Origin: Kofleriaceae bacterium
GTDB taxonomy: Bacteria; Myxococcota_A; Polyangia; Haliangiales; Haliangiaceae
Length of the DNA stretch: 37,563 bases
Assembly: GCA_044230415.1 (NCBI GenBank)
Contig: JBGARE010000001.1
Location: 561,195-598,757 of the forward strand
Direction of reading: 5' to 3'
Part shown: one piece after another, positions 1 through 37,563 of the stretch
Layout of the letters: each line of letters begins with the position of its first letter
Position numbering within the stretch: the first letter of the stretch is position 1
Notes under the pieces: generated by a model
Seen by the model: only the letters and a program-made list of their open reading frames with translations
Databases searched by the model: none
What the model was told of the DNA's origin: nothing
Program-made: the position numbers and the translations under genes

Positions 1-322
1 CGATCCCGAGTCGTCGATCACGAACAGCAGATCGACGTTGGGGCACGCACCCGCGGCTCCACCATCGACGTCCGCGCCGGGGCCGACGTCATCGCCGCCG
101 CCACCCGAATCGCCCGGACGAGGGCCGGGACCGCACGCCGCGAGACACAACATCAGACCGAGTGCCCTCATCGAGCGGCACCCAGAGCAAAGACGCGGCC
201 ACCGAACAACTACCTGGATCTTCGACGCCGCCGGCGAGAACTGCCGATCCTCCTCGACAGCAGGCGCCGACTTTCGTGAGCAGCGCTCGCGTGCATCGAG
301 TGCACGCCGGTGCACGAATCGC

Positions 323-3300
323 TCAACTCCACGGCTCGCGCGCGAGGATCGCGAGCGCTCGCCGGCGCGTGGCCGGATCGAGCCGACCATCGAACGCCGC
401 ATCGAAGGCCGCCCCGAGCTCCACGCTCGATGCGAATCGATCCTCGGGCTGCGTCGCGAGTCCGATGCGCAACGCGAGCGCGACATCGCCACCCACCAGT
501 GCGTCCGGTTCCGCCGGTTGCGGTCGCACCGCCGCGAGCGCGGTCGTCGTCGTCCACGCAGACCGCCCGGTCAACGCGCGATAGACCACCGCGCAGAAGC
601 TGAACAGATCGGACCGCGCGTCGACGGCACGTCCCGTCAGCTGCTCGGGCGCCATGAACGGCGGCGTGCCGATCACGAGATTTCCCGTCGTGTCCGAAGG
701 GGCATCCACGAACTTCGCGATGCCAAAATCGACGAGCTTCCAGCGCTCGCTCGTCCGCACGAGGTTGCTCGGCTTCACGTCGCGATGCAGCACGCCCGCG
801 CGATGCACGTCCTCGAGCCCACGCGCGATATCGCGGATCATCGCGCGCGCGGTCGGGACATCGAGTCGCTCGCGCTCGCGCAACAGACCCGCGAGCGTCA
901 CGCCATCGACGAGCTCCATCGCCAGGAACGGGACGCGCTCGTCGGAGCCAACCTCGAGCACGCGCGAGACATACGGGCTCTCCACCTGGCGCAACGCACT
1001 CGCCTCGCGAGCGAACCGCCGCAGGTTCTCGGGCGCGATCCGGTCCGCGCGGATCATCTTGAGCGCGACGGTTTGTCCATCGCGCCGCGCTTCGTAGACC
1101 TCGCCCATGCCGCCGCGACCGACGAGCTTCTCGATGACATAGCCGCCGATCGTCGAGCCCGTGAACAATCCGCCGGTCTCGCCGGCCAGCGCACGATCGA
1201 GCTCGGCGCGCGCCGTCGAGAGCAGCGCTTCTTTCTGCGCGGCGTCGCGCAGCGCGACTTCATTGCTTCGCACCAAACGATCGAAGTGGCGATCGATCAC
1301 CGCGGCGATCGCGAACGCGGCGACGTACGTGCCCATGTACAGCGCGTGCAGCGCCCACCCCACGGCGGGCGAGAGGCCGACATAGGCGATCGGAGTGTTG
1401 CCGAGATCGCGGATCGCTCCCATCGCGAACAGCGTGTAGGCGACCGTGTGGCCGACGAGGATCGCGACGAGGATCCACCACTGGCTGTCGAGCACGCTCG
1501 TCGACGATCGGGAGGTCGTCTGCGACGCACGAAACAAGCGACCCACGAACAACACGAAGGCGACGATCGCTGCGAAGCCCGAGTGGAGCCCGAGGGCGAA
1601 CGCAGGCCCGACGCTGAGCGCGCCGACGATCACCCACGGCCACGTCGCGGAGGAGAGCTGCGCGACGCCGGGCCGGGGCGAGGTCTGGGGCGATCGATGG
1701 AGGCCCACCGTGATCGCGATGCCCGCGATACCAATCCACGCGGCCCACAGCGCTTCACGCTCGCGCACGATGAAGCCGAGGAACACCGCGCCGCCGATGC
1801 ACACTCCGAGGACGCCGGCGCGTTGGCGGCGAGCTTTGTCGCGAAACGCGATCTGCCACGCTTCGTCGCGCGTGGCATCGAACACCGCGCTGTCGTGTGG
1901 ATCGTCGTGTCGTACGGCGTCACGTGCGCCGTGGGTGTCGTCGGTGCCGCGTGCGGCATCGACAGGCTCGATCGCGGGCGCGCTCGTTCTCGCTGCGGCG
2001 ACCGTGCGCGCGATGGCCTTCGATGACGTCCGCGCGCGGACGACGTCCGTGGGCTCGATCTCGACCGAAGGTGCAACGACCGTCCACGCAGGCAACCCGG
2101 CGGCGCGGTCACGCAGCGGGTCACCGAGCGTCCCGTCGACGGCGGCGAGGAATGCGGCGCGGAACGATTCGGCGTCGGAGAATCTGCTCGCTGGCGCGGA
2201 CGCGAGACCGATCTGCAAGACGCGAGCGACGTCGTCTGCGACCTCGCCCTGCAGGCGCGGATCGATCGGCATGCGCGTGGCGACCGCGTGCGCGAGCTGG
2301 CTCGACGATGACTCCGCGAACGGATCGTTGCCGGTCGCGGCGGCGTAGAGACACGCGGCGAGACTGTAGAGATCGGATGCGGGCGTGGGCGTTGCGGTCG
2401 GATCCGCGATCAACTCGGGCGCCGTGAAGTGCGGTGTGCCCGCGCCGGCGCGCGAGCCGAAATCGATCAACTTCCAGCCCGTGGTCGTCTTGATCAGGTT
2501 CTGCGGCGCGACGTCGCCGTGGACCAAGCCCGCGGCGTGGACCGCCATCAGCGCGGCGCACGATGCGGAGGCGAGCTCGGCGAGGGCGGCGCGATCGAGC
2601 GCACCGCGCTCCGCGAGCACGGCGCGCAGGTCGGTGCCGTCGAGCTTCTCCATCGCGAGGAACGGGATCTCCGCGTCGAGCCCACCGGCTTCGCGCGCGC
2701 GTACGACGTACGGGCTCTCGATGCGCATCGCGGTGTTCGCTTCTTCGATGAAGCTGCGCACCGCCGCGGGATCGCGGAGTCGATCGCCGCGCACGAGCTT
2801 CACCGCGAGGATCGTGCCGTCCTCCGCGCGCGCGTCGTAGACCTCGCCGGCGCCGCCGCGACCGACGAGGTCGCCGAGCCGAAAAGATCCGATCCGCTGG
2901 CCGGAGAACACTCCCTGGCGGCCGATCGCGAGCGTCCGCACGTACTCGGCGCGTGCTTCGTCGAGCAGCGATGCACGCCGAGCGGCGACCTGGATCGCGG
3001 CATCGAGCTCGGACGACAAGCGCTGGTAGCGCGCACGGAAGGCGCGGCCGGCGAAGAACGCGGTCGCGTAGAGGAGCTGGATCGCGAGGTGCGCGCTCAC
3101 GTGGTGCCACGGCGGATGACCGGGAGGCATGAACGGCAACATCGATTCGTCGCCGAGAGCTCCCGCGATCACGAGCGCGCTGACGGCCGCTTGGCCGCCG
3201 GCGATCGCACCGAAGAACAGCCAGCCGCCGAGGCGGTCGGCGAACAGCCCTGCGAGCAGGAGCGCGAGCACGAACAGCGCCGCGAACGCGGAGCTCGTAC

Positions 3301-3583
3301 CGAACGCCCAGCCGATCGGGATCGCGAGGAGACCGAACACGACGAGCGCGACGATCTCCACGATGCGTGGTCTCTCGGCCCGCGTGCGCGCGAACGGGAC
3401 GAACGCGATGGCGATCAGAGAGAGAGCCGCGATCGCGAATGGGGCGGGTGTGCGATCGCGCGCGAACGCGACGAGGATCGCGATGGCGAGGATGCACGCG
3501 ATCGGCGGGACGGCGATCAGGCGCCCTCGGCCAACCAGCGTCGGTGCGGCGGCCACGCTACTCCGACGACTTGGATCCGCCAC
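323..3583 (-). CDS. Membrane-anchored Ser/Thr protein kinase with two tandem [multi-TM + coiled-coil + Hanks-type kinase] modules, 1086 aa; it could be two adjacent paralogous kinase genes read as one ORF
   Basis: Module 1 (aa ~1-560) has hydrophobic TM helices and a kinase domain with GRGGAGEVY, AVK, an atypical HGDVAPQN catalytic loop, DFG and APE. Module 2 (aa ~570-1086) has TM helices and a canonical kinase with GRGGMGEVY, ALK, HRDVKPSNL, DFG and APE. There is no stop codon between the modules. The ORF start overlaps the upstream gene's end by about 26 nt, so the true start may be a few codons in. Confidence 0.8.
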   Translation of the reverse strand: MADPSRRSSVAAAPTLVGRGRLIAVPPIACILAIAILVAFARDRTPAPFAIAALSLIAIAFVPFARTRAERPRIVEIVALVVFGLLAIPIGWAFGTSSAFAALFVLALLLAGLFADRLGGWLFFGAIAGGQAAVSALVIAGALGDESMLPFMPPGHPPWHHVSAHLAIQLLYATAFFAGRAFRARYQRLSSELDAAIQVAARRASLLDEARAEYVRTLAIGRQGVFSGQRIGSFRLGDLVGRGGAGEVYDARAEDGTILAVKLVRGDRLRDPAAVRSFIEEANTAMRIESPYVVRAREAGGLDAEIPFLAMEKLDGTDLRAVLAERGALDRAALAELASASCAALMAVHAAGLVHGDVAPQNLIKTTTGWKLIDFGSRAGAGTPHFTAPELIADPTATPTPASDLYSLAACLYAAATGNDPFAESSSSQLAHAVATRMPIDPRLQGEVADDVARVLQIGLASAPASRFSDAESFRAAFLAAVDGTLGDPLRDRAAGLPAWTVVAPSVEIEPTDVVRARTSSKAIARTVAAARTSAPAIEPVDAARGTDDTHGARDAVRHDDPHDSAVFDATRDEAWQIAFRDKARRQRAGVLGVCIGGAVFLGFIVREREALWAAWIGIAGIAITVGLHRSPQTSPRPGVAQLSSATWPWVIVGALSVGPAFALGLHSGFAAIVAFVLFVGRLFRASQTTSRSSTSVLDSQWWILVAILVGHTVAYTLFAMGAIRDLGNTPIAYVGLSPAVGWALHALYMGTYVAAFAIAAVIDRHFDRLVRSNEVALRDAAQKEALLSTARAELDRALAGETGGLFTGSTIGGYVIEKLVGRGGMGEVYEARRDGQTVALKMIRADRIAPENLRRFAREASALRQVESPYVSRVLEVGSDERVPFLAMELVDGVTLAGLLRERERLDVPTARAMIRDIARGLEDVHRAGVLHRDVKPSNLVRTSERWKLVDFGIAKFVDAPSDTTGNLVIGTPPFMAPEQLTGRAVDARSDLFSFCAVVYRALTGRSAWTTTTALAAVRPQPAEPDALVGGDVALALRIGLATQPEDRFASSVELGAAFDAAFDGRLDPATRRRALAILAREPWS

Positions 3584-4874
3584 GGAGGCCGGCGCGATTC
3601 ATCATCTTGTAGATCGTCATGCGATCGACATCGGCAGCGCGAGCGGCGGAGGAGATGTTGCCGTCGTGCGCGTCGATCAGCTCCGTGATGTATCGGCGCT
3701 CGAGCTCGTCGATGATCTTCCTCTTCGCCTCTTTGAACGGCAGCGAGACATCGAGCGACGTCGGACCGCTCGACCACTGGCGCTCCATCTCGGGGAACTT
3801 CGACAGCGTGATCGCTTGTTCGATCGATCCGCGGAGCTCGCGCACGTTGCCGGGCCAGGGCTGGCGCTCGGCCCACTCGACGAAGCCCGGAGGAAGCGGG
3901 CCGCCGCCGAACCGCTCGACGAGGTGCTCGATCAGCGGCGCGATGTCCTCGCGGCGGTCGCGCAGCGGCGGCAGGTGCACGCGCGCGACGGCGATACGGA
4001 AGTACAGGTCGGCGCGGAACGCGTCGCTGTTGACCTGTGCGGCAAGGTCGCGATTCGTGGCGGCGACCAGGCGAACATCGCACGAGATGGGCGTGACGCT
4101 TCCGATGCGACGGATCTGGCGTGTCTCGACGGCGCGCAGCAACTTCGGTTGGACATCGAGCGGAAGCTCGCCGATCTCGTCGAGGAAGAGCGTTCCGCCG
4201 TGCGCGGCTTCGAACACGCCGGGGCGCGCGGAGATCGCGTTCGTGAATGCTCCGGCCTCGTGGCCGAAGAGCTGATCTTCGACGAGCTGTGCGGGGATCG
4301 CGCCGCAATCGAGGATGATGAACGGTCCTGCACTTCGCGCGGAGCCGTGGTGGATCGCTTGGGCGGCGAGCTCCTTGCCCGTGCCGGTCTCGCCGGAGAT
4401 GAGGACCGTCGCATCGGTGGCGGCCAATCGCTGGAGCACCTCGAACACGCGGCGCATCGCTGGACTCTCCCCGACGAAGCCACCGAGGCGGCGCGCCCCG
4501 GAGATCGGAAGCTCGACGGACTCCGCGAGCGGCTCGAAGCGGATCGTGTTGTCGCCGATGCCGATCGTCGTGTTCGCGACGAGGAATCCCTCGATCACGC
4601 GCATGCCCGCGACGTGCGTCCCGTTCGTCGAGCCGAGGTCGCGCAGGCGATAGCCCGTGGACTCGAGCCGGATCTCGGCGTGGAGCGCCGAGGCGCGTCG
4701 ATCCGTGAGCTTGAGATCCGCGTTCGCGCGCCCGATCACGATCGAGGGCGAGCGAAAGACCTTCACGAGCCCGCGATCGGGTCCGCTGACGACTTCGAGT
4801 CGACACGCACGAACGTGCAGCGAGTCACCTTCGGCGCGGCGCTTCACCCAGGTCCCGGTCTCGAGGTCCGTCAC
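3558..4874 (-). CDS. Sigma-54-dependent transcriptional activator (bacterial enhancer-binding protein) with an N-terminal FHA domain and a C-terminal Fis-type HTH
   Basis: FHA-like N-terminus (VIGRANADLKLTD...STNGTHV). AAA+ sigma54-interaction domain with Walker A GETGTGKE, the GAFTNA (GAFTGA-type) loop, ESQLFGHE and the arginine finger region. C-terminal DNA-binding HTH (ISSAARAADVDRMTIYKMM). Confidence 0.9.
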   Translation of the reverse strand: MTDLETGTWVKRRAEGDSLHVRACRLEVVSGPDRGLVKVFRSPSIVIGRANADLKLTDRRASALHAEIRLESTGYRLRDLGSTNGTHVAGMRVIEGFLVANTTIGIGDNTIRFEPLAESVELPISGARRLGGFVGESPAMRRVFEVLQRLAATDATVLISGETGTGKELAAQAIHHGSARSAGPFIILDCGAIPAQLVEDQLFGHEAGAFTNAISARPGVFEAAHGGTLFLDEIGELPLDVQPKLLRAVETRQIRRIGSVTPISCDVRLVAATNRDLAAQVNSDAFRADLYFRIAVARVHLPPLRDRREDIAPLIEHLVERFGGGPLPPGFVEWAERQPWPGNVRELRGSIEQAITLSKFPEMERQWSSGPTSLDVSLPFKEAKRKIIDELERRYITELIDAHDGNISSAARAADVDRMTIYKMMNRAGLRGGSKSSE

Positions 4875-4904
4875 CAGGGCGAGCGTATCTCGGAACGCAC
4901 GCGT

Positions 4905-5687
4905 TCAGCGATCGTTGGAGCGATGGCGCCGCACGGGCACGAGCACCGGGCGCTTCGCGCTCTTGCCATCGCCGGTCGTTCGGCCGCGTAGCCGGCGCCA
5001 TGCCCACGGGGCGACGAAGCGCGCGATCCACGCGAGATCGGTGGCGAGCTCGTCGCGTCGACGGCGCCGCGGCATCGGCGCGGGCGGGTGCGAGAGTCCG
5101 GGCTCGACGTGCGGGATGTCGAGCATGAACGCGAGTTGCGCCGCGATGCGCGCGTGGCCCTCGGGGTTACCGTGCAGACGATCCACGGCCCACATGCGCG
5201 GATCGTGCGCGAGCTCGAACGACGCGAGATCGAGGAGCAGCGCACCCGCGCGTTCGGCTTCGTCGCGGATCGCGATGTTGAGATCGTGCGTGCGCACCGA
5301 AAGCGCGCGGCCGAGCTTCATCCGGCGGGACACGTCGGGGATCGTGAACGTGATCACCGTGGCGCCGACGCCGCGGAGCCCGCGCACCATCTCGCCGACG
5401 TGGCCGGCGACGCGCGTGGCGCTCCAGTTCGAGCGCAAGAGGTCGTTCATGCCGGCGACGACGGTCGCGAGATCGGGCCGCATCGCGATCGCGGGCGCGA
5501 GTTGTGTCGCGCTGATCTCGCCGGCGCTGCGACCACGCACCGCGAGGTTCGCGTAGGCGAGCGAGGGATTCTGGGACGCGACGTGCTCGGCGAGGCGATC
5601 GGCCCAGCCGCGATAGCCACCGTCGCCATCGGGATCATCGAGGCCTTCGGTGCTGCTGTCACCGAGGGCGACGTACCGCGAGAACAT
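4905..5687 (-). CDS. SGNH/GDSL family hydrolase (lipase/esterase-like)
   Basis: N-terminal block I motif YVALGDSSTEG, GMNDL, and C-terminal DRLHGNPEGH (block V DxxH). The Arg-rich C-terminal tail may be an over-extension. Confidence 0.7.
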   Translation of the reverse strand: MFSRYVALGDSSTEGLDDPDGDGGYRGWADRLAEHVASQNPSLAYANLAVRGRSAGEISATQLAPAIAMRPDLATVVAGMNDLLRSNWSATRVAGHVGEMVRGLRGVGATVITFTIPDVSRRMKLGRALSVRTHDLNIAIRDEAERAGALLLDLASFELAHDPRMWAVDRLHGNPEGHARIAAQLAFMLDIPHVEPGLSHPPAPMPRRRRRDELATDLAWIARFVAPWAWRRLRGRTTGDGKSAKRPVLVPVRRHRSNDR

Positions 5688-6983
5688 TCATCGACTATAG
5701 GCCGACCTCCGGCGGCGAACGAGCAGCAGGGCGGCGCAGACGAGGCCAGCGAGCGGGAATGGGGGGGACGACCCGCTCGAGCTGCAACCCGTGTCTGCGC
5801 CGCCGCTACCAGTGTTGCCGTTGGGGTCATCGGATCCGCCGTCGCCATCGCAGGTTCCGTTGCCGTCGCTATCGATGATGCATTGGCCGGACACGCAGTC
5901 CGCGCCGGACATGCAGCCCGTGCCCGGATCGCCCGGCATGTCACCGGGCATGTCGCCGGGATCGGGCGTGCCGTAGACGACATCGACGAACGCGGACGCC
6001 ATGTTGTTCGCGGCATCGAATCCCGTGACCTGCACGCGATGCGTGCCCTCGGCGAGCGTGGTGCCGGTGGTCCAGGTCCACGGCGCCGCCGTCTTCGTCC
6101 CGACGAGCGTTCCGTCGAGGCGCAGCTCTGCCTTCGCGACGGCGACGTTATCGGTGACCGTGGCGGTGACGGTGAAGCCCGGCGAGACCTGCGCGTTCGC
6201 TGCGGGCGAGCTGATCGCGACGACCGGCGCGGTCGTGTCGGGCACGTTCGCGCCGAACACCGCCATGATCAGCGCGTAGCTATTCATCTGCTGCGATCCG
6301 GTCTGCGCGTAGGTGCAGCTGCACTGGCGCGCGTTGTACTCGCCGCACGAACCGGCCGCGTTCTGGAACGCCTTCTGCGCGGGACCGGACTGGAGGTACG
6401 TCATCGGATCGCGGTTGTCGTACTTGTGATCGAGGCCCCACGAGTGCGCGGTCTCCTGCGCGACGGTCCAGCACAGATCCAAAATCGAGCTCGGCGCTTC
6501 GTTCGCGAACGTGAACGAGATCGCGTTCCCGATGTAGCCGCACGAGAACGGCGACACGCCGAGCACGCCGCTTTGCTGGCCTGCATTCGCGGCGCGCCCC
6601 GCGACGATCGCCATGTGATAGTTCGTACCGGCCGGGGGACGATCGGTGACGATCTGGACGTTGAACGGCGCGTACGTCTGCCGCACGCACGCGACGATCT
6701 GATTCCACTGCGCGGCGGTGCCCGTGTACGCGGGGATGTTCACCGCGCTGGTCACGATGCTCGAGCGATTGAGCGGCGCGTTGTTCTGACCGGGCGAGAG
6801 CTGACAGCCGCCGGCGCAGTTGTTCAGGTAGATGATGTTCGAGACCGTCGCCGCGACCGGCGGCTCCCACGTGCTGTGGACCAGCGACGGATCCGTCCAC
6901 TGGTACGTCGCGCGAGGTGCAGCGTGGGCGTTACCGATCGCTCCCGCGACCAGGAGCGCGATCCAGAGATGGCGGCGCGTCAT
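5688..6983 (-). CDS. Secreted multidomain protein: N-terminal metzincin-like domain (degenerate motif), Ig-like (Big) domain, Cys-rich repeat, and a C-terminal MYXO-CTERM-type sorting tail
   Basis: Signal peptide MTRRHLWIALLVAGAIGNAHAAP (start taken at the ATG at 6983; the ORF runs to 7037). QETAHSWGLDH resembles the HExxHxxGxxH motif with its first His replaced by Gln. The Ig-like segment reads TAPVVAISSPAANAQVSPGFTVTATVTD...RVQVTGFDAANN. The Cys-rich repeat reads CMSGADCVSGQCIIDSDGNGTC. The C-terminus GCSSSGSSPPFPLAGLVCAALLLVRRRR has the Cys, hydrophobic helix and Arg-cluster architecture of MYXO-CTERM. Confidence 0.65.
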   Translation of the reverse strand: MTRRHLWIALLVAGAIGNAHAAPRATYQWTDPSLVHSTWEPPVAATVSNIIYLNNCAGGCQLSPGQNNAPLNRSSIVTSAVNIPAYTGTAAQWNQIVACVRQTYAPFNVQIVTDRPPAGTNYHMAIVAGRAANAGQQSGVLGVSPFSCGYIGNAISFTFANEAPSSILDLCWTVAQETAHSWGLDHKYDNRDPMTYLQSGPAQKAFQNAAGSCGEYNARQCSCTYAQTGSQQMNSYALIMAVFGANVPDTTAPVVAISSPAANAQVSPGFTVTATVTDNVAVAKAELRLDGTLVGTKTAAPWTWTTGTTLAEGTHRVQVTGFDAANNMASAFVDVVYGTPDPGDMPGDMPGDPGTGCMSGADCVSGQCIIDSDGNGTCDGDGGSDDPNGNTGSGGADTGCSSSGSSPPFPLAGLVCAALLLVRRRRSAYSR

Positions 6984-7291
6984 GTCGAGCATCTTTGGTG
7001 ATCGCGATGCGACTCGAATACGGCGCGCTGCTAGCACCGCATCGCACTCGCATGCGCCCCGGCCATCGACGACGCGAGCTCGCGAGATGTGATCGAACGC
7101 GAGTGCGGTCGCGGCGCTGCTGCGGCGATGTAGGTGTTGTCAGCGGTAGCGAGCTTCACCGACCGCAGCGGCGCGCCAACCTCGCATTCCTGCGCAACCG
7201 GAGACGCAGGTCACGGACGGGCCACGATAGCTTCGGCCAGCAGTGTGAACGCCCGTTGGCAGCGCGACAGGCTCGTCTCATCCAGCTTGAT

Positions 7292-7306
7292 CGACCCGTG
7301 TTTTAC
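7292..7306. promoter_or_regulatory. AT-rich perfect inverted repeat TTTTACA-A-TGTAAAA containing a -10-like TACAAT (7296-7301), 20 nt upstream of the desaturase-family start codon. Candidate TetR operator and/or promoter.
   Basis: Read directly from the sequence. It is a 7+1+7 palindrome in a ~70% GC background. A TetR-family regulator gene lies immediately downstream of the first gene. Confidence 0.5.
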
Positions 7307-7326
7307 AATGTAAAAGTAGGCCAGAC

Positions 7327-7872
7327 ATGCGGAGCCATCTCATCGCCATCGCCTGCGGCGTGCTGACCTGGACGCTGCTCGAGTACATGATCCATCGCTG
7401 GATGGGCCACGACCGGCGGTTTCGCCGGACGCCGTTCGGGGTCGAGCACATCCGCCATCACATCGAGGGGAACTACTTCGCGCCGACGTGGAAGAAGCTC
7501 GTGGTCGCCGCCATCACCGGTCCGGTGGTGGCCACGCCGGCGATCGCGCTCGTGGGCTGGACGAACGGCATCCTCTACACCGTCGGCCTCCTCGCGTTCT
7601 ATGGACTGTACGAGCTGCTGCATCGCCGCGAGCACACGCACGCGGGCATCGGCGCGTACGGCCGGTTCGTGCGGCGCCATCACTTCCATCATCACTTCGT
7701 CGATGGCCGCAAGAATCACGGCGTGACCACGCCGCTGTGGGACTTCGTCTTCGGCACGTACGAGCATCCGACGCAGATCAAGGTCCCGCGCAAGCTGTGC
7801 ATGCAGTGGCTGCTCGATCCGTCGACCAACGACGTTCGCACGGCGTTCTCGCAGACGTATCAGCTTCGATGA
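7327..7872 (+). CDS. Fatty acid hydroxylase / sterol desaturase family membrane protein
   Basis: Histidine boxes HRWMGH, HIRHH and HHFHHH, with hydrophobic segments between them, as in the di-iron membrane hydroxylase/desaturase superfamily. Confidence 0.8.
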   Translation: MRSHLIAIACGVLTWTLLEYMIHRWMGHDRRFRRTPFGVEHIRHHIEGNYFAPTWKKLVVAAITGPVVATPAIALVGWTNGILYTVGLLAFYGLYELLHRREHTHAGIGAYGRFVRRHHFHHHFVDGRKNHGVTTPLWDFVFGTYEHPTQIKVPRKLCMQWLLDPSTNDVRTAFSQTYQLR

Positions 7873-7879
7873 CACGCAG

Positions 7880-8536
7880 ATGACGCGCGCGAAACGCAAA
7901 CCCGAACCGGCGGGTCTCTCGCACGCATCGATTCGGAGCGCCGCCCTCGCGCTCATCGATCGCGCCGGTCTCGAAGACTTCAGCACGCGCAAGCTCGGTC
8001 GCGAGCTCGGCTGCGAAGCGATGGCGATCTACTGGTACTACAAGAGCAAGGACGAGCTACTCGACGCTGTCGTCGACGAGATGATGACCGGTGTCGCCGC
8101 CGTCGTCATCGATCCGCCGAGCCCCGATTGGATCGAGATCCTCCGCGCGACCGCGCACGCGTATCGCCGCATCGCGCACGAGCACCCTCGCGCGTTCCCG
8201 CTGCTCGCCACGCGCCGCCTCGCGAGCGAGCAGACCTATGCGTTCATGGAGCGCCTGTTCGAGCTCGGGCGCACGCAGCAGGTGGACGACAAGGTCGTCG
8301 CTCGCTTCTATCGCGCGGTGTCCTCGTACGTGAACGGGTTCGCGCTCAACGAGCTCGCCACGCTGTACGGACCCAAGCCGTCATTGGCGCTGCGCCGCAA
8401 GTTCACGCGCGTCGCGGAGGTGTCCGCGTACCTCGAGCCGGAGCACCTCGACGAGCTATTCGAGCAAGGACTCGAGCTGCACCTCGAGGCGCTCGCCGCC
8501 ACGTCCCGTGCGCGCGTGAAGAAGCGCAGCGCCTAG
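7880..8536 (+). CDS. TetR/AcrR family transcriptional regulator
   Basis: N-terminal TetR HTH (SIRSAALALIDRAGLEDFSTRKLGRELGCEAMAIYWYYKSKDELL), then a helical ligand-binding region. The gene starts 8 nt after the desaturase-family gene ends. Confidence 0.88.
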   Translation: MTRAKRKPEPAGLSHASIRSAALALIDRAGLEDFSTRKLGRELGCEAMAIYWYYKSKDELLDAVVDEMMTGVAAVVIDPPSPDWIEILRATAHAYRRIAHEHPRAFPLLATRRLASEQTYAFMERLFELGRTQQVDDKVVARFYRAVSSYVNGFALNELATLYGPKPSLALRRKFTRVAEVSAYLEPEHLDELFEQGLELHLEALAATSRARVKKRSA

Positions 8537-8928
8537 CTGCCGAAGAAGCGCGACAGCCACGAACGCCGAGGCTGACCGCGCGCGACGTCGATCACCAGCG
8601 CGAACTCGCGACGACCGAACCAGATCATCTGATCGTGGCGGCAGCGATCGAGCTCCACGCCGCCGAGAAACACGGGCTCCATCGCATCACCGCAGATGGG
8701 ACACTCGATCTGCTCCTCGACCGGCGCGCGGCGCCCGATCGTCGACAGATCGCCGATGCCACCCTCGGGTGCGAGGTGAGGCGCGACCACGAGGAGCTGC
8801 TCGATCACGTCGGCCACACCGACGAGCATGCCCTCGCACGTGAGGCATCCCCATCGCTCACCGGCGTCGAGGCGCGCGAGCCCGACGCGACAGATCGGGC
8901 AATCGATCGGTCGATCGCGATACGCCAC
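8533..8928 (-). CDS. Zinc-ribbon domain protein (hypothetical)
   Basis: CPICrvg...CLTCEG (CxxC-N15-CxxC) and a second CPICGD...C cluster. Convergent with the TetR gene, overlapping it by 4 nt. Confidence 0.5.
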   Translation of the reverse strand: MAYRDRPIDCPICRVGLARLDAGERWGCLTCEGMLVGVADVIEQLLVVAPHLAPEGGIGDLSTIGRRAPVEEQIECPICGDAMEPVFLGGVELDRCRHDQMIWFGRREFALVIDVARGQPRRSWLSRFFGS

Positions 8929-8932
8929 GCGC

Positions 8933-9577
8933 CTACTCGAGAGCTCGCAGGTACGCGACGAGCTCGGGCTTGATCGCCTGCATCGCTCGCGCGCGGTGAG
9001 ACAGGTCGCCCTTCGTGCCCACGCCGAGCTCCGCGAACGTCTTGCCGAGCTCGGGGAACAGGAACAGCGGGTCGTACCCGAAGCCGCCGGTGCCGCGCGC
9101 CTCCTCGAGGATCACGCCGTCGCACACGCCGTGCGCGATGATCGAGCGCGCGTCGAGCGGGCCGCTCACGTCGGCGAGTGCGAGCGAGCAGCGGAAGCGA
9201 GCTGTCCGCTTCTCGGACGGTACGCCGGCGAGCGCGCCGAGCAGCTTCGCGTTGTTCGCGGCGTCGCCCGCACCCTCACCCGCGTAGCGCGCGCTCCACA
9301 CGCCGGGTGCGCCGTCGAGCGCATCGACCTCGAGGCCGCTGTCGTCGGCGAGCGCGGGAAAGCCGGTCGCTCGTGACACCTCGCGCGCCTTCTTGATCGC
9401 GTTGCCGACGAACGTGTCCGCGTCCTCGACGACCTCGGGGATCTCGCGGCCGAGTCGCGCCTGTGCTTCGTCGACGCCGATGACGTCGATTCCAGCTACG
9501 TCCGCGAGCAACTGGCGCAGCTCGACGAGCTTGCCCTTGTTGCGCGTCGCGAACACGAGCGGGCGCGCGGCGCTCAT
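8933..9577 (-). CDS. rdgB: Non-canonical purine NTP pyrophosphatase (dITP/XTP pyrophosphatase), RdgB/HAM1 family
   Basis: [40 protein letters not shown] and GKTFAEL match the Ham1/RdgB signature blocks. Its start overlaps the rph stop by 4 nt (conserved rph-rdgB pair). Confidence 0.92.
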
Positions 9578-10281
9578 GCCGACGCGACCACCGCGCGCTG
9601 CGCCACCGCGAGCTCGCGAATGCCGATCGCCGCGAGATCGAGCATCGCGTTCAGCTGACCGCGATCGAACGTCCCGTGCTCCGCGGTGCCTTGCACCTCG
9701 ATCAGCGTGCCGCTCTCGTCACCGACGACGTTCATGTCGACATCGGCCTTGCTGTCCTCGACGTACGGCAGATCGAGCACGCACTCGCCGTTGACGATGC
9801 CCACGCTGACCGCCGCGACCGGCGGCATCAGCGCGCTGCGATCGGCGAGCGTGCCCGCCTTGACGAGCTTCTCGATCGCGAGCGCGAGCGCGACCCACGC
9901 ACCGGTGATCGACGACACGCGCGTGCCGCCGTCCGCGCACAGCACGTCGCAATCGACGTTGATCGTGCGCTCGCCTAGCTTCTTCAGATCCACCGCCGCG
10001 CGCAGCGAGCGGCCGATCAGGCGCTGGATCTCCTTGCCGCGTCCGCCCGGATCGCGCTTGCTGCGCGTGTGCGTCGAGCGCGGGAGCATCGCGTACTCCG
10101 CCGTCAACCACCCCGAGCCCTTGCCCTTCATCCACGCGGGCACGGTCTCCTCGACGCTGGCGGCGCACAGCACCCACGTATCGCCGAGCTTGATGAGCGC
10201 GGATCCCTCCGCGTGCTTCTGGAAGTGCGGGATGATCTCGAGCGCACGGAGCTGATCGGGACGGCGGCCATCGAAACGCAT
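9574..10281 (-). CDS. rph: Ribonuclease PH
   Basis: [12 protein letters not shown]...[14 protein letters not shown]...[22 protein letters not shown] is the typical RNase PH sequence. Start taken at the ATG at 10281 (235 aa). The 547-aa ORF in the track is an upstream over-extension. Confidence 0.92.
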
Positions 10282-10323
10282 GGCGCGAACCCTACCGCAA
10301 AGCCTCTGGGCTAGGCTGATGGC

Positions 10324-11148
10324 ATGACCGCATCGCCGATGGCCGCGCCGCTGACATGGGACCTCGTCTCGGCTGCCTACAGCCAAGAGGTCGTGCCGTT
10401 GTTCGAGAACTTCGCGCGCGATGCATTGCGGCTCGGCGCCGCACCTGCGGGCTCGCGCGTCGTCGACGTGGCGTGCGGCCCGGGAACGCTCGCGTTCCTC
10501 GCGGCGGCGGCCGGGCACCGTGTCGACGCGCTCGACTTCTCGCCGGAGATGCTGTCGTACCTCGAGGCGCGCCGCGAACGCGAAGGCCTCGATCGCATCA
10601 CCGCACAGCACGGCGACGGCCAAGCGCTCCCCTACGACGACGCCACGTTCGGCGCGGGGTTTTCGATGTTCGGCTTGATGTTCTTCCCCGATCGCGCGGC
10701 GGGCTTTCGCGAGCTGCGTCGCGTGCTCGTGCCCGGTGCACGCGCGGTGGTCTCGAGCTGGCCGCGGCTCGAGGACAACCCGATCTTGAGCGCGATGTTC
10801 GCCGCGATCCGCACGGCGCTGTCCTCGATCCTTCCGCCCGGCGCCGCGCAACCGAGCGCCGCGGAGATGCCGCTCTCGACGGAGGCGCTGTGCACCGCCG
10901 AGATGTCGGCGGCGTTCGCAGACGTTCGTGTTCATCGCATCGTCCACGTCCAACACGCGGACTCGGCCGACGCGCTGTGGGCGAACCTCAAGCGCACGAT
11001 GGCGCCGATCGTCCTCATGCAGCGCAACCTCGGGGACAAGTTCGCGTCCGTCGATGCCGCGGCCAACTCCGCGATCCGCAACGCGACCGGCCCGGGGAAG
11101 GTCGAGGTCCAGCTCCCGGCCTGGCTGACCGTCGGCGTCGCTGCGTAG
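10324..11148 (+). CDS. Class I SAM-dependent methyltransferase
   Basis: Motif [14 protein letters not shown], post-I acidic residue (VDALD) and a motif II region. Divergent from rph. Confidence 0.8.
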
Positions 11149-11215
11149 TCGCGCACGTGCCCCGTGTAGTCGTGGTGTCGTCGGCGATCGCGGCCCCCAC
11201 CGATACCGTCGGATC

Positions 11216-11662
11216 ATGCGCTCGGCCTCGATCTCCGCTCCGCCGATCTACATCCCGGTACAACGCATCGCGTCTGTCACCCCCGACTCGCCCATCTATG
11301 GCACCGGCACCACCGGTGCCTTCATGGCTTTCAGGGACGCCTGGATCGAGGACATGATCCTCGACGAGGGTCCGACGAGCCTCGATCTCTCGCCGTTCGA
11401 CGAGATCCACGCGTTCGCGGAGCTCGACGACGACGGCACGCCGTACACCGACGTCGATCCCGTCGCCGAGATCATCGAATCGGACGTCATCGAGATGATG
11501 GACGAGATCGATGCCGCGCTCGACGCGCTGTGCGCCGCGCTCGACGACCCAATCGACGACCACCGCATGTACCTCGTCGACCGCGACGGCAACCGCACCT
11601 ACTTCGATAGCGGCACCGCGCTGCACGCCGCCGTTCGCTCCCAGCCGCGCCGCAGTCACTAG
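11216..11662 (+). CDS. Hypothetical acidic protein (an alternative start ATG at 11324 is plausible)
   Basis: ORF in the coding strand gap. Strongly acidic (D/E-rich) with a C-terminal [19 protein letters not shown] segment. No recognizable domain. Confidence 0.3.
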
Positions 11663-11708
11663 CGTCGGTTTTTCGCGAGCGCCCCGGCGATCGGCCTACA
11701 ATTTCGGG

Positions 11709-12797
11709 GTGCCTCGCCCGACCTTCACGATCGAGCTCGCGTCCGACGCGAGCTTCGCGAAGGACCTCGCCGCGGGCGGTGTGTTCGTGGCCGCACGAGG
11801 CTTCTGCGTGCTCGACGAGATCGATCTCGTGGTGCGCGGCAACGCGGGCGAGCTGTGCCTGCACGCGCGCGTGGTCTACATCGATCCCGCCACCGGCTGC
11901 GGGCTCGAGCTGGTCGGTTTCGGGCCCGCGATCAAAGAGCAGCTCGCCCAGCTCGCATCCACGCCGGCGGAGATCGCGGTGGTCGCCGCCACGAAGCAGC
12001 GCCGCCAACGCGTGCTCACGTCGCGCCCCGGTCAGAAGCGCAGCCCGGACGCGCGGGACATCGCGATGCTCGAGCTCGACGATCTCGCAGACACCGACGG
12101 CATCGTCGCGGATCTCGTCGAGCTCGACGACGATCGCGAGCTCGACGACGGCGAGGCCGACAACGACGCGATCGACAACCTCGACGGCCTAGAAGCCGAC
12201 AGCGAGCTCGGGACCGCCGGCGATGGCGACGACGAGACCGCTGGCGATCGGGACTCGAACGATGATGACGGCGCGGGGACCGACGACGAGGCCCGACGCG
12301 ATGGCGACTCCGCGTCAGCCGATGCCGCTGGCGTGCGCGATACGCCGAACCTCGATGGCGAAGGCACGCTCCCCGATGGACAACGCGCGCCGCTCAACGC
12401 GCTCGATCGGCTGCGCGGAATTCCGCTCGCGCAGCAGCTCAAGGTCGCGCGTGGGCCGAGCGCCTCGGAGCGCATGGCGGTCGAGCGCATGTACGGCAAG
12501 AACGTGTGGGATGCGCTGCTGCGCAACCCCGGGCTCACCGCACCCGAGGTCGCGCGCTTGTCGCGCCTCGGAACGCTGCCGCGCGTGTTGCTCGAGGTCA
12601 TCGTCACCAACAACACGTGGCTGCAGGTCCCCGAGGTGCGCCGCGCGTTGCTCTCGAACCCGCGGCTCGGCACGGATCAGATCACGCGCGTGCTGCGCCT
12701 TCTGCCCAAGCACGAGCTGAAGCTCGCTTCGACGATCCCCGCGTATCCGCACTCCGTGCGCAGCCTCGCGAAGAAGATGATCAAAGACAACGAGTAG
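11709..12797 (+). CDS. Hypothetical protein with a possible N-terminal PilZ-like beta-barrel, an acidic low-complexity linker and a repeat-containing C-terminal domain
   Basis: Candidate GTG start at 11709, 7 nt downstream of TACAAT (11697-11702). GFCVLDEIDLVVRGNAGELCLHARVVYIDPATGCGLELVGF resembles the second half of PilZ domains. Long D/E-rich linker. C-terminal repeats (NPGLTAPEVARLSRL / NPRLGTDQITRVLRLL). The track ORF 11511-12797 over-extends upstream into the neighbouring ORF. Confidence 0.4.
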   Translation: MPRPTFTIELASDASFAKDLAAGGVFVAARGFCVLDEIDLVVRGNAGELCLHARVVYIDPATGCGLELVGFGPAIKEQLAQLASTPAEIAVVAATKQRRQRVLTSRPGQKRSPDARDIAMLELDDLADTDGIVADLVELDDDRELDDGEADNDAIDNLDGLEADSELGTAGDGDDETAGDRDSNDDDGAGTDDEARRDGDSASADAAGVRDTPNLDGEGTLPDGQRAPLNALDRLRGIPLAQQLKVARGPSASERMAVERMYGKNVWDALLRNPGLTAPEVARLSRLGTLPRVLLEVIVTNNTWLQVPEVRRALLSNPRLGTDQITRVLRLLPKHELKLASTIPAYPHSVRSLAKKMIKDNE

Positions 12798-12801
12798 GGC
12801 G

Positions 12802-14028
12802 CTACTCGATCGTGACGGCGACGCGCTCGGCGATGCCGGACTTCGCGGTGCTCGGCGCTTCTTCGGCGTAGATGCGCGCGGCGTGGCGGCATGCATCGTC
12901 GAACTTCTTCTCGCACAAGATGCGAACACGCAGCCAGAGTGCGTCGGCGTGCTCCGCGCGGTTCTTGTGCGCGAAGCGGCTCATGTACATCTCGAGCGTC
13001 TTGAGTGCGGCGGCGTTGTCCTTCAGCGCGGTCTTCTGTAGGTACGCGATGCTGTACATCGCCCGCGACGCGTCGTCGCCGCGCCCCGTGCCGGCGGTCT
13101 CGCGATGCTTCGCGATCGCGTCCTTCGAGTCGACGATGCCCAGGTCGAGCGCGGGCTGCATCGGTGCCAAGAGGAGCGCCTTGTGGAGATTCTCCTCGTA
13201 CACGACGACCTTCTTCTTGCCCGGACGTCCGCTGCCTTCGTCGCTGCTGGTGGATCCGTTCGATCCGGCGCTCGATCCATTCGATCCATTCGGGCCATTC
13301 GGGCCATTCGAGCCACCGGCGGAGCCCGCGTGCGGAGGATCGATCGGCATCTCGATATCGGTGCGGTCGAGCGGCGCGACGACGTTCGAGCCCGCCGCCG
13401 CGACCTGCGCCGACGGGAGATCCGCGATCGCGATCTGTCCGCGCTTCGTGGTCCACGCGTGGCCGATCGCGACGCGCACCGCCGACTCGGGCTGCGTGCG
13501 CTTCTTCACCTCGACCACACCCTCGGTGACGATGACGATCACCTCGCCGGTCCCTTCGCCGAAGTCCACGGAGAATCGCGTGCCGACGACGACCACGTCG
13601 GTCTCGCCCGCGCGCACGATCAGCGGCGGCCGTGTGCCGCGCTTGCCGACCTCGAGGTCGACCTTGCCGCGCGACATCTCGACGAGCACGCCGCCCGCGG
13701 GGCGGGTCACCACGAACTTCGTGCCGGGCTCGCTCGCGATGCGCGCATCGCCGATGTCGAGCTTCGTGCCCTCGGTCGTGTCGACACGGATCGGCTCCTC
13801 GACAGCGACGACGTTCACGTCGGGTGCCGTCGACGCGCCGAGCCTCCAGCTCGCGAGCCCGATGGCGACCATCGCCGCGGCCATGACCGCGAACCCGAGC
13901 CACTTGGTGCCCCGCGCGAGCGCGGGCTTCTGTGCCGCGTCGCTCGCGGCGATCACGACGTTGCGCTCGATGTTCGTCATCCGCTCGTCGGACAGCGGCT
14001 CGACGGGAATGCGATCTCGCAGAGTCAT
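12802..14028 (-). CDS. Anti-sigma factor, FecR family: cytoplasmic anti-sigma N-terminus, one TM helix, periplasmic FecR domain, Asn/Gly/Ser-rich linker and a C-terminal helical (TPR-like) domain
   Basis: TM helix WLGFAVMAAAMVAIGLASW. FecR-like block KFVVTRPAGGVLVEMSRGKVDLEV...VVVVGTRFSVDFG...VIVIVTEGVVEV. Its start overlaps the stop of the upstream ECF sigma gene by 4 nt. Confidence 0.8.
   Translation of the reverse strand: MTLRDRIPVEPLSDERMTNIERNVVIAASDAAQKPALARGTKWLGFAVMAAAMVAIGLASWRLGASTAPDVNVVAVEEPIRVDTTEGTKLDIGDARIASEPGTKFVVTRPAGGVLVEMSRGKVDLEVGKRGTRPPLIVRAGETDVVVVGTRFSVDFGEGTGEVIVIVTEGVVEVKKRTQPESAVRVAIGHAWTTKRGQIAIADLPSAQVAAAGSNVVAPLDRTDIEMPIDPPHAGSAGGSNGPNGPNGSNGSSAGSNGSTSSDEGSGRPGKKKVVVYEENLHKALLLAPMQPALDLGIVDSKDAIAKHRETAGTGRGDDASRAMYSIAYLQKTALKDNAAALKTLEMYMSRFAHKNRAEHADALWLRVRILCEKKFDDACRHAARIYAEEAPSTAKSGIAERVAVTIE
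13255..13320. repeat. Imperfect 9-bp tandem repeats (ccattcga/gg variants) encoding the (GSNGPN)n linker of the anti-sigma factor
   Basis: Read directly: ggatccgttcgatccggcgctcgatccattcgatccattcgggccattcgggccattcgagcc. Confidence 0.6.
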
Positions 14029-14663
14029 GGCGCCTCCTTGTCGACGCTATCGAACGCGACGACGTCGCCCGTCGGAACCAAGAACTCCGCGAGGACGGGA
14101 TCCGTCGCGGCCTGCGCCTCGATGCGCTTGCGCGCGCGCCACACTCGCAGCTTCGTCGCGGTCACCGACGAGCCGACGAGCTTCGCCGTCTCGGCCAACG
14201 AGCGGCCATCGATCTCGTGCAGCGTGAACGCGAGGCGCGCCGCGGGCGAGAGTTCGTCGAGCACGGCGTACAGGCGCTTCACGCCATCGCGCGCCATCTG
14301 GCGTCGCGTGCCGTGCGTGCCGCTATCGTGGATGCCGATCGCAGCTCCTGCTTCGTCATCGAGCTCGTCGGTCTGCACGCGGCGACCCTTCTGCGTCAGA
14401 TAGCGATACGCGACGCGCACGCTCACGCGATCGACCCACGTAGCCAAGCTCGCCTCGGCACGCCAACCGCGCAGCGATTGGAACACCTGGAGAAACGCCT
14501 CTTGCAGAAGATCATCCATGTCGCGGTTCGAGCCGAGCACGCGGAACAGGCACGCGTGCACGCGGTTCTTGTGGCGCCGAAACAGCTCGCGCGTGGCAGC
14601 AGGCTCGCCGGTCAAACACCGGTCGACCAGGAGCACGTCCTCCACGTAGGCCACTGCTGTCAC
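14025..14663 (-). CDS. RNA polymerase sigma-70 factor, ECF subfamily
   Basis: Region 2 (LLQEAFLQVFQSLRGWRAEASLATWVDRVSVRVAYRYL) and region 4 HTH (LSPAARLAFTLHEIDGRSLAETAKLVGSSVTATKLRVWRARKRI). Immediately followed by, and overlapping, its anti-sigma gene. Confidence 0.9.
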   Translation of the reverse strand: MTAVAYVEDVLLVDRCLTGEPAATRELFRRHKNRVHACLFRVLGSNRDMDDLLQEAFLQVFQSLRGWRAEASLATWVDRVSVRVAYRYLTQKGRRVQTDELDDEAGAAIGIHDSGTHGTRRQMARDGVKRLYAVLDELSPAARLAFTLHEIDGRSLAETAKLVGSSVTATKLRVWRARKRIEAQAATDPVLAEFLVPTGDVVAFDSVDKEAP

Positions 14664-14697
14664 TCAGACCTCATAGTGAACGACAACGCCTCGCGGG

Positions 14698-15849
14698 TTA
14701 CAGGCGCTTCGAAGAACGTGCAACTCGGCGAGATCGCTTGGATTGCGATCCATCGCGGCCCTCGTCGAGCGGACCCGGGCACACCTCGCGCAGTTTGCAG
14801 CGCGCGCACTCGCTGCCGCTCCACACGCGCTCGAACAGCGCCTGCACCTGATCGAGGAGCTGGGCGTCGTCGGTGATCATGCCGAGCTCGAAGTTCCGCT
14901 TGCCGCTGCCCTTCGCGCCCAACCCCGCGCCGGTCCAGTTCGCGCTGCCGAGATAGAGCAGCGAGCCGTCGACGATGACGGCCTTCATGTGGACGCGTGG
15001 ACATCGCGCGAGCTCGAGCCCGCGCAGCAATCGCGGATGCGCGGCGAGCTCCTCGCGAAACGGACCGCTCGGTAGCTCGGCGTGCAGTAGGCGCAGCTCG
15101 ACGCCGCGCGACGCGAGCTCGTCCAAGCGCGAGACCATCGAGACGTACGGCGTTTGCTTGCGCGAGCGACGCGCGCCCGGTCGCGCGCTGCCTTCGACCA
15201 TCATGCCCTTCACGTTGGCCGTCGCGATCCACACGCTGGTGTGCGCGGCCAACACGGCGGCGATCACGCGATCGTAGTGCGCGCGTCCGCCGACGATCTC
15301 GATGGTCACGGGCCGCGCGGGCAGATGCAGATCGAAGGGCTCGCTCTCGACGACATACGCATCGTCCGCCCGCTGCTTCGCCGATCGCGACGGTCCGCGC
15401 AGCGCGCGCTCGACCCGCGCGAGCGACGCTTCCGCGGAATCGGCGGTCGCCTTCGCCGTTCGCGTCGGCATGGCGCGGATCTTCTTCGCGACGCGCGCGA
15501 GGGAATCGGCGGCGACGAGCCCGTCGTTCGATGCGCGCGTGGCAGCGAGGTCATGGTTCGACGCCCGCGATGGCTTCGCGGCAAGGTCATTGTTCGACGA
15601 GGGCGATGGCTGCGCAGCGAGGTCATTGTTCGACGAGGGCGATGGCGCAGCGAGGTCATTGTTCGACGAGCGCGATACACGTTTGCTCGCGACGTTCTTC
15701 TTCCCCACGTTCTTCTTCGCGGTGTTCTTCTTCGTGGCGGTCTTCTTCGCGGCGGTCTTCTTCGCGGCGGTCTTCTTCGCGACCACGTCCGTCGGCGAAG
15801 TTCGCTCGTCGGATCCGTTCGTCGTATCGCGATCGACGTCGTCGCTCAC
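14698..15849 (-). CDS. Phospholipase D / Nuc-family protein with a single HKD motif, and an N-terminal Lys/Ala-rich histone-H1-like tail plus SSNNDLAA tandem repeats
   Basis: HMKAVIVDGSLLYLGSANWTGAGL is an HxK(x)4D(x)6GSxN catalytic motif, present once, as in Nuc-type dimeric endonucleases. N-terminal (KKTAA)n and (SSNNDLAAxPSP)x4 repeats. Candidate GTG start at 15849 overlaps the SDR stop in a GTGA junction. The track ORF (to 16113) over-extends into the SDR gene. Confidence 0.72.
   Translation of the reverse strand: MSDDVDRDTTNGSDERTSPTDVVAKKTAAKKTAAKKTATKKNTAKKNVGKKNVASKRVSRSSNNDLAAPSPSSNNDLAAQPSPSSNNDLAAKPSRASNHDLAATRASNDGLVAADSLARVAKKIRAMPTRTAKATADSAEASLARVERALRGPSRSAKQRADDAYVVESEPFDLHLPARPVTIEIVGGRAHYDRVIAAVLAAHTSVWIATANVKGMMVEGSARPGARRSRKQTPYVSMVSRLDELASRGVELRLLHAELPSGPFREELAAHPRLLRGLELARCPRVHMKAVIVDGSLLYLGSANWTGAGLGAKGSGKRNFELGMITDDAQLLDQVQALFERVWSGSECARCKLREVCPGPLDEGRDGSQSKRSRRVARSSKRL
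15534..15783. repeat. Two in-frame tandem repeat blocks inside the PLD-family gene: ~33-36-bp units x4 (15534-15669) and 15-bp gcggtcttcttcgcg-type units (15693-15783)
   Basis: Read directly: ...gaggtcattgttcgacgagggcgatggc... repeated; ...gtcttcttcgcggcggtcttcttcgcggcggtcttcttcgcg.... Confidence 0.7.
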
Positions 15850-16796
15850 GTCGGGAAGCTCATCCCGAGCGGCGGCGTGGCGACGCAGTGGCCGCCATCG
15901 ACGACGAGCACGTGGCCCGTCACGTACGCGGCCGCGCGCGAGCGCAGGTAGACCGCCGCGGCGGCGATCTCGTCGATCGCGCCGAAGCGCCCCGCGGGGA
16001 TCGCGGCCGTCATCTTCTGCGTGACCTCGCCGGGCGCGAGTCGCTTCATGCCCTCGGTCTCGGCGATGGGGCCGGGCGCGATGCCGCACACGCGGATCCC
16101 GAACTGCCCCCACTCGACGGCGAGGTTCTTCGTGATCGCGTCGACGCCCGCCTTCGCGGCGGAGGCGTGCACCTGCAGCGGCGTGCCGTGATAGTGGAGC
16201 GTCGCGCTGATGTTCAGGATCAGCGCGTCGCGTGTCTTCGACAGCTCTTCGAACGCGGCGCGTGCGGTGTTGAACGTACCGAGGAGATCGATGTTGATCA
16301 CGGTGGCGAAGCCGTTCGGCGACAGCGCCGCGGCGGGCGCGAGGAAGTTTCCGGCGGCGCCGTTGACGACGGTGTCGAGCTTGCCGAACTTCGCGACGGT
16401 GGCGGTGATCGCTCGCTTGATCGCTTCGGGATCGCGAACGTCGGCGGCGATACCGATCACGTCGCGGCCCGCGGCGGCTGACAGCTCGCGCGCGGTGACG
16501 TCGAGGACATCTTGCTTGCGGCTGACGATCGCGACGTCGGCGCCGAGTCGCGCGTAGGCAGCGGCGATGCCCCGGCAGATGCCGGTGCCACCGCCGGTGA
16601 CGAGGACGACATGGCCGGCCATGGCATCGGGGCGGAAGACATCGAGAGGGTTCGGCGGAGATGCGGGCGTCGGCATGTATCCGGGCATCATGCCTGCGGT
16701 AGTTCCGCGCTGCGAAAAATCGGAAACCAACTCGCCGGGTCGTTGTCTAGTGCCTCGAACCCGACAGCGCTGCTTGCTCACCGCGAGCGCGCTCAT
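15846..16796 (-). CDS. Short-chain dehydrogenase/reductase (SDR) family oxidoreductase, 2,4-dienoyl-CoA / enoyl reductase-like
   Basis: VVLVTGGGTGICRGIAAAY (TGxxxGxG Rossmann motif), NGAAGNF, and a Tyr/Lys catalytic region. The likely true start is near 16691 (MMPGYMPT...), which would leave a ~120-bp divergent promoter region to the next gene. Confidence 0.85.
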   Translation of the reverse strand: MSALAVSKQRCRVRGTRQRPGELVSDFSQRGTTAGMMPGYMPTPASPPNPLDVFRPDAMAGHVVLVTGGGTGICRGIAAAYARLGADVAIVSRKQDVLDVTARELSAAAGRDVIGIAADVRDPEAIKRAITATVAKFGKLDTVVNGAAGNFLAPAAALSPNGFATVINIDLLGTFNTARAAFEELSKTRDALILNISATLHYHGTPLQVHASAAKAGVDAITKNLAVEWGQFGIRVCGIAPGPIAETEGMKRLAPGEVTQKMTAAIPAGRFGAIDEIAAAAVYLRSRAAAYVTGHVLVVDGGHCVATPPLGMSFPT

Positions 16797-16813
16797 GTTC
16801 CGAGAGGATTTCT

Positions 16814-17197
16814 ATGCGCTCCATGACAGGTGCGCGATGGGCGACGTGCGCCCTCGCTGCGATGATCGCTGTTCCGTTCGTGGCTGCTTCGGACTCCAGT
16901 GCCGGCAGCAAGAAGTCGCTCGATGACTGCACCTCGTTCGAGCAGGTGGAGACGAGCGAAGAGGCGATGGACCTCACGATCAAGAGCACGTGCTCGATCC
17001 CGATCGACTGCTCGGTGTCCTGGCGCGTGGTCTGTGCGCCTGACTCGAAGAAGCGCCGCAGCACGCACCGCGGAGCGGCGAAGATGCAGTTCCCGACGGT
17101 CGATACGAAGTCCGCGCAGGCTTCTGCCGCAGTTTGCGGGGATGACCCGTGGGTCCTCGACTCGATCAACTGGGCCTGCGAACCCAACAAGGACTGA
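16814..17197 (+). CDS. Small secreted Cys-rich protein (hypothetical)
   Basis: N-terminal signal peptide (ARWATCALAAMIAVPFVAASDS). 8 Cys in ~100 mature residues. No known domain. Confidence 0.5.
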   Translation: MRSMTGARWATCALAAMIAVPFVAASDSSAGSKKSLDDCTSFEQVETSEEAMDLTIKSTCSIPIDCSVSWRVVCAPDSKKRRSTHRGAAKMQFPTVDTKSAQASAAVCGDDPWVLDSINWACEPNKD

Positions 17198-17428
17198 ACG
17201 ATTCCGATTCGTTAGCGCCTGCGACAGCGATCGCAGTGCATATACAGCACCACGTTAGATCCAAGGCCCGCGTCCTGCGTCTGTAATCAGCGACCGACAA
17301 ATCGAGCTGCTGGTGACGAAGAGCTGAGCACGAAGTTAGTGCCCAAGCGCTGGGAATGCTTCCCCTTCGCCCCCATCTGTTCGCTCGTCGCCCCGCTGAT
17401 ACACACGTAGTATAAGGACCCAGGATCC

Positions 17429-18865
17429 ATGGTCGCACGCCAGGACATCGACGCGCTGCTCATCAGCGCCCTCTACGGCGAGCTCACGCCCGCTGAAGAG
17501 AAGAGCCTGGCGGCTCATCTCGAGTCGCATCCGGCTGACCGGACGGCGCTCGATGACCTGACCCGGGCTCGCGAGGTGCTTCACCAGAGCCGCATCCTCG
17601 CGTTCCAGTACGAGCCGCCACAGTCCGTGTCCGCCCTGCTGATGCAGGAAGCGTCGCGTCGCGCGCCCAAGAAGGCGTCCGAGGGCGAGGGCTGGTTCGC
17701 GCGGTTCGTGCGCTCGTTCGTGCAGCATCCCGCGATGGCCGCGGCCGCGATGATCTGCGTCGTTGTCGGCGCCGCATCGCTCGTGTCGCGCAACTCGGAA
17801 AAACAGTTCGCGGACACGCCCACCGTCGAGACGACGAAGCACACCGAATCTGCACCGGCCGTCGCCATGGAGGCGCCGACTCCGAACGCTGCGCCGGCTC
17901 CAGCGACAGGCACGGGAGACAACGCGGATCAATTTCGAGTCGCGCTCGCCGATGGCGAGAGCGAAGACAAGAGCGCCTACAAGAACGACGGCAAGGTCGA
18001 GGAAAAGAAGAAGGCCGAAGGGCAGACCAAAGCGCTGCCCGAGTCCGATCCGAACACAGCGTTCTACGACGCGAGCAACAACCGCAAAGGTGGCGACTCG
18101 CTGGCGACGAAGACCGCGACGGCCAAGCCGGACACGGGTCTCGAGCTGCGCCGTGGCGACGCGATGCCGAAGGACTTCGACGAGGCCAAGCCCGAACCGA
18201 CGCCCGCACCCACGGACGAGAAGCTCGCGAAACAAGCGCAGGCAGCCGCCGCGCAGAAGGCGAACAAGGCCGAGCGTCAGTTCGAAGCTGCCGACGACGC
18301 GATCGGTGGAGCTCGCGAGCAAGGATACGTCGCCGACAAACGCGAGGGCGCCGGCGCCGCCGGTGGCGTCGCACCGGGAGCAGCCGCACCGACCGCGCCG
18401 ACCACCACCGCGCAAGCGCCGCGCAATGCGGGGCCGCGCAACACCGTGGCACCCGCTCCGCCTCCGCCCACCAAGGCTGTTCCGCGCCAGGAGATCGCGA
18501 CGGACACCGCGACCGCATCGCGCGACCTGAAGTCGAAAGAGAAGGTCGCGAACGATCCGAACCTCGCGTGGGCGAAGGATCAACACGCGGCGCTCGTCAC
18601 CGCGGTACGCGCGAACAACTGCGGCCGCGCAGCAAGCATCGCACTGTCGATCGCGAATCGCACGCCCGCGTACTACGCGCAGAACGTCGAGACCGATCGC
18701 TCCGTGAAGGAGTGCATCGCGTACATCAACACCGAGCGCGAGAAGGACGCGGAACTTCGCGCATCGCGCGCGAAGAAGTCGCAGCTCAAGAATGCCGAGC
18801 CTGCCGCGCCGAAGCGCGCAGCGGATCAGCCGTCGAAGGCGACCTCGACGGACTCGTCGCGCTAG
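17429..18865 (+). CDS. Membrane-anchored protein with an anti-sigma-factor-like N-terminus, one TM helix and a long low-complexity (A/P/K/E-rich) periplasmic region
   Basis: N-terminal helical segment (DIDALLISALYGELTPAEEKSLAAHLESHPADRTALDDL) typical of anti-sigma N-domains. TM helix AMAAAAMICVVVGAASLV. No partner sigma gene lies adjacent. Confidence 0.45.
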   Translation: MVARQDIDALLISALYGELTPAEEKSLAAHLESHPADRTALDDLTRAREVLHQSRILAFQYEPPQSVSALLMQEASRRAPKKASEGEGWFARFVRSFVQHPAMAAAAMICVVVGAASLVSRNSEKQFADTPTVETTKHTESAPAVAMEAPTPNAAPAPATGTGDNADQFRVALADGESEDKSAYKNDGKVEEKKKAEGQTKALPESDPNTAFYDASNNRKGGDSLATKTATAKPDTGLELRRGDAMPKDFDEAKPEPTPAPTDEKLAKQAQAAAAQKANKAERQFEAADDAIGGAREQGYVADKREGAGAAGGVAPGAAAPTAPTTTAQAPRNAGPRNTVAPAPPPPTKAVPRQEIATDTATASRDLKSKEKVANDPNLAWAKDQHAALVTAVRANNCGRAASIALSIANRTPAYYAQNVETDRSVKECIAYINTEREKDAELRASRAKKSQLKNAEPAAPKRAADQPSKATSTDSSR

Positions 18866-19040
18866 TTCGACCGCATCGATTCGCTCGACGGACTCGTCGC
18901 GCTAGTTCGACCGCATCGATTCGCTCGATGGACTCGTCGCGCTAGTTCGACCGCATCGATTCGCTCGACGGACTCGTTCGACCGCATCGATTCGCTCGAC
19001 GGACTCGTCGCGCTAGCGCGGCCCCCGGGCTCGATCGACT
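18850..19040. repeat. 40-bp direct tandem repeat (ggactcgtcgcgctagttcgaccgcatcgattcgctcgac): 3 full copies, one copy with a 9-bp deletion, and a partial copy. The first copy contains the stop codon of the upstream gene.
   Basis: Read directly from the sequence. Copies lie at about 18850-18889, 18890-18929, 18930-18969, 18970-19000 and 19001-19017+. Located between convergent genes. Confidence 0.85.
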
Positions 19041-19068
19041 CGTCGCACGCTCCTCCGTCAGTCGCGCG

Positions 19069-20271
19069 TCATCCGCGCATCCATCGCGCGAGCTCGCGAT
19101 CGGTCGCGCGGAGCGCGTCGAGCGAGGGCGGTGGCAACACGGTCGTGGCTTTCGTCGCCCAGAACAGGAGCGGCGCGACGCCATCGCGATGCAATCGCAG
19201 CAACGCCGCGGCCGCTTTGCCCGAGTACACGCCATCGAGGCGCGGGCGCCTCTCGTGATCGCCCACGAGGCGATCGCGACCGCCGGGCTCGCGTAGGCCG
19301 ACGAGCTGCGCTTCGGTTCCGCGTGCGTCGTCGACGAGGCGCGGGCTCGGATCGCGGAGCTGCGCTTCCGTTCCGCGTGCGTCGACGAGGCGCGGGCAGC
19401 CGCTCAGGGCCGCGATCGCGCGCGTGCTCTGTGGCGTCGGGTGGCCGTAGCCGGGGCCGAGCTCGCGTCCGTCGACGACGAGCCGCGAGATCAGCTCGCC
19501 GAGCGAGATCGCGACGCGCGGGCCGCCGAGCTCCGCGACGCGGTCGAGGGTCGCGCGCGCGAGGTTCGCGATGCGCACGCGCGAGGTCACGGGCCATGGA
19601 GTCACCCGTACGCCGTGCACGATCGGCGCGGGCCAGCGCCATGCGCCGGTCGCGTGGGCGAGCGCGAGTCCGGCGAGCAGGCCCGCGGTCGTGCAGGTGC
19701 TGCCGATCGCGACGACGATCCGACGCGGCGGCGGAGCGATTCCGTCCGCGATCTGATCCGCGAGCTCGAACGCGCCGGCGAGCGCGCCGAACGTACCGAC
19801 GGTGGTCGCGCCGCCGGGCGGCATGACGAGCGATGTCCGCTCGCGCCGCGCGAGCGCGTAGCCGCGGAACGGGACCTCGACGACCGAGCGCAGCCGGATG
19901 ATCGGGCAGCCGCTGGCGATCATCGCGCCGCAGTTCTCGATCGCCCATGGCGATGTGGGCTGGGGAAACAGGATCGCGCCTGCGTCGAGGCCCGCGGTGC
20001 GCGCGTGGAGGATCGTCGCGATCACGTGGTTCGAGCCGTACGCGCCGATCGCCCAGATCCGCTTCGCGTCGCGTTCGCGCGCGTGACCGAACCAGACCTC
20101 GAGCGTGCGGAGCTTGTTACCGCCGTACAGCGGATGCGCGTCGCCCTCGTGCTTGACCCAGATCGTGCGGCCCGCGATCGACAGCGGCGCGAGCGGCGTG
20201 GGCCAGTGGCCGAGGTCGACGTGCGGCACGCGCGCCGCGAGGCGAGGCAGGTGCCGCGAGAGCGCCTTCAC
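19069..20271 (-). CDS. PLP-dependent ACC deaminase / D-cysteine desulfhydrase family protein (tryptophan-synthase-beta-like fold)
   Basis: N-terminal HWPTPL...IWVKHEGDAHPLYGGNKLRTLE and C-terminal GVYSGKA blocks characteristic of this family. Contains an in-frame internal duplication (19293-19401). Confidence 0.78.
   Translation of the reverse strand: MKALSRHLPRLAARVPHVDLGHWPTPLAPLSIAGRTIWVKHEGDAHPLYGGNKLRTLEVWFGHARERDAKRIWAIGAYGSNHVIATILHARTAGLDAGAILFPQPTSPWAIENCGAMIASGCPIIRLRSVVEVPFRGYALARRERTSLVMPPGGATTVGTFGALAGAFELADQIADGIAPPPRRIVVAIGSTCTTAGLLAGLALAHATGAWRWPAPIVHGVRVTPWPVTSRVRIANLARATLDRVAELGGPRVAISLGELISRLVVDGRELGPGYGHPTPQSTRAIAALSGCPRLVDARGTEAQLRDPSPRLVDDARGTEAQLVGLREPGGRDRLVGDHERRPRLDGVYSGKAAAALLRLHRDGVAPLLFWATKATTVLPPPSLDALRATDRELARWMRG
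19293..19401. repeat. In-frame ~54-bp tandem duplication inside the ACC-deaminase-family gene (encodes PRLVDARGTEAQL twice)
   Basis: Read directly: gagctgcgcttcggttccgcgtgcgtcgtcgacgaggcgcgggc repeated with minor changes. Confidence 0.7.
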
Positions 20272-20274
20272 ACG

Positions 20275-20556
20275 TCAGTGCTTTTCGGATTCCGGAACGT
20301 AGTCCGGCGGGGTCATCACGGGACCGTCGCCGAACAGGAACGCTTCGCATTGTTCCTTGAGGACGTCGTGGGCCTTCTTCTGGGTCAGATCGAGCCGGTA
20401 CTCGTTCACGATCTTCTTCGAGTGCTCGATCCACTGTGTCCACGCCTGGGCGGAGATCGAGTCATAGATGCGTTGGCCCAGGGCATCGTTGAACGGCTTG
20501 TAGGGGAGGCCGGGCAAGGTCTCCTTCAGCTTTGCGCATGCGACCATTCGACTCAT
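20275..20556 (-). CDS. yggX: Fe(2+)-trafficking / oxidative-damage protection protein YggX family
   Basis: [17 protein letters not shown]...[35 protein letters not shown]...[10 protein letters not shown] aligns along its whole length with YggX. Start taken at MSRMV (20556). Ends 3 nt upstream of the next gene on the same strand. Confidence 0.8.
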   Translation of the reverse strand: [93 protein letters not shown]

Positions 20557-20667
20557 CGCGGCGCAGTGGACCAAGTTTCACCGGCCTCGGCAAGCCCGGC
20601 GTGGTTCCGAGCACATGGGCCCGTTCGATCGTGTTCGTGACAGCATCGCTTCGTTTACCATCTATCG

Positions 20668-23600
20668 ATGCGACCGATTCGCCGCCTGGCCGTCACCGTC
20701 CTGTTGCTCCTCGCCGCGTGTGGTGACGATGCCGGACTCTCCGACTACTACCCGGAGATCCCCGGCGGGAGCGCGCCGGGCGCGAGTGCAGGCGAGGTGA
20801 CCGACGCGAACCAGCTCGTCACCGGGCCCGCGCAGAGCGGCATCGTGGGCGACTTCTTCATCAAGAACGATGTCGTCACGTTCATCGTGCAAGCGCCGAC
20901 CCGCGTGATCGGCGTGATCCCGCAAGGCGGCAACGTGGTCGATGCAGTGCTCACCGATGGAACGCGGCAGACGGTGGACGATCACTTCGGCGAGCTCGCG
21001 CTGATCTACAAGCTCGGCCGCACGTGCGAGCCCGATCGGATCGAGATCGTGCGCGATGGCAGCAAGGGCGGCCCGGCCGTGCTGCGCGCGATCGGCAAGA
21101 GCGGCAACAACGACTTCATCAACATCAAGGCGATCGGCGTGTTCCGCGTCGACACCAGCGTCGATCCGGACATCACCGACGGTGTCGAGTGCGCGACGAC
21201 GTACATCCTCGAGCCCGGATCGCACGCTCTCGAAGTGCATCACTCGCTGTTCAACAAAGGCCCGGACTCCGTCGACGGACCGCTAGGAACGATGGCCGAC
21301 ATCGGCGGCTACACGGACGCGTGGTCCAACTCGCGCGGCTTCGAACGCGCCGACATCTCGGCGATCACGACGCTGTCCAAGCCCTCGCCGATCGACTTCG
21401 TGATCTATCAAGGACCGGGCGTCGCGTACGGCGTGATTCCGCGCCACCAGACACCGACGACGCATACGCAAGCGTTGATCGCCGGCGTGTCGATCATGCT
21501 CGACGGCAACGACAAGCTGCTCGATATCCTCGACGAGGATACCTACTTCCTGCACATGAAGTCGGGCGCGGGCTACCTGCAGAGCTACGACCTCGTCGTC
21601 GGTAAGGACGCCGCCGACGTGGACGAAGTGTTCCGCAAGAACGAGACGATGACCGACATCAGCGGCACCGTCATGTACAGCAACGGGACCCCGGCGGTCG
21701 GTGCGCGTGTCGGCGTGTTCGTCGATGGCAACGGCAACGGAACGCTGGAACCGAGCGAGATCGATGACGATGACAACGGTGTCCCCGATGACCGGGTGAT
21801 CTCGTATCTCGATGTCGACGCGACGGGTCATTACGCCGGAAAGATCGCGTCGACAGCGGGCAACCTCCTCGTGCGCGCGTGGGTCAAGAATGCTGGAAAG
21901 TCACAGGTCGCCCCGGCGGCCGCATCCGTCAACCTCGCGATTCCGGCTCCGATCAAGGTGGACTACCAGATCCTCGATTTCGCCACGAACGCGCCCATCC
22001 CGGGCCGGCTGCTCGTCGTTGGCGATCATCCGGCATTCCCCGATGCGCGCGTGTTCGAGACGTCGGACCGCCTCGGCGATGTGGTGCAGTTCGCGCACTC
22101 GATCCGCGGCACGACGACCGATGTCGGTGATGGCGCCGATCCCGCGCTGCTCCTGCCGGCCGATGGCTCCTATCGCGTCTACGCGTCGCGCGGCACCGAG
22201 TGGTCCATCGATTCGCAGGCGCTCAACAGCACGACCGATGCGTCGCTGCAGTTCTCGCTGCGCCAGGTCAACCCGTCGGCGGGCTACGTGTCGAGCGACT
22301 GGCACGTGCACCAGGTCGGCTCGCCCGATTCGAACGTGCTCTCCGACGAACGCATTCGCAGCGCCGTGTCGGCGGGCACCGAAGTGTTCGCGGTGACGGA
22401 TCACGATTACGTGAGCGACCTGCAACCGCTCGTCGAGCAGATGGGGCTCGCGGCGGTCCTGCGCGTGTTTCCCGGCATCGAGGTCACGCCGTTCGCATAC
22501 GGCCACTTCAACGCGTGGCCGCTGGAGCCGGTCGATGACTCGCCGAACAAAGGCGCGATCGATTGGGCGCGCGGTCGCGAAGGCTTCGGCATGGTGCCGG
22601 GCGAGATCTTCGCGGCGATGCGCGACCGCGGCGCGCGGATGGTGCAAGTCAACCATCCACGCGAGGTCGGCTTCACCGAGTTCCAAGGTGCGTGGACGCG
22701 CGCGAACGTGAAGTACGACTACGGCAACCGGACGATCTTCGGCGACTACGAAGGAGCGAGCACGCCAAACGATTGGCTGCGCCTGCCGGGCGAGTCGCTG
22801 TGGAGCGATCAGTTCTCGGGCCTCGAGGTGTGGAACGGCTTCTCGATGACCGACTCCAACGGCGACGGCGTGCGCGAAAACCAGAAGCTCGATCGCGTGA
22901 TGCGCGATTGGCTCTCGATGCTCTCGCTCGGTCTGTTCGTCACGCCCGCCGGCAACAGCGACACGCACTACACGATCGCGGATCCGGTCGGCATGCCGCG
23001 GACGTATATCCGCGTCACCGACGATTCTCCGACGGCGCTGTCGAGCGGCTCGATCGTCGAGGACATCCTGACGACGCAGACCGGCGCGAACTCGCGGCCG
23101 CGCGACATCGTGGTCACGAACGGCCCGTTCATCGACGTGCAGGTCAGCAACATGCCCGCGCTCGGCCGCGTGTTCACGCCGAATGGTGGCAACGGGCAGA
23201 TCACGGTCAACGTGACGATCACGTCGCCGGACTGGGCGGAGTTCGACACGCTCGAGGTGTTCGCCAACACCGCGCCCGATAACCTCCGCAACGCGCAGGA
23301 AGAGACCACCCTCGTCCCGCTCAAGTGCTGGACGAGCCGCACGCTCGGGTCGCTGATGGCGACCGACCCGTGCACGCGCGCGGCGATCGCCCCCGAGGCC
23401 ATGACCGTCCAGCTCCAGAACGTGTCCGGCGGCGGCGGGTTCCAGCGCTACGAGGCCACCGTGACGGTGACGCTCGACGCGAACGACATCGTCACGCGCG
23501 CGGGTCACACCGGCACCGATGCGTTCCTCGTGTTCCGGGTCCGCGGCGACCGGGCGATCTTCCCGCTCCTGACCGGGTCGGGCGCCATCGATGCCACCAC

Positions 23601-23739
23601 GCGCCCCGCGATCATGAGTGGGAATCCCGCACAGCTCCGCGCGGCACTCGTTGGCAAGGGTGTGTTCGCGGAAGCGTTCACCTCACCGGTGTTCGTAGAC
23701 TTCGATGGAGGCGGCTACCGAGCGCCGTTCGCCCCCTGA
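20668..23739 (+). CDS. Large lipoprotein with a PHP-type (CehA/McbA-like) metal-dependent phosphoesterase domain and beta-rich (carboxypeptidase-regulatory-like) domains
   Basis: Lipoprotein signal with LLLAAC lipobox. PHP motifs SDWHVHQVGSPDS, FAVTDHDY, GIEVT and QVNHPRE. The CarbPepReg-like segment reads ISGTVMYSNGTPAVGARVGVFVDGNGNG. Confidence 0.78.
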   Translation: MRPIRRLAVTVLLLLAACGDDAGLSDYYPEIPGGSAPGASAGEVTDANQLVTGPAQSGIVGDFFIKNDVVTFIVQAPTRVIGVIPQGGNVVDAVLTDGTRQTVDDHFGELALIYKLGRTCEPDRIEIVRDGSKGGPAVLRAIGKSGNNDFINIKAIGVFRVDTSVDPDITDGVECATTYILEPGSHALEVHHSLFNKGPDSVDGPLGTMADIGGYTDAWSNSRGFERADISAITTLSKPSPIDFVIYQGPGVAYGVIPRHQTPTTHTQALIAGVSIMLDGNDKLLDILDEDTYFLHMKSGAGYLQSYDLVVGKDAADVDEVFRKNETMTDISGTVMYSNGTPAVGARVGVFVDGNGNGTLEPSEIDDDDNGVPDDRVISYLDVDATGHYAGKIASTAGNLLVRAWVKNAGKSQVAPAAASVNLAIPAPIKVDYQILDFATNAPIPGRLLVVGDHPAFPDARVFETSDRLGDVVQFAHSIRGTTTDVGDGADPALLLPADGSYRVYASRGTEWSIDSQALNSTTDASLQFSLRQVNPSAGYVSSDWHVHQVGSPDSNVLSDERIRSAVSAGTEVFAVTDHDYVSDLQPLVEQMGLAAVLRVFPGIEVTPFAYGHFNAWPLEPVDDSPNKGAIDWARGREGFGMVPGEIFAAMRDRGARMVQVNHPREVGFTEFQGAWTRANVKYDYGNRTIFGDYEGASTPNDWLRLPGESLWSDQFSGLEVWNGFSMTDSNGDGVRENQKLDRVMRDWLSMLSLGLFVTPAGNSDTHYTIADPVGMPRTYIRVTDDSPTALSSGSIVEDILTTQTGANSRPRDIVVTNGPFIDVQVSNMPALGRVFTPNGGNGQITVNVTITSPDWAEFDTLEVFANTAPDNLRNAQEETTLVPLKCWTSRTLGSLMATDPCTRAAIAPEAMTVQLQNVSGGGGFQRYEATVTVTLDANDIVTRAGHTGTDAFLVFRVRGDRAIFPLLTGSGAIDATTRPAIMSGNPAQLRAALVGKGVFAEAFTSPVFVDFDGGGYRAPFAP

Positions 23740-23821
23740 TTTCTAACCTCTATGTCCTCGCGTCAGGCTCACGGTCCCACGGCCAAGTGGCCGTGCTATC
23801 ACTGATCCAAGGCACCCTCGC

Positions 23822-24556
23822 ATGAAGCAATCGATCTGGGAGCTGATGAGTCATGGCGGCGGCGCGATGTACGTCGTCGTCGGGTTCTCGATCATCGCCC
23901 TGGCGGTCGGCATCGAACGCGCGATCGCGCAGTGGAACTTCGTCACGCGCGCCCGCCTCCTCGGCGAGACCGTCACGAAAGCCCTCTCGCGCGGCGCCCT
24001 CGAAGCAGGACGCACGGCGTGCGAGAACTCCCCATCGCCGATCGCGGACGTGTTCCTCGTCGGCTTCGACAAGCACGGCAAGGCCAAGCCCGAGCACGTC
24101 GTCACCGCGGTTCACCGCGAGCGTATGCGGGTCAATCAAGACCTGAAGACGCGCCTGTGGATGCTCGGCACCGTCGGCGCGACCGCACCGTTCGTCGGTC
24201 TGTTCGGTACCGTCGTCGGCATCATGACCGCGATGGACGATCTCGATCCCGAGCAGACCGTCAAGCTCGGCGAAATCTCCGGCCCGATCTCGTCCGCGCT
24301 GATCGTGACCGCCGCCGGTATTCTCGTCGCTGTCGAAGCGGTGATCCTGTTCAACTACTTCAGCCAGCGCGCGAACCGCATCGCTACCGAGATGAAGCTC
24401 CTCACCGACGAGTTCCTCGAGCTCCTGCTCGAAGCTCCGTCGGATTCGCTTCCGCGCAAGAGCAAGCCCTCCGACTCGGACCGCGACAAGCCCGAGACCA
24501 AGTCCGAAACCAAGCGCACCAAAGGCGACGACGATGGCTCTCGGGAAGCTGCCTGA
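23822..24556 (+). CDS. MotA/TolQ/ExbB family proton-channel protein
   Basis: 3-TM topology with the conserved block LGTVGATAPFVGLFGTVVGIMTAM...GPISSALIVTAAGILVAV. Confidence 0.9.
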   Translation: MKQSIWELMSHGGGAMYVVVGFSIIALAVGIERAIAQWNFVTRARLLGETVTKALSRGALEAGRTACENSPSPIADVFLVGFDKHGKAKPEHVVTAVHRERMRVNQDLKTRLWMLGTVGATAPFVGLFGTVVGIMTAMDDLDPEQTVKLGEISGPISSALIVTAAGILVAVEAVILFNYFSQRANRIATEMKLLTDEFLELLLEAPSDSLPRKSKPSDSDRDKPETKSETKRTKGDDDGSREAA

Positions 24557-25037
24557 CGCGGACGGCGACGCGGGAGATGAAGGCGGAGATGGGATCTTCG
24601 CCGAGATCAACATCACCCCGCTGACCGACGTCTTCCTCGTGATGGTGATCATCTTCATGGTGAGCGCGCTCGCCGTGCAGGTCGAACGCAACGTCGAGAA
24701 GAAGCAGCAGAAGCAGGACGAGACGCAAGCCGAGGTCGAGAAGCGCTCGGGCATCAAGGTCAACCTGCCGTCCGGCGCGGCCCAAGAGATCGATCCCTCG
24801 AAGGCCTCGCTCGTCCTGATGATCCCGATCAACGGTCCGGTCGTCGTCGGGGGCAAGGCCATGACCGACGCCGAGCTCGACAACCTCTTCCGCGCCGCCT
24901 TCGCGCGCGACAAGAACACGCAGGTCGTCCTCAAGGCCGACAAAGGCGTGCAGCACGGCAAGGTCGTAAATTTGATGGAGCGTGCGAAGACCGTCGGTCT
25001 CACGCGCCTCGCCATCGGCACCAGCGGCGGCGGTTAG
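24534..25037 (+). CDS. ExbD/TolR family biopolymer transport protein
   Basis: Single N-terminal TM helix (INITPLTDVFLVMVIIFMV) and a periplasmic ExbD fold (VVLKADKGVQHGKVVNLMERAKTVGLTRLAIGT). Overlaps the MotA/ExbB-family gene by 23 nt. Confidence 0.85.
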   Translation: MALGKLPDADGDAGDEGGDGIFAEINITPLTDVFLVMVIIFMVSALAVQVERNVEKKQQKQDETQAEVEKRSGIKVNLPSGAAQEIDPSKASLVLMIPINGPVVVGGKAMTDAELDNLFRAAFARDKNTQVVLKADKGVQHGKVVNLMERAKTVGLTRLAIGTSGGG

Positions 25038-25202
25038 CGCCCCAACCACACACTGTAGGTCACGGCGCGTCCACCCGCGAGGTCGGCGGAGCTGCTGGAG
25101 AGTCCACAATTGTGACAGGCGTTCCTTCGGGCAGATCGACGGCGATGTTGCCGTTCTGGACCTTGCCCGTGAGCTTCATGGGATCGAGCCTAGCGCGCAC
25201 GG

Positions 25203-26732
25203 TCACTTTGCCTCCGCGATGATCGCGAGTAGGTCGGCGACGACGGTCTTCGAACGATACGCGACCACGCGGCGATCGCTCGTGCCCACGCTGTCGAGGC
25301 TCGCGTCGCGAGTCTCGTCGACGACCAGCACCACCCGATCGATTCCGGCGGCGCGATACCGCGCCAGCTTGGCCGTCAGGTACTCGGCGGTCGCGAAGCC
25401 GACGACCTCCACGAACCAACATCGGGAACGATCAGGCTCGTTCCTCGGCAGCGCTCCGGCGATCACGCGAGGCGCGATCCGATCTGCCTCGGCGGTCATC
25501 TGCGATGCGAGCAGTGCGGCGAGGTCGGGGATCAGATCGCGATCGTCTTCCAGGTCCTCCTCGCGGTTCGCTCCGCTAGCATTGCGGTTCGCTTCGCTAG
25601 CATTGCGGTTCGCTCCGCTGGCGTTGCGGTTCGCTCCGCTGGCGTCGCGGTTCGCTCCGCTGGCGTCGCGGTTCGGCTCGGTCCCGGAGACCGACGTCGG
25701 ACCGACGAGCTCGAGCGCGAGATCGGGAAACAGCCGATCGCTTGCGTGCGCGATCGGCGGTGGATCGAGCTCGACGAGCACATCGCGCACGCTGCCCATC
25801 GCGCTCGCGATCTTCGCCGCGATGCTGGGCCTCCCTCGTTCGTTCGTCGGCGCGGGTGGCAACAGAGCCGGCGATGTCACGCGGAGCGCGGCCATGCCGT
25901 AGCCGAAGTCCGCGTCGATCTCGACGACAAATCGGTCCAGTCCGGACAACAACGGCACGACCGCACCGAGCGACCGGCCATAGACGCTCGTCTGGTGGAA
26001 CAACGAGAGCGGCCCGACGATGTCGATGATGGTGTGGTCGCGTGTGGCGAGGGCATCGCGCGTGGTGAGGGCATCGCATGTGGCGAGTGCATCGCGTGCG
26101 GCGAATGCATCGCGCGTCCGCGCGGCCGAGACGCGCACGAGGAGCCCGTAGCGTGCAGCGGTGCGGATCAGCGGGTGCGCGTTGCCCCAGGCGTGGATGC
26201 GCACGTGCTTCGCGCGACGAAGTGCCCGCTGGATTCGATCCACGTTCGCGTACGCGGCGAGCCGGTGCTCCTCGGGCCGGCCACTCGGCAGCGTGACCGG
26301 GCGCTCGTCCGCGAGATCGATCCACAGCAGGCTCTCGATCTCGGAGGGCTCGATGCCGAGCTCGTCGCCCGCCTTCGCGAGGCGCTGCGTGCGCGAATCG
26401 TCGTCGAGCGCCGGTTGGCCGAGGACCGCAGCGCGCACCTTGCGCGCGACCTTCGTGCGCTGCGCGCGGCCGTCCATCATGCGGCGCATCGCGACGAGGA
26501 TCGCGGCCACGCGGACTCCGCGGATCGGCGAGTGATCGAGGCGCTCGCGCAACACGCGCCAGGGTTGGCCCACGCAGCTCATGACGTGGTCGAGCACGAT
26601 GGCGATCCACGGCAGATCGGTCGCGTCGTAGAGGCGGACATCGGTGGCCGCGGCCGCTTCGAGGAGCTCGAGCTCGTCGGTGTCATCGTCGTCATGGTGG
26701 CTCGCATCGGCGCGTACATCACGCGCGATCAC
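25203..26732 (-). CDS. DUF790-family (Bax1-like) putative endonuclease, partner of the XPB-like helicase; carries two internal tandem-repeat expansions
   Basis: Its size (~509 aa) and its position immediately downstream of an XPB-type helicase with an ATGA start/stop overlap, plus the C-terminal region CWFVEVVGFATAEYLTAKLARYRAAGIDRVVLVVDE, are consistent with the DUF790/Bax1 nuclease family. The family assignment is from my recollection of the family, not from a search. Confidence 0.65.
   Translation of the reverse strand: MIARDVRADASHHDDDDTDELELLEAAAATDVRLYDATDLPWIAIVLDHVMSCVGQPWRVLRERLDHSPIRGVRVAAILVAMRRMMDGRAQRTKVARKVRAAVLGQPALDDDSRTQRLAKAGDELGIEPSEIESLLWIDLADERPVTLPSGRPEEHRLAAYANVDRIQRALRRAKHVRIHAWGNAHPLIRTAARYGLLVRVSAARTRDAFAARDALATCDALTTRDALATRDHTIIDIVGPLSLFHQTSVYGRSLGAVVPLLSGLDRFVVEIDADFGYGMAALRVTSPALLPPAPTNERGRPSIAAKIASAMGSVRDVLVELDPPPIAHASDRLFPDLALELVGPTSVSGTEPNRDASGANRDASGANRNASGANRNASEANRNASGANREEDLEDDRDLIPDLAALLASQMTAEADRIAPRVIAGALPRNEPDRSRCWFVEVVGFATAEYLTAKLARYRAAGIDRVVLVVDETRDASLDSVGTSDRRVVAYRSKTVVADLLAIIAEAK
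25562..25676. repeat. 21-bp in-frame tandem repeat x5 (unit ~cgctccgctggcgttgcggtt) encoding (ASGANRN)n inside the DUF790 gene
   Basis: Read directly from the sequence, lines 25561-25680. Confidence 0.85.
26036..26117. repeat. 15-bp in-frame tandem repeat x5 (ggcgagggcatcgcg variants) encoding (RDALA/TCDALT)n inside the DUF790 gene
   Basis: Read directly: gcgtgtggcgagggcatcgcgcgtggtgagggcatcgcatgtggcgagtgcatcgcgtgcggcgaatgcatcgcg. Confidence 0.8.
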
Positions 26733-28159
26733 GGCGCACCTCCGATTACCGCGTCGGTCATCGCAGCGCGGCGGCGCGTGACGTAGCCGACCTCGGTGGA
26801 GTCTTCGACGGCGAGCTCGTAGACGCGCGCGCGTTTGCCATCGCGCGGACGCAGCACGCGACCGATGCGCTGCACGTGACGCCGCGCGGAGGCGGTTCCG
26901 CCCACGACGATGGCCACGTCGGCGTCGGGGACATCGATGCCCTCGTCGAGGACTTGCGAGGACACGAGGACGGGCACGTCACCGGCGCGGAAGCGCGCGA
27001 GGGCGTCCGCGCGCTCGGCCTTTCCGATCTCGTGCGTGATCGGCTGGACGAGGAGCTCGCGCGCGATCGCGTACGCGGTGGCATTGTCGCCCGTGAAGAT
27101 CAGCGTGCGTTGGTTCGGGTGCAGGGCCAGCAGCTGGCGGAGAGCGGCGCGCTTGCCGCGCGGGTACGACAGGATCGAGCGATAGGTGCGCCAGGAGGCG
27201 AGGGCGTCGCGGCCCGCGCGGGATTGACGCGCATCGCGAACGAACTCGTGCCACGGGGCACCGCGCGACGTACGCATGTACGGCGCGTAGACCGAAGTGA
27301 AGCGCGCGCGATGCTCGCGATACAGAGCGCGCTCGTCACAGGAGAGTCGGATCGGGACCGTGACGAGCTGGTACTCGGAGAGCGCGTCGCCGGCGAGGTC
27401 GTCGATGGACAAGCTGTAGACCACGGGGCCGACGAACCGAGCGAGGCGCTCTTTGGTGGCGGGCTCGGTGGGTGGTGTCGCGGTGAGGCCCAGGCGGTAC
27501 GGCGCGACGAGCATCTCGAGGACTTCGGTCGGGCACATCGAGCCGAGGTGGTGGGCTTCGTCGACGATGACGAGACCGAAGCGATCGCCGATGCGTTGTG
27601 CCCACGAGATGGCGGAGGCAAACGTGGACACGGTGATCGGCGCGACCTGGTGTTCGCCGTCGCCGAGGCGGCCGATCGGGTACGACCACGCGGCGGCGAG
27701 GGTGCGCGCCCATTGATCGAGGAGGACGCGCGTGGGCACGAGCACGAGCGTGGACACCGCGAGTTGCGAGATCGCGGAGATGGCGGCGAGCGTCTTGCCC
27801 GAGCCCGTGGGAAGTGCGAGCACGCCGCGCCGACGGGCGGCTTCCCACTTCGCGAGCGCTTCGTTCTGGTACCAGCGAAGCGCTGGGAAGGACCAGGTGC
27901 CGGACAGCGGCGAGATGCGAGTCTCGTCCGATATTCGGACGGGCTTGTCCGCCAGTCGGACAATCAGCGACGCATAGTGATGCGCTGGAAGGCGCCACGC
28001 GAGCTGGTCCTGATCGCGAGTAGCTCCTGGAATCTGCGCGGGATCTTCGTCTGCAGACTCTGCTTCCAACACCAACGTTCCACGATCGAATCGAATACGC
28101 ATGCGAACGTGCGAAGCAACGGGCGTACCGAATCCGCGAGCGGGATCGCTTCGCAGCAC
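26729..28159 (-). CDS. Superfamily-2 DNA helicase of the XPB/ERCC3/Rad25-like type (ResIII-like N-terminal lobe)
   Basis: LRWYQNEAL (Q-motif region), motif I LPTGSGKT, motif II VIVDEAHHL, motif III LGLTATP, motif VI QRIGRVLR. N-terminal ~100-aa extra domain. The true start may be the internal Met at 28102 (MRIRFDRG...). Confidence 0.85.
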   Translation of the reverse strand: MLRSDPARGFGTPVASHVRMRIRFDRGTLVLEAESADEDPAQIPGATRDQDQLAWRLPAHHYASLIVRLADKPVRISDETRISPLSGTWSFPALRWYQNEALAKWEAARRRGVLALPTGSGKTLAAISAISQLAVSTLVLVPTRVLLDQWARTLAAAWSYPIGRLGDGEHQVAPITVSTFASAISWAQRIGDRFGLVIVDEAHHLGSMCPTEVLEMLVAPYRLGLTATPPTEPATKERLARFVGPVVYSLSIDDLAGDALSEYQLVTVPIRLSCDERALYREHRARFTSVYAPYMRTSRGAPWHEFVRDARQSRAGRDALASWRTYRSILSYPRGKRAALRQLLALHPNQRTLIFTGDNATAYAIARELLVQPITHEIGKAERADALARFRAGDVPVLVSSQVLDEGIDVPDADVAIVVGGTASARRHVQRIGRVLRPRDGKRARVYELAVEDSTEVGYVTRRRAAMTDAVIGGAP

Positions 28160-28188
28160 GAGCCGGAGGATTTGCGTACGATGACGCG

Positions 28189-29211
28189 ATGACCGCGAAT
28201 CCGATCGGCATCGTTCGTTGGACGTTGGCGGCGTTCCACGCGAACCCCGACGTCGGTGATGGCGAGCTCGTCCAGATCCTCGAGGACGCGGGGCTCCCGC
28301 ATGCAGCGCGCGCCGTGATGATGCTGCCGCTCGCGTACGGTCGCCGCATCCTCGACGGGCTCGTCACGGTGAAGCCCACGTACTTCGATGGCGATCGCGA
28401 GCTCGTGCTCGCCGACGATCCGATCTTCGCCGCGGCGGAGCGACTCGCGCGCACCGAAGCGAGCCGCGCGGATCTCGATCGCATCGGGCTGCGCAGCTCC
28501 GAGGTCGATGCGGTGAACCAAGCGCTGCATCGCGGATCGAAGCCGGAGGACCTCGAGCTCTCGTCGCCGGTGATGTCGATCGTCGAGCGCGAGGTGCCCG
28601 AGCATCCCGAAGCGCAGCAGGTGCTCGACGAGCTCGTTCGCGCGCACAACTCGACGCTGTCGCTCCACGCGCGCATGTTTCCCGGGCGCATCACGAAGGG
28701 CCGCGTGCAGCTCCAGCTCGATGTCGTCGCCGACGTCGGCGGGCGCGAGCTGATCGAATCGTTCGGCGGGTTCGGCGCGACGATCCACGCCGCCATCGGC
28801 GACACGATGACGAAGTTCACGGGCGGCACGCTGCACGTGCTGCTCGCGACGCTGGATCGCAAGGAGCTCGGCGCCGAGCAGGTCGAATGGGAAGCGTGGG
28901 GCGACTTCGATGCCTGCCTCGGCAACGTGCTCCGCATGTGGAGCCAAGGTGGGCCGCCGCACCTGGCCGAGTACATCGAGGCGCTCAAGCGCGAGCTCCT
29001 CGCAGCGAACCTGTCGCCCGAGGTCCATTGGGTGCGCACGTACCTCGCGACCGACGGCAAAGAGCAGCTCGGGCTCGACATGCTCGTCGACAACGACACC
29101 TGGTCGCCCGGCGAGAAGCTCGCGCGCGAGTGGCCGTGGCCGGTCGCCGACGCGTTCTACGCGCTCCGTCACTTCTTCATGTTGGTTCCATCGAAGCGCG
29201 AGACGAACTGA
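28189..29211 (+). CDS. Hypothetical protein (340 aa), divergently transcribed from the helicase/nuclease pair
   Basis: Long ORF with coding-like composition. No motif I can recognize. Confidence 0.5.
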   Translation: MTANPIGIVRWTLAAFHANPDVGDGELVQILEDAGLPHAARAVMMLPLAYGRRILDGLVTVKPTYFDGDRELVLADDPIFAAAERLARTEASRADLDRIGLRSSEVDAVNQALHRGSKPEDLELSSPVMSIVEREVPEHPEAQQVLDELVRAHNSTLSLHARMFPGRITKGRVQLQLDVVADVGGRELIESFGGFGATIHAAIGDTMTKFTGGTLHVLLATLDRKELGAEQVEWEAWGDFDACLGNVLRMWSQGGPPHLAEYIEALKRELLAANLSPEVHWVRTYLATDGKEQLGLDMLVDNDTWSPGEKLAREWPWPVADAFYALRHFFMLVPSKRETN

Positions 29212-29277
29212 ACCGCGTGATGTCGGGCTGATGTCGGGGATTCCCGACGGGGTGCGTACAACCAGCACACCGTCCTT

Positions 29278-29282
29278 GGAGG
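29278..29282 (+). promoter_or_regulatory. Shine-Dalgarno GGAGG, 5 nt upstream of the ATG at 29288
   Basis: Read directly: ccttGGAGGaatcgATG. Confidence 0.6.
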
Positions 29283-29287
29283 AATCG

Positions 29288-29863
29288 ATGTCACGCATTC
29301 GCTTGGTTGGCTTTGTTCTCGTCGTCGCTGCTGCTGCCTGTGCCACCGACGGGCAGGGAGACGACGACGGCATGGGTTCGGGCAGCGGTTCCGGATCCGG
29401 ATCTGGCTCGGGCAGTGGCTCTGGTTCGGGCAGTGGCTCGGGCAGTGGCTCTGGCAGCGGCAACTACGTGCCGGTCGAGGGCGTGTGGCACTACGTCGAC
29501 TTCACCGCCGTCTCGAACAACTGCCCGAGCCTCGTCGACACCGGGCAGCTCGCCGGCAACTTCGGCATCACGAACGCGGGACCGACGGGGTTCCACGTGG
29601 TCCCGAACGACAGCACCGGCGAGTTCGATTGCTCGCTCGCCAGCTCGGTGTTCGACTGCCCGAACCGCGCCACGATCGACTACGACATCGGCACGAGCGC
29701 TTCGATCGCGGGCACCGCCACAGCGCACGGGACGTTCTCGTCGACGACACGCGCCACCGGCACGCAGAACGCGCACGTGACGTGCACGGGCGTCGGTTGC
29801 GCGGCGATCGGTTTCGGCGCGGCGTGCGACTTCAGCGTCAACTTCACGATCCTGGCGCAGTGA
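29288..29863 (+). CDS. Small lipoprotein with a (GS)14 flexible linker and a C-terminal 8-Cys domain
   Basis: Signal peptide with lipobox (LVVAAAAC). GMGSGSGS...GSGN linker. Cys-containing C-terminal domain. Preceded by a strong SD. Confidence 0.6.
   Translation: MSRIRLVGFVLVVAAAACATDGQGDDDGMGSGSGSGSGSGSGSGSGSGSGSGSGSGSGNYVPVEGVWHYVDFTAVSNNCPSLVDTGQLAGNFGITNAGPTGFHVVPNDSTGEFDCSLASSVFDCPNRATIDYDIGTSASIAGTATAHGTFSSTTRATGTQNAHVTCTGVGCAAIGFGAACDFSVNFTILAQ
29374..29462. repeat. Gly-Ser dipeptide-coding microsatellite (ggY-tcN/agY)n, ~14 units
   Basis: Read directly from the sequence. Confidence 0.85.
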
Positions 29864-29864
29864 G

Positions 29865-29891
29865 GGCGCGCATCGGCATCATCTGCGCGCC
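29865..29891. terminator. GC-rich hairpin (8-bp stem ggcgcgca/tgcgcgcc, 11-nt loop) 2 nt after the lipoprotein stop, between convergent genes. Candidate bidirectional intrinsic terminator.
   Basis: Read directly. No U-tract follows, which is common in high-GC genomes. Confidence 0.4.
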
Positions 29892-29938
29892 GATCGCACC
29901 CGCAGCGCCCGAGCCCCTGCGATGGCCGAACGTCGGGG

Positions 29939-31561
29939 TCAGAGAAGAACGCCGCCGGTAGGCACACCGGCATCGGGCGCCGGCGGCGCGGGCTCGGCCG
30001 CGCTGCCTTCCTTCGGCGGCTCGACGGGCAACGCCACGCCGAGCGGCGCTGTCGACGTCGGCGTCTCCGACGGTGGCATCGGCGGGAACGCGACGGCGCC
30101 CTTCTCGCCACCCGGTCCTGCGCGCAGCTCGTCGGCGAGCCGGCGCGCGTGCATCGCCCACCCTTCGGCATCCGTGTTCGTGCGCGGCTTCTGCAGCGCC
30201 GCGGTGTCGAACTGCTTCGCGGCATCGGTCAGCGCGTCGGCGGCGGCGCGCAACCGAGCGGACGCGCGCCAGTAGGTGACGTCGCCGAGCAGCCGCTCGA
30301 GATCCTCGCGCTTCGTGATCCGATCGTTGTCCGAGGCGAGCCAGCGCGCGACGAGCAGCGCTTGCTTGAGCGCGGCTTCGGCTTCGTCGACCTTCGCGAC
30401 CGGATCCTCGGGGCCCGAGGCCGACGTCGGCGTCGACGTTCCGCCGCGTCCACCGACGAGCTTGGTCGCGCGCTCTTCGAGCATCTTCTCGAACCGCGCG
30501 GCGAGCTCGGCTTTGCTGTTCGTCTCGAACGGCGCGCACGGCGCCTCCGCCGGGATCTTCAGCGGCTTCCACTCCGCGCCGTCGAGGGAGCTCTCGCCCC
30601 ACGGCGGGAACGAGCGTCCCTGCAAGAGCACCACGCGATCCGCTTCGCACGCGATCAGGAAGCGCTCGCTGTTCGAGCGACCGACGAGCACCATCGTGGT
30701 GATCGTTCCGCCGAGCACCACCGCGAGCGCGGCGGCGAGCATCCACAGCTTGCTGCGCGGTCGCTCGCCATCGTCGCCGTCGTCGGTGGTCGCGCGCTTC
30801 TTCTTCGCCTTCTTCGCGGGTTTGTCGTCGGGGATCTGGGTCACCCCGACCGCATCGCGCAGCTCGTTCTCGACGACGATGGACGCGGGCGCAGGCGCGG
30901 CGAGGGCAGGCGCCTCTGTCCACGCGGGCTCGTCGGGCGGCGCTTGGTAGGCAGGCTCCGGCGCGTCGTAGGCCGGCTCGGGTTCGTACGCGGACGCGTC
31001 GAACGGGACGATGGGTGCCTCGTGCTCGCCGGTGACCCGAGGCGTGAACGCGGAGGGAGGCAGCGGCGCGGCGGGCTCCGGCTGTATCGATGGCGCGGCA
31101 ACGGACGTCGGCGTGGGTGTCGATACGGTCGCCCTCGCGCTCGTCGGTGGGGTCGGCGTCGGGACAGCGGACGCGGGCGTCGATGCCGTGGGCTTCGATG
31201 CGGGCGTCGGCGCAGTCGTCGATGCGGTGACTGCGGGTGTCGGCGCGGTCGTCGATGCGGTCGGCGTGGATGTCGATACGGTCGCCGGCGCAGTCGTCGA
31301 TGCGGTCGTCGGCGCAGTCGTCGATGCGGTGGCTGCGGGTGTCGGCGCAGTCGTCGATGCGGTCATCGGCGCAGTCGTCGATGCGGTGGCTGCGGGTGTC
31401 GGCGCAGTCGTCGATGCGGTCGGCGTCGGGACCGGCGTCGATGCGGTCGGCGTGCTCGTCGATGAGGACTCGCGCGAGGTCTTTCCCGTCAGGGTCTCGG
31501 CCAGCGGCAGCGGCGCGAACGGATCGCGCCGCGGTGGCTTCTTGTCATCGTCTCGCGTCAC
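29939..31561 (-). CDS. Single-pass membrane protein with an N-terminal Thr/Ala/Ser/Pro-rich tandem-repeat region
   Basis: (TASTTAPTPAA)-like units in ~10 copies, a Lys-rich patch (KPAKKAKKKR), TM helix LWMLAAALAVVLGGTITTMVLVG, and a C-terminal domain of ~250 aa without known motifs. Its start overlaps the diguanylate cyclase stop by 4 nt. Confidence 0.55.
   Translation of the reverse strand: MTRDDDKKPPRRDPFAPLPLAETLTGKTSRESSSTSTPTASTPVPTPTASTTAPTPAATASTTAPMTASTTAPTPAATASTTAPTTASTTAPATVSTSTPTASTTAPTPAVTASTTAPTPASKPTASTPASAVPTPTPPTSARATVSTPTPTSVAAPSIQPEPAAPLPPSAFTPRVTGEHEAPIVPFDASAYEPEPAYDAPEPAYQAPPDEPAWTEAPALAAPAPASIVVENELRDAVGVTQIPDDKPAKKAKKKRATTDDGDDGERPRSKLWMLAAALAVVLGGTITTMVLVGRSNSERFLIACEADRVVLLQGRSFPPWGESSLDGAEWKPLKIPAEAPCAPFETNSKAELAARFEKMLEERATKLVGGRGGTSTPTSASGPEDPVAKVDEAEAALKQALLVARWLASDNDRITKREDLERLLGDVTYWRASARLRAAADALTDAAKQFDTAALQKPRTNTDAEGWAMHARRLADELRAGPGGEKGAVAFPPMPPSETPTSTAPLGVALPVEPPKEGSAAEPAPPAPDAGVPTGGVLL
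31110..31470. repeat. ~33-bp in-frame tandem repeats (gtcgtcgatgcggtggctgcgggtgtcggcgca variants) encoding the T/A/P-rich region
   Basis: Read directly from the sequence, lines 31141-31440. Confidence 0.8.
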
Positions 31562-32562
31562 GGGGCGACCTCGACCCGATTACGCCCCCGATCCTTCGCG
31601 CCGTACAGCGCCGTGTCCGCCCGATCGATCAGATCCGCCATCGGCTCGTCGATTCGCCACTGCGCGATGCCGACGGAGATCCGCAGCAAGAGCGCGAGCC
31701 CGTCGCCGATGTCGAACGCGCGCTCGCACACGCGCTGCCGCATGCGCTCGCCGACCTCCCACGCGCGACCGGCGTCCGCTTTGGGCAGCACGACGAGGAA
31801 CTCTTCGCCGCCGTAGCGCACGAGCAAGTCACCCGTGCGGATCGCGCTGCGCAGTCGGCGCGCCACTTCGGCGAGCACCACGTCGCCGACGCCGTGACCG
31901 TACTGATCGTTGACCGCCTTGAAGTGATCGACATCGACCATCGCGACGCTGAGCGTCCGATCGCGGTCGACCGCCGCTTCGATCTCCTGCGGTAGGCGTT
32001 GCATCAAGAACTCGCGGTTGAACGCGCCGGTCAGCGGATCCGTCACCGCGACGCGATGCAGGCGAACGTTCTCGATATCGAGCGCGATCGTGGTCGAGAT
32101 GAAGCGCACGAGCTCGAGGTGCGTGGTGTCGAACGCACACGCCTTCTCGCTCGTCGCGGTGACCACGCCAACGCGCTCGCCTCGCGCGATCAGCGGCACG
32201 CAGATCATCGACGCGATCGGCGTCTGGTTCGCGGGCAACGTGATGAACCGCGAGTCCTTCGCGACGTCATCGATCAGCGCCGGCGTCCCACGCTCCACGA
32301 CCCAGCCCGCCACGCCCTCACCGACGGCGAACGATAGCGTGTGCATGCGCTCGGTGCGCAGGCCATACGCGGCCTTCGCGAGGAGGCGCTTGCGATCGGC
32401 ATCGAGCAGCATCACCGAGCACGCTTTGGCATCGATGAGCTGGCAGATGAGCTCCGCGATGCGCGACAGAAGGATCCCCGGGTCGAGGTCGGAGCCGATC
32501 AGCTTTCCGATCTCGAACAGCGCAGCAGGGAGCTTCTCCAGCGCGTCGGTGGTGAGACCCAC
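31558..32562 (-). CDS. GAF domain-containing diguanylate cyclase (GGDEF)
   Basis: N-terminal GAF-like domain. The GGDEF domain has RYGGEEF active-site and D..FK..ND.YGH motifs. GTG start overlaps the hpt stop by 1 nt. Confidence 0.9.
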   Translation of the reverse strand: MGLTTDALEKLPAALFEIGKLIGSDLDPGILLSRIAELICQLIDAKACSVMLLDADRKRLLAKAAYGLRTERMHTLSFAVGEGVAGWVVERGTPALIDDVAKDSRFITLPANQTPIASMICVPLIARGERVGVVTATSEKACAFDTTHLELVRFISTTIALDIENVRLHRVAVTDPLTGAFNREFLMQRLPQEIEAAVDRDRTLSVAMVDVDHFKAVNDQYGHGVGDVVLAEVARRLRSAIRTGDLLVRYGGEEFLVVLPKADAGRAWEVGERMRQRVCERAFDIGDGLALLLRISVGIAQWRIDEPMADLIDRADTALYGAKDRGRNRVEVAP

Positions 32563-33128
32563 TAGGCTCCTTGGACGAATCCGATGAACGGCAGATTCCG
32601 GTATTGCTGCGCGACGTCGAGGCCGTACCCGACGACGAACTTGTTGGGAATCGTGAAGCCGAGGTAGTCGATCTTGACCTCGCGCTCGGCGCGCTCGGGC
32701 TTGTGCAGCAGCGAGGCGAGCTTGATGCTCGCGGGCCGCCGCGTCCCGAGGTTCTCCAACAGGTAGTGCACGGTGTGGCCCGTGTCCACGATGTCCTCGA
32801 CGACGATGACGTGCTTGCCCTCGATGGGCCGCGACAGGTCCTGTGTGATCTGAACGACGCCGGACGACACCGTCGCATTGCCGTACGAGCTGATGCCGAT
32901 GAAGTCCATGTAGATCGGCAGGGCCACATGACGCGCCAGGTCGGCCAGGAAGATCACGGAGCCCTTCAGCACGCCGATCAGGACCACTTCATTATCTTTG
33001 GCGAGTGGTGCGTACTCCGCCGTGATCTGCGCACCCAGCTCCGCGACACGCGCGGCGATGGCATCCGCGCTGATCAGCTCGGCAAAGGGGTCAGTCGTAC
33101 GGTTCCAGGCAGGTGGCGACGCGGCCAT
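32562..33128 (-). CDS. hpt: Hypoxanthine(-guanine) phosphoribosyltransferase
   Basis: [20 protein letters not shown]-binding motif [14 protein letters not shown], and [10 protein letters not shown] match HPRT along its whole length. Confidence 0.92.
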
Positions 33129-33159
33129 GACTCCACTCTATCAGGTACAATGATCGTGA

Positions 33160-34671
33160 ATGGTCGCTGGTGTGCCCGATCTCGACTCGCAGCTAGGGCA
33201 GCTGCTGGGTGAGACGACGACGGAGATCGACGTCCCGCGGAAGAACCGAGTGTTCTGCAATCGGAACCTCCGCATGGACTCGATCGAGATGATCGGGTTC
33301 GACATGGACTACACGCTCGCGCTGTACCACCAGGACAAGCTCGAGCAGCTGTCGATCGAGCTAACGCTGCGAAAGCTGATCGAGAAGCACGGCTACCCCG
33401 AAGAGATCCGCACCCTGACCTACGACCCCAAGTGGGCGATCCGCGGCGTGATGGTGGATCGCAGGCTCGGCAACGTGTTCAAGCTCGATCGTCACAGTTA
33501 CGTGGGGCGCTGCTACCACGGCTTCCGCGAGCTCTCGCAGGACGAGCGCAAGGCGATCTATCGCCACGAGAAGGTCAACCTCTCCGACGATCGCTGGGAG
33601 TGGATCGACACGCTGTTCGGCCTCCCCGAGGCCGTGATGTTCACCACGATGGTGAACTGGGCCGAGAAGCGCACCGGCACCGTCGATTACGACAAACTGT
33701 TCGGTGATATCCGCACCGCGATCGATGAAGCGCATCGCGACGACACGCTCAAGTCCGTGATCAAAGCGGATCTCGCGAGCTACATCGTCAAGGATCCGCT
33801 GCTCGGCGAGACGCTGCACAAGTTCCGCAGCTCCGGCAAGAAGCTGTTCCTCCTGACCAACTCGCTCTACGACTATACGACCGTCGTGATGAGCTACCTG
33901 CTCGACGGCGAGCGCAAAGCGTATCCGTCGTGGCGCAACTACTTCGACATCGTCATCGTCGGTGGTGCGAAGCCCGCGTTCTTCAACGAGCTGCGCCCGT
34001 TCGTACAGGTCGATCAGCAGACGATGCAGCCGATGACGAACGGCGAGATCAAGCACTTGTCGCGCGACAAGGTCTATCAGGGCGGAAACGTCGTCGCGTT
34101 CGAGCAGATGACGGGCATCAAAGGCGAGCACGTCCTCTACATCGGCGATCACATCTACGGCGACATCCTGCGCCTGCGCAAACAGCACATGTGGCGGACG
34201 GCGATGGTGCTACAGGAGCTCGAGCGCGAGATCAGCGTCAGCGATCGGCTCGAGGCGCAGATCCAGGATCTCGAGCTACTCGATCGCCGCCACCGCAACC
34301 TCGAGAGCGAGATCGATTACCAGACGCTGCGGCTCAAGAAGATCCAGCGCCTGATCGACGACGAAGGCACGGTCGCGACGCTGCGATCGCGGCTCGAGGA
34401 GGAGCGCCGCGTCACCCGCGCGAGCGTGGACTCGTTGCGCGATCGCGCGGGCCTGATGGACGCCGAGGTCGACTCGCTCGAGGCGCGGATCGATCGCGCG
34501 TACAACTCGCACTGGGGTTCGTGCTTGCGCGAGGGCAACGAGAACTCGCGGTTCGGCGAGCAAGTGAACGACTACGCGGACCTGTACACGTCCCGCGTGT
34601 CGAACTTCGGCCCGTACTCGCCGCTGCGCTACTTCCGTGCGCCGCGCCGCCCGATGCCGCACGAAGTCTAA
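33160..34671 (+). CDS. Cytosolic 5'-nucleotidase, HAD-superfamily cN-II (IMP/GMP-specific) type
   Basis: [27 protein letters not shown] (HAD motif I DMDYT in cN-II context), plus downstream LLTNS and GDHIYGDI motifs. TACAAT at 33146-33151 lies 8 nt from the ATG. Confidence 0.85.
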
Positions 34672-34674
34672 GGG

Positions 34675-34753
34675 CAATGCCGCTCACGTAGCGTGCACGT
34701 GCACGTGTCCCCGGTGTGCCACGTGCACGATCGACCTTAACTGAGCGGCATCG
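34675..34753. mobile_element. 79-bp MITE-like palindromic element with ~10-bp terminal inverted repeats (ATGCCGCTCA / TGAGCGGCAT), flanked by 10-bp direct repeats AGTCTAAGGG (34665-34674 and 34754-34763). It could instead be a complex bidirectional terminator.
   Basis: Read directly. The interior contains the 12-bp palindrome gtgcacgtgcac and further CACGTG-type self-complementary runs. Each direct repeat contains the stop codon of one of the convergent flanking genes. Confidence 0.35.
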
Positions 34754-34756
34754 AGT

Positions 34757-35662
34757 CTAAGGGTGCACCGAGTAGTAGAGGCGGCCGGTGCCGTCTCGAT
34801 CGGACCAGAAGACGAGTGTCTTGCCGTCGGGCGAGATCCACGGATCCTGATCGCTCTGCGGAGAGTTGATCTCGGTCATCGCGACCGGTGCATCGAACGG
34901 CACCGTCGCAGACACGCGCTTCGCACAATAGATGTCGTGCTGGACGCTGACGCGCTGCGAATCGAAGCAGATGGTGAGCTTGTTGGCGCTGAGGAACGCG
35001 CTGCCGTCGTGCATGGTCGTGTTGAGCTCGGTCTCGAGGACGGGGGTGCTCCACGGATCCGACGGTGTCGTGCGGGTGCTGATGTAGATGTCCGATGTAC
35101 CGGCGAGCGGGTTGCGGGTCATCGCGAGCATCAGACGATCGTCGGAGATCGAGGCGCACTGATCGTGATCCGTGGTGTTGAGCTCGTTCATCGTGACCGG
35201 CGTGGTCCAGCTCTGTGACCCGCCGTCCCACGTCGAGATGTACAGGTCGTTGTTTCCGACCGAGCGCGCGAACGTCATCACGAGTCCGTTGGACGACACT
35301 TCGGGGGTGGTCTCGGCACTCAGCGACGACAGCTCGGCGACCTTCGTCGCAGCTCCGAAGCTCGTGGCGATGCTCGCGCGTGTCGCGTGGAAGATGTCGC
35401 CGTTCAGATCGAACCAGATCTGCAGCAGGTCGCCGGTCAGCGTCGGATCGTCGACGTTGCTGATGCCGAGGTACTGCGGCGTGCTCCAACCGGCGGTCGT
35501 GATGTCCGGTGCCGGACCATCGGTCGGCGCGTCGTCGACGATCTCTCCGTCGGAGCCGCTTCCATCGCTACCCGTCGCGTCGATGCTCGATCCGGTATTG
35601 ATCGAGAAGCCGCAGGCACCGAGCGCGAGCACGACAAGCGACAGCGATCGACACCCGAGCAC
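34757..35662 (-). CDS. Lipoprotein with WD40-like beta-propeller (PD40/TolB-like) repeats
   Basis: Lipobox LALGAC. A D/G/S-rich linker. Repeated PD40-type segments (LYISTWDG..., DIYISTRTTPSDPWSTP, PWISPDGKTLVFWSDRDG). Confidence 0.72.
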   Translation of the reverse strand: MLGCRSLSLVVLALGACGFSINTGSSIDATGSDGSGSDGEIVDDAPTDGPAPDITTAGWSTPQYLGISNVDDPTLTGDLLQIWFDLNGDIFHATRASIATSFGAATKVAELSSLSAETTPEVSSNGLVMTFARSVGNNDLYISTWDGGSQSWTTPVTMNELNTTDHDQCASISDDRLMLAMTRNPLAGTSDIYISTRTTPSDPWSTPVLETELNTTMHDGSAFLSANKLTICFDSQRVSVQHDIYCAKRVSATVPFDAPVAMTEINSPQSDQDPWISPDGKTLVFWSDRDGTGRLYYSVHP

Positions 35663-35671
35663 GAATCCACT

Positions 35672-37279
35672 TTATCGCGAATCGCGCGGCAAGTTCGTCG
35701 GCGGAGTCACACCGAGCCATCCCGCGAGCACGGTGGCGATCCGGACCATCTGGATCGTGGTGTGTGACGCACCTGTCGCACGTGCGTGTGGCGTTCGCCC
35801 GAACGGCAGCATGATCACGGGGACCTCGCGGTCGTACAGGTTCCACGATCCGTGCGCGGTCGCGACCGGCTCGTCGGCGTCGGACAGGATCCAGCCAGGT
35901 CTCGGTAGGTAGAACAGATCACCGGCGCGCTCCGGATCGATCATCATGCAGATGCCGAAAGCGTCGCCGGTGCGCTGGTCGCAGTGGCCGGCGAACGACT
36001 CGACCCGATCGGCCATCGCGATCCCGGGCTGTGCACGCAGTGCCAGCAGGATCTTGTGCACGGCCTTCGCGCGCTCCTTGGGCGGCTTCGCGAACAGCGC
36101 GGGCGTGAGGAACACGAACGGATACTTCGCGCTCGCGACCCACGTGCCAGCGCCGATCTCCGTCGCCGCGGCGTCATTCGCGATCTGCTGCAGACTCTCG
36201 GGCGTCATGCGCCCACCGCGGATGCGCTCGGGCATCGGGCTCGCGCCGTGATCGCTCGTGACGATCATCGCCCACTCGTCCTTGCCGACCTTGGTGTCGA
36301 GTGCACCGAGGAGCTCGCCGATCGCCGTGTCGAGGCGCAGCCACATGTCCCAGCTCTCCCACGACTCGTGTCCCCACCCGTGACCCACGTAGTCGTGCGC
36401 GGACAGACTGAGGATCAAGAGATCTGGTTTGTCGTCGGCGCCGAGCTGCTCGCCGTCGATCGCCGCGAGCGCCGTGTCGAGCACGAGCTGATTGCCGAGC
36501 GGCACCGCGAAGACCGCGTCCGCGGGATCTTTGTTCGTCGCGAGCGAGTGCGGGAACGTCGGGCCGAACGCTTTCTCGCCGATCTCGCCGGGCTGCGCGT
36601 CGACGGTGCCCGAGAGCTGCGCGAGCTTCTTCGCATCGAGCGGTGTCCACACGTCGGAGAGGTGCGGCGCGATCGGATGTGCTTTGTTGTACGCGGTGAG
36701 CCAGTCGAGTGGTTGGTTCGAGACGAACGCGACCTGCTTTTTGTCGTACCAGATCGCGGTGCCTGCATGCCCGAGCGGCAGCAGCGCGGCGCGATCCTTG
36801 AGGCTCACCGCGACGGCCTTCGCGCCGCTGTTCGCGGCGGCGACCGCGTCACCGAGGCCCGGCACGCGCAGGCGCCTGGCCGACTTGCCATCGCCGTCCT
36901 CGATGCTCTGCACCATCTTGCTCGTCGCGCGATCGAACCACTCGTTCCCGACGATGCCGGAGTGATACGGCGGCTCGCCGGTGCCCAAGAGAGCGTGCCC
37001 CGGCGCGGTCAGCGTCGCCGGCGATGGGTGAAGCCCGGTATGCCAGTCACCCTCGCGCAGCAAGCGATCGACGCCCGCGGTCATCGCCGGCGCCTTCTGC
37101 GCGAATGCCCATGCGGGGAGCTGATCGATGATCAGCAGCACCACGAGCTTCTTCGTGCCGCTATACGGTGGCGTGACCGTCGTCGGATCGTGCGCGTGTG
37201 GAGTCGTGGGTGGAGGCGTCGTCGGCGCCCACGGACAGGCCGCGAGCGCGATCACCGAGAGCAGCGCGAGGCGATGCAC
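35672..37279 (-). CDS. Alkaline phosphatase / type I phosphodiesterase-nucleotide pyrophosphatase family lipoprotein
   Basis: Lipobox LAAC. LLIIDQLPAWAF (metal-ligand Asp region), HDYVGHGWGHES and IVTSDHG are characteristic of the AP superfamily. Confidence 0.82.
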   Translation of the reverse strand: MHRLALLSVIALAACPWAPTTPPPTTPHAHDPTTVTPPYSGTKKLVVLLIIDQLPAWAFAQKAPAMTAGVDRLLREGDWHTGLHPSPATLTAPGHALLGTGEPPYHSGIVGNEWFDRATSKMVQSIEDGDGKSARRLRVPGLGDAVAAANSGAKAVAVSLKDRAALLPLGHAGTAIWYDKKQVAFVSNQPLDWLTAYNKAHPIAPHLSDVWTPLDAKKLAQLSGTVDAQPGEIGEKAFGPTFPHSLATNKDPADAVFAVPLGNQLVLDTALAAIDGEQLGADDKPDLLILSLSAHDYVGHGWGHESWESWDMWLRLDTAIGELLGALDTKVGKDEWAMIVTSDHGASPMPERIRGGRMTPESLQQIANDAAATEIGAGTWVASAKYPFVFLTPALFAKPPKERAKAVHKILLALRAQPGIAMADRVESFAGHCDQRTGDAFGICMMIDPERAGDLFYLPRPGWILSDADEPVATAHGSWNLYDREVPVIMLPFGRTPHARATGASHTTIQMVRIATVLAGWLGVTPPTNLPRDSR

Positions 37280-37302
37280 CCACCGACACTAGCGCGGCTG
37301 GG

Positions 37303-37563
37303 TTACGCGAGCGTGGCGCGGAGGAACCAGTTGTTCTTCTCGAACTCGGTGACGACCGTGCCGAGCAGGTCGAACGTGATGGCGTCGCCTTGCTCCTCGA
37401 CGAGCGCGCGGGTCTGGCGGAGGCCGTCGAGGTAGGCATCGATGCGGTCGGCGAGCGCCTTCACGTGATCGAGGTCCGTGGACAGCTCGGCCGGGTACTC
37501 GGGCAACCGGGAGCTCTTCGCGACCTGGCGGGCCGTGCCGACCGCGTGGCCACCGAGGGTGAC
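37303..37563 (-). CDS. dps: Dps-family DNA-binding ferritin-like protein, C-terminal part (gene continues beyond the window edge)
   Basis: ...LGGHAVGTARQVAKSSRLPEYP...VKALADRIDAYLDGLRQ...DLLGTVVTEFEKNNWFLRATLA aligns with the Dps C-terminal helices (LADR..., DK.LWFL motif). The frame stays open to the window end. Confidence 0.65.
   Translation of the reverse strand, partial: VTLGGHAVGTARQVAKSSRLPEYPAELSTDLDHVKALADRIDAYLDGLRQTRALVEEQGDAITFDLLGTVVTEFEKNNWFLRATLA

Follow-up and report, generated by a model that had tools for sequence, protein, structure and literature searches.

A tandem Ser/Thr kinase with two six-helix membrane domains and an atypical first kinase, encoded beside an FHA-sigma54 activator in a Kofleriaceae bacterium

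Introduction

Bacterial Hanks kinases are known mainly in one layout, with the kinase at the N-terminus, then one TM helix and a domain outside the cell, and it is little understood how membrane-embedded signals reach such kinases or what bacterial pseudokinases do. Both matters come together in one open reading frame of a Kofleriaceae bacterium, which lies in a stretch of 37,563 nucleotides (GCA_044230415.1 JBGARE010000001.1:561195-598757; the window hereafter, at its whole length) and in which a first-pass annotation made from the DNA had recognised two receptor-kinase-like modules in series. Does a single polypeptide really carry two complete modules, and if so, what is the first kinase for, given that its catalytic loop lacks two of the expected residues?

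Results

The ORF (323..3583, minus strand, as are all features given below) starts with GTG and encodes 1086 aa; a second possible GTG at 3556, one base past the TAG (3560-3558) of the upstream gene, would shorten the product to 1077 aa, which agrees in length with the public gene call (P0001). The Pfam scan of the 1086-aa protein returned two Pkinase stretches (PF00069; whole-protein score 230.4 bits, gathering cutoff 31.7; best stretch at residues 815-1012), six TM helices were predicted in each half, and module 1 aligned with module 2 over 442 aa (36% identity, E 2e-58) across the membrane region, helix and kinase, a likeness far beyond chance. The ORF call, Pfam and the self-alignment thus bear out two modules of six TM helices, helix and kinase on one ORF, each with its own multi-pass membrane sensor.

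The annotation had also allowed for two adjacent paralogues with a hidden second start, or for an assembly or sequencing artefact, a possibility that we now regard as hardly credible. The inter-module linker (1865..2113, aa 491-573) is predicted to be disordered and is hypervariable in length and sequence (dN/dS 0.47), but in the window DNA it contains no stop, no change of frame and no SD-plus-start codon for module 2, and GC3 stays within 0.75-0.95 throughout (0.75-0.83 in the linker itself). All 16 homologues, with identities down to 38% and up to 91%, are colinear single ORFs (17 sequences with the window protein), as are many further family members; the window DNA and independent assemblies (ENA, NCBI, JGI, Logan) all have the ORF unbroken, and the linker, though its length varies, is in frame in all assemblies compared. 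Internal initiation may yield an extra product beside the full-length chain. What the ORF encodes is a real receptor Ser/Thr kinase with 12 TM helices in one chain, from a Kofleriaceae-like member of the Myxococcota.

The six-helix membrane domain of module 1 (3038..3526, aa 20-182) has residues G95, G112, Q131, A132, D145, W159 and H165 invariant among orthologues, and that of module 2 (1286..1864, aa 574-766) has G659, P660, G665, S668, D726 and P731. Both are predicted to be N-in/C-in, which would place both kinases in the cytoplasm, and their predicted outside loops are 3-18 residues long. In each module TM6 runs on as a predicted helix for approximately 40-60 residues (H158-221 and H739-799), giving a putative signalling helix or coiled coil and linker to the kinase in module 1 (2888..3037, aa 183-232) and a cytoplasmic helix in module 2 (1142..1285, aa 767-814). 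The long helix named in the first-pass annotation is therefore predicted, and continuous with TM6, but hydrophobicity at the a and d positions is only moderate in both helices, so that its description as a coiled coil stays a prediction. Pfam searches of the membrane regions and linker with E values up to 10 gave sub-threshold noise (best E 0.011-0.05), and neither Foldseek with the sensor model against the PDB nor a profile search with the sensor alignment against PDB sequences gave a significant match; the full-length AF2 model had a pTM of 0.45. This six-TM input domain is undescribed, and every full-length member that we looked at also carries a Hanks kinase.

The second kinase, K2 (368..1141, aa 815-1072), is a canonical Hanks Ser/Thr kinase, as had been noted, with all of the motifs present: GRGGMGEVY 822-830, VALK842, E860, HRDVKPSN 933-940, DFG 952-954, TTG 965-967 and APE 978-980. 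GRGGMGEV, K842, E860, HRDVKPSN, DFG and APE are invariant in 17/17 sequences, and the best match among solved structures is PknB (E 4e-37).

The first kinase-like domain, K1 (2114..2887, aa 233-490), is also PknB-like (best PDB match PknB, E 7e-28), and carries GRGGAGEVY 241-249, ILAVK262, HGDVAPQN 355-362 (2498..2521), DFG 374-376 and APE 388-390. The Gly-rich loop, DFG and APE can be read directly from the sequence as annotated, and the beta3 Lys is there as K262, although the motif reads ILAVK rather than VAVK; E282, D357, N362 and D374 are likewise kept. In the catalytic loop, Gly replaces the HRD Arg and Ala replaces the catalytic-loop Lys. This atypical loop is real: of the 17 sequences in the window clade, 16 have HGDV[A/S/Q/T]PxN, and P0016, the exception, retains HRDVKPAN, which marks the HGD-type loop as a derived change. 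K1 has a short activation loop, with 11 residues between DFG and APE (12 fewer than the 23 of K2), and the TTG acceptors are gone. It is of the non-RD type (HGD, with no Arg ahead of the catalytic Asp), and its features suggest that it would be independent of activation-loop phosphorylation.

By the standard definition, a pseudokinase has lost the beta3 Lys, the HRD Asp or the DFG Asp (bioRxiv 10.1101/2025.01.12.632604). K1 retains K262, D357 and D374 and is therefore not a pseudokinase in that sense. Within the window clade GRGGxGE, K262, D357, N362 and D374 are invariant at 38-91% identity, and K1 evolves under purifying selection as strong as that on K2 (dN/dS 0.118 and 0.106, respectively). 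We regard K1 as an atypical kinase-like domain that probably binds nucleotide. Residues 308-376 also gave weak matches to Bud32, RIO and APH-type models, and parts of K1 did so to a ThiK model; kinship with these was discarded, as the resemblance, which comes from the HGD loop, is local, while K1 is PknB-like over its whole length.

The wider family is small (58 clusters among 1.84 billion) and all of its members come from metagenome assemblies. Module-1 and module-2 sequences form two clades with congruent topology, as expected of one ancient duplication, and in the kinase tree all family K1 domains group together, as do all K2 and single kinases. Single-module proteins with the six-TM sensor, helix and PknB-like kinase unit still exist. 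These relationships point to one ancient tandem duplication of that unit as the origin of the protein.

Across the family the catalytic-loop Lys is absent from 36/37 K1 domains, the position being occupied variably by A, S, Q, T, N, H or R with no compensating basic residue conserved in the loop, whereas K, E, D, the catalytic-loop K, N and DFG are kept in nearly all of the 67 copies of K2 or single kinase. The relatives form a series from a full K1, through a C-lobe remnant (HLEV or HFGV loops and no DFG), to proteins in which K1 is absent (TM-TM-K); class B relatives are pseudokinases by the standard definition. TM1 is retained throughout, and the decay or disappearance of K1 while TM1 persists favours a regulatory K1. 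Of the two labels offered by the first-pass annotation, pseudokinase or regulatory domain, the family comparison thus supports a regulatory rather than catalytic role, while the pseudokinase label does not fit a domain with K/D/D, the Gly-rich loop and Asn in place.

The upstream gene (3558..4874, 438 aa) encodes an NtrC-type sigma54 enhancer-binding protein with FHA (Pfam E 1e-10), sigma54-interaction AAA+ (Sigma54_activat, 5e-65) and HTH_8 (8e-6) domains, including GETGTGKE (Walker A) and FLDEIGE (Walker B). The pThr-binding residues of its FHA domain and the HTH are conserved. Its GAFTGA loop has the form GAFTNA in the window clade, and in L003 and L006 the motif is GAFTGA itself. Its stop lies 1 nt from the kinase start or overlaps it, depending on which GTG is used, and an activator adjoins the kinase gene in the window and in L001, L003, L006, L090 and L092 (gap of 1-16 nt or overlap of 4 nt); P0016 and P0017, which are basal tandem members, and P0130, of the TM-TM-K type, have no such neighbour. 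The kinase and FHA activator genes are apparently co-transcribed.

Downstream of the kinase, 63 nt past its stop, lies the palindrome CTGTCGAGGAGGATCGGCAG (241..260), a candidate site for the enhancer-binding protein, with a chance expectation of 0.1 per window. It is followed by the sigma54-type -24/-12 element TGGCCGCGTCTTTGCT (186..201), 15 nt upstream of the ATG of the next gene, which has the GG-N10-GC form with the palindrome upstream and is a predicted promoter; transcription would start near position 175. The two are conserved in 5-6 loci, and no other intergenic block is shared by clades with kinases approximately 47% identical. A sigma54 consensus scan of the whole window found 8 sites against 9.3 expected, not above chance; the element at 186-201 is credible because of its position and conservation, not because of the count. 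A near-match to the palindrome at 8537-8556 was dropped, there being no -24/-12 element nearby. The downstream gene, of which the 5' part (1..171) is present before the window end, has a homologous position in L090 and L001; its product shows a signal of the lipoprotein type, MRALGLMLCLAAC, together with the DxSxS-like stretch DLLFVIDDSGS, and the gene is presumed to be the target of the sigma54 promoter.

Discussion

Taken as a whole, the locus is best explained, in our estimation with a little better than even probability, as a duplicated single-chain receptor kinase with a regulatory K1 and an FHA-sigma54 output circuit. The two modules would pair within the molecule (TM1:TM2, the two helices, and K1:K2), replacing the homodimer expected of the single-module relatives, and K1, as a nucleotide-binding partner that is weakly active or inactive, would control the catalytic K2. 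With outside loops so short, the signal would be membrane-borne or lipid-like and would be detected within the bilayer. Autophosphorylated K2 would then recruit or phosphorylate the FHA-sigma54 activator; T966-G-N-L of K2, if T966 is phosphorylated, matches the pTxx[L/I] motif that FHA domains prefer. The activator would bind the conserved palindrome and fire the -24/-12 promoter of the gene directly downstream. A more ambitious version, which we offer tentatively and consider rather doubtful, is that the protein has reached a design like that of eukaryotic membrane adenylyl cyclases, with two hexahelical ligand- or lipid-sensing domains and two catalytic folds folded back on each other, K1 being an obligatory allosteric partner, the whole circuit one compact and conserved cassette and the family displaying the passage from kinase to pseudokinase to loss.

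Two other roles for K1 have to be weighed against control of K2. HGD-type loops occur in active atypical kinases, HGDxxxxN being found in active Bud32-, RIO- and APH-type enzymes whose models weakly match part of K1, and the retention of the Gly-rich loop, K262, E282, D357, N362, D374 and APE under strong purifying selection would suit a competent non-RD kinase that compensates for its missing Lys, with the two kinases acting sequentially or on different substrates in an RSK-like relay. We nevertheless think such a dual active relay unlikely: the Lys is replaced variably in nearly all family K1 domains with no conserved basic substitute, the shortened activation loop has no acceptor Thr, the domain is PknB-like rather than Bud32- or RIO-like over its full length, and in sister lineages K1 has lost its N-lobe, Asp and DFG, or is missing altogether, although the remainder of the chain is still there. 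Alternatively, K1 might be a fully inert scaffold that binds no nucleotide and is kept as a spacer or docking surface only, and some relatives do retain just the K1 C-lobe including APE, which suggests that the C-lobe surface matters. This seems improbable for the window protein, however, as the invariance of the K1 motifs in its clade, together with a dN/dS of 0.12, would be difficult to account for if K1 bound neither nucleotide nor Mg.

Compared with known systems, the closest kinase likeness is to the PknB-type receptor kinases (M. tuberculosis PknB, PknA and PknE; S. pneumoniae StkP), PknB being the best match of both K1 and K2, and K2 sharing their Hanks motifs and Thr-Thr activation loop. 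In those proteins, however, the kinase is N-terminal, one TM helix comes after it and the extracellular part is made up of PASTA or other domains, whereas here a six-TM domain precedes each kinase and the unit is doubled. In a recent atlas of bacterial Ser/Thr kinases a TM region N-terminal to the kinase was found in only 1/42 families (bioRxiv 10.1101/2025.01.12.632604). The arrangement of six TM helices, helix and catalytic domain, twice in one chain, is shared with the mammalian membrane adenylyl cyclases (AC9 and AC5, with Rv1625c/Cya as a single-module bacterial relative), which have class III cyclase domains where the window protein has Pkinase and no Guanylate_cyc match. A profile search against PDB sequences detected no similarity between the membrane domains and those of adenylyl cyclases. 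The resemblance is architectural and possibly convergent, making the window protein an analogue and not a member of that group; any pairing of its two modules is putative. P. aeruginosa ImcA (PDB 8wcn), a six-TM diguanylate cyclase, differs in having a GGDEF output and in being a single-module homodimer, and has no sequence similarity to the window protein.

An impaired kinase fold N-terminal to a canonical kinase in one chain, with a presumed regulatory role, is also seen in JAK JH2-JH1 and in plant tandem kinases (WTK1/Yr15), eukaryotic pseudokinase-kinase tandems that have been described previously (PMC6170490). The window protein is independent of these in origin and consists of PknB-like paralogues; it keeps K/D/D in K1 and has a membrane sensor for each kinase domain, whereas its eukaryotic counterparts are either soluble or attached peripherally.

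On the output side, an NtrC-type activator that bears an FHA domain implies input from a Ser/Thr kinase, and Jelsbak, Givskov and Kaiser reportedly described FHA-domain sigma54 enhancer-binding proteins in Myxococcus xanthus in 2005. M. tuberculosis MviN is a polytopic membrane protein whose cytoplasmic pseudokinase domain recruits the FHA protein FhaA. In contrast to both, the kinase and FHA activator are here adjacent, with a candidate site and a candidate promoter directly downstream. The locus offers a compact candidate pathway of four defined parts, running from membrane sensor through FHA-sigma54 activator to an identifiable promoter, with which one could reconstitute the connection from Ser/Thr kinase to sigma54 that has long been inferred in myxobacteria. 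The natural series of single module, tandem with atypical K1, K1 remnant and TM-TM-K makes the role of a degenerating kinase testable by comparison and domain swaps, and the adenylyl cyclase parallel, if real, would mean that the same signalling architecture has evolved around unrelated catalytic domains.

The protein had been flagged as an unusual bacterial signalling architecture, a judgement that holds for the doubled six-TM sensor, which is restricted to this family, but not for a Lys-less kinase in tandem with a kinase, which is found elsewhere also. In the part of the literature that was covered, we found no bacterial tandem of Hanks kinases described as having its membrane sensor doubled, and an earlier mention is possible. 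Among the 96 top kinase matches unrelated to the family, 13 were tandem kinases. Myxobacterial examples (P0028-P0033, P0036 and P0038 from Polyangiaceae MAGs; P0075; and P0077 from Sorangium) likewise have two Hanks domains of which the second is canonical, and in the first the catalytic-loop Lys is replaced, the Polyangiaceae group having HRDLSPQN, or the domain is more degenerate. They differ in lacking the six-TM domains, having C-terminal TPR, NTPase or WD40 domains instead, and in the NJ tree they fall outside the clade of the six-TM family and so probably arose independently.

Architecture and conservation of the tandem receptor kinase

The kinase ORF runs uninterrupted on the minus strand from a GTG start at 3583 down to 323 and encodes 1086 aa. 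The public gene call for the same protein (P0001) is 1077 aa long, implying a second in-frame GTG at 3556; this codon lies one base past the TAG of the upstream gene (3560-3558), so the two genes are tightly coupled with either start. Two Pkinase stretches were detected (Pfam), and the N-terminal half aligned with the C-terminal half at 36% identity over 442 residues (BLASTP, E 2e-58). As this alignment spans the membrane region, helix and kinase, the duplication is real and involves the whole module, which confirms the two sensor-kinase modules in series described by the first-pass annotation. The motifs it quoted were present for module 1 (HGDVAPQN 355-362, DFG 374-376, APE 388-390) and module 2 (HRDVKPSN 933-940), the sole slip being the module-1 lysine motif, which reads LAVK262 and not VAVK.

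A search of 5.8 billion proteins recovered P0001 and 16 further full-length two-module homologues (P0002-P0017; 1043-1217 aa, 38-91% identity to the window protein) from ENA, NCBI, JGI and Logan assemblies, all colinear with the window protein and with their modules joined without a break. The inter-module linker (aa about 491-573) is highly variable in length and sequence, with the frame kept, and GC3 is 0.75-0.95 over the entire window ORF, linker included. No SD-like sequence with a start codon was found in the window linker, leaving the suggested internal start for module 2 without a candidate there. Taken together, the colinear homologues, in-frame linker, high GC3 and lack of such a start refute the alternative that two adjacent paralogues, or an artefact, had been read as one gene; the fusion is conserved in orthologues. 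Module-1 and module-2 sequences formed two clades with matching internal topologies, and single-module proteins (P0018-P0024, about 610 aa), which have this membrane domain, helix and kinase in common with them, clustered with module 2. The simplest reading is that a single-module gene was duplicated once, long ago, to give the tandem.

The architecture had also been proposed to be unusual among bacteria, and this holds in part. In Myxococcota, proteins with tandem kinase folds are not rare, and two kinase domains were present in 13 of 96 unrelated top matches. Tandem kinases lacking the six-helix membrane domain (6-TM) include P0028-P0033, P0036 and P0038 (Polyangiaceae MAGs, 740-950 aa), as well as P0075, and P0077 from Sorangium sp. 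So ce233. The catalytic-loop Lys of the first domain is replaced in the Polyangiaceae group (HRDLSPQN), and first domains among these proteins carry either this loop or the more degenerate HGELQAHH or HGDLQPSH, the second kinase being canonical. These other myxobacterial tandem kinases fell outside the 6-TM family in a neighbour-joining tree and are therefore probably independent; replacement of the first-kinase Lys appears to be recurrent and convergent. In an atlas of bacterial Ser/Thr kinases, which makes no mention of tandem kinases, only one of 42 families has a transmembrane region N-terminal to the kinase (bioRxiv 10.1101/2025.01.12.632604). Our literature search, whose coverage of key myxobacterial papers was incomplete, found no description of a doubled 6-TM kinase family. 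The kinase fold and the FHA-sigma54 partner are ordinary parts, joined here to an undescribed doubled 6-TM sensor.

Kinase domains and the degeneration of K1

All Hanks residues are present in the module-2 kinase (K2) and invariant in 17/17 sequences, in agreement with its designation as fully canonical; its 23-residue activation loop carries a TTG motif. The module-1 kinase (K1) retains GRGGxGE, K262, D357, N362, D374 and APE; its reported atypical catalytic loop was borne out as HGDV[A/S/Q/T]PxN in 16 of 17 sequences. The exception, the most distant tandem member (P0016), has HRDVKPAN, indicating that the atypical loop is derived. The alphaC Glu of K1 is substituted in two orthologues, and its activation loop, which lacks TTG, is shortened to 11 residues (window protein; clade range 10-21). 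In a comparison with the gene of the 91%-identical P0002, the kinases had dN/dS values of 0.118 (K1) and 0.106 (K2), the membrane domains 0.17-0.19 and the linker 0.47; K1 in the window clade is not decaying. M. tuberculosis PknB was the best solved-structure match of both domains; weak local matches of K1 to Bud32, RIO and ThiK models reflect the HGD loop alone. The orthologue P0007 carries about 70 extra residues of GIAERG-like repeats within K1 (alignment A1, columns about 411-480), placed after the catalytic loop and ahead of the WKLIDFG strand; K1 tolerates this large insert beside the active site.

When the module-2 sensor was used in an exhaustive phmmer search of 1.84 billion cluster representatives, only 58 proteins matched (48 at E <= 1e-10). 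Local HMMs for sensor and kinase sorted the family into four architectures: TM-K1-TM-K2 with full K1 (class A), TM-[K1 remnant]-TM-K2 (class B), TM-TM-K2 without K1 (class C) and single TM-K (class D), although some representatives are truncated and a few assignments, notably single-module ones, may be fragments. Full-length members were found only in Myxococcota MAGs (Kofleriaceae, Sandaracinaceae and 'Myxococcales') in genome scans. The resulting K1 degeneration series is informative. The Lys, Glu, Asp, catalytic-loop Lys, Asn and DFG are kept in nearly all 67 copies of K2 or the single kinase; the catalytic-loop Lys is missing from K1 in 36 of 37 copies, and class B remnants are usually the C-lobe alone, with loops HLEV, HFGV or HATV and DFG lost. 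APE persists even in the remnants, and the first membrane domain (TM1) is never lost. This combination argues for K2 as the source of the catalytic output, for the doubled sensor as the conserved core, and for a K1 whose role, non-catalytic or only weakly catalytic, was given up by some lineages.

The first-pass annotation had proposed a pseudokinase or a regulatory domain for module 1. The usual pseudokinase definition is loss of the beta3 Lys, HRD Asp or DFG Asp (bioRxiv 10.1101/2025.01.12.632604); by this definition K1, with K262, D357 and D374 kept, is not a pseudokinase, and the family pattern favours the regulatory role. The chief alternative reads K1 as an active non-RD kinase within a two-kinase relay. 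The three retained residues are compatible with such activity, and the missing catalytic-loop Lys and the class B and C architectures speak against it; we consider the relay less likely than a regulatory K1.

Membrane sensor

Each module is predicted to have six hydrophobic helices (12 in total), with basic residues on inner loops and outside loops of 3-18 residues each; the N-in/C-in topology places both kinase domains in the cytoplasm. AlphaFold2 with a full-length alignment (pLDDT 73.5, pTM 0.45) modelled the kinase domains with confidence, left the linker disordered (506-573) and extended each TM6 as a single long cytoplasmic helix (H158-221 and H739-799). The module-2 sensor and helix, modelled separately with 26 sensor sequences (both modules and single-module relatives), came out better (pLDDT 83.6, pTM 0.76). 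The proposed order of membrane domain, coiled coil and kinase stands for the six-helix domains and long exit helices, the coiled coil being a prediction because the heptad pattern is moderate. The 6-TM region matched no Pfam family or PDB sequence, and the sensor model gave nothing significant against PDB structures (Foldseek).

Membrane adenylyl cyclases are pseudo-heterodimers of [6TM, helical domain, catalytic] x 2 that arose from a homodimerising bacterial progenitor by duplication and fusion (PMC9552081, PMC9433096), and a receptor role has been proposed for their hexahelical domains (PMC4821796, PMC11606603). The present family follows the same doubled plan with kinase domains instead, an instructive likeness of architecture.

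Gene neighbourhood and proposed mechanism

Immediately upstream lies a 438-aa activator with FHA, sigma54-AAA+ and HTH_8 domains (3558-4874, minus). It adjoins the kinase (1-16 nt gap or 4-nt overlap) at the loci of P0002 (L090), P0005 (L001), P0012 (L006), P0013 (L003) and the class B protein P0129 (L092), and is absent beside P0016 and P0017 (basal tandem members), P0130 (class C) and the single-module proteins. It is better conserved than the kinase (66-95% identity), with intact FHA phosphothreonine-binding residues and an almost invariant HTH; residues 208-213, in the sigma54-contacting loop, read GAFTNA in the window, L090 and L001 and GAFTGA in L003 and L006.

Beyond the kinase stop, the palindrome CTGTCGA-N6-TCGRCAG (241-260, minus) precedes a sigma54-type GG-N10-GC element (186-201, minus) by about 40 nt; the element is itself 15 nt before the ATG of the next gene. 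These are the only conserved spacer blocks across five aligned loci with kinases down to about 47% identical. The palindrome, expected by chance 0.1 times per window, recurs in the same position in L001 (11428-11447), L002 (4210-4229), L006 (8376-8395) and L090 (9348-9367), and with one mismatch in L003. Sigma54 consensus matches over the whole window were not above chance, so the case for the element rests on position and conservation. The pair probably represents the binding site and promoter on which the adjacent activator works; use of the -24/-12 element would leave an mRNA leader of just a few nt. The downstream gene (1-171, minus; 5' part, cut by the window edge) begins with a lipoprotein-type signal, MRALGLMLCLAAC; it also encodes DLLFVIDDSGS, a DxSxS motif of vWA-like type. 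An Amidase_2 and CarboxypepD_reg gene takes its position in L003 and L006 and lies one gene further in L001 and L092.

Architecture, conservation, residue patterns and linkage of the genes are established. We infer that the two modules pair inside one chain, like a homodimer of two single-module proteins. K1 would be a fixed partner controlling K2, able to bind nucleotide, catalytically impaired and with no need for activation-loop phosphorylation. A signal sensed within the membrane would shift the TM6-exit helices and K2 would autophosphorylate T965/T966, where pT966-G-N-L matches the usual FHA preference; the FHA activator, recruited or phosphorylated, would then bind the palindrome and switch on the neighbouring gene from its sigma54 promoter.

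Other features of the loci

A second near-match to the palindrome, CTGTCGCGCTTCTTCGGCAG (8537-8556, minus; one mismatch), has no sigma54-type element nearby and is probably a chance occurrence. Directly past the kinase stop, palindromic-hexamer copies lie close together (GTGCAC-N4-GTGCAC-N4-ATGCAC, 291-315, minus) and may belong to a terminator or serve as a second site for a regulator. L090 and L001 share the first two of them; L003 and L006 do not. Upstream of the activator are genes for a GDSL/SGNH hydrolase (4905-5687, minus) and a Big_7-domain secreted protein (5688-7037, minus), an order shared by L090. In L001 no GDSL gene intervenes and the Big_7 gene lies immediately upstream of the activator. 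At the same intergenic position in L092 (about 3490-3560), a different palindrome, GTGTCGC-N11-GCGACAC, is followed by CTGCACGCTCCTTGCA, a -24/-12-like element with TG in place of GG; the activator HTH differs there as well, and regulator and site may co-vary.

Follow-up and report, generated by a model that had tools for sequence, protein, structure and literature searches.

Nuc (Salmonella pKM101) and NucT (Helicobacter pylori) are single-HKD homodimeric endonucleases, and both are exported proteins. Zucchini (MitoPLD, PLD6) also carries one HKD domain per chain; it has its zinc site in a CCCH insertion elsewhere in the fold and is anchored by a transmembrane N-terminus. To our knowledge, the bacterial single-HKD enzymes described so far are exported nucleases, restriction or defence effectors, or toxins, and none of them is a core cytoplasmic protein.

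In the 37,563-nucleotide stretch of Kofleriaceae DNA that was analysed (the window), a gene at 14698–15849, located like all features described below on the minus strand, encodes a 383-aa protein of the single-HKD PLD superfamily. The gene is read from a GTG codon at 15849–15847 to a TAA stop at 14698–14700, within a frame that is open over 14698–16113. Public assemblies contain a 100% identical protein (P0285) and a 99% identical one (P0001). With one HKD domain per chain, the protein resembles Nuc, NucT and Zucchini, although its identity to Nuc and NucT is 16–20% and its scores with the NCBIfam NucT equivalog models are 18–23 bits against cut-offs of 211–351. It differs from Nuc and NucT in a 6-residue Gly-rich insertion after GSANWT, in four invariant cysteines and in long basic extensions, and, unlike these exported enzymes, it has no signal peptide. 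In contrast to Zucchini, it has its cysteines around the HKD motif and carries a soluble polycationic repeat at the N-terminus. The protein has neither a transmembrane segment nor a lipid anchor, and no hydrophobic segment was present in it or in the homologue N-termini inspected. The protein is accordingly predicted to be cytoplasmic, given its charged N-terminus without a hydrophobic segment.

Catalytic core and four-cysteine signature

The catalytic motif H287-x-K289-x4-D294-x6-G301-S302-x-N304 is located at 14938–14991. Its sequence, HMKAVIVDGSLLYLGSAN (residues 287–304), is the sole HxKx4Dx6GSxN copy in the protein, and every motif residue was invariant across 119 homologues (alignment A1). 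A Pfam scan returned one PLDc_2 domain (residues 202–343, E = 2.2e-14, 53.8 bits against a cut-off of 27), and PLDc scored 28.1 bits against a gathering cut-off of 21.9. The predicted structure model has the fold of the PLD (HKD) superfamily, and its top structural matches in the fold comparison were nucleases. Neither the Pfam scan nor the model revealed a second HKD motif, even a degenerate one, because the remaining 167 amino acids are low-complexity. The catalytic core itself spans residues 168–365 (14755–15348), with about 60 invariant positions and a family identity of 59–86%; at about 195 aa it nearly equals the shortest orthologues, which are only 210 aa in total, which argues against a two-HKD architecture. 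It is followed by a short, basic and weakly conserved C-terminal tail (residues 366–383; 14701–14754; net charge +6, GC3 0.44).

With one PLD-like domain per chain, identity as a two-HKD phospholipid synthase or hydrolase (Cls, Pss or classical PLD) was ruled out. A sequence-only reading of this DNA had proposed a gene with one HxKx4Dx6GSxN motif and a Nuc-type rather than lipid-synthase architecture, and both proposals were borne out by the open reading frame, the Pfam search and the single PLDc_2 domain. These sequence features indicate a real gene that encodes a small phosphodiesterase of the Nuc/Zucchini type, probably a nuclease.

A signature of four cysteines, C283-X64-C348-X2-C351-X5-C357, brackets the HKD site, and all four were invariant in alignment A1. 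Cys283 (15001–15003), the proposed first ligand, precedes the catalytic histidine by four residues and was present in 105 of 108 distant full-length representatives. The other three, followed by Pro358 (14779–14808), correspond to the regular expression C..C.{5}CP, which matched 120 of 120 close homologues; the 2,5 spacing was found in 78 of the 108 distant representatives, and most of the exceptions look frameshifted. The four cysteines most likely hold a structural metal that would link the C-terminal segment with the strand of the active site, with zinc and [4Fe-4S] appearing equally possible from the sequence.

The same CX2CX5C spacing occurs in Dna2 and AddB, for which the iron-staple motif has been defined (PMC3439918). 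The protein matches the CXnCX2CX5C spacing of the AddB/Dna2/Cas4 iron staple across the active site, but the likeness is confined to motif spacing, given that the latter enzymes have an unrelated, metal-dependent PD-(D/E)xK fold. Membership in the iron-staple [4Fe-4S] nucleases was therefore rejected on account of the PLD fold, and the metal site would be analogous at most. By extension of this analogy, the signature in Myxococcota and other phyla might bind a [4Fe-4S] cluster, which would staple the HKD site of an enzyme for housekeeping DNA or RNA processing; in the source species, the rapidly evolving H1-like tail would tether the enzyme to the nucleoid. We regard this combination as doubtful. 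If true, the AddB/Dna2/Cas4 staple would have arisen again by convergence in a nuclease fold that works without a catalytic metal, and the protein would be, as far as we know, the first PLD-fold nuclease to contain Fe-S.

Repeats of the N-terminal extension

The 167-aa N-terminal extension has a net charge of +14, with its first ~100 residues predicted to be disordered and residues 108–167 predicted to be helical. It begins with an acidic cap (residues 1–23, MSDDVDRDTTNGSDERTSPTDVV; 15781–15849; net charge −5), the start codon of which overlaps the stop codon of the upstream short-chain dehydrogenase/reductase (SDR) gene (GTGA). The cap is followed by a Lys-rich pentad array (residues 24–57; 15679–15780; predicted disordered, pLDDT <50), such that the Lys/Ala repeat previously assigned to the N-terminus is present but does not form the terminus itself. 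The array is composed of three AKKTA units followed by TKKNT, AKKNV, GKKNV and then ASKR, with a net charge of +14 and a pI of 11.6. Tandem Repeats Finder detected its six KKxxx pentads at 15687–15781 (period of 15, 6.3 copies, score of 127), and three of the 15-nt units have one and the same sequence (GCGAAGAAGACCGCC). Four charge-neutral units of 11–12 amino acids, SSNNDLAA(x)PSP, occupy the next segment (residues 58–107; 15529–15678; predicted disordered) and were detected at 15542–15676 (period of 36, 3.9 copies, score of 189). The earlier description of a fourfold SSNNDLAA repeat, and of both arrays as nucleotide-level tandem repeats, was thus supported by Tandem Repeats Finder. That description had not included a third repeat type, two SLARVxxxxRxxPxRxAK units (residues 116–158), which together with a linker helix make up residues 108–167 (15349–15528). 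AlphaFold2 predicted helices at residues 109–125, 132–150 and 157–165, with pLDDT values of about 70–88.

Comparison with homologues separated the general from the species-specific features of the extension. The N-terminal extensions of homologues are net positive in 92% of cases (median of +6), and those of relatives are Arg-rich and 0–200 aa long in place of the Lys-rich array. The motif [STAG]Lxx[VLIA][ASTV]xx[LIM][RKAE] occurs in 0–6 copies in the extensions of the 119 homologues; a likeness of SLxxVAxxLR to SAP, HeH or Rho_N helices or to the first helix of a helix-turn-helix was considered and dropped, given that the hydrophobic residues are spaced differently and none of the models gave a match. 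Two close homologues (P0002 and P0005) carry SNDG(L/R)VAA units akin to the SSNNDLAA repeat, and region 15520–15828 has no counterpart in two related loci (L007 and L009). The histone-H1-like array was found, among the 120 top homologues, only in the source species' own protein cluster, and a sister species has a shorter Lys-rich stretch. Between samples, alleles of 378 and 383 aa differ by exactly one AKKTA pentad, which provides the variation in repeat number between strains that had been anticipated. From these sequence comparisons, the pentad array appears to be a recent expansion specific to the source species, and basic extensions, rather than the KKTAA array itself, appear to be the property of the family.

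In Chlamydia Hc2, Lys-rich pentads arise from nucleotide repeats and their copy number varies among strains (PMC2848022), and the joining of an H1-like module with a functional domain has been described before, in Streptomyces DdbA (PMC3643593). The extension shares with Hc2 tandem Lys-rich pentads that vary in copy number between strains. It nevertheless differs from Hc2, AlgP and DdbA in having only about six pentads, located behind an acidic cap and N-terminal to an enzyme, and the array is missing from almost all orthologues of the protein. When this tail and those of three homologues were scanned with Pfam at E ≤ 10, no known domain was recognised; the matches were composition-level or very short, namely HC2 (17 bits, cut-off 40) and E2F_TDP (covering 20 residues). 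The Burkholderia H1-like model hist_H1_lk_Burk scored 17.6 against 80. The histone-H1-like tail of the sequence-only reading therefore stands as far as its Lys-rich pentads are concerned, whereas its matches to the Hc2 and Burkholderia H1-like models are weak and compositional and it is not a feature of the family. Judged from sequence, the likeness to histone H1-like proteins is compositional. Built from slippage-prone in-frame repeats, the extension would probably be a tether that binds polyanions non-specifically and so keeps the enzyme concentrated at its substrate.

Genomic neighbourhood and conservation

The upstream gene (15846–16796, with the true start probably near 16680) encodes an SDR of the DECR2 type, as assigned with Pfam and NCBIfam (adh_short_C2, E = 6e-50). 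Its best match in the PDB was peroxisomal 2,4-dienoyl-CoA reductase (4fc6, E = 2.6e-63), and its orthologues are 268–273 aa long. The resemblance of this partner to an enzyme of fatty-acid beta-oxidation was counted against a nuclease. The SDR stop codon TGA at 15848–15846 and the GTG of the PLD gene lie in a 4-nt overlap. The co-translation that had been suggested on this basis gained support from conservation of the overlap start (xTGA) at 47 of 77 related loci. At 11 of the 77 loci the PLD gene is retained without a copy of the SDR gene, and the ECF sigma gene is still adjacent in 6 of these 11.

Downstream are an ECF sigma gene (14025–14663; Pfam Sigma70_r2 and Sigma70_r4_2; TIGR02937, 71 bits against a cut-off of 42.9) and, overlapping it by 4 nt, a FecR-domain anti-sigma gene (12802–14028; FecR, E = 6.7e-07, 30.1 bits against a cut-off of 24). 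The pair directly downstream is thus as had been described, except that the gap between the PLD stop and the sigma GTG is 34 nt and not 35. In this region lies a promoter-like element of the sigma gene, TGTAACC-N17-CACTAT (14673–14702), which ends 9 nt before the sigma GTG and the TGTAACC of which includes the TAA stop of the PLD gene. GTAACC was found upstream of ECF orthologues in 68 of 68 distinct regions in a fixed register, and the conserved form of the element is TGTAACC-N17-CACNAT. A search for GTAACC-N17-CACNAT across the whole window gave a single match, before the sigma gene, and a scan of 13900–17500 for generic sigma-70 promoters and terminators found nothing. The sequence thus indicates that a conserved, near-leaderless promoter-like element belongs to the ECF sigma gene itself and that the sigma/anti-sigma unit is separate from the PLD gene. 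Membership of the PLD gene in the ECF sigma regulon is unsupported, because the element occurs only once in the window, before the sigma gene.

The PLD gene is part of a conserved block comprising YggX, a PALP enzyme, SDR, PLD, ECF sigma, FecR, a PilZ-like gene, RNase PH and Ham1, which is common to most of 80 Kofleriaceae/Haliangiales genomes, and the gene is present in 409 species-level genomes as a single-copy, syntenic gene with the core identity given above. As a conserved syntenic core gene with a species-specific tail, it appears to be a vertically inherited core gene of Kofleriaceae/Haliangiales, and therefore housekeeping-type with an unusual appendage rather than a defence gene.

Beyond Kofleriaceae, gene contexts vary and include RmuC, an AAA ATPase, pseudouridine synthase, mraZ, McrBC, a DinG-like helicase and unknown genes; those in other Myxococcota were mostly uninformative, and no universal partner emerged from these neighbourhoods. 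A distant relative with the four-cysteine signature in Kiritimatiellia (~38% identical) lies in an McrB-McrC-YhcG-PLD operon, a Wallbacteria relative has a DinG-like helicase next door, and a relative in a Polyangia MAG has RmuC directly upstream. These nucleic-acid contexts were counted toward a nuclease. At none of the loci examined was a lipid-synthesis gene a neighbour.

Candidate functions and substrate

We found no characterised member of this PLD clade in the literature. Overall, we lean towards a single-HKD, Nuc-type homodimer that acts on nucleic acid, contains a metal bound by the four cysteines and a basic tether tail, and is the product of a core housekeeping gene. From the workings of the superfamily, a homodimer would be needed, since each chain supplies only half of the HKD active site, and a phosphodiester would be cleaved via a covalent phospho-histidine on His287 without a catalytic metal. 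The sequence suggests that the substrate is most likely nucleic acid, either DNA or RNA. Weak profile similarity was apparent to the nuclease families DrmC, NucT, MkoB and Zucchini. The best sequence match in the PDB, counted against a nuclease, was the two-HKD PLD of Serratia plymuthica (7e0m, E = 3.6e-10), the paper on which names a phospholipase D structure in its title and treats PLDs in the light of phospholipid modification (PMC8004604).

This match to a bacterial phospholipase D is one of several points in favour of a dimer that acts on lipid, as a cardiolipin or phosphatidylglycerol hydrolase or a transphosphatidylase, within a lipid-turnover operon with the dienoyl-CoA reductase. Such an enzyme would dock at the inner membrane face by its cationic tail and amphipathic SLARVAKKIR helices, and both cationic amphipathic helices and Lys-rich tails are able to bind anionic membranes as well as polyphosphate. 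MitoPLD was first reported as acting on cardiolipin, and PDB depositors name Zucchini/MitoPLD "mitochondrial cardiolipin hydrolase." The 4-nt overlap with the DECR2-like SDR gene is conserved at most Kofleriaceae loci, and the adjacent ECF/FecR regulator is of an envelope type. The SDR gene is nevertheless missing at 11 of the 77 loci, phospholipid-synthesis genes are not adjacent at the loci examined, the protein has no membrane segment or lipid anchor, nucleases are its top structural matches, and its distant relatives lie beside McrBC/YhcG, a DinG-like helicase or RmuC. We therefore consider a lipid substrate unlikely.

Pseudomonas AlgP, an H1-like protein, is targeted to polyphosphate granules, and by analogy the HKD dimer might act on polyphosphate or a nucleotide-linked substrate, with its H1-like tail directing it to such granules. 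The neighbourhood contains no polyphosphate gene, the structural matches to PPK had a poor rmsd, and a Lys-rich tail specific to one species cannot define the function of the family, all of which render this proposal improbable.

A defence function, as a DrmC- or Mokosh-type anti-phage effector or a competence or secreted nuclease, would fit the ~38% identical relative in the McrBC-YhcG operon as well as the best NCBIfam match, DISARM DrmC (NF038319), the alignment of which covers model positions 7–233 of 236, and the best PADLOC match, Mokosh MkoB. The DrmC score is, however, 37.5 bits against a curated cut-off of 133, and that for MkoB is a weak 34.8 bits; among the genes scanned there is no DrmA, DrmB, methylase or Mokosh helicase within 37 kb. 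A Pfam scan of the window's called genes other than a GC3-flagged ORF at 11129–11662 and the presumed RNase PH stretch at ~9700–10300 revealed no drmA, drmB, drmMI or Mokosh partners. The sole helicase found in the window belongs to an XPB/Bax1 pair about 10 kb away, with none of the MkoA type adjacent to the PLD gene. Membership in DISARM DrmC, Mokosh MkoB or NucT was rejected on the basis of the sub-threshold PADLOC and NCBIfam scores and the lack of DISARM or Mokosh partners in the window. Unlike DrmC and MkoB, the gene lies outside any defence island; a single-copy gene that is syntenic in 409 genomes with housekeeping surroundings stands in direct contrast to a variable defence island, and the protein has no secretion signal. 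A role in defence is thus very improbable, and the earlier suggestion of a defence or competence context rather than a housekeeping gene did not hold, given the conserved block, the profile scores far below cut-off and the missing partners.

The extension on which a tether would depend is, by all sequence indications, translated, because the overlap start recurs, the in-frame GC3 is 0.83 overall (0.94 in the pentad array) and natural variants are exactly one pentad apart. The start overlapping the SDR stop is kept across extensions of 0 to about 170 aa; at 11 further loci the same-frame position reads CTG or GTA and the start lies slightly downstream. The tail frame is open, whereas the two other sense frames hold 1 and 4 stop codons, and the repeat periods (15 and 36 nt) are multiples of 3. 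These observations also answer the objection that the true start might lie downstream of the repeats. Translation from Met127 or another internal codon, with the repeats as a long intercistronic or 5' region, would agree with the in-frame ATG at codon 127, but is highly improbable in view of the start conserved regardless of extension length, the GC3 and open frame, the motifs conserved at the protein level (SNDGLVAADSLARVAKK) and the identical start picked by independent gene callers.

For annotation, the PLD gene should be named neither a cardiolipin nor a phosphatidylserine synthase gene and should be left out of tallies of defence genes, and the neighbouring ECF sigma gene comes with a conserved promoter-like element of its own. 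This element and the four-cysteine signature of the clade are newly described here. The polymorphic Lys-rich tail provides a small natural case in which a catalytic domain gains a disordered polyanion-binding tail by repeat slippage. If the preferred explanation of a nucleic-acid-directed homodimer holds, the protein would represent an entirely uncharacterised clade of small HKD phosphodiesterases, cytoplasmic and strongly conserved, that is widespread in Myxococcota and scattered other phyla; the hallmark of this clade is an invariant, putative four-cysteine metal site beside the catalytic histidine. The substrate of this clade, once worked out, would supply a missing piece in the picture of the PLD superfamily.

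Layout and family of the PLD protein

The window has a G+C content of 67.7%. On its minus strand, an open reading frame extends from 16113 and terminates with the TAA at 14698–14700. The GTG at 15849–15847 overlaps the stop codon TGA of the upstream SDR gene (GTGA), and the PLD gene that starts there (14698–15849, minus strand) specifies a product of 383 amino acids. An HMM search detected a single PLDc_2 domain at aa 202–343 (Pfam; E = 2.2e-14; score, 53.8 bits; gathering cut-off, 27) and also recognised the active-site motif of PLDc (score, 28.1; cut-off, 21.9). The HKD motif, HMKAVIVDGSLLYLGSAN (aa 287–304), fits HxKx4Dx6GSxN exactly, confirming the single motif described in the sequence-only reading.

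The protein begins with an acidic cap (aa 1–23, net charge −5), followed by six Lys-rich pentads (AKKTA three times, TKKNT, AKKNV, and GKKNV; aa 24–57, net charge +14, pI 11.6), four SSNNDLAA(x)PSP units (aa 58–107), and a duplicated helical unit, 'SLARVxxxxRxxPxRxAK', with a linker helix (aa 108–167). The catalytic core (aa 168–365) and a short basic tail (aa 366–383) complete the chain. Tandem Repeats Finder identified 6.3 copies of a 15-nt repeat at 15687–15781, three of the units being identical, and 3.9 copies of a 36-nt repeat at 15542–15676, in agreement with the tandem repeats previously noted at the nucleotide level. Structure prediction by AlphaFold2 with a 119-sequence alignment yielded pLDDT values of <50 across nearly all of aa 1–100, 70–88 for three helices at aa 109–165, and mostly 80–95 for the core. 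The final 18 codons of the gene (14701–14754, minus strand) are unconserved and have a GC3 of just 0.44 versus 0.89 for the core; located directly before a promoter-like element of the sigma gene, they may be subject to constraint as regulatory DNA upstream of that gene and not as coding sequence.

More than 1,100 matches were obtained in a search of 5.8 billion proteins, and the core (about 195 aa) was 60–86% identical in proteins of Kofleriaceae, Myxococcales, and Haliangiales MAGs. The members found carry generic names only, these MAG proteins already being annotated publicly as 'phospholipase D family protein', and assigning the domain is routine. When one genome was scanned for each species, 409 were found to encode a relative, and the best 80 of these were nearly all Kofleriaceae or Haliangiales. 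Searching 1.84 billion cluster representatives with a profile returned 131 clusters at a threshold of E ≤ 1e-30 and 1,051 at one of ≤ 1e-3, among them 170- to 185-aa proteins of additional phyla (for example, Wallbacteria and Kiritimatiellia), and a second search seeded with a 51%-identical relative returned >4,000 proteins, many in MAGs labelled Myxococcaceae. Among solved structures, the top relative by sequence was the two-HKD PLD of Serratia plymuthica (7e0m, E = 3.6e-10), with Zucchini and NucT next at E values of about 0.01. The protein can be classed from its sequence within the PLD superfamily as a Nuc-type protein with a single HKD motif. Models for NucT and for the defence-system proteins DrmC (DISARM) and MkoB (Mokosh) scored far below their cut-offs, and membership of any curated equivalog family was therefore rejected.

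Translation and variation of the N-terminal tail

We scored the start overlap in 77 related loci with sufficient upstream sequence, in 63 of which the SDR gene lies directly upstream. An in-frame ATG, GTG, or TTG overlapping the SDR stop codon TGA was present in 47 of these 63, and this start stays fixed whether the N-terminal extension amounts to 0 or about 170 residues. The 4-nt overlap implies co-translation of the two genes, as originally proposed, and its recurrence upholds that proposal. GC3 in the frame of the tail is 0.83 (0.94 in the Lys-rich part), compared with 0.82–0.89 in neighbouring genes; the repeat periods of 15 and 36 nt are both divisible by three; and tail motifs such as SNDGLVAADSLARVAKK are kept at the protein level in homologues of 70–85% identity. 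The 90%-identity cluster of the protein comprises five members from independent assemblies, two of 383 aa and three of 378 aa. One 383-aa protein, P0285, is 100% identical to that of the window, and the 378-aa members lack exactly one AKKTA pentad, so that the comparison of repeat number suggested in the sequence-only reading did uncover variation. This difference is consistent with slippage across the three identical copies of the 15-nt repeat. Given the fixed start, GC3, in-frame periods, conserved motifs, and pentad polymorphism, we believe that the tail is translated from the SDR overlap. An internal ATG at codon 127 offers a start downstream of the repeats, but an untranslated tail is extremely improbable in light of these same observations.

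The Lys/Ala-rich, histone H1–like tail is present in this protein, as first described, but it is not family-wide. Among 119 close homologues, the extension measures 0–201 aa (median, 40), is net positive in 92% (median, +6), and is Arg-rich in all but one; only the protein of this species has more Lys than Arg together with a KKxxx array. The variable basic extension is thus the property of the family, with the H1-like appearance being a recent and local elaboration. In the protein P0002 of a sister species (86% identical), the Lys-rich stretch is shorter and is accompanied by two SNDG units, and window positions 15520–15828 form an insertion without a counterpart in the closest genomes (loci L007 and L009). 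A helical 'SLxxVAxxLR' unit, present in 0–6 copies per protein among the 119 homologues, matched no Pfam family. The tail resembles chlamydial Hc2 in consisting of Lys-rich pentads that vary in number, in that case between isolates (PMC2848022), and the protein resembles Streptomyces DdbA in that an H1-like module is fused to another domain (PMC3643593).

Genomic setting and the sigma unit

With PLD on the plus strand, most related loci share the gene order YggX, PALP enzyme, two divergent unknown genes, SDR, PLD, ECF sigma, FecR, PilZ-like, RNase PH, and Ham1. Human peroxisomal 2,4-dienoyl-CoA reductase (4fc6, E = 2.6e-63) is far ahead of any other solved relative of the SDR. The SDR-PLD link is not obligatory, given that the SDR is not adjacent in 11 of the 77 loci, six of which retain the adjacent ECF gene, and the pairing is lost outside the Kofleriaceae block.

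Downstream of PLD are genes for an ECF sigma factor (14025–14663, minus strand) and a FecR-type anti-sigma factor (12802–14028, minus strand). The sigma gene does lie directly downstream, with its GTG separated from the PLD stop codon by 34 nt rather than the 35 nt previously given. It is adjacent to PLD in 56 of the 77 loci, 0.7–3.7 kb farther downstream in eight, and absent in 12; in L004, the sole locus of the eight with genes listed, the gap is filled by an Omp85-family gene. Upstream of the ECF genes in loci L001–L085, TGTAACC-N17-CAC(G/T/C)AT precedes the start codon, ending 8–10 nt before it, and GTAACC was found upstream of 68 of 68 distinct ECF orthologues. Given that this promoter-like element is retained even when the sigma gene is kilobases from PLD, the sigma/anti-sigma pair seems to be transcribed separately as a near-leaderless unit, and the spacing suggests an autoregulated transcript. 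The window copy (14673–14702, minus strand) includes the PLD stop codon TAA within its −35-like TGTAACC box and is the single match in the window. The SDR-PLD pair has no such element upstream in the window, and the idea that PLD belongs to the ECF sigma regulon thus gained no support. Read-through from SDR-PLD into the sigma unit is possible, given that no terminator was detected in a scan of 13900–17500.

The PLD gene had been regarded as a non-housekeeping gene reminiscent of defence or competence nucleases. It is instead a single-copy, conserved gene in a housekeeping neighbourhood, and a Pfam scan of called genes across the 37.5-kb window revealed no DISARM or Mokosh partner. A defence role, to which the sub-threshold DrmC and MkoB matches point, is highly improbable against this background. 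Nuc and NucT are exported proteins. Export of the PLD protein is unlikely, because its N-terminus is charged and has no visible hydrophobic segment.

A distant Cys4-clade relative of 172 aa (about 38% identical) is encoded at the end of a McrB-McrC-YhcG(DUF1016)-PLD operon, with an adjoining Macro-domain gene, in a Kiritimatiellia MAG (L091–L094, 1080–5519); this is a defence-type setting. A Wallbacteria relative (L087, 3327–8176) has the gene for an unknown 550-aa protein on one side and that for a DinG-like helicase of 860 aa on the other, and RmuC is directly upstream of a relative in a Polyangia MAG (L080, 3345–5690). Such contexts mildly favour a nucleic-acid substrate clade-wide; they are no evidence that the window gene serves defence.

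Elsewhere in the window, the PilZ-like gene (11667–12797, plus strand; ORF 11511–12797) runs opposite to its counterparts in L007, L008, and L009, and wherever else it was identified among the related loci (59 of 86 Kofleriaceae/Haliangiales-type loci) it is co-oriented with FecR; this is a single-gene inversion between the methyltransferase and anti-sigma genes. About 10 kb from PLD is a bacterial XPB-Bax1 pair, with DUF790 (Bax1-type nuclease; 25203–26732, minus strand) and XPB/ERCC3-type helicase (26729–28159, minus strand) genes overlapping by 4 nt, the latter including the XPB damage-recognition domain. A 1,091-aa protein with two Pkinase-domain stretches (323–3598, minus strand) is encoded beside a sigma-54 activator (FHA, Sigma54_activat, and HTH_8; 3558–4904, minus strand), the listed ORFs overlapping. 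The gene at 33160–34671 (plus strand) very strongly matches the 5'-nucleotidase family PF05761 (E = 5.6e-156), familiar mainly through the eukaryotic cytosolic cN-II enzymes, and a type I phosphodiesterase/nucleotide pyrophosphatase gene is nearby (35672–37288, minus strand).

Proposed substrate and the Cys4 signature

The single HKD domain is complete and of the Nuc structural type, the gene is conserved as a core gene, and a signature of four cysteines is invariant. These residues (C283, C348, C351, and C357) are among about 60 invariant positions in the alignment, with C283 being four residues ahead of the catalytic His287. All 120 of the close homologues matched the pattern C..C.{5}CP. In a set of 108 distant representatives of full length, the upstream Cys was kept in 105, the exact 2,5 spacing in 78, and a C1–C2 distance of 64 residues in 81; most of the spacing exceptions look like frameshifted metagenome calls. 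A Gly-rich insertion, WTGAGLGAKGSGxRNFE, after GSAN is a second mark of the clade.

The enzyme would be a homodimer, because the active site requires two HKD motifs, as established for Nuc and Zucchini. Catalysis would proceed via phospho-His287, with the four cysteines holding a structural metal centre and the tail serving as a polyanion tether. Structural neighbours, weak profile affinities, the contexts of distant relatives, and a basic conserved surface make nucleic acid the somewhat favoured substrate. An anionic phospholipid, for which the SDR partner, the best PDB sequence match, and the amphipathic cationic helices speak, is doubtful, and another phosphate-rich ligand such as polyphosphate, suggested by PLD-fold PPK relatives and the Gly-rich loop, is very unlikely.

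In the libraries and papers searched, we found no description of a clade-wide Cys4 signature beside the HKD histidine, of the clade as a conserved cytoplasmic Myxococcota gene, or of the repeat-built polycationic tail. The [4Fe-4S] 'iron staple' of AddB/Dna2 nucleases has the spacing CX248CX2CX5C (PMC3439918), and in the PLD clade, too, a single Cys precedes the active-site motif and a CX2CX5C triad follows. The likeness is one of Cys spacing, however, with the folds differing, and a structural zinc site explains the pattern equally well. We therefore treat the resemblance as a lead rather than a finding and consider an Fe-S site here unlikely. If true, an 'iron staple' in a PLD fold would raise the interest of this clade.

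Follow-up and report, generated by a model that had tools for sequence, protein, structure and literature searches.

A candidate sigma-54-expressed XPB-Bax1 helicase-nuclease operon in the chromosome of a Kofleriaceae bacterium

We analyzed a 37,563-nt stretch of a Kofleriaceae chromosome (the window) and found that it encodes, on the minus strand, an archaeal-type XPB helicase and its partner Bax1. We somewhat favor the reading in which the two genes form an operon expressed from a sigma-54 promoter and their products form a complex that acts in repair of the cell's own DNA. The features of the locus, by position in the window, are as follows.

23822..25037 (+): ExbB-ExbD pair, convergent, conserved flank of the slot (public gene calls PF01618 and PF02472)
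25060..25206 (-): small ORF, 48 aa; begins at a GTG that overlaps the stop codon of Bax1; GGAGG lies 4 nt before this GTG
25203..26732 (-): Bax1/DUF790 nuclease gene, 509 aa (from Pfam DUF790, profile, fold and residues)
25419..25706 (-): lineage-specific insertion of ~96 aa, residues 343-438 (from spacing among homologs, alignment and pLDDT)
25563..25675 (-): in-frame tandem repeat, 21 bp x 5.4 copies, NRDASGA heptads, within the ~96-aa insertion (94% matches, no indels)
26038..26114 (-): in-frame tandem repeat, 18 bp x 4.3 copies, RDALAT-type hexads, in a second lineage-specific insertion (residues ~205-232)
26729..26732 (-): 4-nt GTGA overlap of the XPB stop TGA and the Bax1 GTG start
26729..28102 (-): XPB helicase gene, archaeal type, 457 aa from the conserved ATG; ORF open to 28159
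28115..28129 (-): sigma-54-type -24/-12 promoter element GGTACGCCCGTTGCT, GG at 28129/28128 and GC at 28117/28116
28189..29211 (+): DUF6348 gene, divergent, a neighbor but not a component of the module

Identity and coupling of the two genes

The first-pass annotation had described two overlapping minus-strand reading frames, an upstream XPB helicase and a downstream 509-aa protein of the DUF790/Bax1 type, and all of this held. The helicase ORF (26729-28159) spans 476 aa; because the ATG at 28102 (MRIRFDRGTL) is kept in 24 of 24 related loci, it is most likely the true start. The full helicase motif set is intact, including LPTGSGKT, VDEAHH, GLTAT and QRIGRVLR, and Pfam matches over cut-off were obtained for XPB_DRD (33.8 bits versus 26), ResIII, Helicase_C and ERCC3_RAD25_C, giving the order DRD, helicase domain 1, thumb region, helicase domain 2. 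Against A. fulgidus XPB (PDB 6p66/2fwr) the protein aligned over its full length (residues 13-467) with E = 1.5e-79, while the best match to any other family in the PDB comparison reached only ~1e-8. That difference sets the protein apart from type III Res subunits and from other SF2 clades, and by its sequence it is a genuine archaeal-type XPB.

The 509-aa protein scored 100.6 bits against the DUF790 cut-off of 28.8, and a profile of its clade matched all solved Bax1 structures (St, Pf and Af Bax1) at E ~1e-30. When the AlphaFold2 model (pLDDT 79.4, pTM 0.74) was searched with Foldseek, the top 8 matches were all Bax1, so that by both profile and predicted fold this is a true Bax1 homolog. 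The coupling that had been read as ATGA is a real 4-nt overlap, but its letters are GTGA and Bax1 begins with GTG, a start backed by the conserved MIAR N-terminus of its homologs. In related loci the XPB/Bax1 junctions likewise overlap or abut, and the overlap suggests translational coupling of the two genes.

Altered residues and an enlarged hairpin

Both proteins depart from their archaeal counterparts at signature positions. The RED motif position of the window XPB reads T-E-P, and the motif is absent from all Myxococcota orthologs, which form a single clade in a distance tree. A RED-to-AAA change makes StXPB bind forks less well and hydrolyze ATP less (PMC7672443), so an XPB lacking RED may not act in the same way.

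In Bax1 the N-terminal site (D139, E143, N163) and the nuclease-core residues D337 (FPDL) and E442 (FVEVVGF) are present, but Ala305 occupies the position of the motif I Glu (AfBax1 E275). This first catalytic Glu is gone in 63 of 64 members of the Kofleriaceae clade (Ala in 51), while DSxxE is retained in the Bax1 proteins of archaea, Anaeromyxobacter, Polyangiaceae and Deinococcus. The annotation had named a lack of conserved nuclease residues as evidence against its assignment, and here the outcome was divided: two acidic residues of the nuclease domain are kept and one of its three catalytic residues is absent.

The spacing between D337 and E442 is also unusual. Of 64 homologs, 47 show a 12-aa interval, and in the 8 closest sequences the interval widens to 84-172 aa; in the window protein, 104 aa rather than the normal 12 separate the PD and E motifs. 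In the AlphaFold2 model the ~96-aa insertion forms part of the hairpin that joins the two catalytic beta strands (338-342 and 439-444); most of it is disordered, apart from a helix at residues 402-418, and pLDDT falls below 50 over residues 357-398. The RDALAT-type repeat segment was modeled with pLDDT of 53-56. With RED lost, two of three acidic residues left and a disordered, repeat-bearing insertion in the hairpin, junction handling and cleavage chemistry are probably altered relative to the archaeal enzymes.

How far this alteration goes bears on the strongest alternative, which we nevertheless consider unlikely: that the C-terminal PD-(D/E)xK nuclease of Kofleriaceae Bax1 is attenuated or inactive, and that Bax1 acts through its N-terminal site as a regulator or clamp of XPB, or as an N-terminal nuclease, so that the machine would mainly translocate along DNA or remodel it in a regulated way and would not chiefly be an incision complex like XPG. 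Loss of the motif I Glu may indeed have weakened the nuclease domain; D337 shows some variation (57 of 64 sequences, or 89%, have Asp), the catalytic hairpin tolerates the long insertion, and RED loss suggests that DNA handling has changed. At the N-terminal site, D139, E143 and N163 do not vary in any of the 64 sequences, and these are exactly the residues at which AfBax1 has its second nuclease site and its contact with XPB (PMC7293015). However, E442, G445 and F446 are equally invariant, and together with D337 they stand out against a mean column identity of merely 32%, which argues that the nuclease core is still selected. Two acidic residues suffice in many PD-(D/E)xK enzymes, the acidic residue of R-[DE]-P (position 323; 58 of 64 sequences) might compensate for the lost Glu, and the model places the insertion at the tip of the hairpin, clear of the strands' catalytic ends.

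Promoter, operon and chromosomal slot

The sigma-54-type element precedes the XPB ATG by 13-15 nt in 25 of 25 loci (Kofleriaceae/Haliangiales plus Anaeromyxobacter), regardless of the upstream gene. A search of the 37.5-kb window with GGYAYRNNNNTTGCY returned this single match, with 0.10 expected, and each related locus contained one match at the homologous position. Transcription is predicted to start at ~28104, leaving a leader of ~2 nt without a Shine-Dalgarno sequence. No sigma-70-like promoter was found in 24800-29400, and the sequence upstream of XPB had no match to the LexA/SOS-box consensus, which leaves the operon without a direct tie to the classical damage response. A sigma-54 activator gene is present in the same window. 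The promoter, the start codon and even 5'-end synonymous sites are conserved across the family, and we infer that the operon is transcribed from this promoter in vivo.

In some relatives an 87-99-aa protein is encoded where the window has the 48-aa ORF downstream of Bax1, and this ORF is its truncated copy (hmmsearch E 1e-40 to 1e-47 in loci L008, L016, L012 and L009); it matched no Pfam or NCBIfam family. With slightly better than even confidence we regard the module as a three-cistron operon whose third cistron is vestigial in the window, and whose products are an archaeal-type XPB DNA translocase/helicase and the partner structure-specific endonuclease Bax1.

XPB and Bax1 were adjacent in every related locus examined: 26 from Kofleriaceae/Haliangiales, Anaeromyxobacter, one Polyangiaceae member, Deinococcus and ~20 archaea. 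Within Kofleriaceae the order is fixed as GGDEF, p301, a variable gene, XPB, Bax1, ExbD, ExbB and a 1023-aa gene, and the slot was held across loci in which XPB identity fell to 55% and the flanks were 63-96% identical. The convergent ExbB/ExbD pair is as annotated, and this one fixed slot between ExbBD and the GGDEF gene indicates that XPB-Bax1 is stably and vertically inherited in this family of soil myxobacteria rather than part of a defense island. The proposed trio fared less well, the XPB-Bax1 half being conserved and the divergent gene not. The 340-aa divergent protein, separated from the XPB ATG by 86 bp and thought to lack a recognizable domain, matched Pfam DUF6348 (E = 3e-29, residues 147-334). 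Among 20 Kofleriaceae loci with upstream sequence its gene adjoins XPB only in the closest relative, and homologs of 60%, 49% and 36% identity lie in unrelated contexts with no XPB or Bax1 nearby; we rejected it as a third component.

The slot also weighs against a defense or anti-mobile-element module, in which the pair would recognize and cut invading DNA (phage, plasmid or replication intermediates) in the manner of Cas3, Druantia or Dnd/Pbe-type effectors. We hold this improbable, although the SF2 core is closely related to PbeA and to the Dnd-associated restriction helicases (TIGR04095; E = 1e-54 and 9e-42): PbeA gave the best PADLOC score (E = 1.1e-54) and TIGR04095 a near-tie in NCBIfam. 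The matches are confined to the helicase core (residues 171-452), with no common DRD; no pbeBCD or dnd genes lie near the pair, and the partner nuclease is a DUF790 protein, for which PADLOC has no model and returned no match. Bax1 evolves ~3x faster than XPB (dN/dS 0.31 versus 0.11), and this rate and the hypervariable length of the insertion could also fit an arms race. The Deinococcus and haloarchaeal copies are borne by plasmids or megaplasmids, and in one case partition genes and an IS630 transposase lie close by; Feder and Bujnicki left a "selfish character" possible (PMC1189080). In contrast, the 37-kb window contained no defense genes, only housekeeping genes; the module lacks a methyltransferase or any other component for telling self from non-self, its GC content matches that of its flanks, and no relatives of its clade were found in plasmid, phage and viral collections. 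The variable, defense-island context that had been suggested was therefore not borne out.

A functionless, decaying relic of an old archaeal transfer would account for the lost signature residues, the low-complexity repeats, the truncated downstream ORF and the absence of phenotypes in archaeal mutants (PMC4471258), but is very improbable given dN/dS values far under 1 for both genes, intact reading frames in all loci, in-frame repeats, a complete set of helicase motifs and the family-wide conservation of the 5' end.

Relation to known systems and proposed role

The closest likeness is to archaeal XPB-Bax1 (A. fulgidus and S. tokodaii; PDB 6P66, 6P4F, 6P4O, 6P4W), whose biochemistry and structures have been described (PMC7293015, PMC7672443). 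The same two proteins occur there in the same order and tightly coupled; the XPBs share the DRD, both helicase domains and the thumb region, and the Bax1 proteins share the multi-domain fold, the N-terminal D/E/N site and the PD and ExVGF motifs. The window pair differs in its bacterial host, the missing RED and motif I Glu, the long repeat-bearing PD-to-E stretch and the sigma-54 promoter.

That a bacterium carries such a pair had been presented as unexpected; the pair is real, but DUF790 (COG3372) has been known beside COG1061 helicases in Cyanobacteria since 2005 (Feder and Bujnicki; PMC1189080). In these bacterial pairs (Cyanobacteria, Deinococcus megaplasmids) the helicase gene overlaps the DUF790 gene, as in the window. 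The Deinococcus pair, which in D. gobiensis directly follows a spore-photoproduct-lyase-family gene, is plasmid-borne; its RED motif reads R-S-D and its DSALE/PDF/EIVGY triad is complete, whereas the Kofleriaceae pair is chromosomal and syntenic and has lost both signatures. Another bacterial homolog, the mycobacterial/actinobacterial XPB Rv0861c of Mtb, is a 3'-to-5' helicase and ATPase in vitro; it is eukaryote-like, with a long N-terminal domain, RED retained and the thumb motif much shortened, and no complex with Bax1 was known as of 2012 (PMC3353954). The window XPB, by contrast, is archaeal in type, has a DRD and is paired with Bax1. New, then, are the loss of RED in Myxococcota XPBs, the loss of the motif I Glu in Kofleriaceae, the 84-172-aa repeat-bearing insertion and the sigma-54 promoter.

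In the favored reading, transcription from the sigma-54 promoter would depend on an enhancer-binding activator and so on a specific signal; the transcript would have almost no leader, and translation of Bax1 would be coupled to termination at the XPB stop codon. If the solved archaeal complexes are a guide, the invariant N-terminal site of Bax1 would dock it onto XPB; XPB would hydrolyze ATP to open a DNA bubble or fork or to track along it, and Bax1 would nick close to the single-strand/double-strand junction. An in vivo repair role is not established even for archaea: deletions of xpb1, xpb2 and bax1 in S. islandicus gave no phenotype, and deletion of xpb in T. kodakarensis gave only marginal sensitivity (PMC4471258, PMC7690668). 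Because the locus is vertically inherited in the core chromosome and under purifying selection, processing or repair of the cell's own DNA is the most likely role in Kofleriaceae. The pair would serve in signal-induced handling of lesion bubbles, stalled forks or crosslinks, working beside UvrABC rather than replacing it, and not in defense against foreign DNA.

Identity of the two proteins

Both overlapping minus-strand ORFs claimed in the first-pass annotation appeared in the ORF list, and the four-base overlap between them was borne out. The sequence at the junction, however, is GTGA rather than the ATGA that had been noted, and the nuclease gene starts with GTG.

26729-28159, minus strand: helicase ORF, 476 aa, sharing four bases with the next ORF
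25203-26732, minus strand: Bax1/DUF790 ORF, 509 aa

Public gene callers called the same two genes on six independent metagenome contigs carrying an identical 509-aa protein. The ATG at 28102 (MRIRFDRGTL), kept in 24 of 24 related loci, is most likely where XPB truly begins.

Searching the two proteins with HMMs, as had been proposed, gave scores above the cut-offs for XPB_DRD, ResIII, Helicase_C and ERCC3_RAD25_C in the helicase and for DUF790 in its partner. SF2 motifs Q, I, II, III, V and VI are all intact in the helicase (YQ, PTGSGKT, DEAHH, GLTAT, SSQVLDEGIDVP and QRIGRVLR, respectively), and its Pfam domains include the XPB damage-recognition domain (DRD; PF18458, 33.8 bits versus a cut-off of 26), which spans residues 22-79 in a region that aligns to the N-terminus of the Archaeoglobus fulgidus protein, AfXPB. 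The best solved-structure match was AfXPB itself (E = 1.5e-79, residues 13-467 versus 15-467), followed by S. tokodaii XPB2 (E = 1.4e-72), while eukaryotic XPB scored ~1e-17 and the first non-XPB helicases ~1e-8; the assignment to XPB rather than to another SF2 clade therefore held. A putative thumb, residues 232-330, aligns without large gaps to the AfXPB thumb region, the ThM insertion between the helicase domains. Since the DRD, the two RecA-like domains and this thumb region all fall within the alignment, the protein is an archaeal-type XPB, unlike mycobacterial XPB, which is eukaryote-like and whose thumb is much reduced and N-terminal domain long (PMC3353954). The matches listed in a protein search with XPB were close Kofleriaceae relatives only. 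Against the NCBIfam XPB equivalog NF045503 the helicase scored 148 bits versus a cut-off of 610, nearly tied with the Dnd-associated restriction helicase TIGR04095, and its best PADLOC match was PbeA, over the helicase core only. The near-tie and the PbeA match show kinship of the helicase core and nothing further.

The 509-aa protein proved to be a DUF790/Bax1 protein, scoring 100.6 bits against Pfam DUF790 (gathering score 28.8). It fell far under the cut-off of the NCBIfam Bax1 equivalogs (46.7 and 28 bits versus 500). A profile built from 13 clade members matched the S. tokodaii (St), P. furiosus (Pf) and A. fulgidus (Af) Bax1 chains over nearly the full length, with E values from 7e-31 to 2.5e-28. 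An AlphaFold2 model made with a 64-sequence alignment had a pLDDT of 79.4 and a pTM of 0.74. When this model was submitted to Foldseek, ranks 1-8 were all Bax1 chains (probability 1.00, E from 1e-16 to 3e-14), and the ninth match was noise (E = 0.05). The module is a recognizable and already annotated family pair, a DEAD/DEAH helicase with a DUF790 protein, and no new type of system.

RED motif and nuclease residues

The RED motif, the XPB signature after motif III, has been described as absolutely conserved across the XPB family (PMC3353954). In StXPB its residues contact the fork junction, and substitution to AAA lowers both DNA binding and ATPase activity (PMC7672443). At this position the window's XPB reads GLTATPPTEP and the RED motif is absent. 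The Arg is missing, with no conserved substitute, from 24 of 24 Myxococcota XPBs (for example PPTEP, PPDDA, PSSS and PPPPG). In all archaeal XPBs of the compared loci, in contrast, motif III is followed by ER[ED]D, and the Deinococcus sequence there is RSD.

The nuclease has also diverged. AfBax1 has three acidic residues in its nuclease domain, E275, D305 and E318 (PMC7293015), and this full triad is not present in the window's Bax1. Counted in the curated 64-sequence clade alignment, the equivalent of E318 (E442) is invariant (64/64) and that of D305 (D337) is Asp in 57 sequences, while the equivalent of E275 is Ala305 in the window, with Ala in 51 of the 64 and Glu in a single one. The DSxxE motif is kept by archaea, Anaeromyxobacter, the Polyangiaceae member and Deinococcus, unlike the window's Bax1 clade. 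Three further residues, D139, E143 and N163, are invariant in all 64 sequences and aligned to St and Pf Bax1. They correspond to D133, E135 and N156 of AfBax1, which form the XPB interface / second nuclease site there. That Bax1 acts solely through this N-terminal site is one of two main rival readings of the module's function, and in our view an unlikely one.

The two remaining acidic residues, D337 and E442, are separated by 12 residues in 47 of the 64 sequences. The spacing reaches 84-172 residues in the window's subclade of eight members, and is 104 in the window. The predicted structure places this insertion between strands 338-342 and 439-444, with most of it disordered. Two in-frame tandem repeats lie in the gene, both of them recent, and the repeat-bearing insertions differ in length among close relatives (84-172 aa and 25-75 aa).

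25563-25675, minus strand: 21-bp tandem repeat, 5.4 copies, 94% matches, NRDASGA units, in frame, in the hairpin insertion
26038-26114, minus strand: 18-bp tandem repeat, 4.3 copies, RDALAT-type units, in frame, in a second disordered insertion

Genomic setting and descent

We scanned the genome collection with the Bax1 alignment, which gave 48 loci, and then ran nine window proteins against these loci with tblastn. Wherever a locus had enough sequence, XPB lay directly upstream of Bax1 (26 Kofleriaceae/Haliangiales loci, one Anaeromyxobacter, one Polyangiaceae and ~20 archaea); the pair is conserved. The Kofleriaceae pair occupies a fixed slot, flanked on one side by a GAF-GGDEF gene and a 301-aa gene and on the other by ExbD, ExbB and a 1023-aa gene, and this slot was kept even at XPB identities of 55-60%. 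Six loci (L024, L027, L028, L029, L031 and L032) have the pair in the opposite orientation between these flanking genes, and in them ExbD is separated from XPB by one to three TraB/GumN-like lipoprotein genes. The 1023-aa protein is 60-90% identical and adjoins ExbBD in all Kofleriaceae loci. The putative lipoprotein and the repeat-rich protein listed below are both fast-evolving neighbors.

20668-23739, plus strand: 1023-aa secreted or lipoprotein-like protein, no Pfam match
23822-25037, plus strand: ExbB-ExbD pair, convergent with the module
25060-25206, minus strand: 48-aa ORF overlapping the Bax1 stop as GTGA, with GGAGG 4 nt upstream
28189-29211, plus strand: DUF6348 gene, 340 aa, divergent from XPB
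29288-29863, plus strand: putative lipoprotein with a Gly-Ser repeat tract (tandem repeats 29378-29461), no Pfam domain
29939-31561, minus strand: 301-540-aa protein with long Thr/Ala/Pro-rich repeats (TAPTPAATASTTAP...), no Pfam domain

Compared with the closest relative, dN/dS was 0.11 for XPB and 0.31 for Bax1, with values of 0.05-0.22 for conserved neighbors, which indicates that both genes are under purifying selection and that Bax1 is more relaxed. In a rough neighbor-joining tree, midpoint-rooted and without bootstrap, the Myxococcota XPBs formed one clade apart from archaea and Deinococcus. This topology is compatible with a single acquisition followed by vertical descent, and because the Myxococcota proteins form one clade, loss of RED is a shared derived character. 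An overlapping helicase-to-DUF790 pair was present in both Deinococcus records examined. On plasmid P1 of Deinococcus gobiensis (locus L061, 4099-7858), a spore-photoproduct-lyase-family gene with the same orientation immediately precedes the pair, an arrangement that may connect it to the repair of UV damage in a further bacterial phylum.

The 48-aa ORF downstream of Bax1 has longer counterparts of 87-99 aa, found at this site in four other lineages (E from 1e-40 to 1e-47 by hmmsearch; L008 11489-11761, L016 11074-11337, L012 2824-3081 and L009 ~11077-11373). An N-terminal MKLxGxVxNGxxAVDLPxGTPV sequence and a C-terminal EAEADRGEGIPW segment are conserved. The ORF is truncated in the window and the gene is missing from most loci, and we treat it as an accessory gene. 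Its sequence had raised the suspicion of a DUF104-type, antitoxin-like protein, which Pfam and NCBIfam did not support; neither the 48-aa nor the 87-99-aa forms had a significant match in these two collections.

The divergent 340-aa gene had been put forward as a possible third component of the module, and this proposal did not survive. The DUF6348 gene adjoins XPB only in L008, the closest relative with upstream sequence; elsewhere the position upstream of XPB is taken by a lipoprotein gene, TraB/GumN-like genes or nothing. Its homologs (60%, 49% and 36% identity) lie in unrelated neighborhoods with no XPB or DUF790. Synteny and these unrelated contexts together rule the gene out as a component. 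The homolog with 49% identity (locus L057, 4610-6996) begins on the final base of the gene upstream, which encodes PTS_2-RNA and microbial PARG domains; this hints at possible partners of DUF6348 elsewhere.

A variable or defense-island context had likewise been raised. G+C content is uniformly high across the window (0.62-0.74), and composition does not shift where the module lies. By Pfam annotation the proteins of the rest of the window are housekeeping or regulatory, namely a Ser/Thr kinase, an FHA-sigma-54 activator, a GDSL lipase, a TetR regulator, Ham1, a methyltransferase, an ECF sigma factor with FecR, an SDR, a PALP enzyme, an iron-trafficking protein, a phosphoribosyltransferase and a 5'-nucleotidase. 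PADLOC returned no match for DUF790 or DUF6348 and no complete system, tblastn of the window's DUF790 protein against plasmids and phages gave no match, and none of 13 pattern matches in a viral-contig scan was confirmed. A canonical DUF790 query did find distant homologs on Deinococcus megaplasmids and haloarchaeal plasmids or replicons. Whole-window annotation, PADLOC and the plasmid, phage and viral searches rule out a defense island, the slot being conserved, its neighbors housekeeping and the clade without relatives in the plasmid, phage or viral collections searched. A defense role for the helicase-nuclease pair, the other main rival, for which the core-level PbeA match and the distant plasmid-borne homologs might speak, is quite improbable in such a setting. 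Of the first-pass interpretation, then, the identity of the pair stood, and the third gene and the defense-like context fell away.

Upstream element and cellular role

Sigma-54 promoters have the -24/-12 consensus TGGCAC-N5-TTGCW. The window has a site with GG and GC dinucleotides 10 nt apart in a similar context.

28129-28115, minus strand: putative sigma-54 element GGTACGCCCGTTGCT, the sole match in 37.5 kb of window (chance expectation 0.10)
~28139-28145: window copy of GATCCCG, GCGATCCCGCTCG on the minus strand
28110-28117 and 28148-28155: 8-bp inverted repeat TGCGAAGC-N30-GCTTCGCA flanking the promoter
3558-4874, minus strand: activator gene with FHA, Sigma54_activat and HTH_8 domains (Pfam)

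In the alignment upstream of XPB, the sole conserved element was GG[CT]A[CT][GA]-N4-TTGC[TC], ending 13-15 nt before the ATG. It was found in 25 of 25 Kofleriaceae/Haliangiales and Anaeromyxobacter loci, whatever gene lay upstream, and each related locus had a single copy, at the corresponding site; in the Polyangiaceae locus the sequence is TGGCACGCCTGCTGC. By sequence this element fits the -24/-12 consensus. The predicted transcript start would lie at ~28104, leaving a leader of ~2 nt and no Shine-Dalgarno sequence. Synonymous sites are conserved in the opening 30 nt of the XPB gene (ATGCGNATTCGATTCGATCGNGGAACG, 28073-28102, minus strand) and at the homologous sites in loci L007-L033, and the codons there are A/T-rich despite a genome of 68% G+C. 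Such conservation would fit a constraint on the 5' end of a leaderless mRNA.

No sigma-70-like promoter was found in 24800-29400, and the one terminator-like match in that interval lies inside coding sequence and is below chance expectation for intrinsic terminators. Rfam had no family match in 24500-29500. Regex patterns for LexA boxes (E. coli, Cheo, alphaproteobacterial, myxobacterial and Geobacter types) had no match in the 160 nt upstream of XPB in any locus, and SOS regulation was set aside. GATCCCG/CGGGATC was mildly enriched in the 150 nt upstream of the -24 element (9-10 of 24 regions versus 2-3 expected) at variable spacing, and could be a candidate activator or IHF-type site. The inverted repeat around the promoter was rejected as a real element and is probably due to chance, since its upstream arm is not kept in the related loci L007 or L008.

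At 323-4874 on the minus strand, a gene for a 1086-aa Ser/Thr protein kinase overlaps the ORF of the FHA-type activator, and from their domains the two look like a kinase-controlled sigma-54 activator. The activator gene is 23 kb away; it suggests sigma-54 regulation in the host, which does not make this activator the one that controls the XPB operon.

The structure and biochemistry of archaeal XPB-Bax1 are well characterized (PMC7293015, PMC7672443). Deletion of xpb1, xpb2 or bax1 in S. islandicus had no phenotype, and a T. kodakarensis xpb deletion was marginally sensitive only (PMC4471258, PMC7690668). A 2005 paper had already described DUF790 from bacteria (Cyanobacteria) and connected it with COG1061 helicases (PMC1189080); a bacterial XPB-Bax1 complex was not known in 2012 (PMC3353954), and the complex is still presented as archaeal in a review from 2026 (PMC13024598). 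Full-text literature searches yielded no account of XPB-Bax1 from Myxococcota or Deinococcus, and none of it as a defense system.

On balance we lean toward a role in processing or repairing the cell's own DNA in response to a signal, carried out by an XPB-Bax1 heterodimer with changed junction recognition and nuclease chemistry. A broader account, which we offer as speculative and doubtful, is that Myxococcota gained an archaeal-type XPB-Bax1 in a single event and turned it from an NER-like incision complex into a DNA-processing machine of another kind, induced by a signal. A dedicated sigma-54 activator would switch XPB-Bax1 on; junction recognition would be altered by the absence of RED, and nuclease chemistry by a two-acid core working with the N-terminal site; and the disordered, repeat-bearing insertion would provide a new interaction surface. 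If this rewiring is real, this would be the first XPB-Bax1 whose cellular role is approachable through its regulator.

In archaea, deletion has had little or no phenotypic effect; the putative sigma-54 promoter is the most useful new feature here because it offers a route to the cellular role of XPB-Bax1. A stable core locus with a conserved promoter of this type provides an experimental handle, and the inducing condition should indicate function. The clade-wide loss of RED and of one catalytic Glu is in turn a natural experiment, testing what the archaeal and eukaryotic machine can do without.

Follow-up and report, generated by a model that had tools for sequence, protein, structure and literature searches.

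The 37.5-kb window (the whole stretch of Kofleriaceae DNA that we analyzed; 37,563 nucleotides) contains a noncoding 79-bp segment between two convergent genes, and comparison with the same junction in relatives showed that this segment is an insertion, with known polarity. From the sequence of its ends and of its target, the insert very probably originates from IS4-type transposition. We also consider it probable, with less confidence, that the 79-bp segment moved as a miniature nonautonomous element (MITE-type) derived from the IS4 subgroup of the IS4 family. The features of the junction are collected in Table 1.

Table 1. Features of the convergent junction and of its insert, in window coordinates
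Feature	Position	Strand	Basis
HAD-IG 5'-nucleotidase gene	33160..34671	+	ORF list; Pfam PF05761, E 5.6e-156
CGATGCCGC end-like motif, nucleotidase codons P-M-P-H	34652..34660	+	Inverted-repeat pair
Left copy of AGTCTAAGGG, 10-bp target-site duplication	34665..34674		Single copy in L132-L136 empty site
Left IS4-type terminus CAATGCCGCTCACGTAGC; first 12 nt are the left terminal inverted repeat	34675..34692	+	PWM, 14.08 bits
Candidate miniature element, noncoding, 79 bp, 63% G+C	34675..34753		Absent from L132-L136, L010, and L009
Predicted inner hairpin	34692..34729		Inverted-repeat search, folding, contig comparison
Right IS4-type terminus CGATGCCGCTCAGTTAAG; outer 12 nt are the right terminal inverted repeat	34736..34753	-	PWM, 21.97 bits
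Right copy of AGTCTAAGGG, 10-bp target-site duplication	34754..34763		Repeat search of window
Putative PD40-repeat (beta-propeller) lipoprotein gene	34757..35662	-	ORF list; Pfam PD40, E 6e-13

The window contains exactly two copies of AGTCTAAGGG, with none expected in dinucleotide shuffles, and both directly adjoin the terminal inverted repeats of the 79-bp segment. The left copy contains the final codons of the nucleotidase gene (GAA GTC TAA, with TAA at 34669-34671), and the C terminus of the encoded protein (...PMPHEV) is shared by most of the listed closest relatives. The right copy provides the stop codon (CTA at 34757-34759, TAG on the minus strand) and the final two codons of the lipoprotein gene, whose product ends in ...LYYSVHP-stop, with LYFSLHP-stop in the orthologue from relative L010. 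The N terminus of the PD40 protein reads as a putative signal peptide with a lipobox-like motif (LALGAC); gene callers on other assemblies placed the start later, which yields a protein of 291 aa (L001 gene calls). An earlier note, made from this DNA alone, had described the two repeat copies around a 79-bp segment and had assigned the TAA stop of the plus-strand gene to the left copy and the TAG stop of the minus-strand gene to the right one, and both the repeat and the assignments were confirmed. Despite the insert, which leaves the convergent genes spaced by 85 nt in the filled site, each gene retains its own intact stop codon and C terminus, because the entire CTAA overlap of the two stops lay inside the duplicated 10 bp.

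The ancestral arrangement was found in relatives. The closest one that we identified has a nucleotidase with 98% protein identity and a left flank with 94% DNA identity, and in its five independent assemblies (L132 to L136), AGTCTAAGGG stands at the junction only once, with TGCAC immediately after it. The resulting empty site, GAAGTCTAAGGGTGCAC (context ...CCGCACGAAGTCTAAGGGTGCAC...), has CTAA overlapping stops and is exactly the site that the earlier note had predicted from collapsing the duplication. The insert is also absent from L010 and L009 (95% and 94% protein identity, respectively), where the junction is compact and no spacer separates the two genes. Precise excision in the closest relative was considered as a source of its empty site and was rejected as less parsimonious, since two further relatives also lack the insert.

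By itself, the 10-bp repeat is not significant: the GC-rich window contains 102 exact 10-bp direct repeats within 120 nt, versus about 23 in Markov-1 simulations. Its significance arises because it exactly adjoins IS4-type termini and because relatives have empty sites with a single copy, and on this sequence evidence its interpretation as a target-site duplication is supported.

We then analyzed the 79-bp segment. Stop codons interrupt five of its six frames, and the longest open frame has 26 codons. Its very ends are formed by a 12-nt pair of terminal inverted repeats (CAATGCCGCTCA and CGATGCCGCTCA; 11 of 12 positions matching, 10 perfect), with the perfect inverted repeats ATGCCGCTCA at 34677-34686 and TGAGCGGCAT at 34742-34751, and the interior is made of CACGTG-type palindromes, including a perfect 12-mer (GTGCACGTGCAC at 34693-34704), so that all the inverted repeats and palindromes described beforehand were present. 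The stems of the inner hairpin, CGTGCACGTG(CACGTG) at 34692-34707 and CACGTGCACG at 34720-34729, enclose an apical loop (34708-34719) that carries one population SNP, G>T at 34713. The element alone is predicted to fold as one long imperfect hairpin with arms of 33 and 34 nt and a loop of 12 nt, at -37.6 kcal/mol on the plus strand (z score, -3.8) and -43.5 kcal/mol on the minus strand (z score, -5.4), and none of 200 shuffled sequences folded as stably. The length of 79 bp lies within the range of MITEs, which measure about 50 to 1000 bp, with bacterial examples below 200 bp (PMC4596501, PMC2229807).

The two termini were compared with the ends of IS4 from E. coli K-12 (TAATGCCAGTCAGTTAAG and TAATGCCGATCAGTTAAG; duplication of 12 bp). 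According to a manual position count, the left terminus matches the IS4 end at 13 of 19 positions and the right terminus at 16 of 19, the latter in exact terminal register. We derived an end consensus, CAATGCCGTTCAGTTAAG, from IS4 and eight further elements of the IS4 subgroup (from Serratia, E. coli, Ralstonia, Klebsiella, Deinococcus, two Streptomyces, and Acaryochloris). Four of these eight have a flanking duplication, of 11 bp for the E. coli plasmid element and of 10 bp for both Streptomyces elements and the Acaryochloris element. Two of these three other 10-bp duplications have a central CTAG (Streptomyces, CCCCTAGCGG; Acaryochloris, ATCTCTAGAC).

An end matrix (position weight matrix [PWM]) built from the nine unrelated elements was used to scan 75,092 positions in the window. 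No other position in the whole window scored as high as the element's right end (21.97 bits) and left end (14.08 bits), the next best site reaching 11.9 bits, and both ends were correctly oriented outward and adjoined the duplication. Among 300 simulated windows, none reached 21.97 bits and none had a convergent pair of at least 14 bits. The score of the left terminus is weaker, since 14 bits was reached somewhere in 47 of the 300 simulated windows, never as a convergent pair.

The description of the IS4 subgroup by De Palmenaer, Siguier and Mahillon (2008, PMC2266710) gives ends of the form -AATR--------WTW----, with a relaxed first base, and direct repeats of 10 to 13 bp, and it remarks on a striking target-arm specificity of some members. 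By our own count, each end of the element agrees with this signature at 6 of 7 positions (left, C AAT G ........ G T A; right, C GAT G ........ T T A), and the duplication of 10 bp is inside the subgroup range (Table 1 of PMC2266710). Members of the IS4 family have a single ORF for a DDE transposase with a YREK motif, and the element has no ORF; since the window contains no match to InsG either, we consider it a derivative of the family and not an IS. Therefore, the empty site, the IS4-type ends, the matrix test, and the length of the duplication together point to an IS4-derived miniature, nonautonomous element. The MITE-like reading of the earlier note is thus supported and made specific, as IS4-subgroup ends with a 10-bp duplication in the subgroup range.

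The right end of the element (CGATGCCGCTCAGTTAAG) resembles that of E. coli IS4 (TAATGCCGATCAGTTAAG), and its first base is variable, as in the IS4 subgroup. The element differs from members of the subgroup in its size (79 bp versus 1400 to 1650 bp), in its host, a Kofleriaceae myxobacterium, and in having no transposase gene, so that it is unable to move by itself. The MIC231 elements are nonautonomous mobile insertion cassettes derived from IS231 (IS4 family) in the Bacillus cereus group and are presumed to be mobilized in trans; they belong to the IS231 subgroup, have CAT ends, and often carry passenger genes. The 79-bp element shares with them its IS4-family ends and its nonautonomous nature, but MIC231 elements belong to another subgroup and are larger. 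REP/REPIN and ERIC-type hairpins are similarly palindromic, lie at gene 3' ends or between convergent genes, and have a plausible effect on transcript 3' ends, whereas the element has IS ends of the DDE type and duplicated 10 bp of its target, and we found no copy family. RUP of Streptococcus pneumoniae is a MITE linked to IS630-Spn1 by its ends (Delihas review, PMC2229807). Like RUP-type MITEs, the element is shorter than 200 bp, noncoding, and intergenic, forms a long stem-loop, and has terminal inverted repeats resembling those of an IS family together with a family-typical duplication; as for RUP, it is the likeness of the ends that suggests a link to a transposase. Unlike RUP, which has about 108 dispersed copies, the element is known from one copy, is G+C rich (63%), and has no TA ends. 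Dispersal in many copies is what defines such families, and bacteria typically carry 10 to 20 copies of a MITE (PMC4596501).

We found no second copy of the element in the 37.5-kb window, in 7 kb of extra flank, or in about 90 kb of the relatives' loci. In JGI metagenomes, the exact left-end 20-mer gave two chance matches only, on low-GC eukaryote-like contigs, and a comparison of six-frame translations with about 15 billion called proteins gave no match. A pattern scan of genome contigs for both 10-nt inverted repeats separated by a gap of 40 to 70 nt was too loose and returned at least 117 matches, which were unrelated hairpins or coding segments; among the matches listed, none had a related interior, none came from Kofleriaceae, and the source locus did not appear. 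The right-end 16-mer had a single match in IMG/VR, an ordinary phage terminator hairpin sharing the stem, and blastn of the right end against plasmids yielded chance matches only. Such searches are weak for a low-copy family, because JGI does not include the source species and a comparison of proteins misses copies that lie between genes; even so, relatives that are well sampled are unlikely to harbor a high-copy family. Concerning the parent enzyme, tblastn with InsG detected no transposase in the window or in the relatives' loci, and the best 120 matches of a profile search with nine IS4-subgroup transposases were from Actinomycetes or were relatives of the seeds, with no Kofleriaceae cognate.

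A full IS4-subgroup IS of about 1.4 to 1.6 kb may alternatively have inserted at this site, duplicated the 10 bp, and then lost its interior, in which case the 79 bp never transposed as such. The duplication, the IS4-type ends, and the empty site fit this scenario equally well, no search recovered a second 79-bp copy, and the DNA divergence of about 6% from the empty-site relative leaves time for two events. However, the remnant is a nearly complete palindrome with a second inverted 10-nt pair (CGTGCACGTG and CACGTGCACG) inside the termini, whereas the two ends of full-length E. coli IS4 show no similarity or symmetry beyond about 18 nt. In our view, a miniature element would more typically show such a near-complete palindrome than a decayed IS would. 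Decay in place also requires two events where one suffices, and no piece of a transposase is left in the segment; we regard this scenario as possible but doubtful. The insertion could also have formed with no transposase at all, as filler DNA during end joining at a staggered break or by template switching or slippage, the 10-bp repeat being a by-product. Local copying is imaginable, as CGATGCCGC in the 3' end of the nucleotidase gene equals the right terminus over its outer 9 nt, and short-range exact 10-bp direct repeats are common in the window. Yet both ends fit the IS4-subgroup consensus in exact register, over a length well exceeding the 9 nt that the flank has in common with the insert, the simulations produced neither a right end of this score nor a chance convergent pair, and a 10-bp stagger is a hallmark of IS4-family integration (PMC2266710), all of which makes a transposase-free origin very improbable.

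The alternative offered in the earlier note itself, a REP-like structured terminator, would mean that the segment arose or was maintained at its present site, either as an intrinsic terminator or as a repeat of the REP/REPIN type. The strong predicted hairpin on both strands, the site between convergent genes, and a GTAG tetranucleotide just before the inner palindrome would suit this origin; the exact empty site in relatives and the flanking duplication argue against it. HUH-type (RAYT) mobilization is not known to make a target duplication. REP families are usually dense, and there is no other copy in 37.5 kb. Neither strand shows a T-run or a terminator-like site, no promoter consensus was found, and an Rfam scan with E values up to 10 gave nothing but one meaningless match. 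A REP or terminator origin is thus not supported, and we hold it to be highly implausible. An attC-like site was rejected by inspection, its GTTRRRY core being imperfect and attC recombination making no duplication. As for a chimeric or hairpin-induced misassembly, 3 of 8 contigs of the population do break off within the element or at its border (at 34712, 34743, and 34754 of the window). However, ten contigs of independent assemblies in ENA and Logan contain the insert (L001 to L008, L149, and L150, L149 being the contig of L001 again); nine of these show 100% identity, two of them being cut off within the element, and L150 has one SNP. Six contigs share the complete insert and its two flanks without any difference, one more differs by the single loop SNP, across different samples and assemblers, and the chance of an artefact is practically negligible.

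We propose that the 79-bp segment arrived as an IS4-derived miniature element. An IS4-type DDE transposase, supplied in trans, would have bound both IS4-like termini and linked these to target strands cut with a 10-bp stagger; repair of the gaps would then have duplicated the 10-bp target AGTCTAAGGG. This target was the CTAA stop overlap of the genes for the 5'-nucleotidase and the convergent PD40 lipoprotein, and the element would have been mobilized as a 79-bp unit instead of decaying in place. The motif CGATGCCGC lies 4 nt upstream of the duplicated target and repeats exactly the 9 nt that terminate the element on the right. It is already found in L132 and L009, which lack the insert, and with one mismatch in L010, and it may have been a cue in target choice. 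The insertion was probably close to neutral. Both 3' untranslated regions now carry a strong predicted hairpin, of about -38 to -44 kcal/mol, which could act secondarily on termination or mRNA stability.

A more far-reaching idea, which we find rather improbable, is that of a low-copy, still-active Kofleriaceae MITE family, served by an undescribed IS4-subgroup transposase that would prefer CTAG/CTAA-centered 10-mers, possibly aided by CGATGCCGC, and would land on gene ends. The CTAG cores, the presence of CGATGCCGC in the target arm, and the published target-arm specificity are hints at this idea, including its CTAG/CTAA preference, not evidence for it. Since such 10-mers occur mostly at stop codons in genomes of 68% G+C, this preference would result in preferential landing on gene ends, and the members of such a family would be portable bidirectional hairpin insulators between convergent genes.

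Altogether, the locus is a clean but ordinary case of a bacterial miniature transposon, and it leaves the accepted workings of such elements unchanged. It provides a well-documented natural transposition, in which the filled site can be set beside the exact empty site of the sister lineage and the ends assign an IS subgroup. The 10-bp duplication lets the element enter overlapping stop codons with neither protein altered, and the insertion turns an overlapping convergent pair into a pair parted by a strong predicted hairpin. In a limited literature search, we found no description of MITEs in myxobacteria; the locus may therefore supply one derived from IS4 for a group in which few such elements have been described. 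Finally, the presence or absence of the element serves as a marker to tell two closely related Kofleriaceae lineages apart.

The convergent genes for a 5'-nucleotidase and a PD40-repeat putative lipoprotein meet in the window as ...CCGCACGA AGTCTAAGGG (79 bp) AGTCTAAGGG TGCACCGAG..., and the earlier note had read the 79-bp segment as a MITE-like insertion that split an ancestral stop overlap. We examined the orthologous junctions and found that the closest relative has one AGTCTAAGGG running straight into the right flank seen in the window, which is exactly the window site with the duplication collapsed and the stops overlapping as CTAA; two further relatives likewise lack the insert. Because these relatives have empty sites, the 89 additional bases (the element plus one repeat copy) are a derived insertion in the window lineage. 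On both its observation and its main interpretation, the note proved right. The nucleotidase homologues carry the labels Kofleriaceae or Myxococcota.

Features of the filled junction, tandem repeat arrays elsewhere in the window, and empty junctions of relatives
Feature	Position	Strand	Description
Element	34675-34753		79 bp; starts CAATGCCGCTCA, finishes TGAGCGGCATCG
HAD-IG 5'-nucleotidase ORF	33160-34671	+	PF05761, E 5.6e-156; TAA stop within left repeat copy
PD40-repeat ORF	34757-35662	-	TAG stop (CTA on +) within right repeat copy; product read as lipoprotein-like from its N-terminus
Tandem repeat arrays	31199-31464, 15542-15781, 18844-19016, 25563-25675		periods 15-57 nt
P0124 (L132-L136, closest relative)			five assemblies (JGI, NCBI, ENA); nucleotidase 98% identical (protein), left flank 94.3% (DNA); junction ...CCGCACGAAGTCTAAGGGTGCACGGAGT...
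L010 (relative)			nucleotidase 95% identical; junction GAGGTCTGA G TCACGGGTGCAG, single base between stops
L009 (relative)			nucleotidase 94% identical; junction GAAGTCTAG CTACTGATAGAA, stops abut

A nucleotidase with an identical protein was found in eleven contigs (ENA and Logan assemblies) and in one NCBI assembly. The same 79 bp were present in every contig extending to the junction, and with ten contigs from independent assemblies carrying the insert, an assembly artefact is excluded. Of the first eight contigs, three end inside the element or at its edge (L005 at 34743, L006 at 34754 and L008 at 34712), owing perhaps to a repeat, to the hairpin, to low coverage or to strain heterogeneity. 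In contig L150 (9687-9765, sample ERZ27258454), a G>T SNP at window position 34713 falls in the apical loop of the hairpin and leaves the stems unchanged.

As the note had described, the two copies of the 10-mer lie at 34665-34674 and 34754-34763 and hold one gene's stop each; they are the only ones in the window, with 0 expected by chance for that sequence. Exact short-range 10-bp repeats are frequent in this window of 68% G+C (102 observed versus ∼23 simulated); a 10-bp repeat by itself proves nothing, and the context carries the case. Since the whole CTAA overlap lies within the duplicated 10 bp, each gene keeps its own stop, with GTC TAA in the left copy serving the nucleotidase and CTA AGG GTG in the right copy serving the lipoprotein. 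Both flanking proteins are unaltered by the insertion, and the event was presumably near neutral. The lipoprotein C-terminus, LYYSVHP* in the window, resembles the LYFSLHP* of L010.

In the closest relative (L132-L136), the PD40 lipoprotein gene has since lost ∼720 bp from its body; at L132 5513-5697, corresponding to window positions 34774-35495, 185 nt of it are left, with the last codons and the signal-peptide (5') end still in place. The gene is thus dispensable in that lineage. Downstream of the nucleotidase in L009, L010, L011, L013 and L132, PD40 is present, deleted, absent or replaced by a Laminin_G_3 gene; on this comparison, the junction is a rearrangement hot spot among Kofleriaceae relatives. 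Elsewhere in the window, the array at 31199-31464 appears, judged by coordinates, to fall within the upstream neighbor of the GGDEF gene, and the product of that neighbor differs in length among relatives (540, 521, 477, 434 and 424 aa).

We then compared the ends of the element with those of IS4 from E. coli K-12 (TAATGCCAGTCAGTTAAG and TAATGCCGATCAGTTAAG, with a 12-bp flanking duplication). Read inward, the right end is CGATGCCGCTCAGTTAAG, identical to IS4 at 16 of 19 positions in the exact terminal register; for the left end, CAATGCCGCTCACGTAGC, the count is 13 of 19 (both by manual position-by-position comparison). A tblastn search of a plasmid collection with the IS4 transposase yielded eight subgroup members, diverse and spread over five phyla, whose computationally located ends gave the consensus CAATGCCGTTCAGTTAAG; a flanking duplication was seen in four, measuring 10 bp in both Streptomyces elements and the Acaryochloris element and 11 bp in the one from an E. 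coli plasmid. A position weight matrix built from IS4 and these eight, nine elements in all, was run over both window strands (75,092 positions; mean score -19.9, sd 6.8), and its top two scores, 21.97 and 14.08 bits, are the element's two termini, both pointing outward and adjoining the duplication; the third-best score was 11.9. In 300 simulated windows, 21.97 bits was never reached and no convergent pair of ≥14 bits arose, and the relatives' loci contained no site of ≥12 bits. These features agree with the published description of subgroup IS4 (direct repeats of 10-13 bp and ends '-AATR--------WTW----' whose first base is relaxed; PMC2266710), from which the element differs in having no transposase. 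Both its ends and its duplication assign the element to subgroup IS4 of the IS4 family, and we regard an origin by IS4-type transposition, shared by the two readings weighed below, as very probable.

A central CTAG occurs in two of the three other recovered 10-bp duplications (Streptomyces NBC_00984, CCCCTAGCGG; Acaryochloris, ATCTCTAGAC); the third, ACCTGGCACA, lacks it, and the target here has CTAA at that position. Two IS4-subgroup targets sit in short palindromes: that of Streptomyces NBC_00868, located within TGCCACCTGGCA, and the 11-bp duplication CCCGCTTCGCG(GG) flanking the E. coli plasmid element. The 9 nt at the outer tip of the right end here, CGATGCCGC, recur at 34652-34660 within the coding region of the nucleotidase gene, 4 nt upstream of the target that was duplicated (chance ∼0.003, a rough post hoc estimate). 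L132 and L009, both with empty sites, already carry this 9-mer, which could be a target-choice cue.

The element has no coding capacity, and no IS4-type transposase was found in the window or the neighboring 7 kb; without a transposase, it is not an IS. We favor, as the probable reading, a non-autonomous miniature element derived from an insertion sequence of the IS4 subgroup, which would belong to a low-copy family. By analogy with the IS4 family, a DDE transposase of IS4 type, supplied in trans, would have integrated it after cutting the target strands in a staggered fashion, 10 bp apart. Alternatively, the element could be a single relic, left when a full IS was deleted in place. No second copy was found in the window, its extension or the relatives' loci, a lack that favors the relic; a 20-mer scan of JGI metagenomes, which do not include the source species, gave nothing but chance matches, and translations of the element matched no called protein in a collection of 15 billion sequences. 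These empty searches make a high-copy family in well-sampled relatives unlikely. The fully palindromic build favors a true miniature element, and we consider the relic the less likely origin. Intrasporangium genomes (L016, L017, L044, L050, L051, L064, L077, L080 and L092) carry a multicopy, G+C-rich palindromic repeat of 60-61 nt with the element's 10-nt termini (ATGCCGCTCA...TGAGCGGCAT) but an unrelated interior, possibly a small repeat family in its own right.

The termini form a 12-nt inverted repeat with 1 mismatch (10 nt perfect), and the interior holds the palindromic 12-mer GTGCACGTGCAC reported in the note as well as a second inverted pair of blocks, each of 10 nt. The element is a single imperfect palindrome with long arms (33 and 34 nt) and a 12-nt loop, predicted to fold into one long hairpin on both the plus (-37.6 kcal/mol, z -3.8) and the minus strand (-43.5 kcal/mol, z -5.4). 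The formerly overlapping genes are now 85 nt apart, each with a strong predicted 3' hairpin. A role in termination or transcript stability, as discussed for ERIC-type elements (PMC2229807), is conjecture; an Rfam search with the element gave no match. The note's other suggestion, a REP-like structured terminator, and more generally a REP/REPIN or conserved terminator, is contradicted by three findings: an empty site, a duplication and no T-run. A repair-filler or template-switch insertion would leave two IS4-type ends in exact register unexplained.

Bacterial MITEs have been tied to insertion sequences by end similarity and duplication length, e.g., RUP with IS630-Spn1 (PMC2229807), and the element described here is likewise linked to an IS through both. 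That it hints at stop-codon-targeting miniature elements in high-G+C genomes seems a long shot. It offers a clean, well-polarized example of insertion by an otherwise known type of element.
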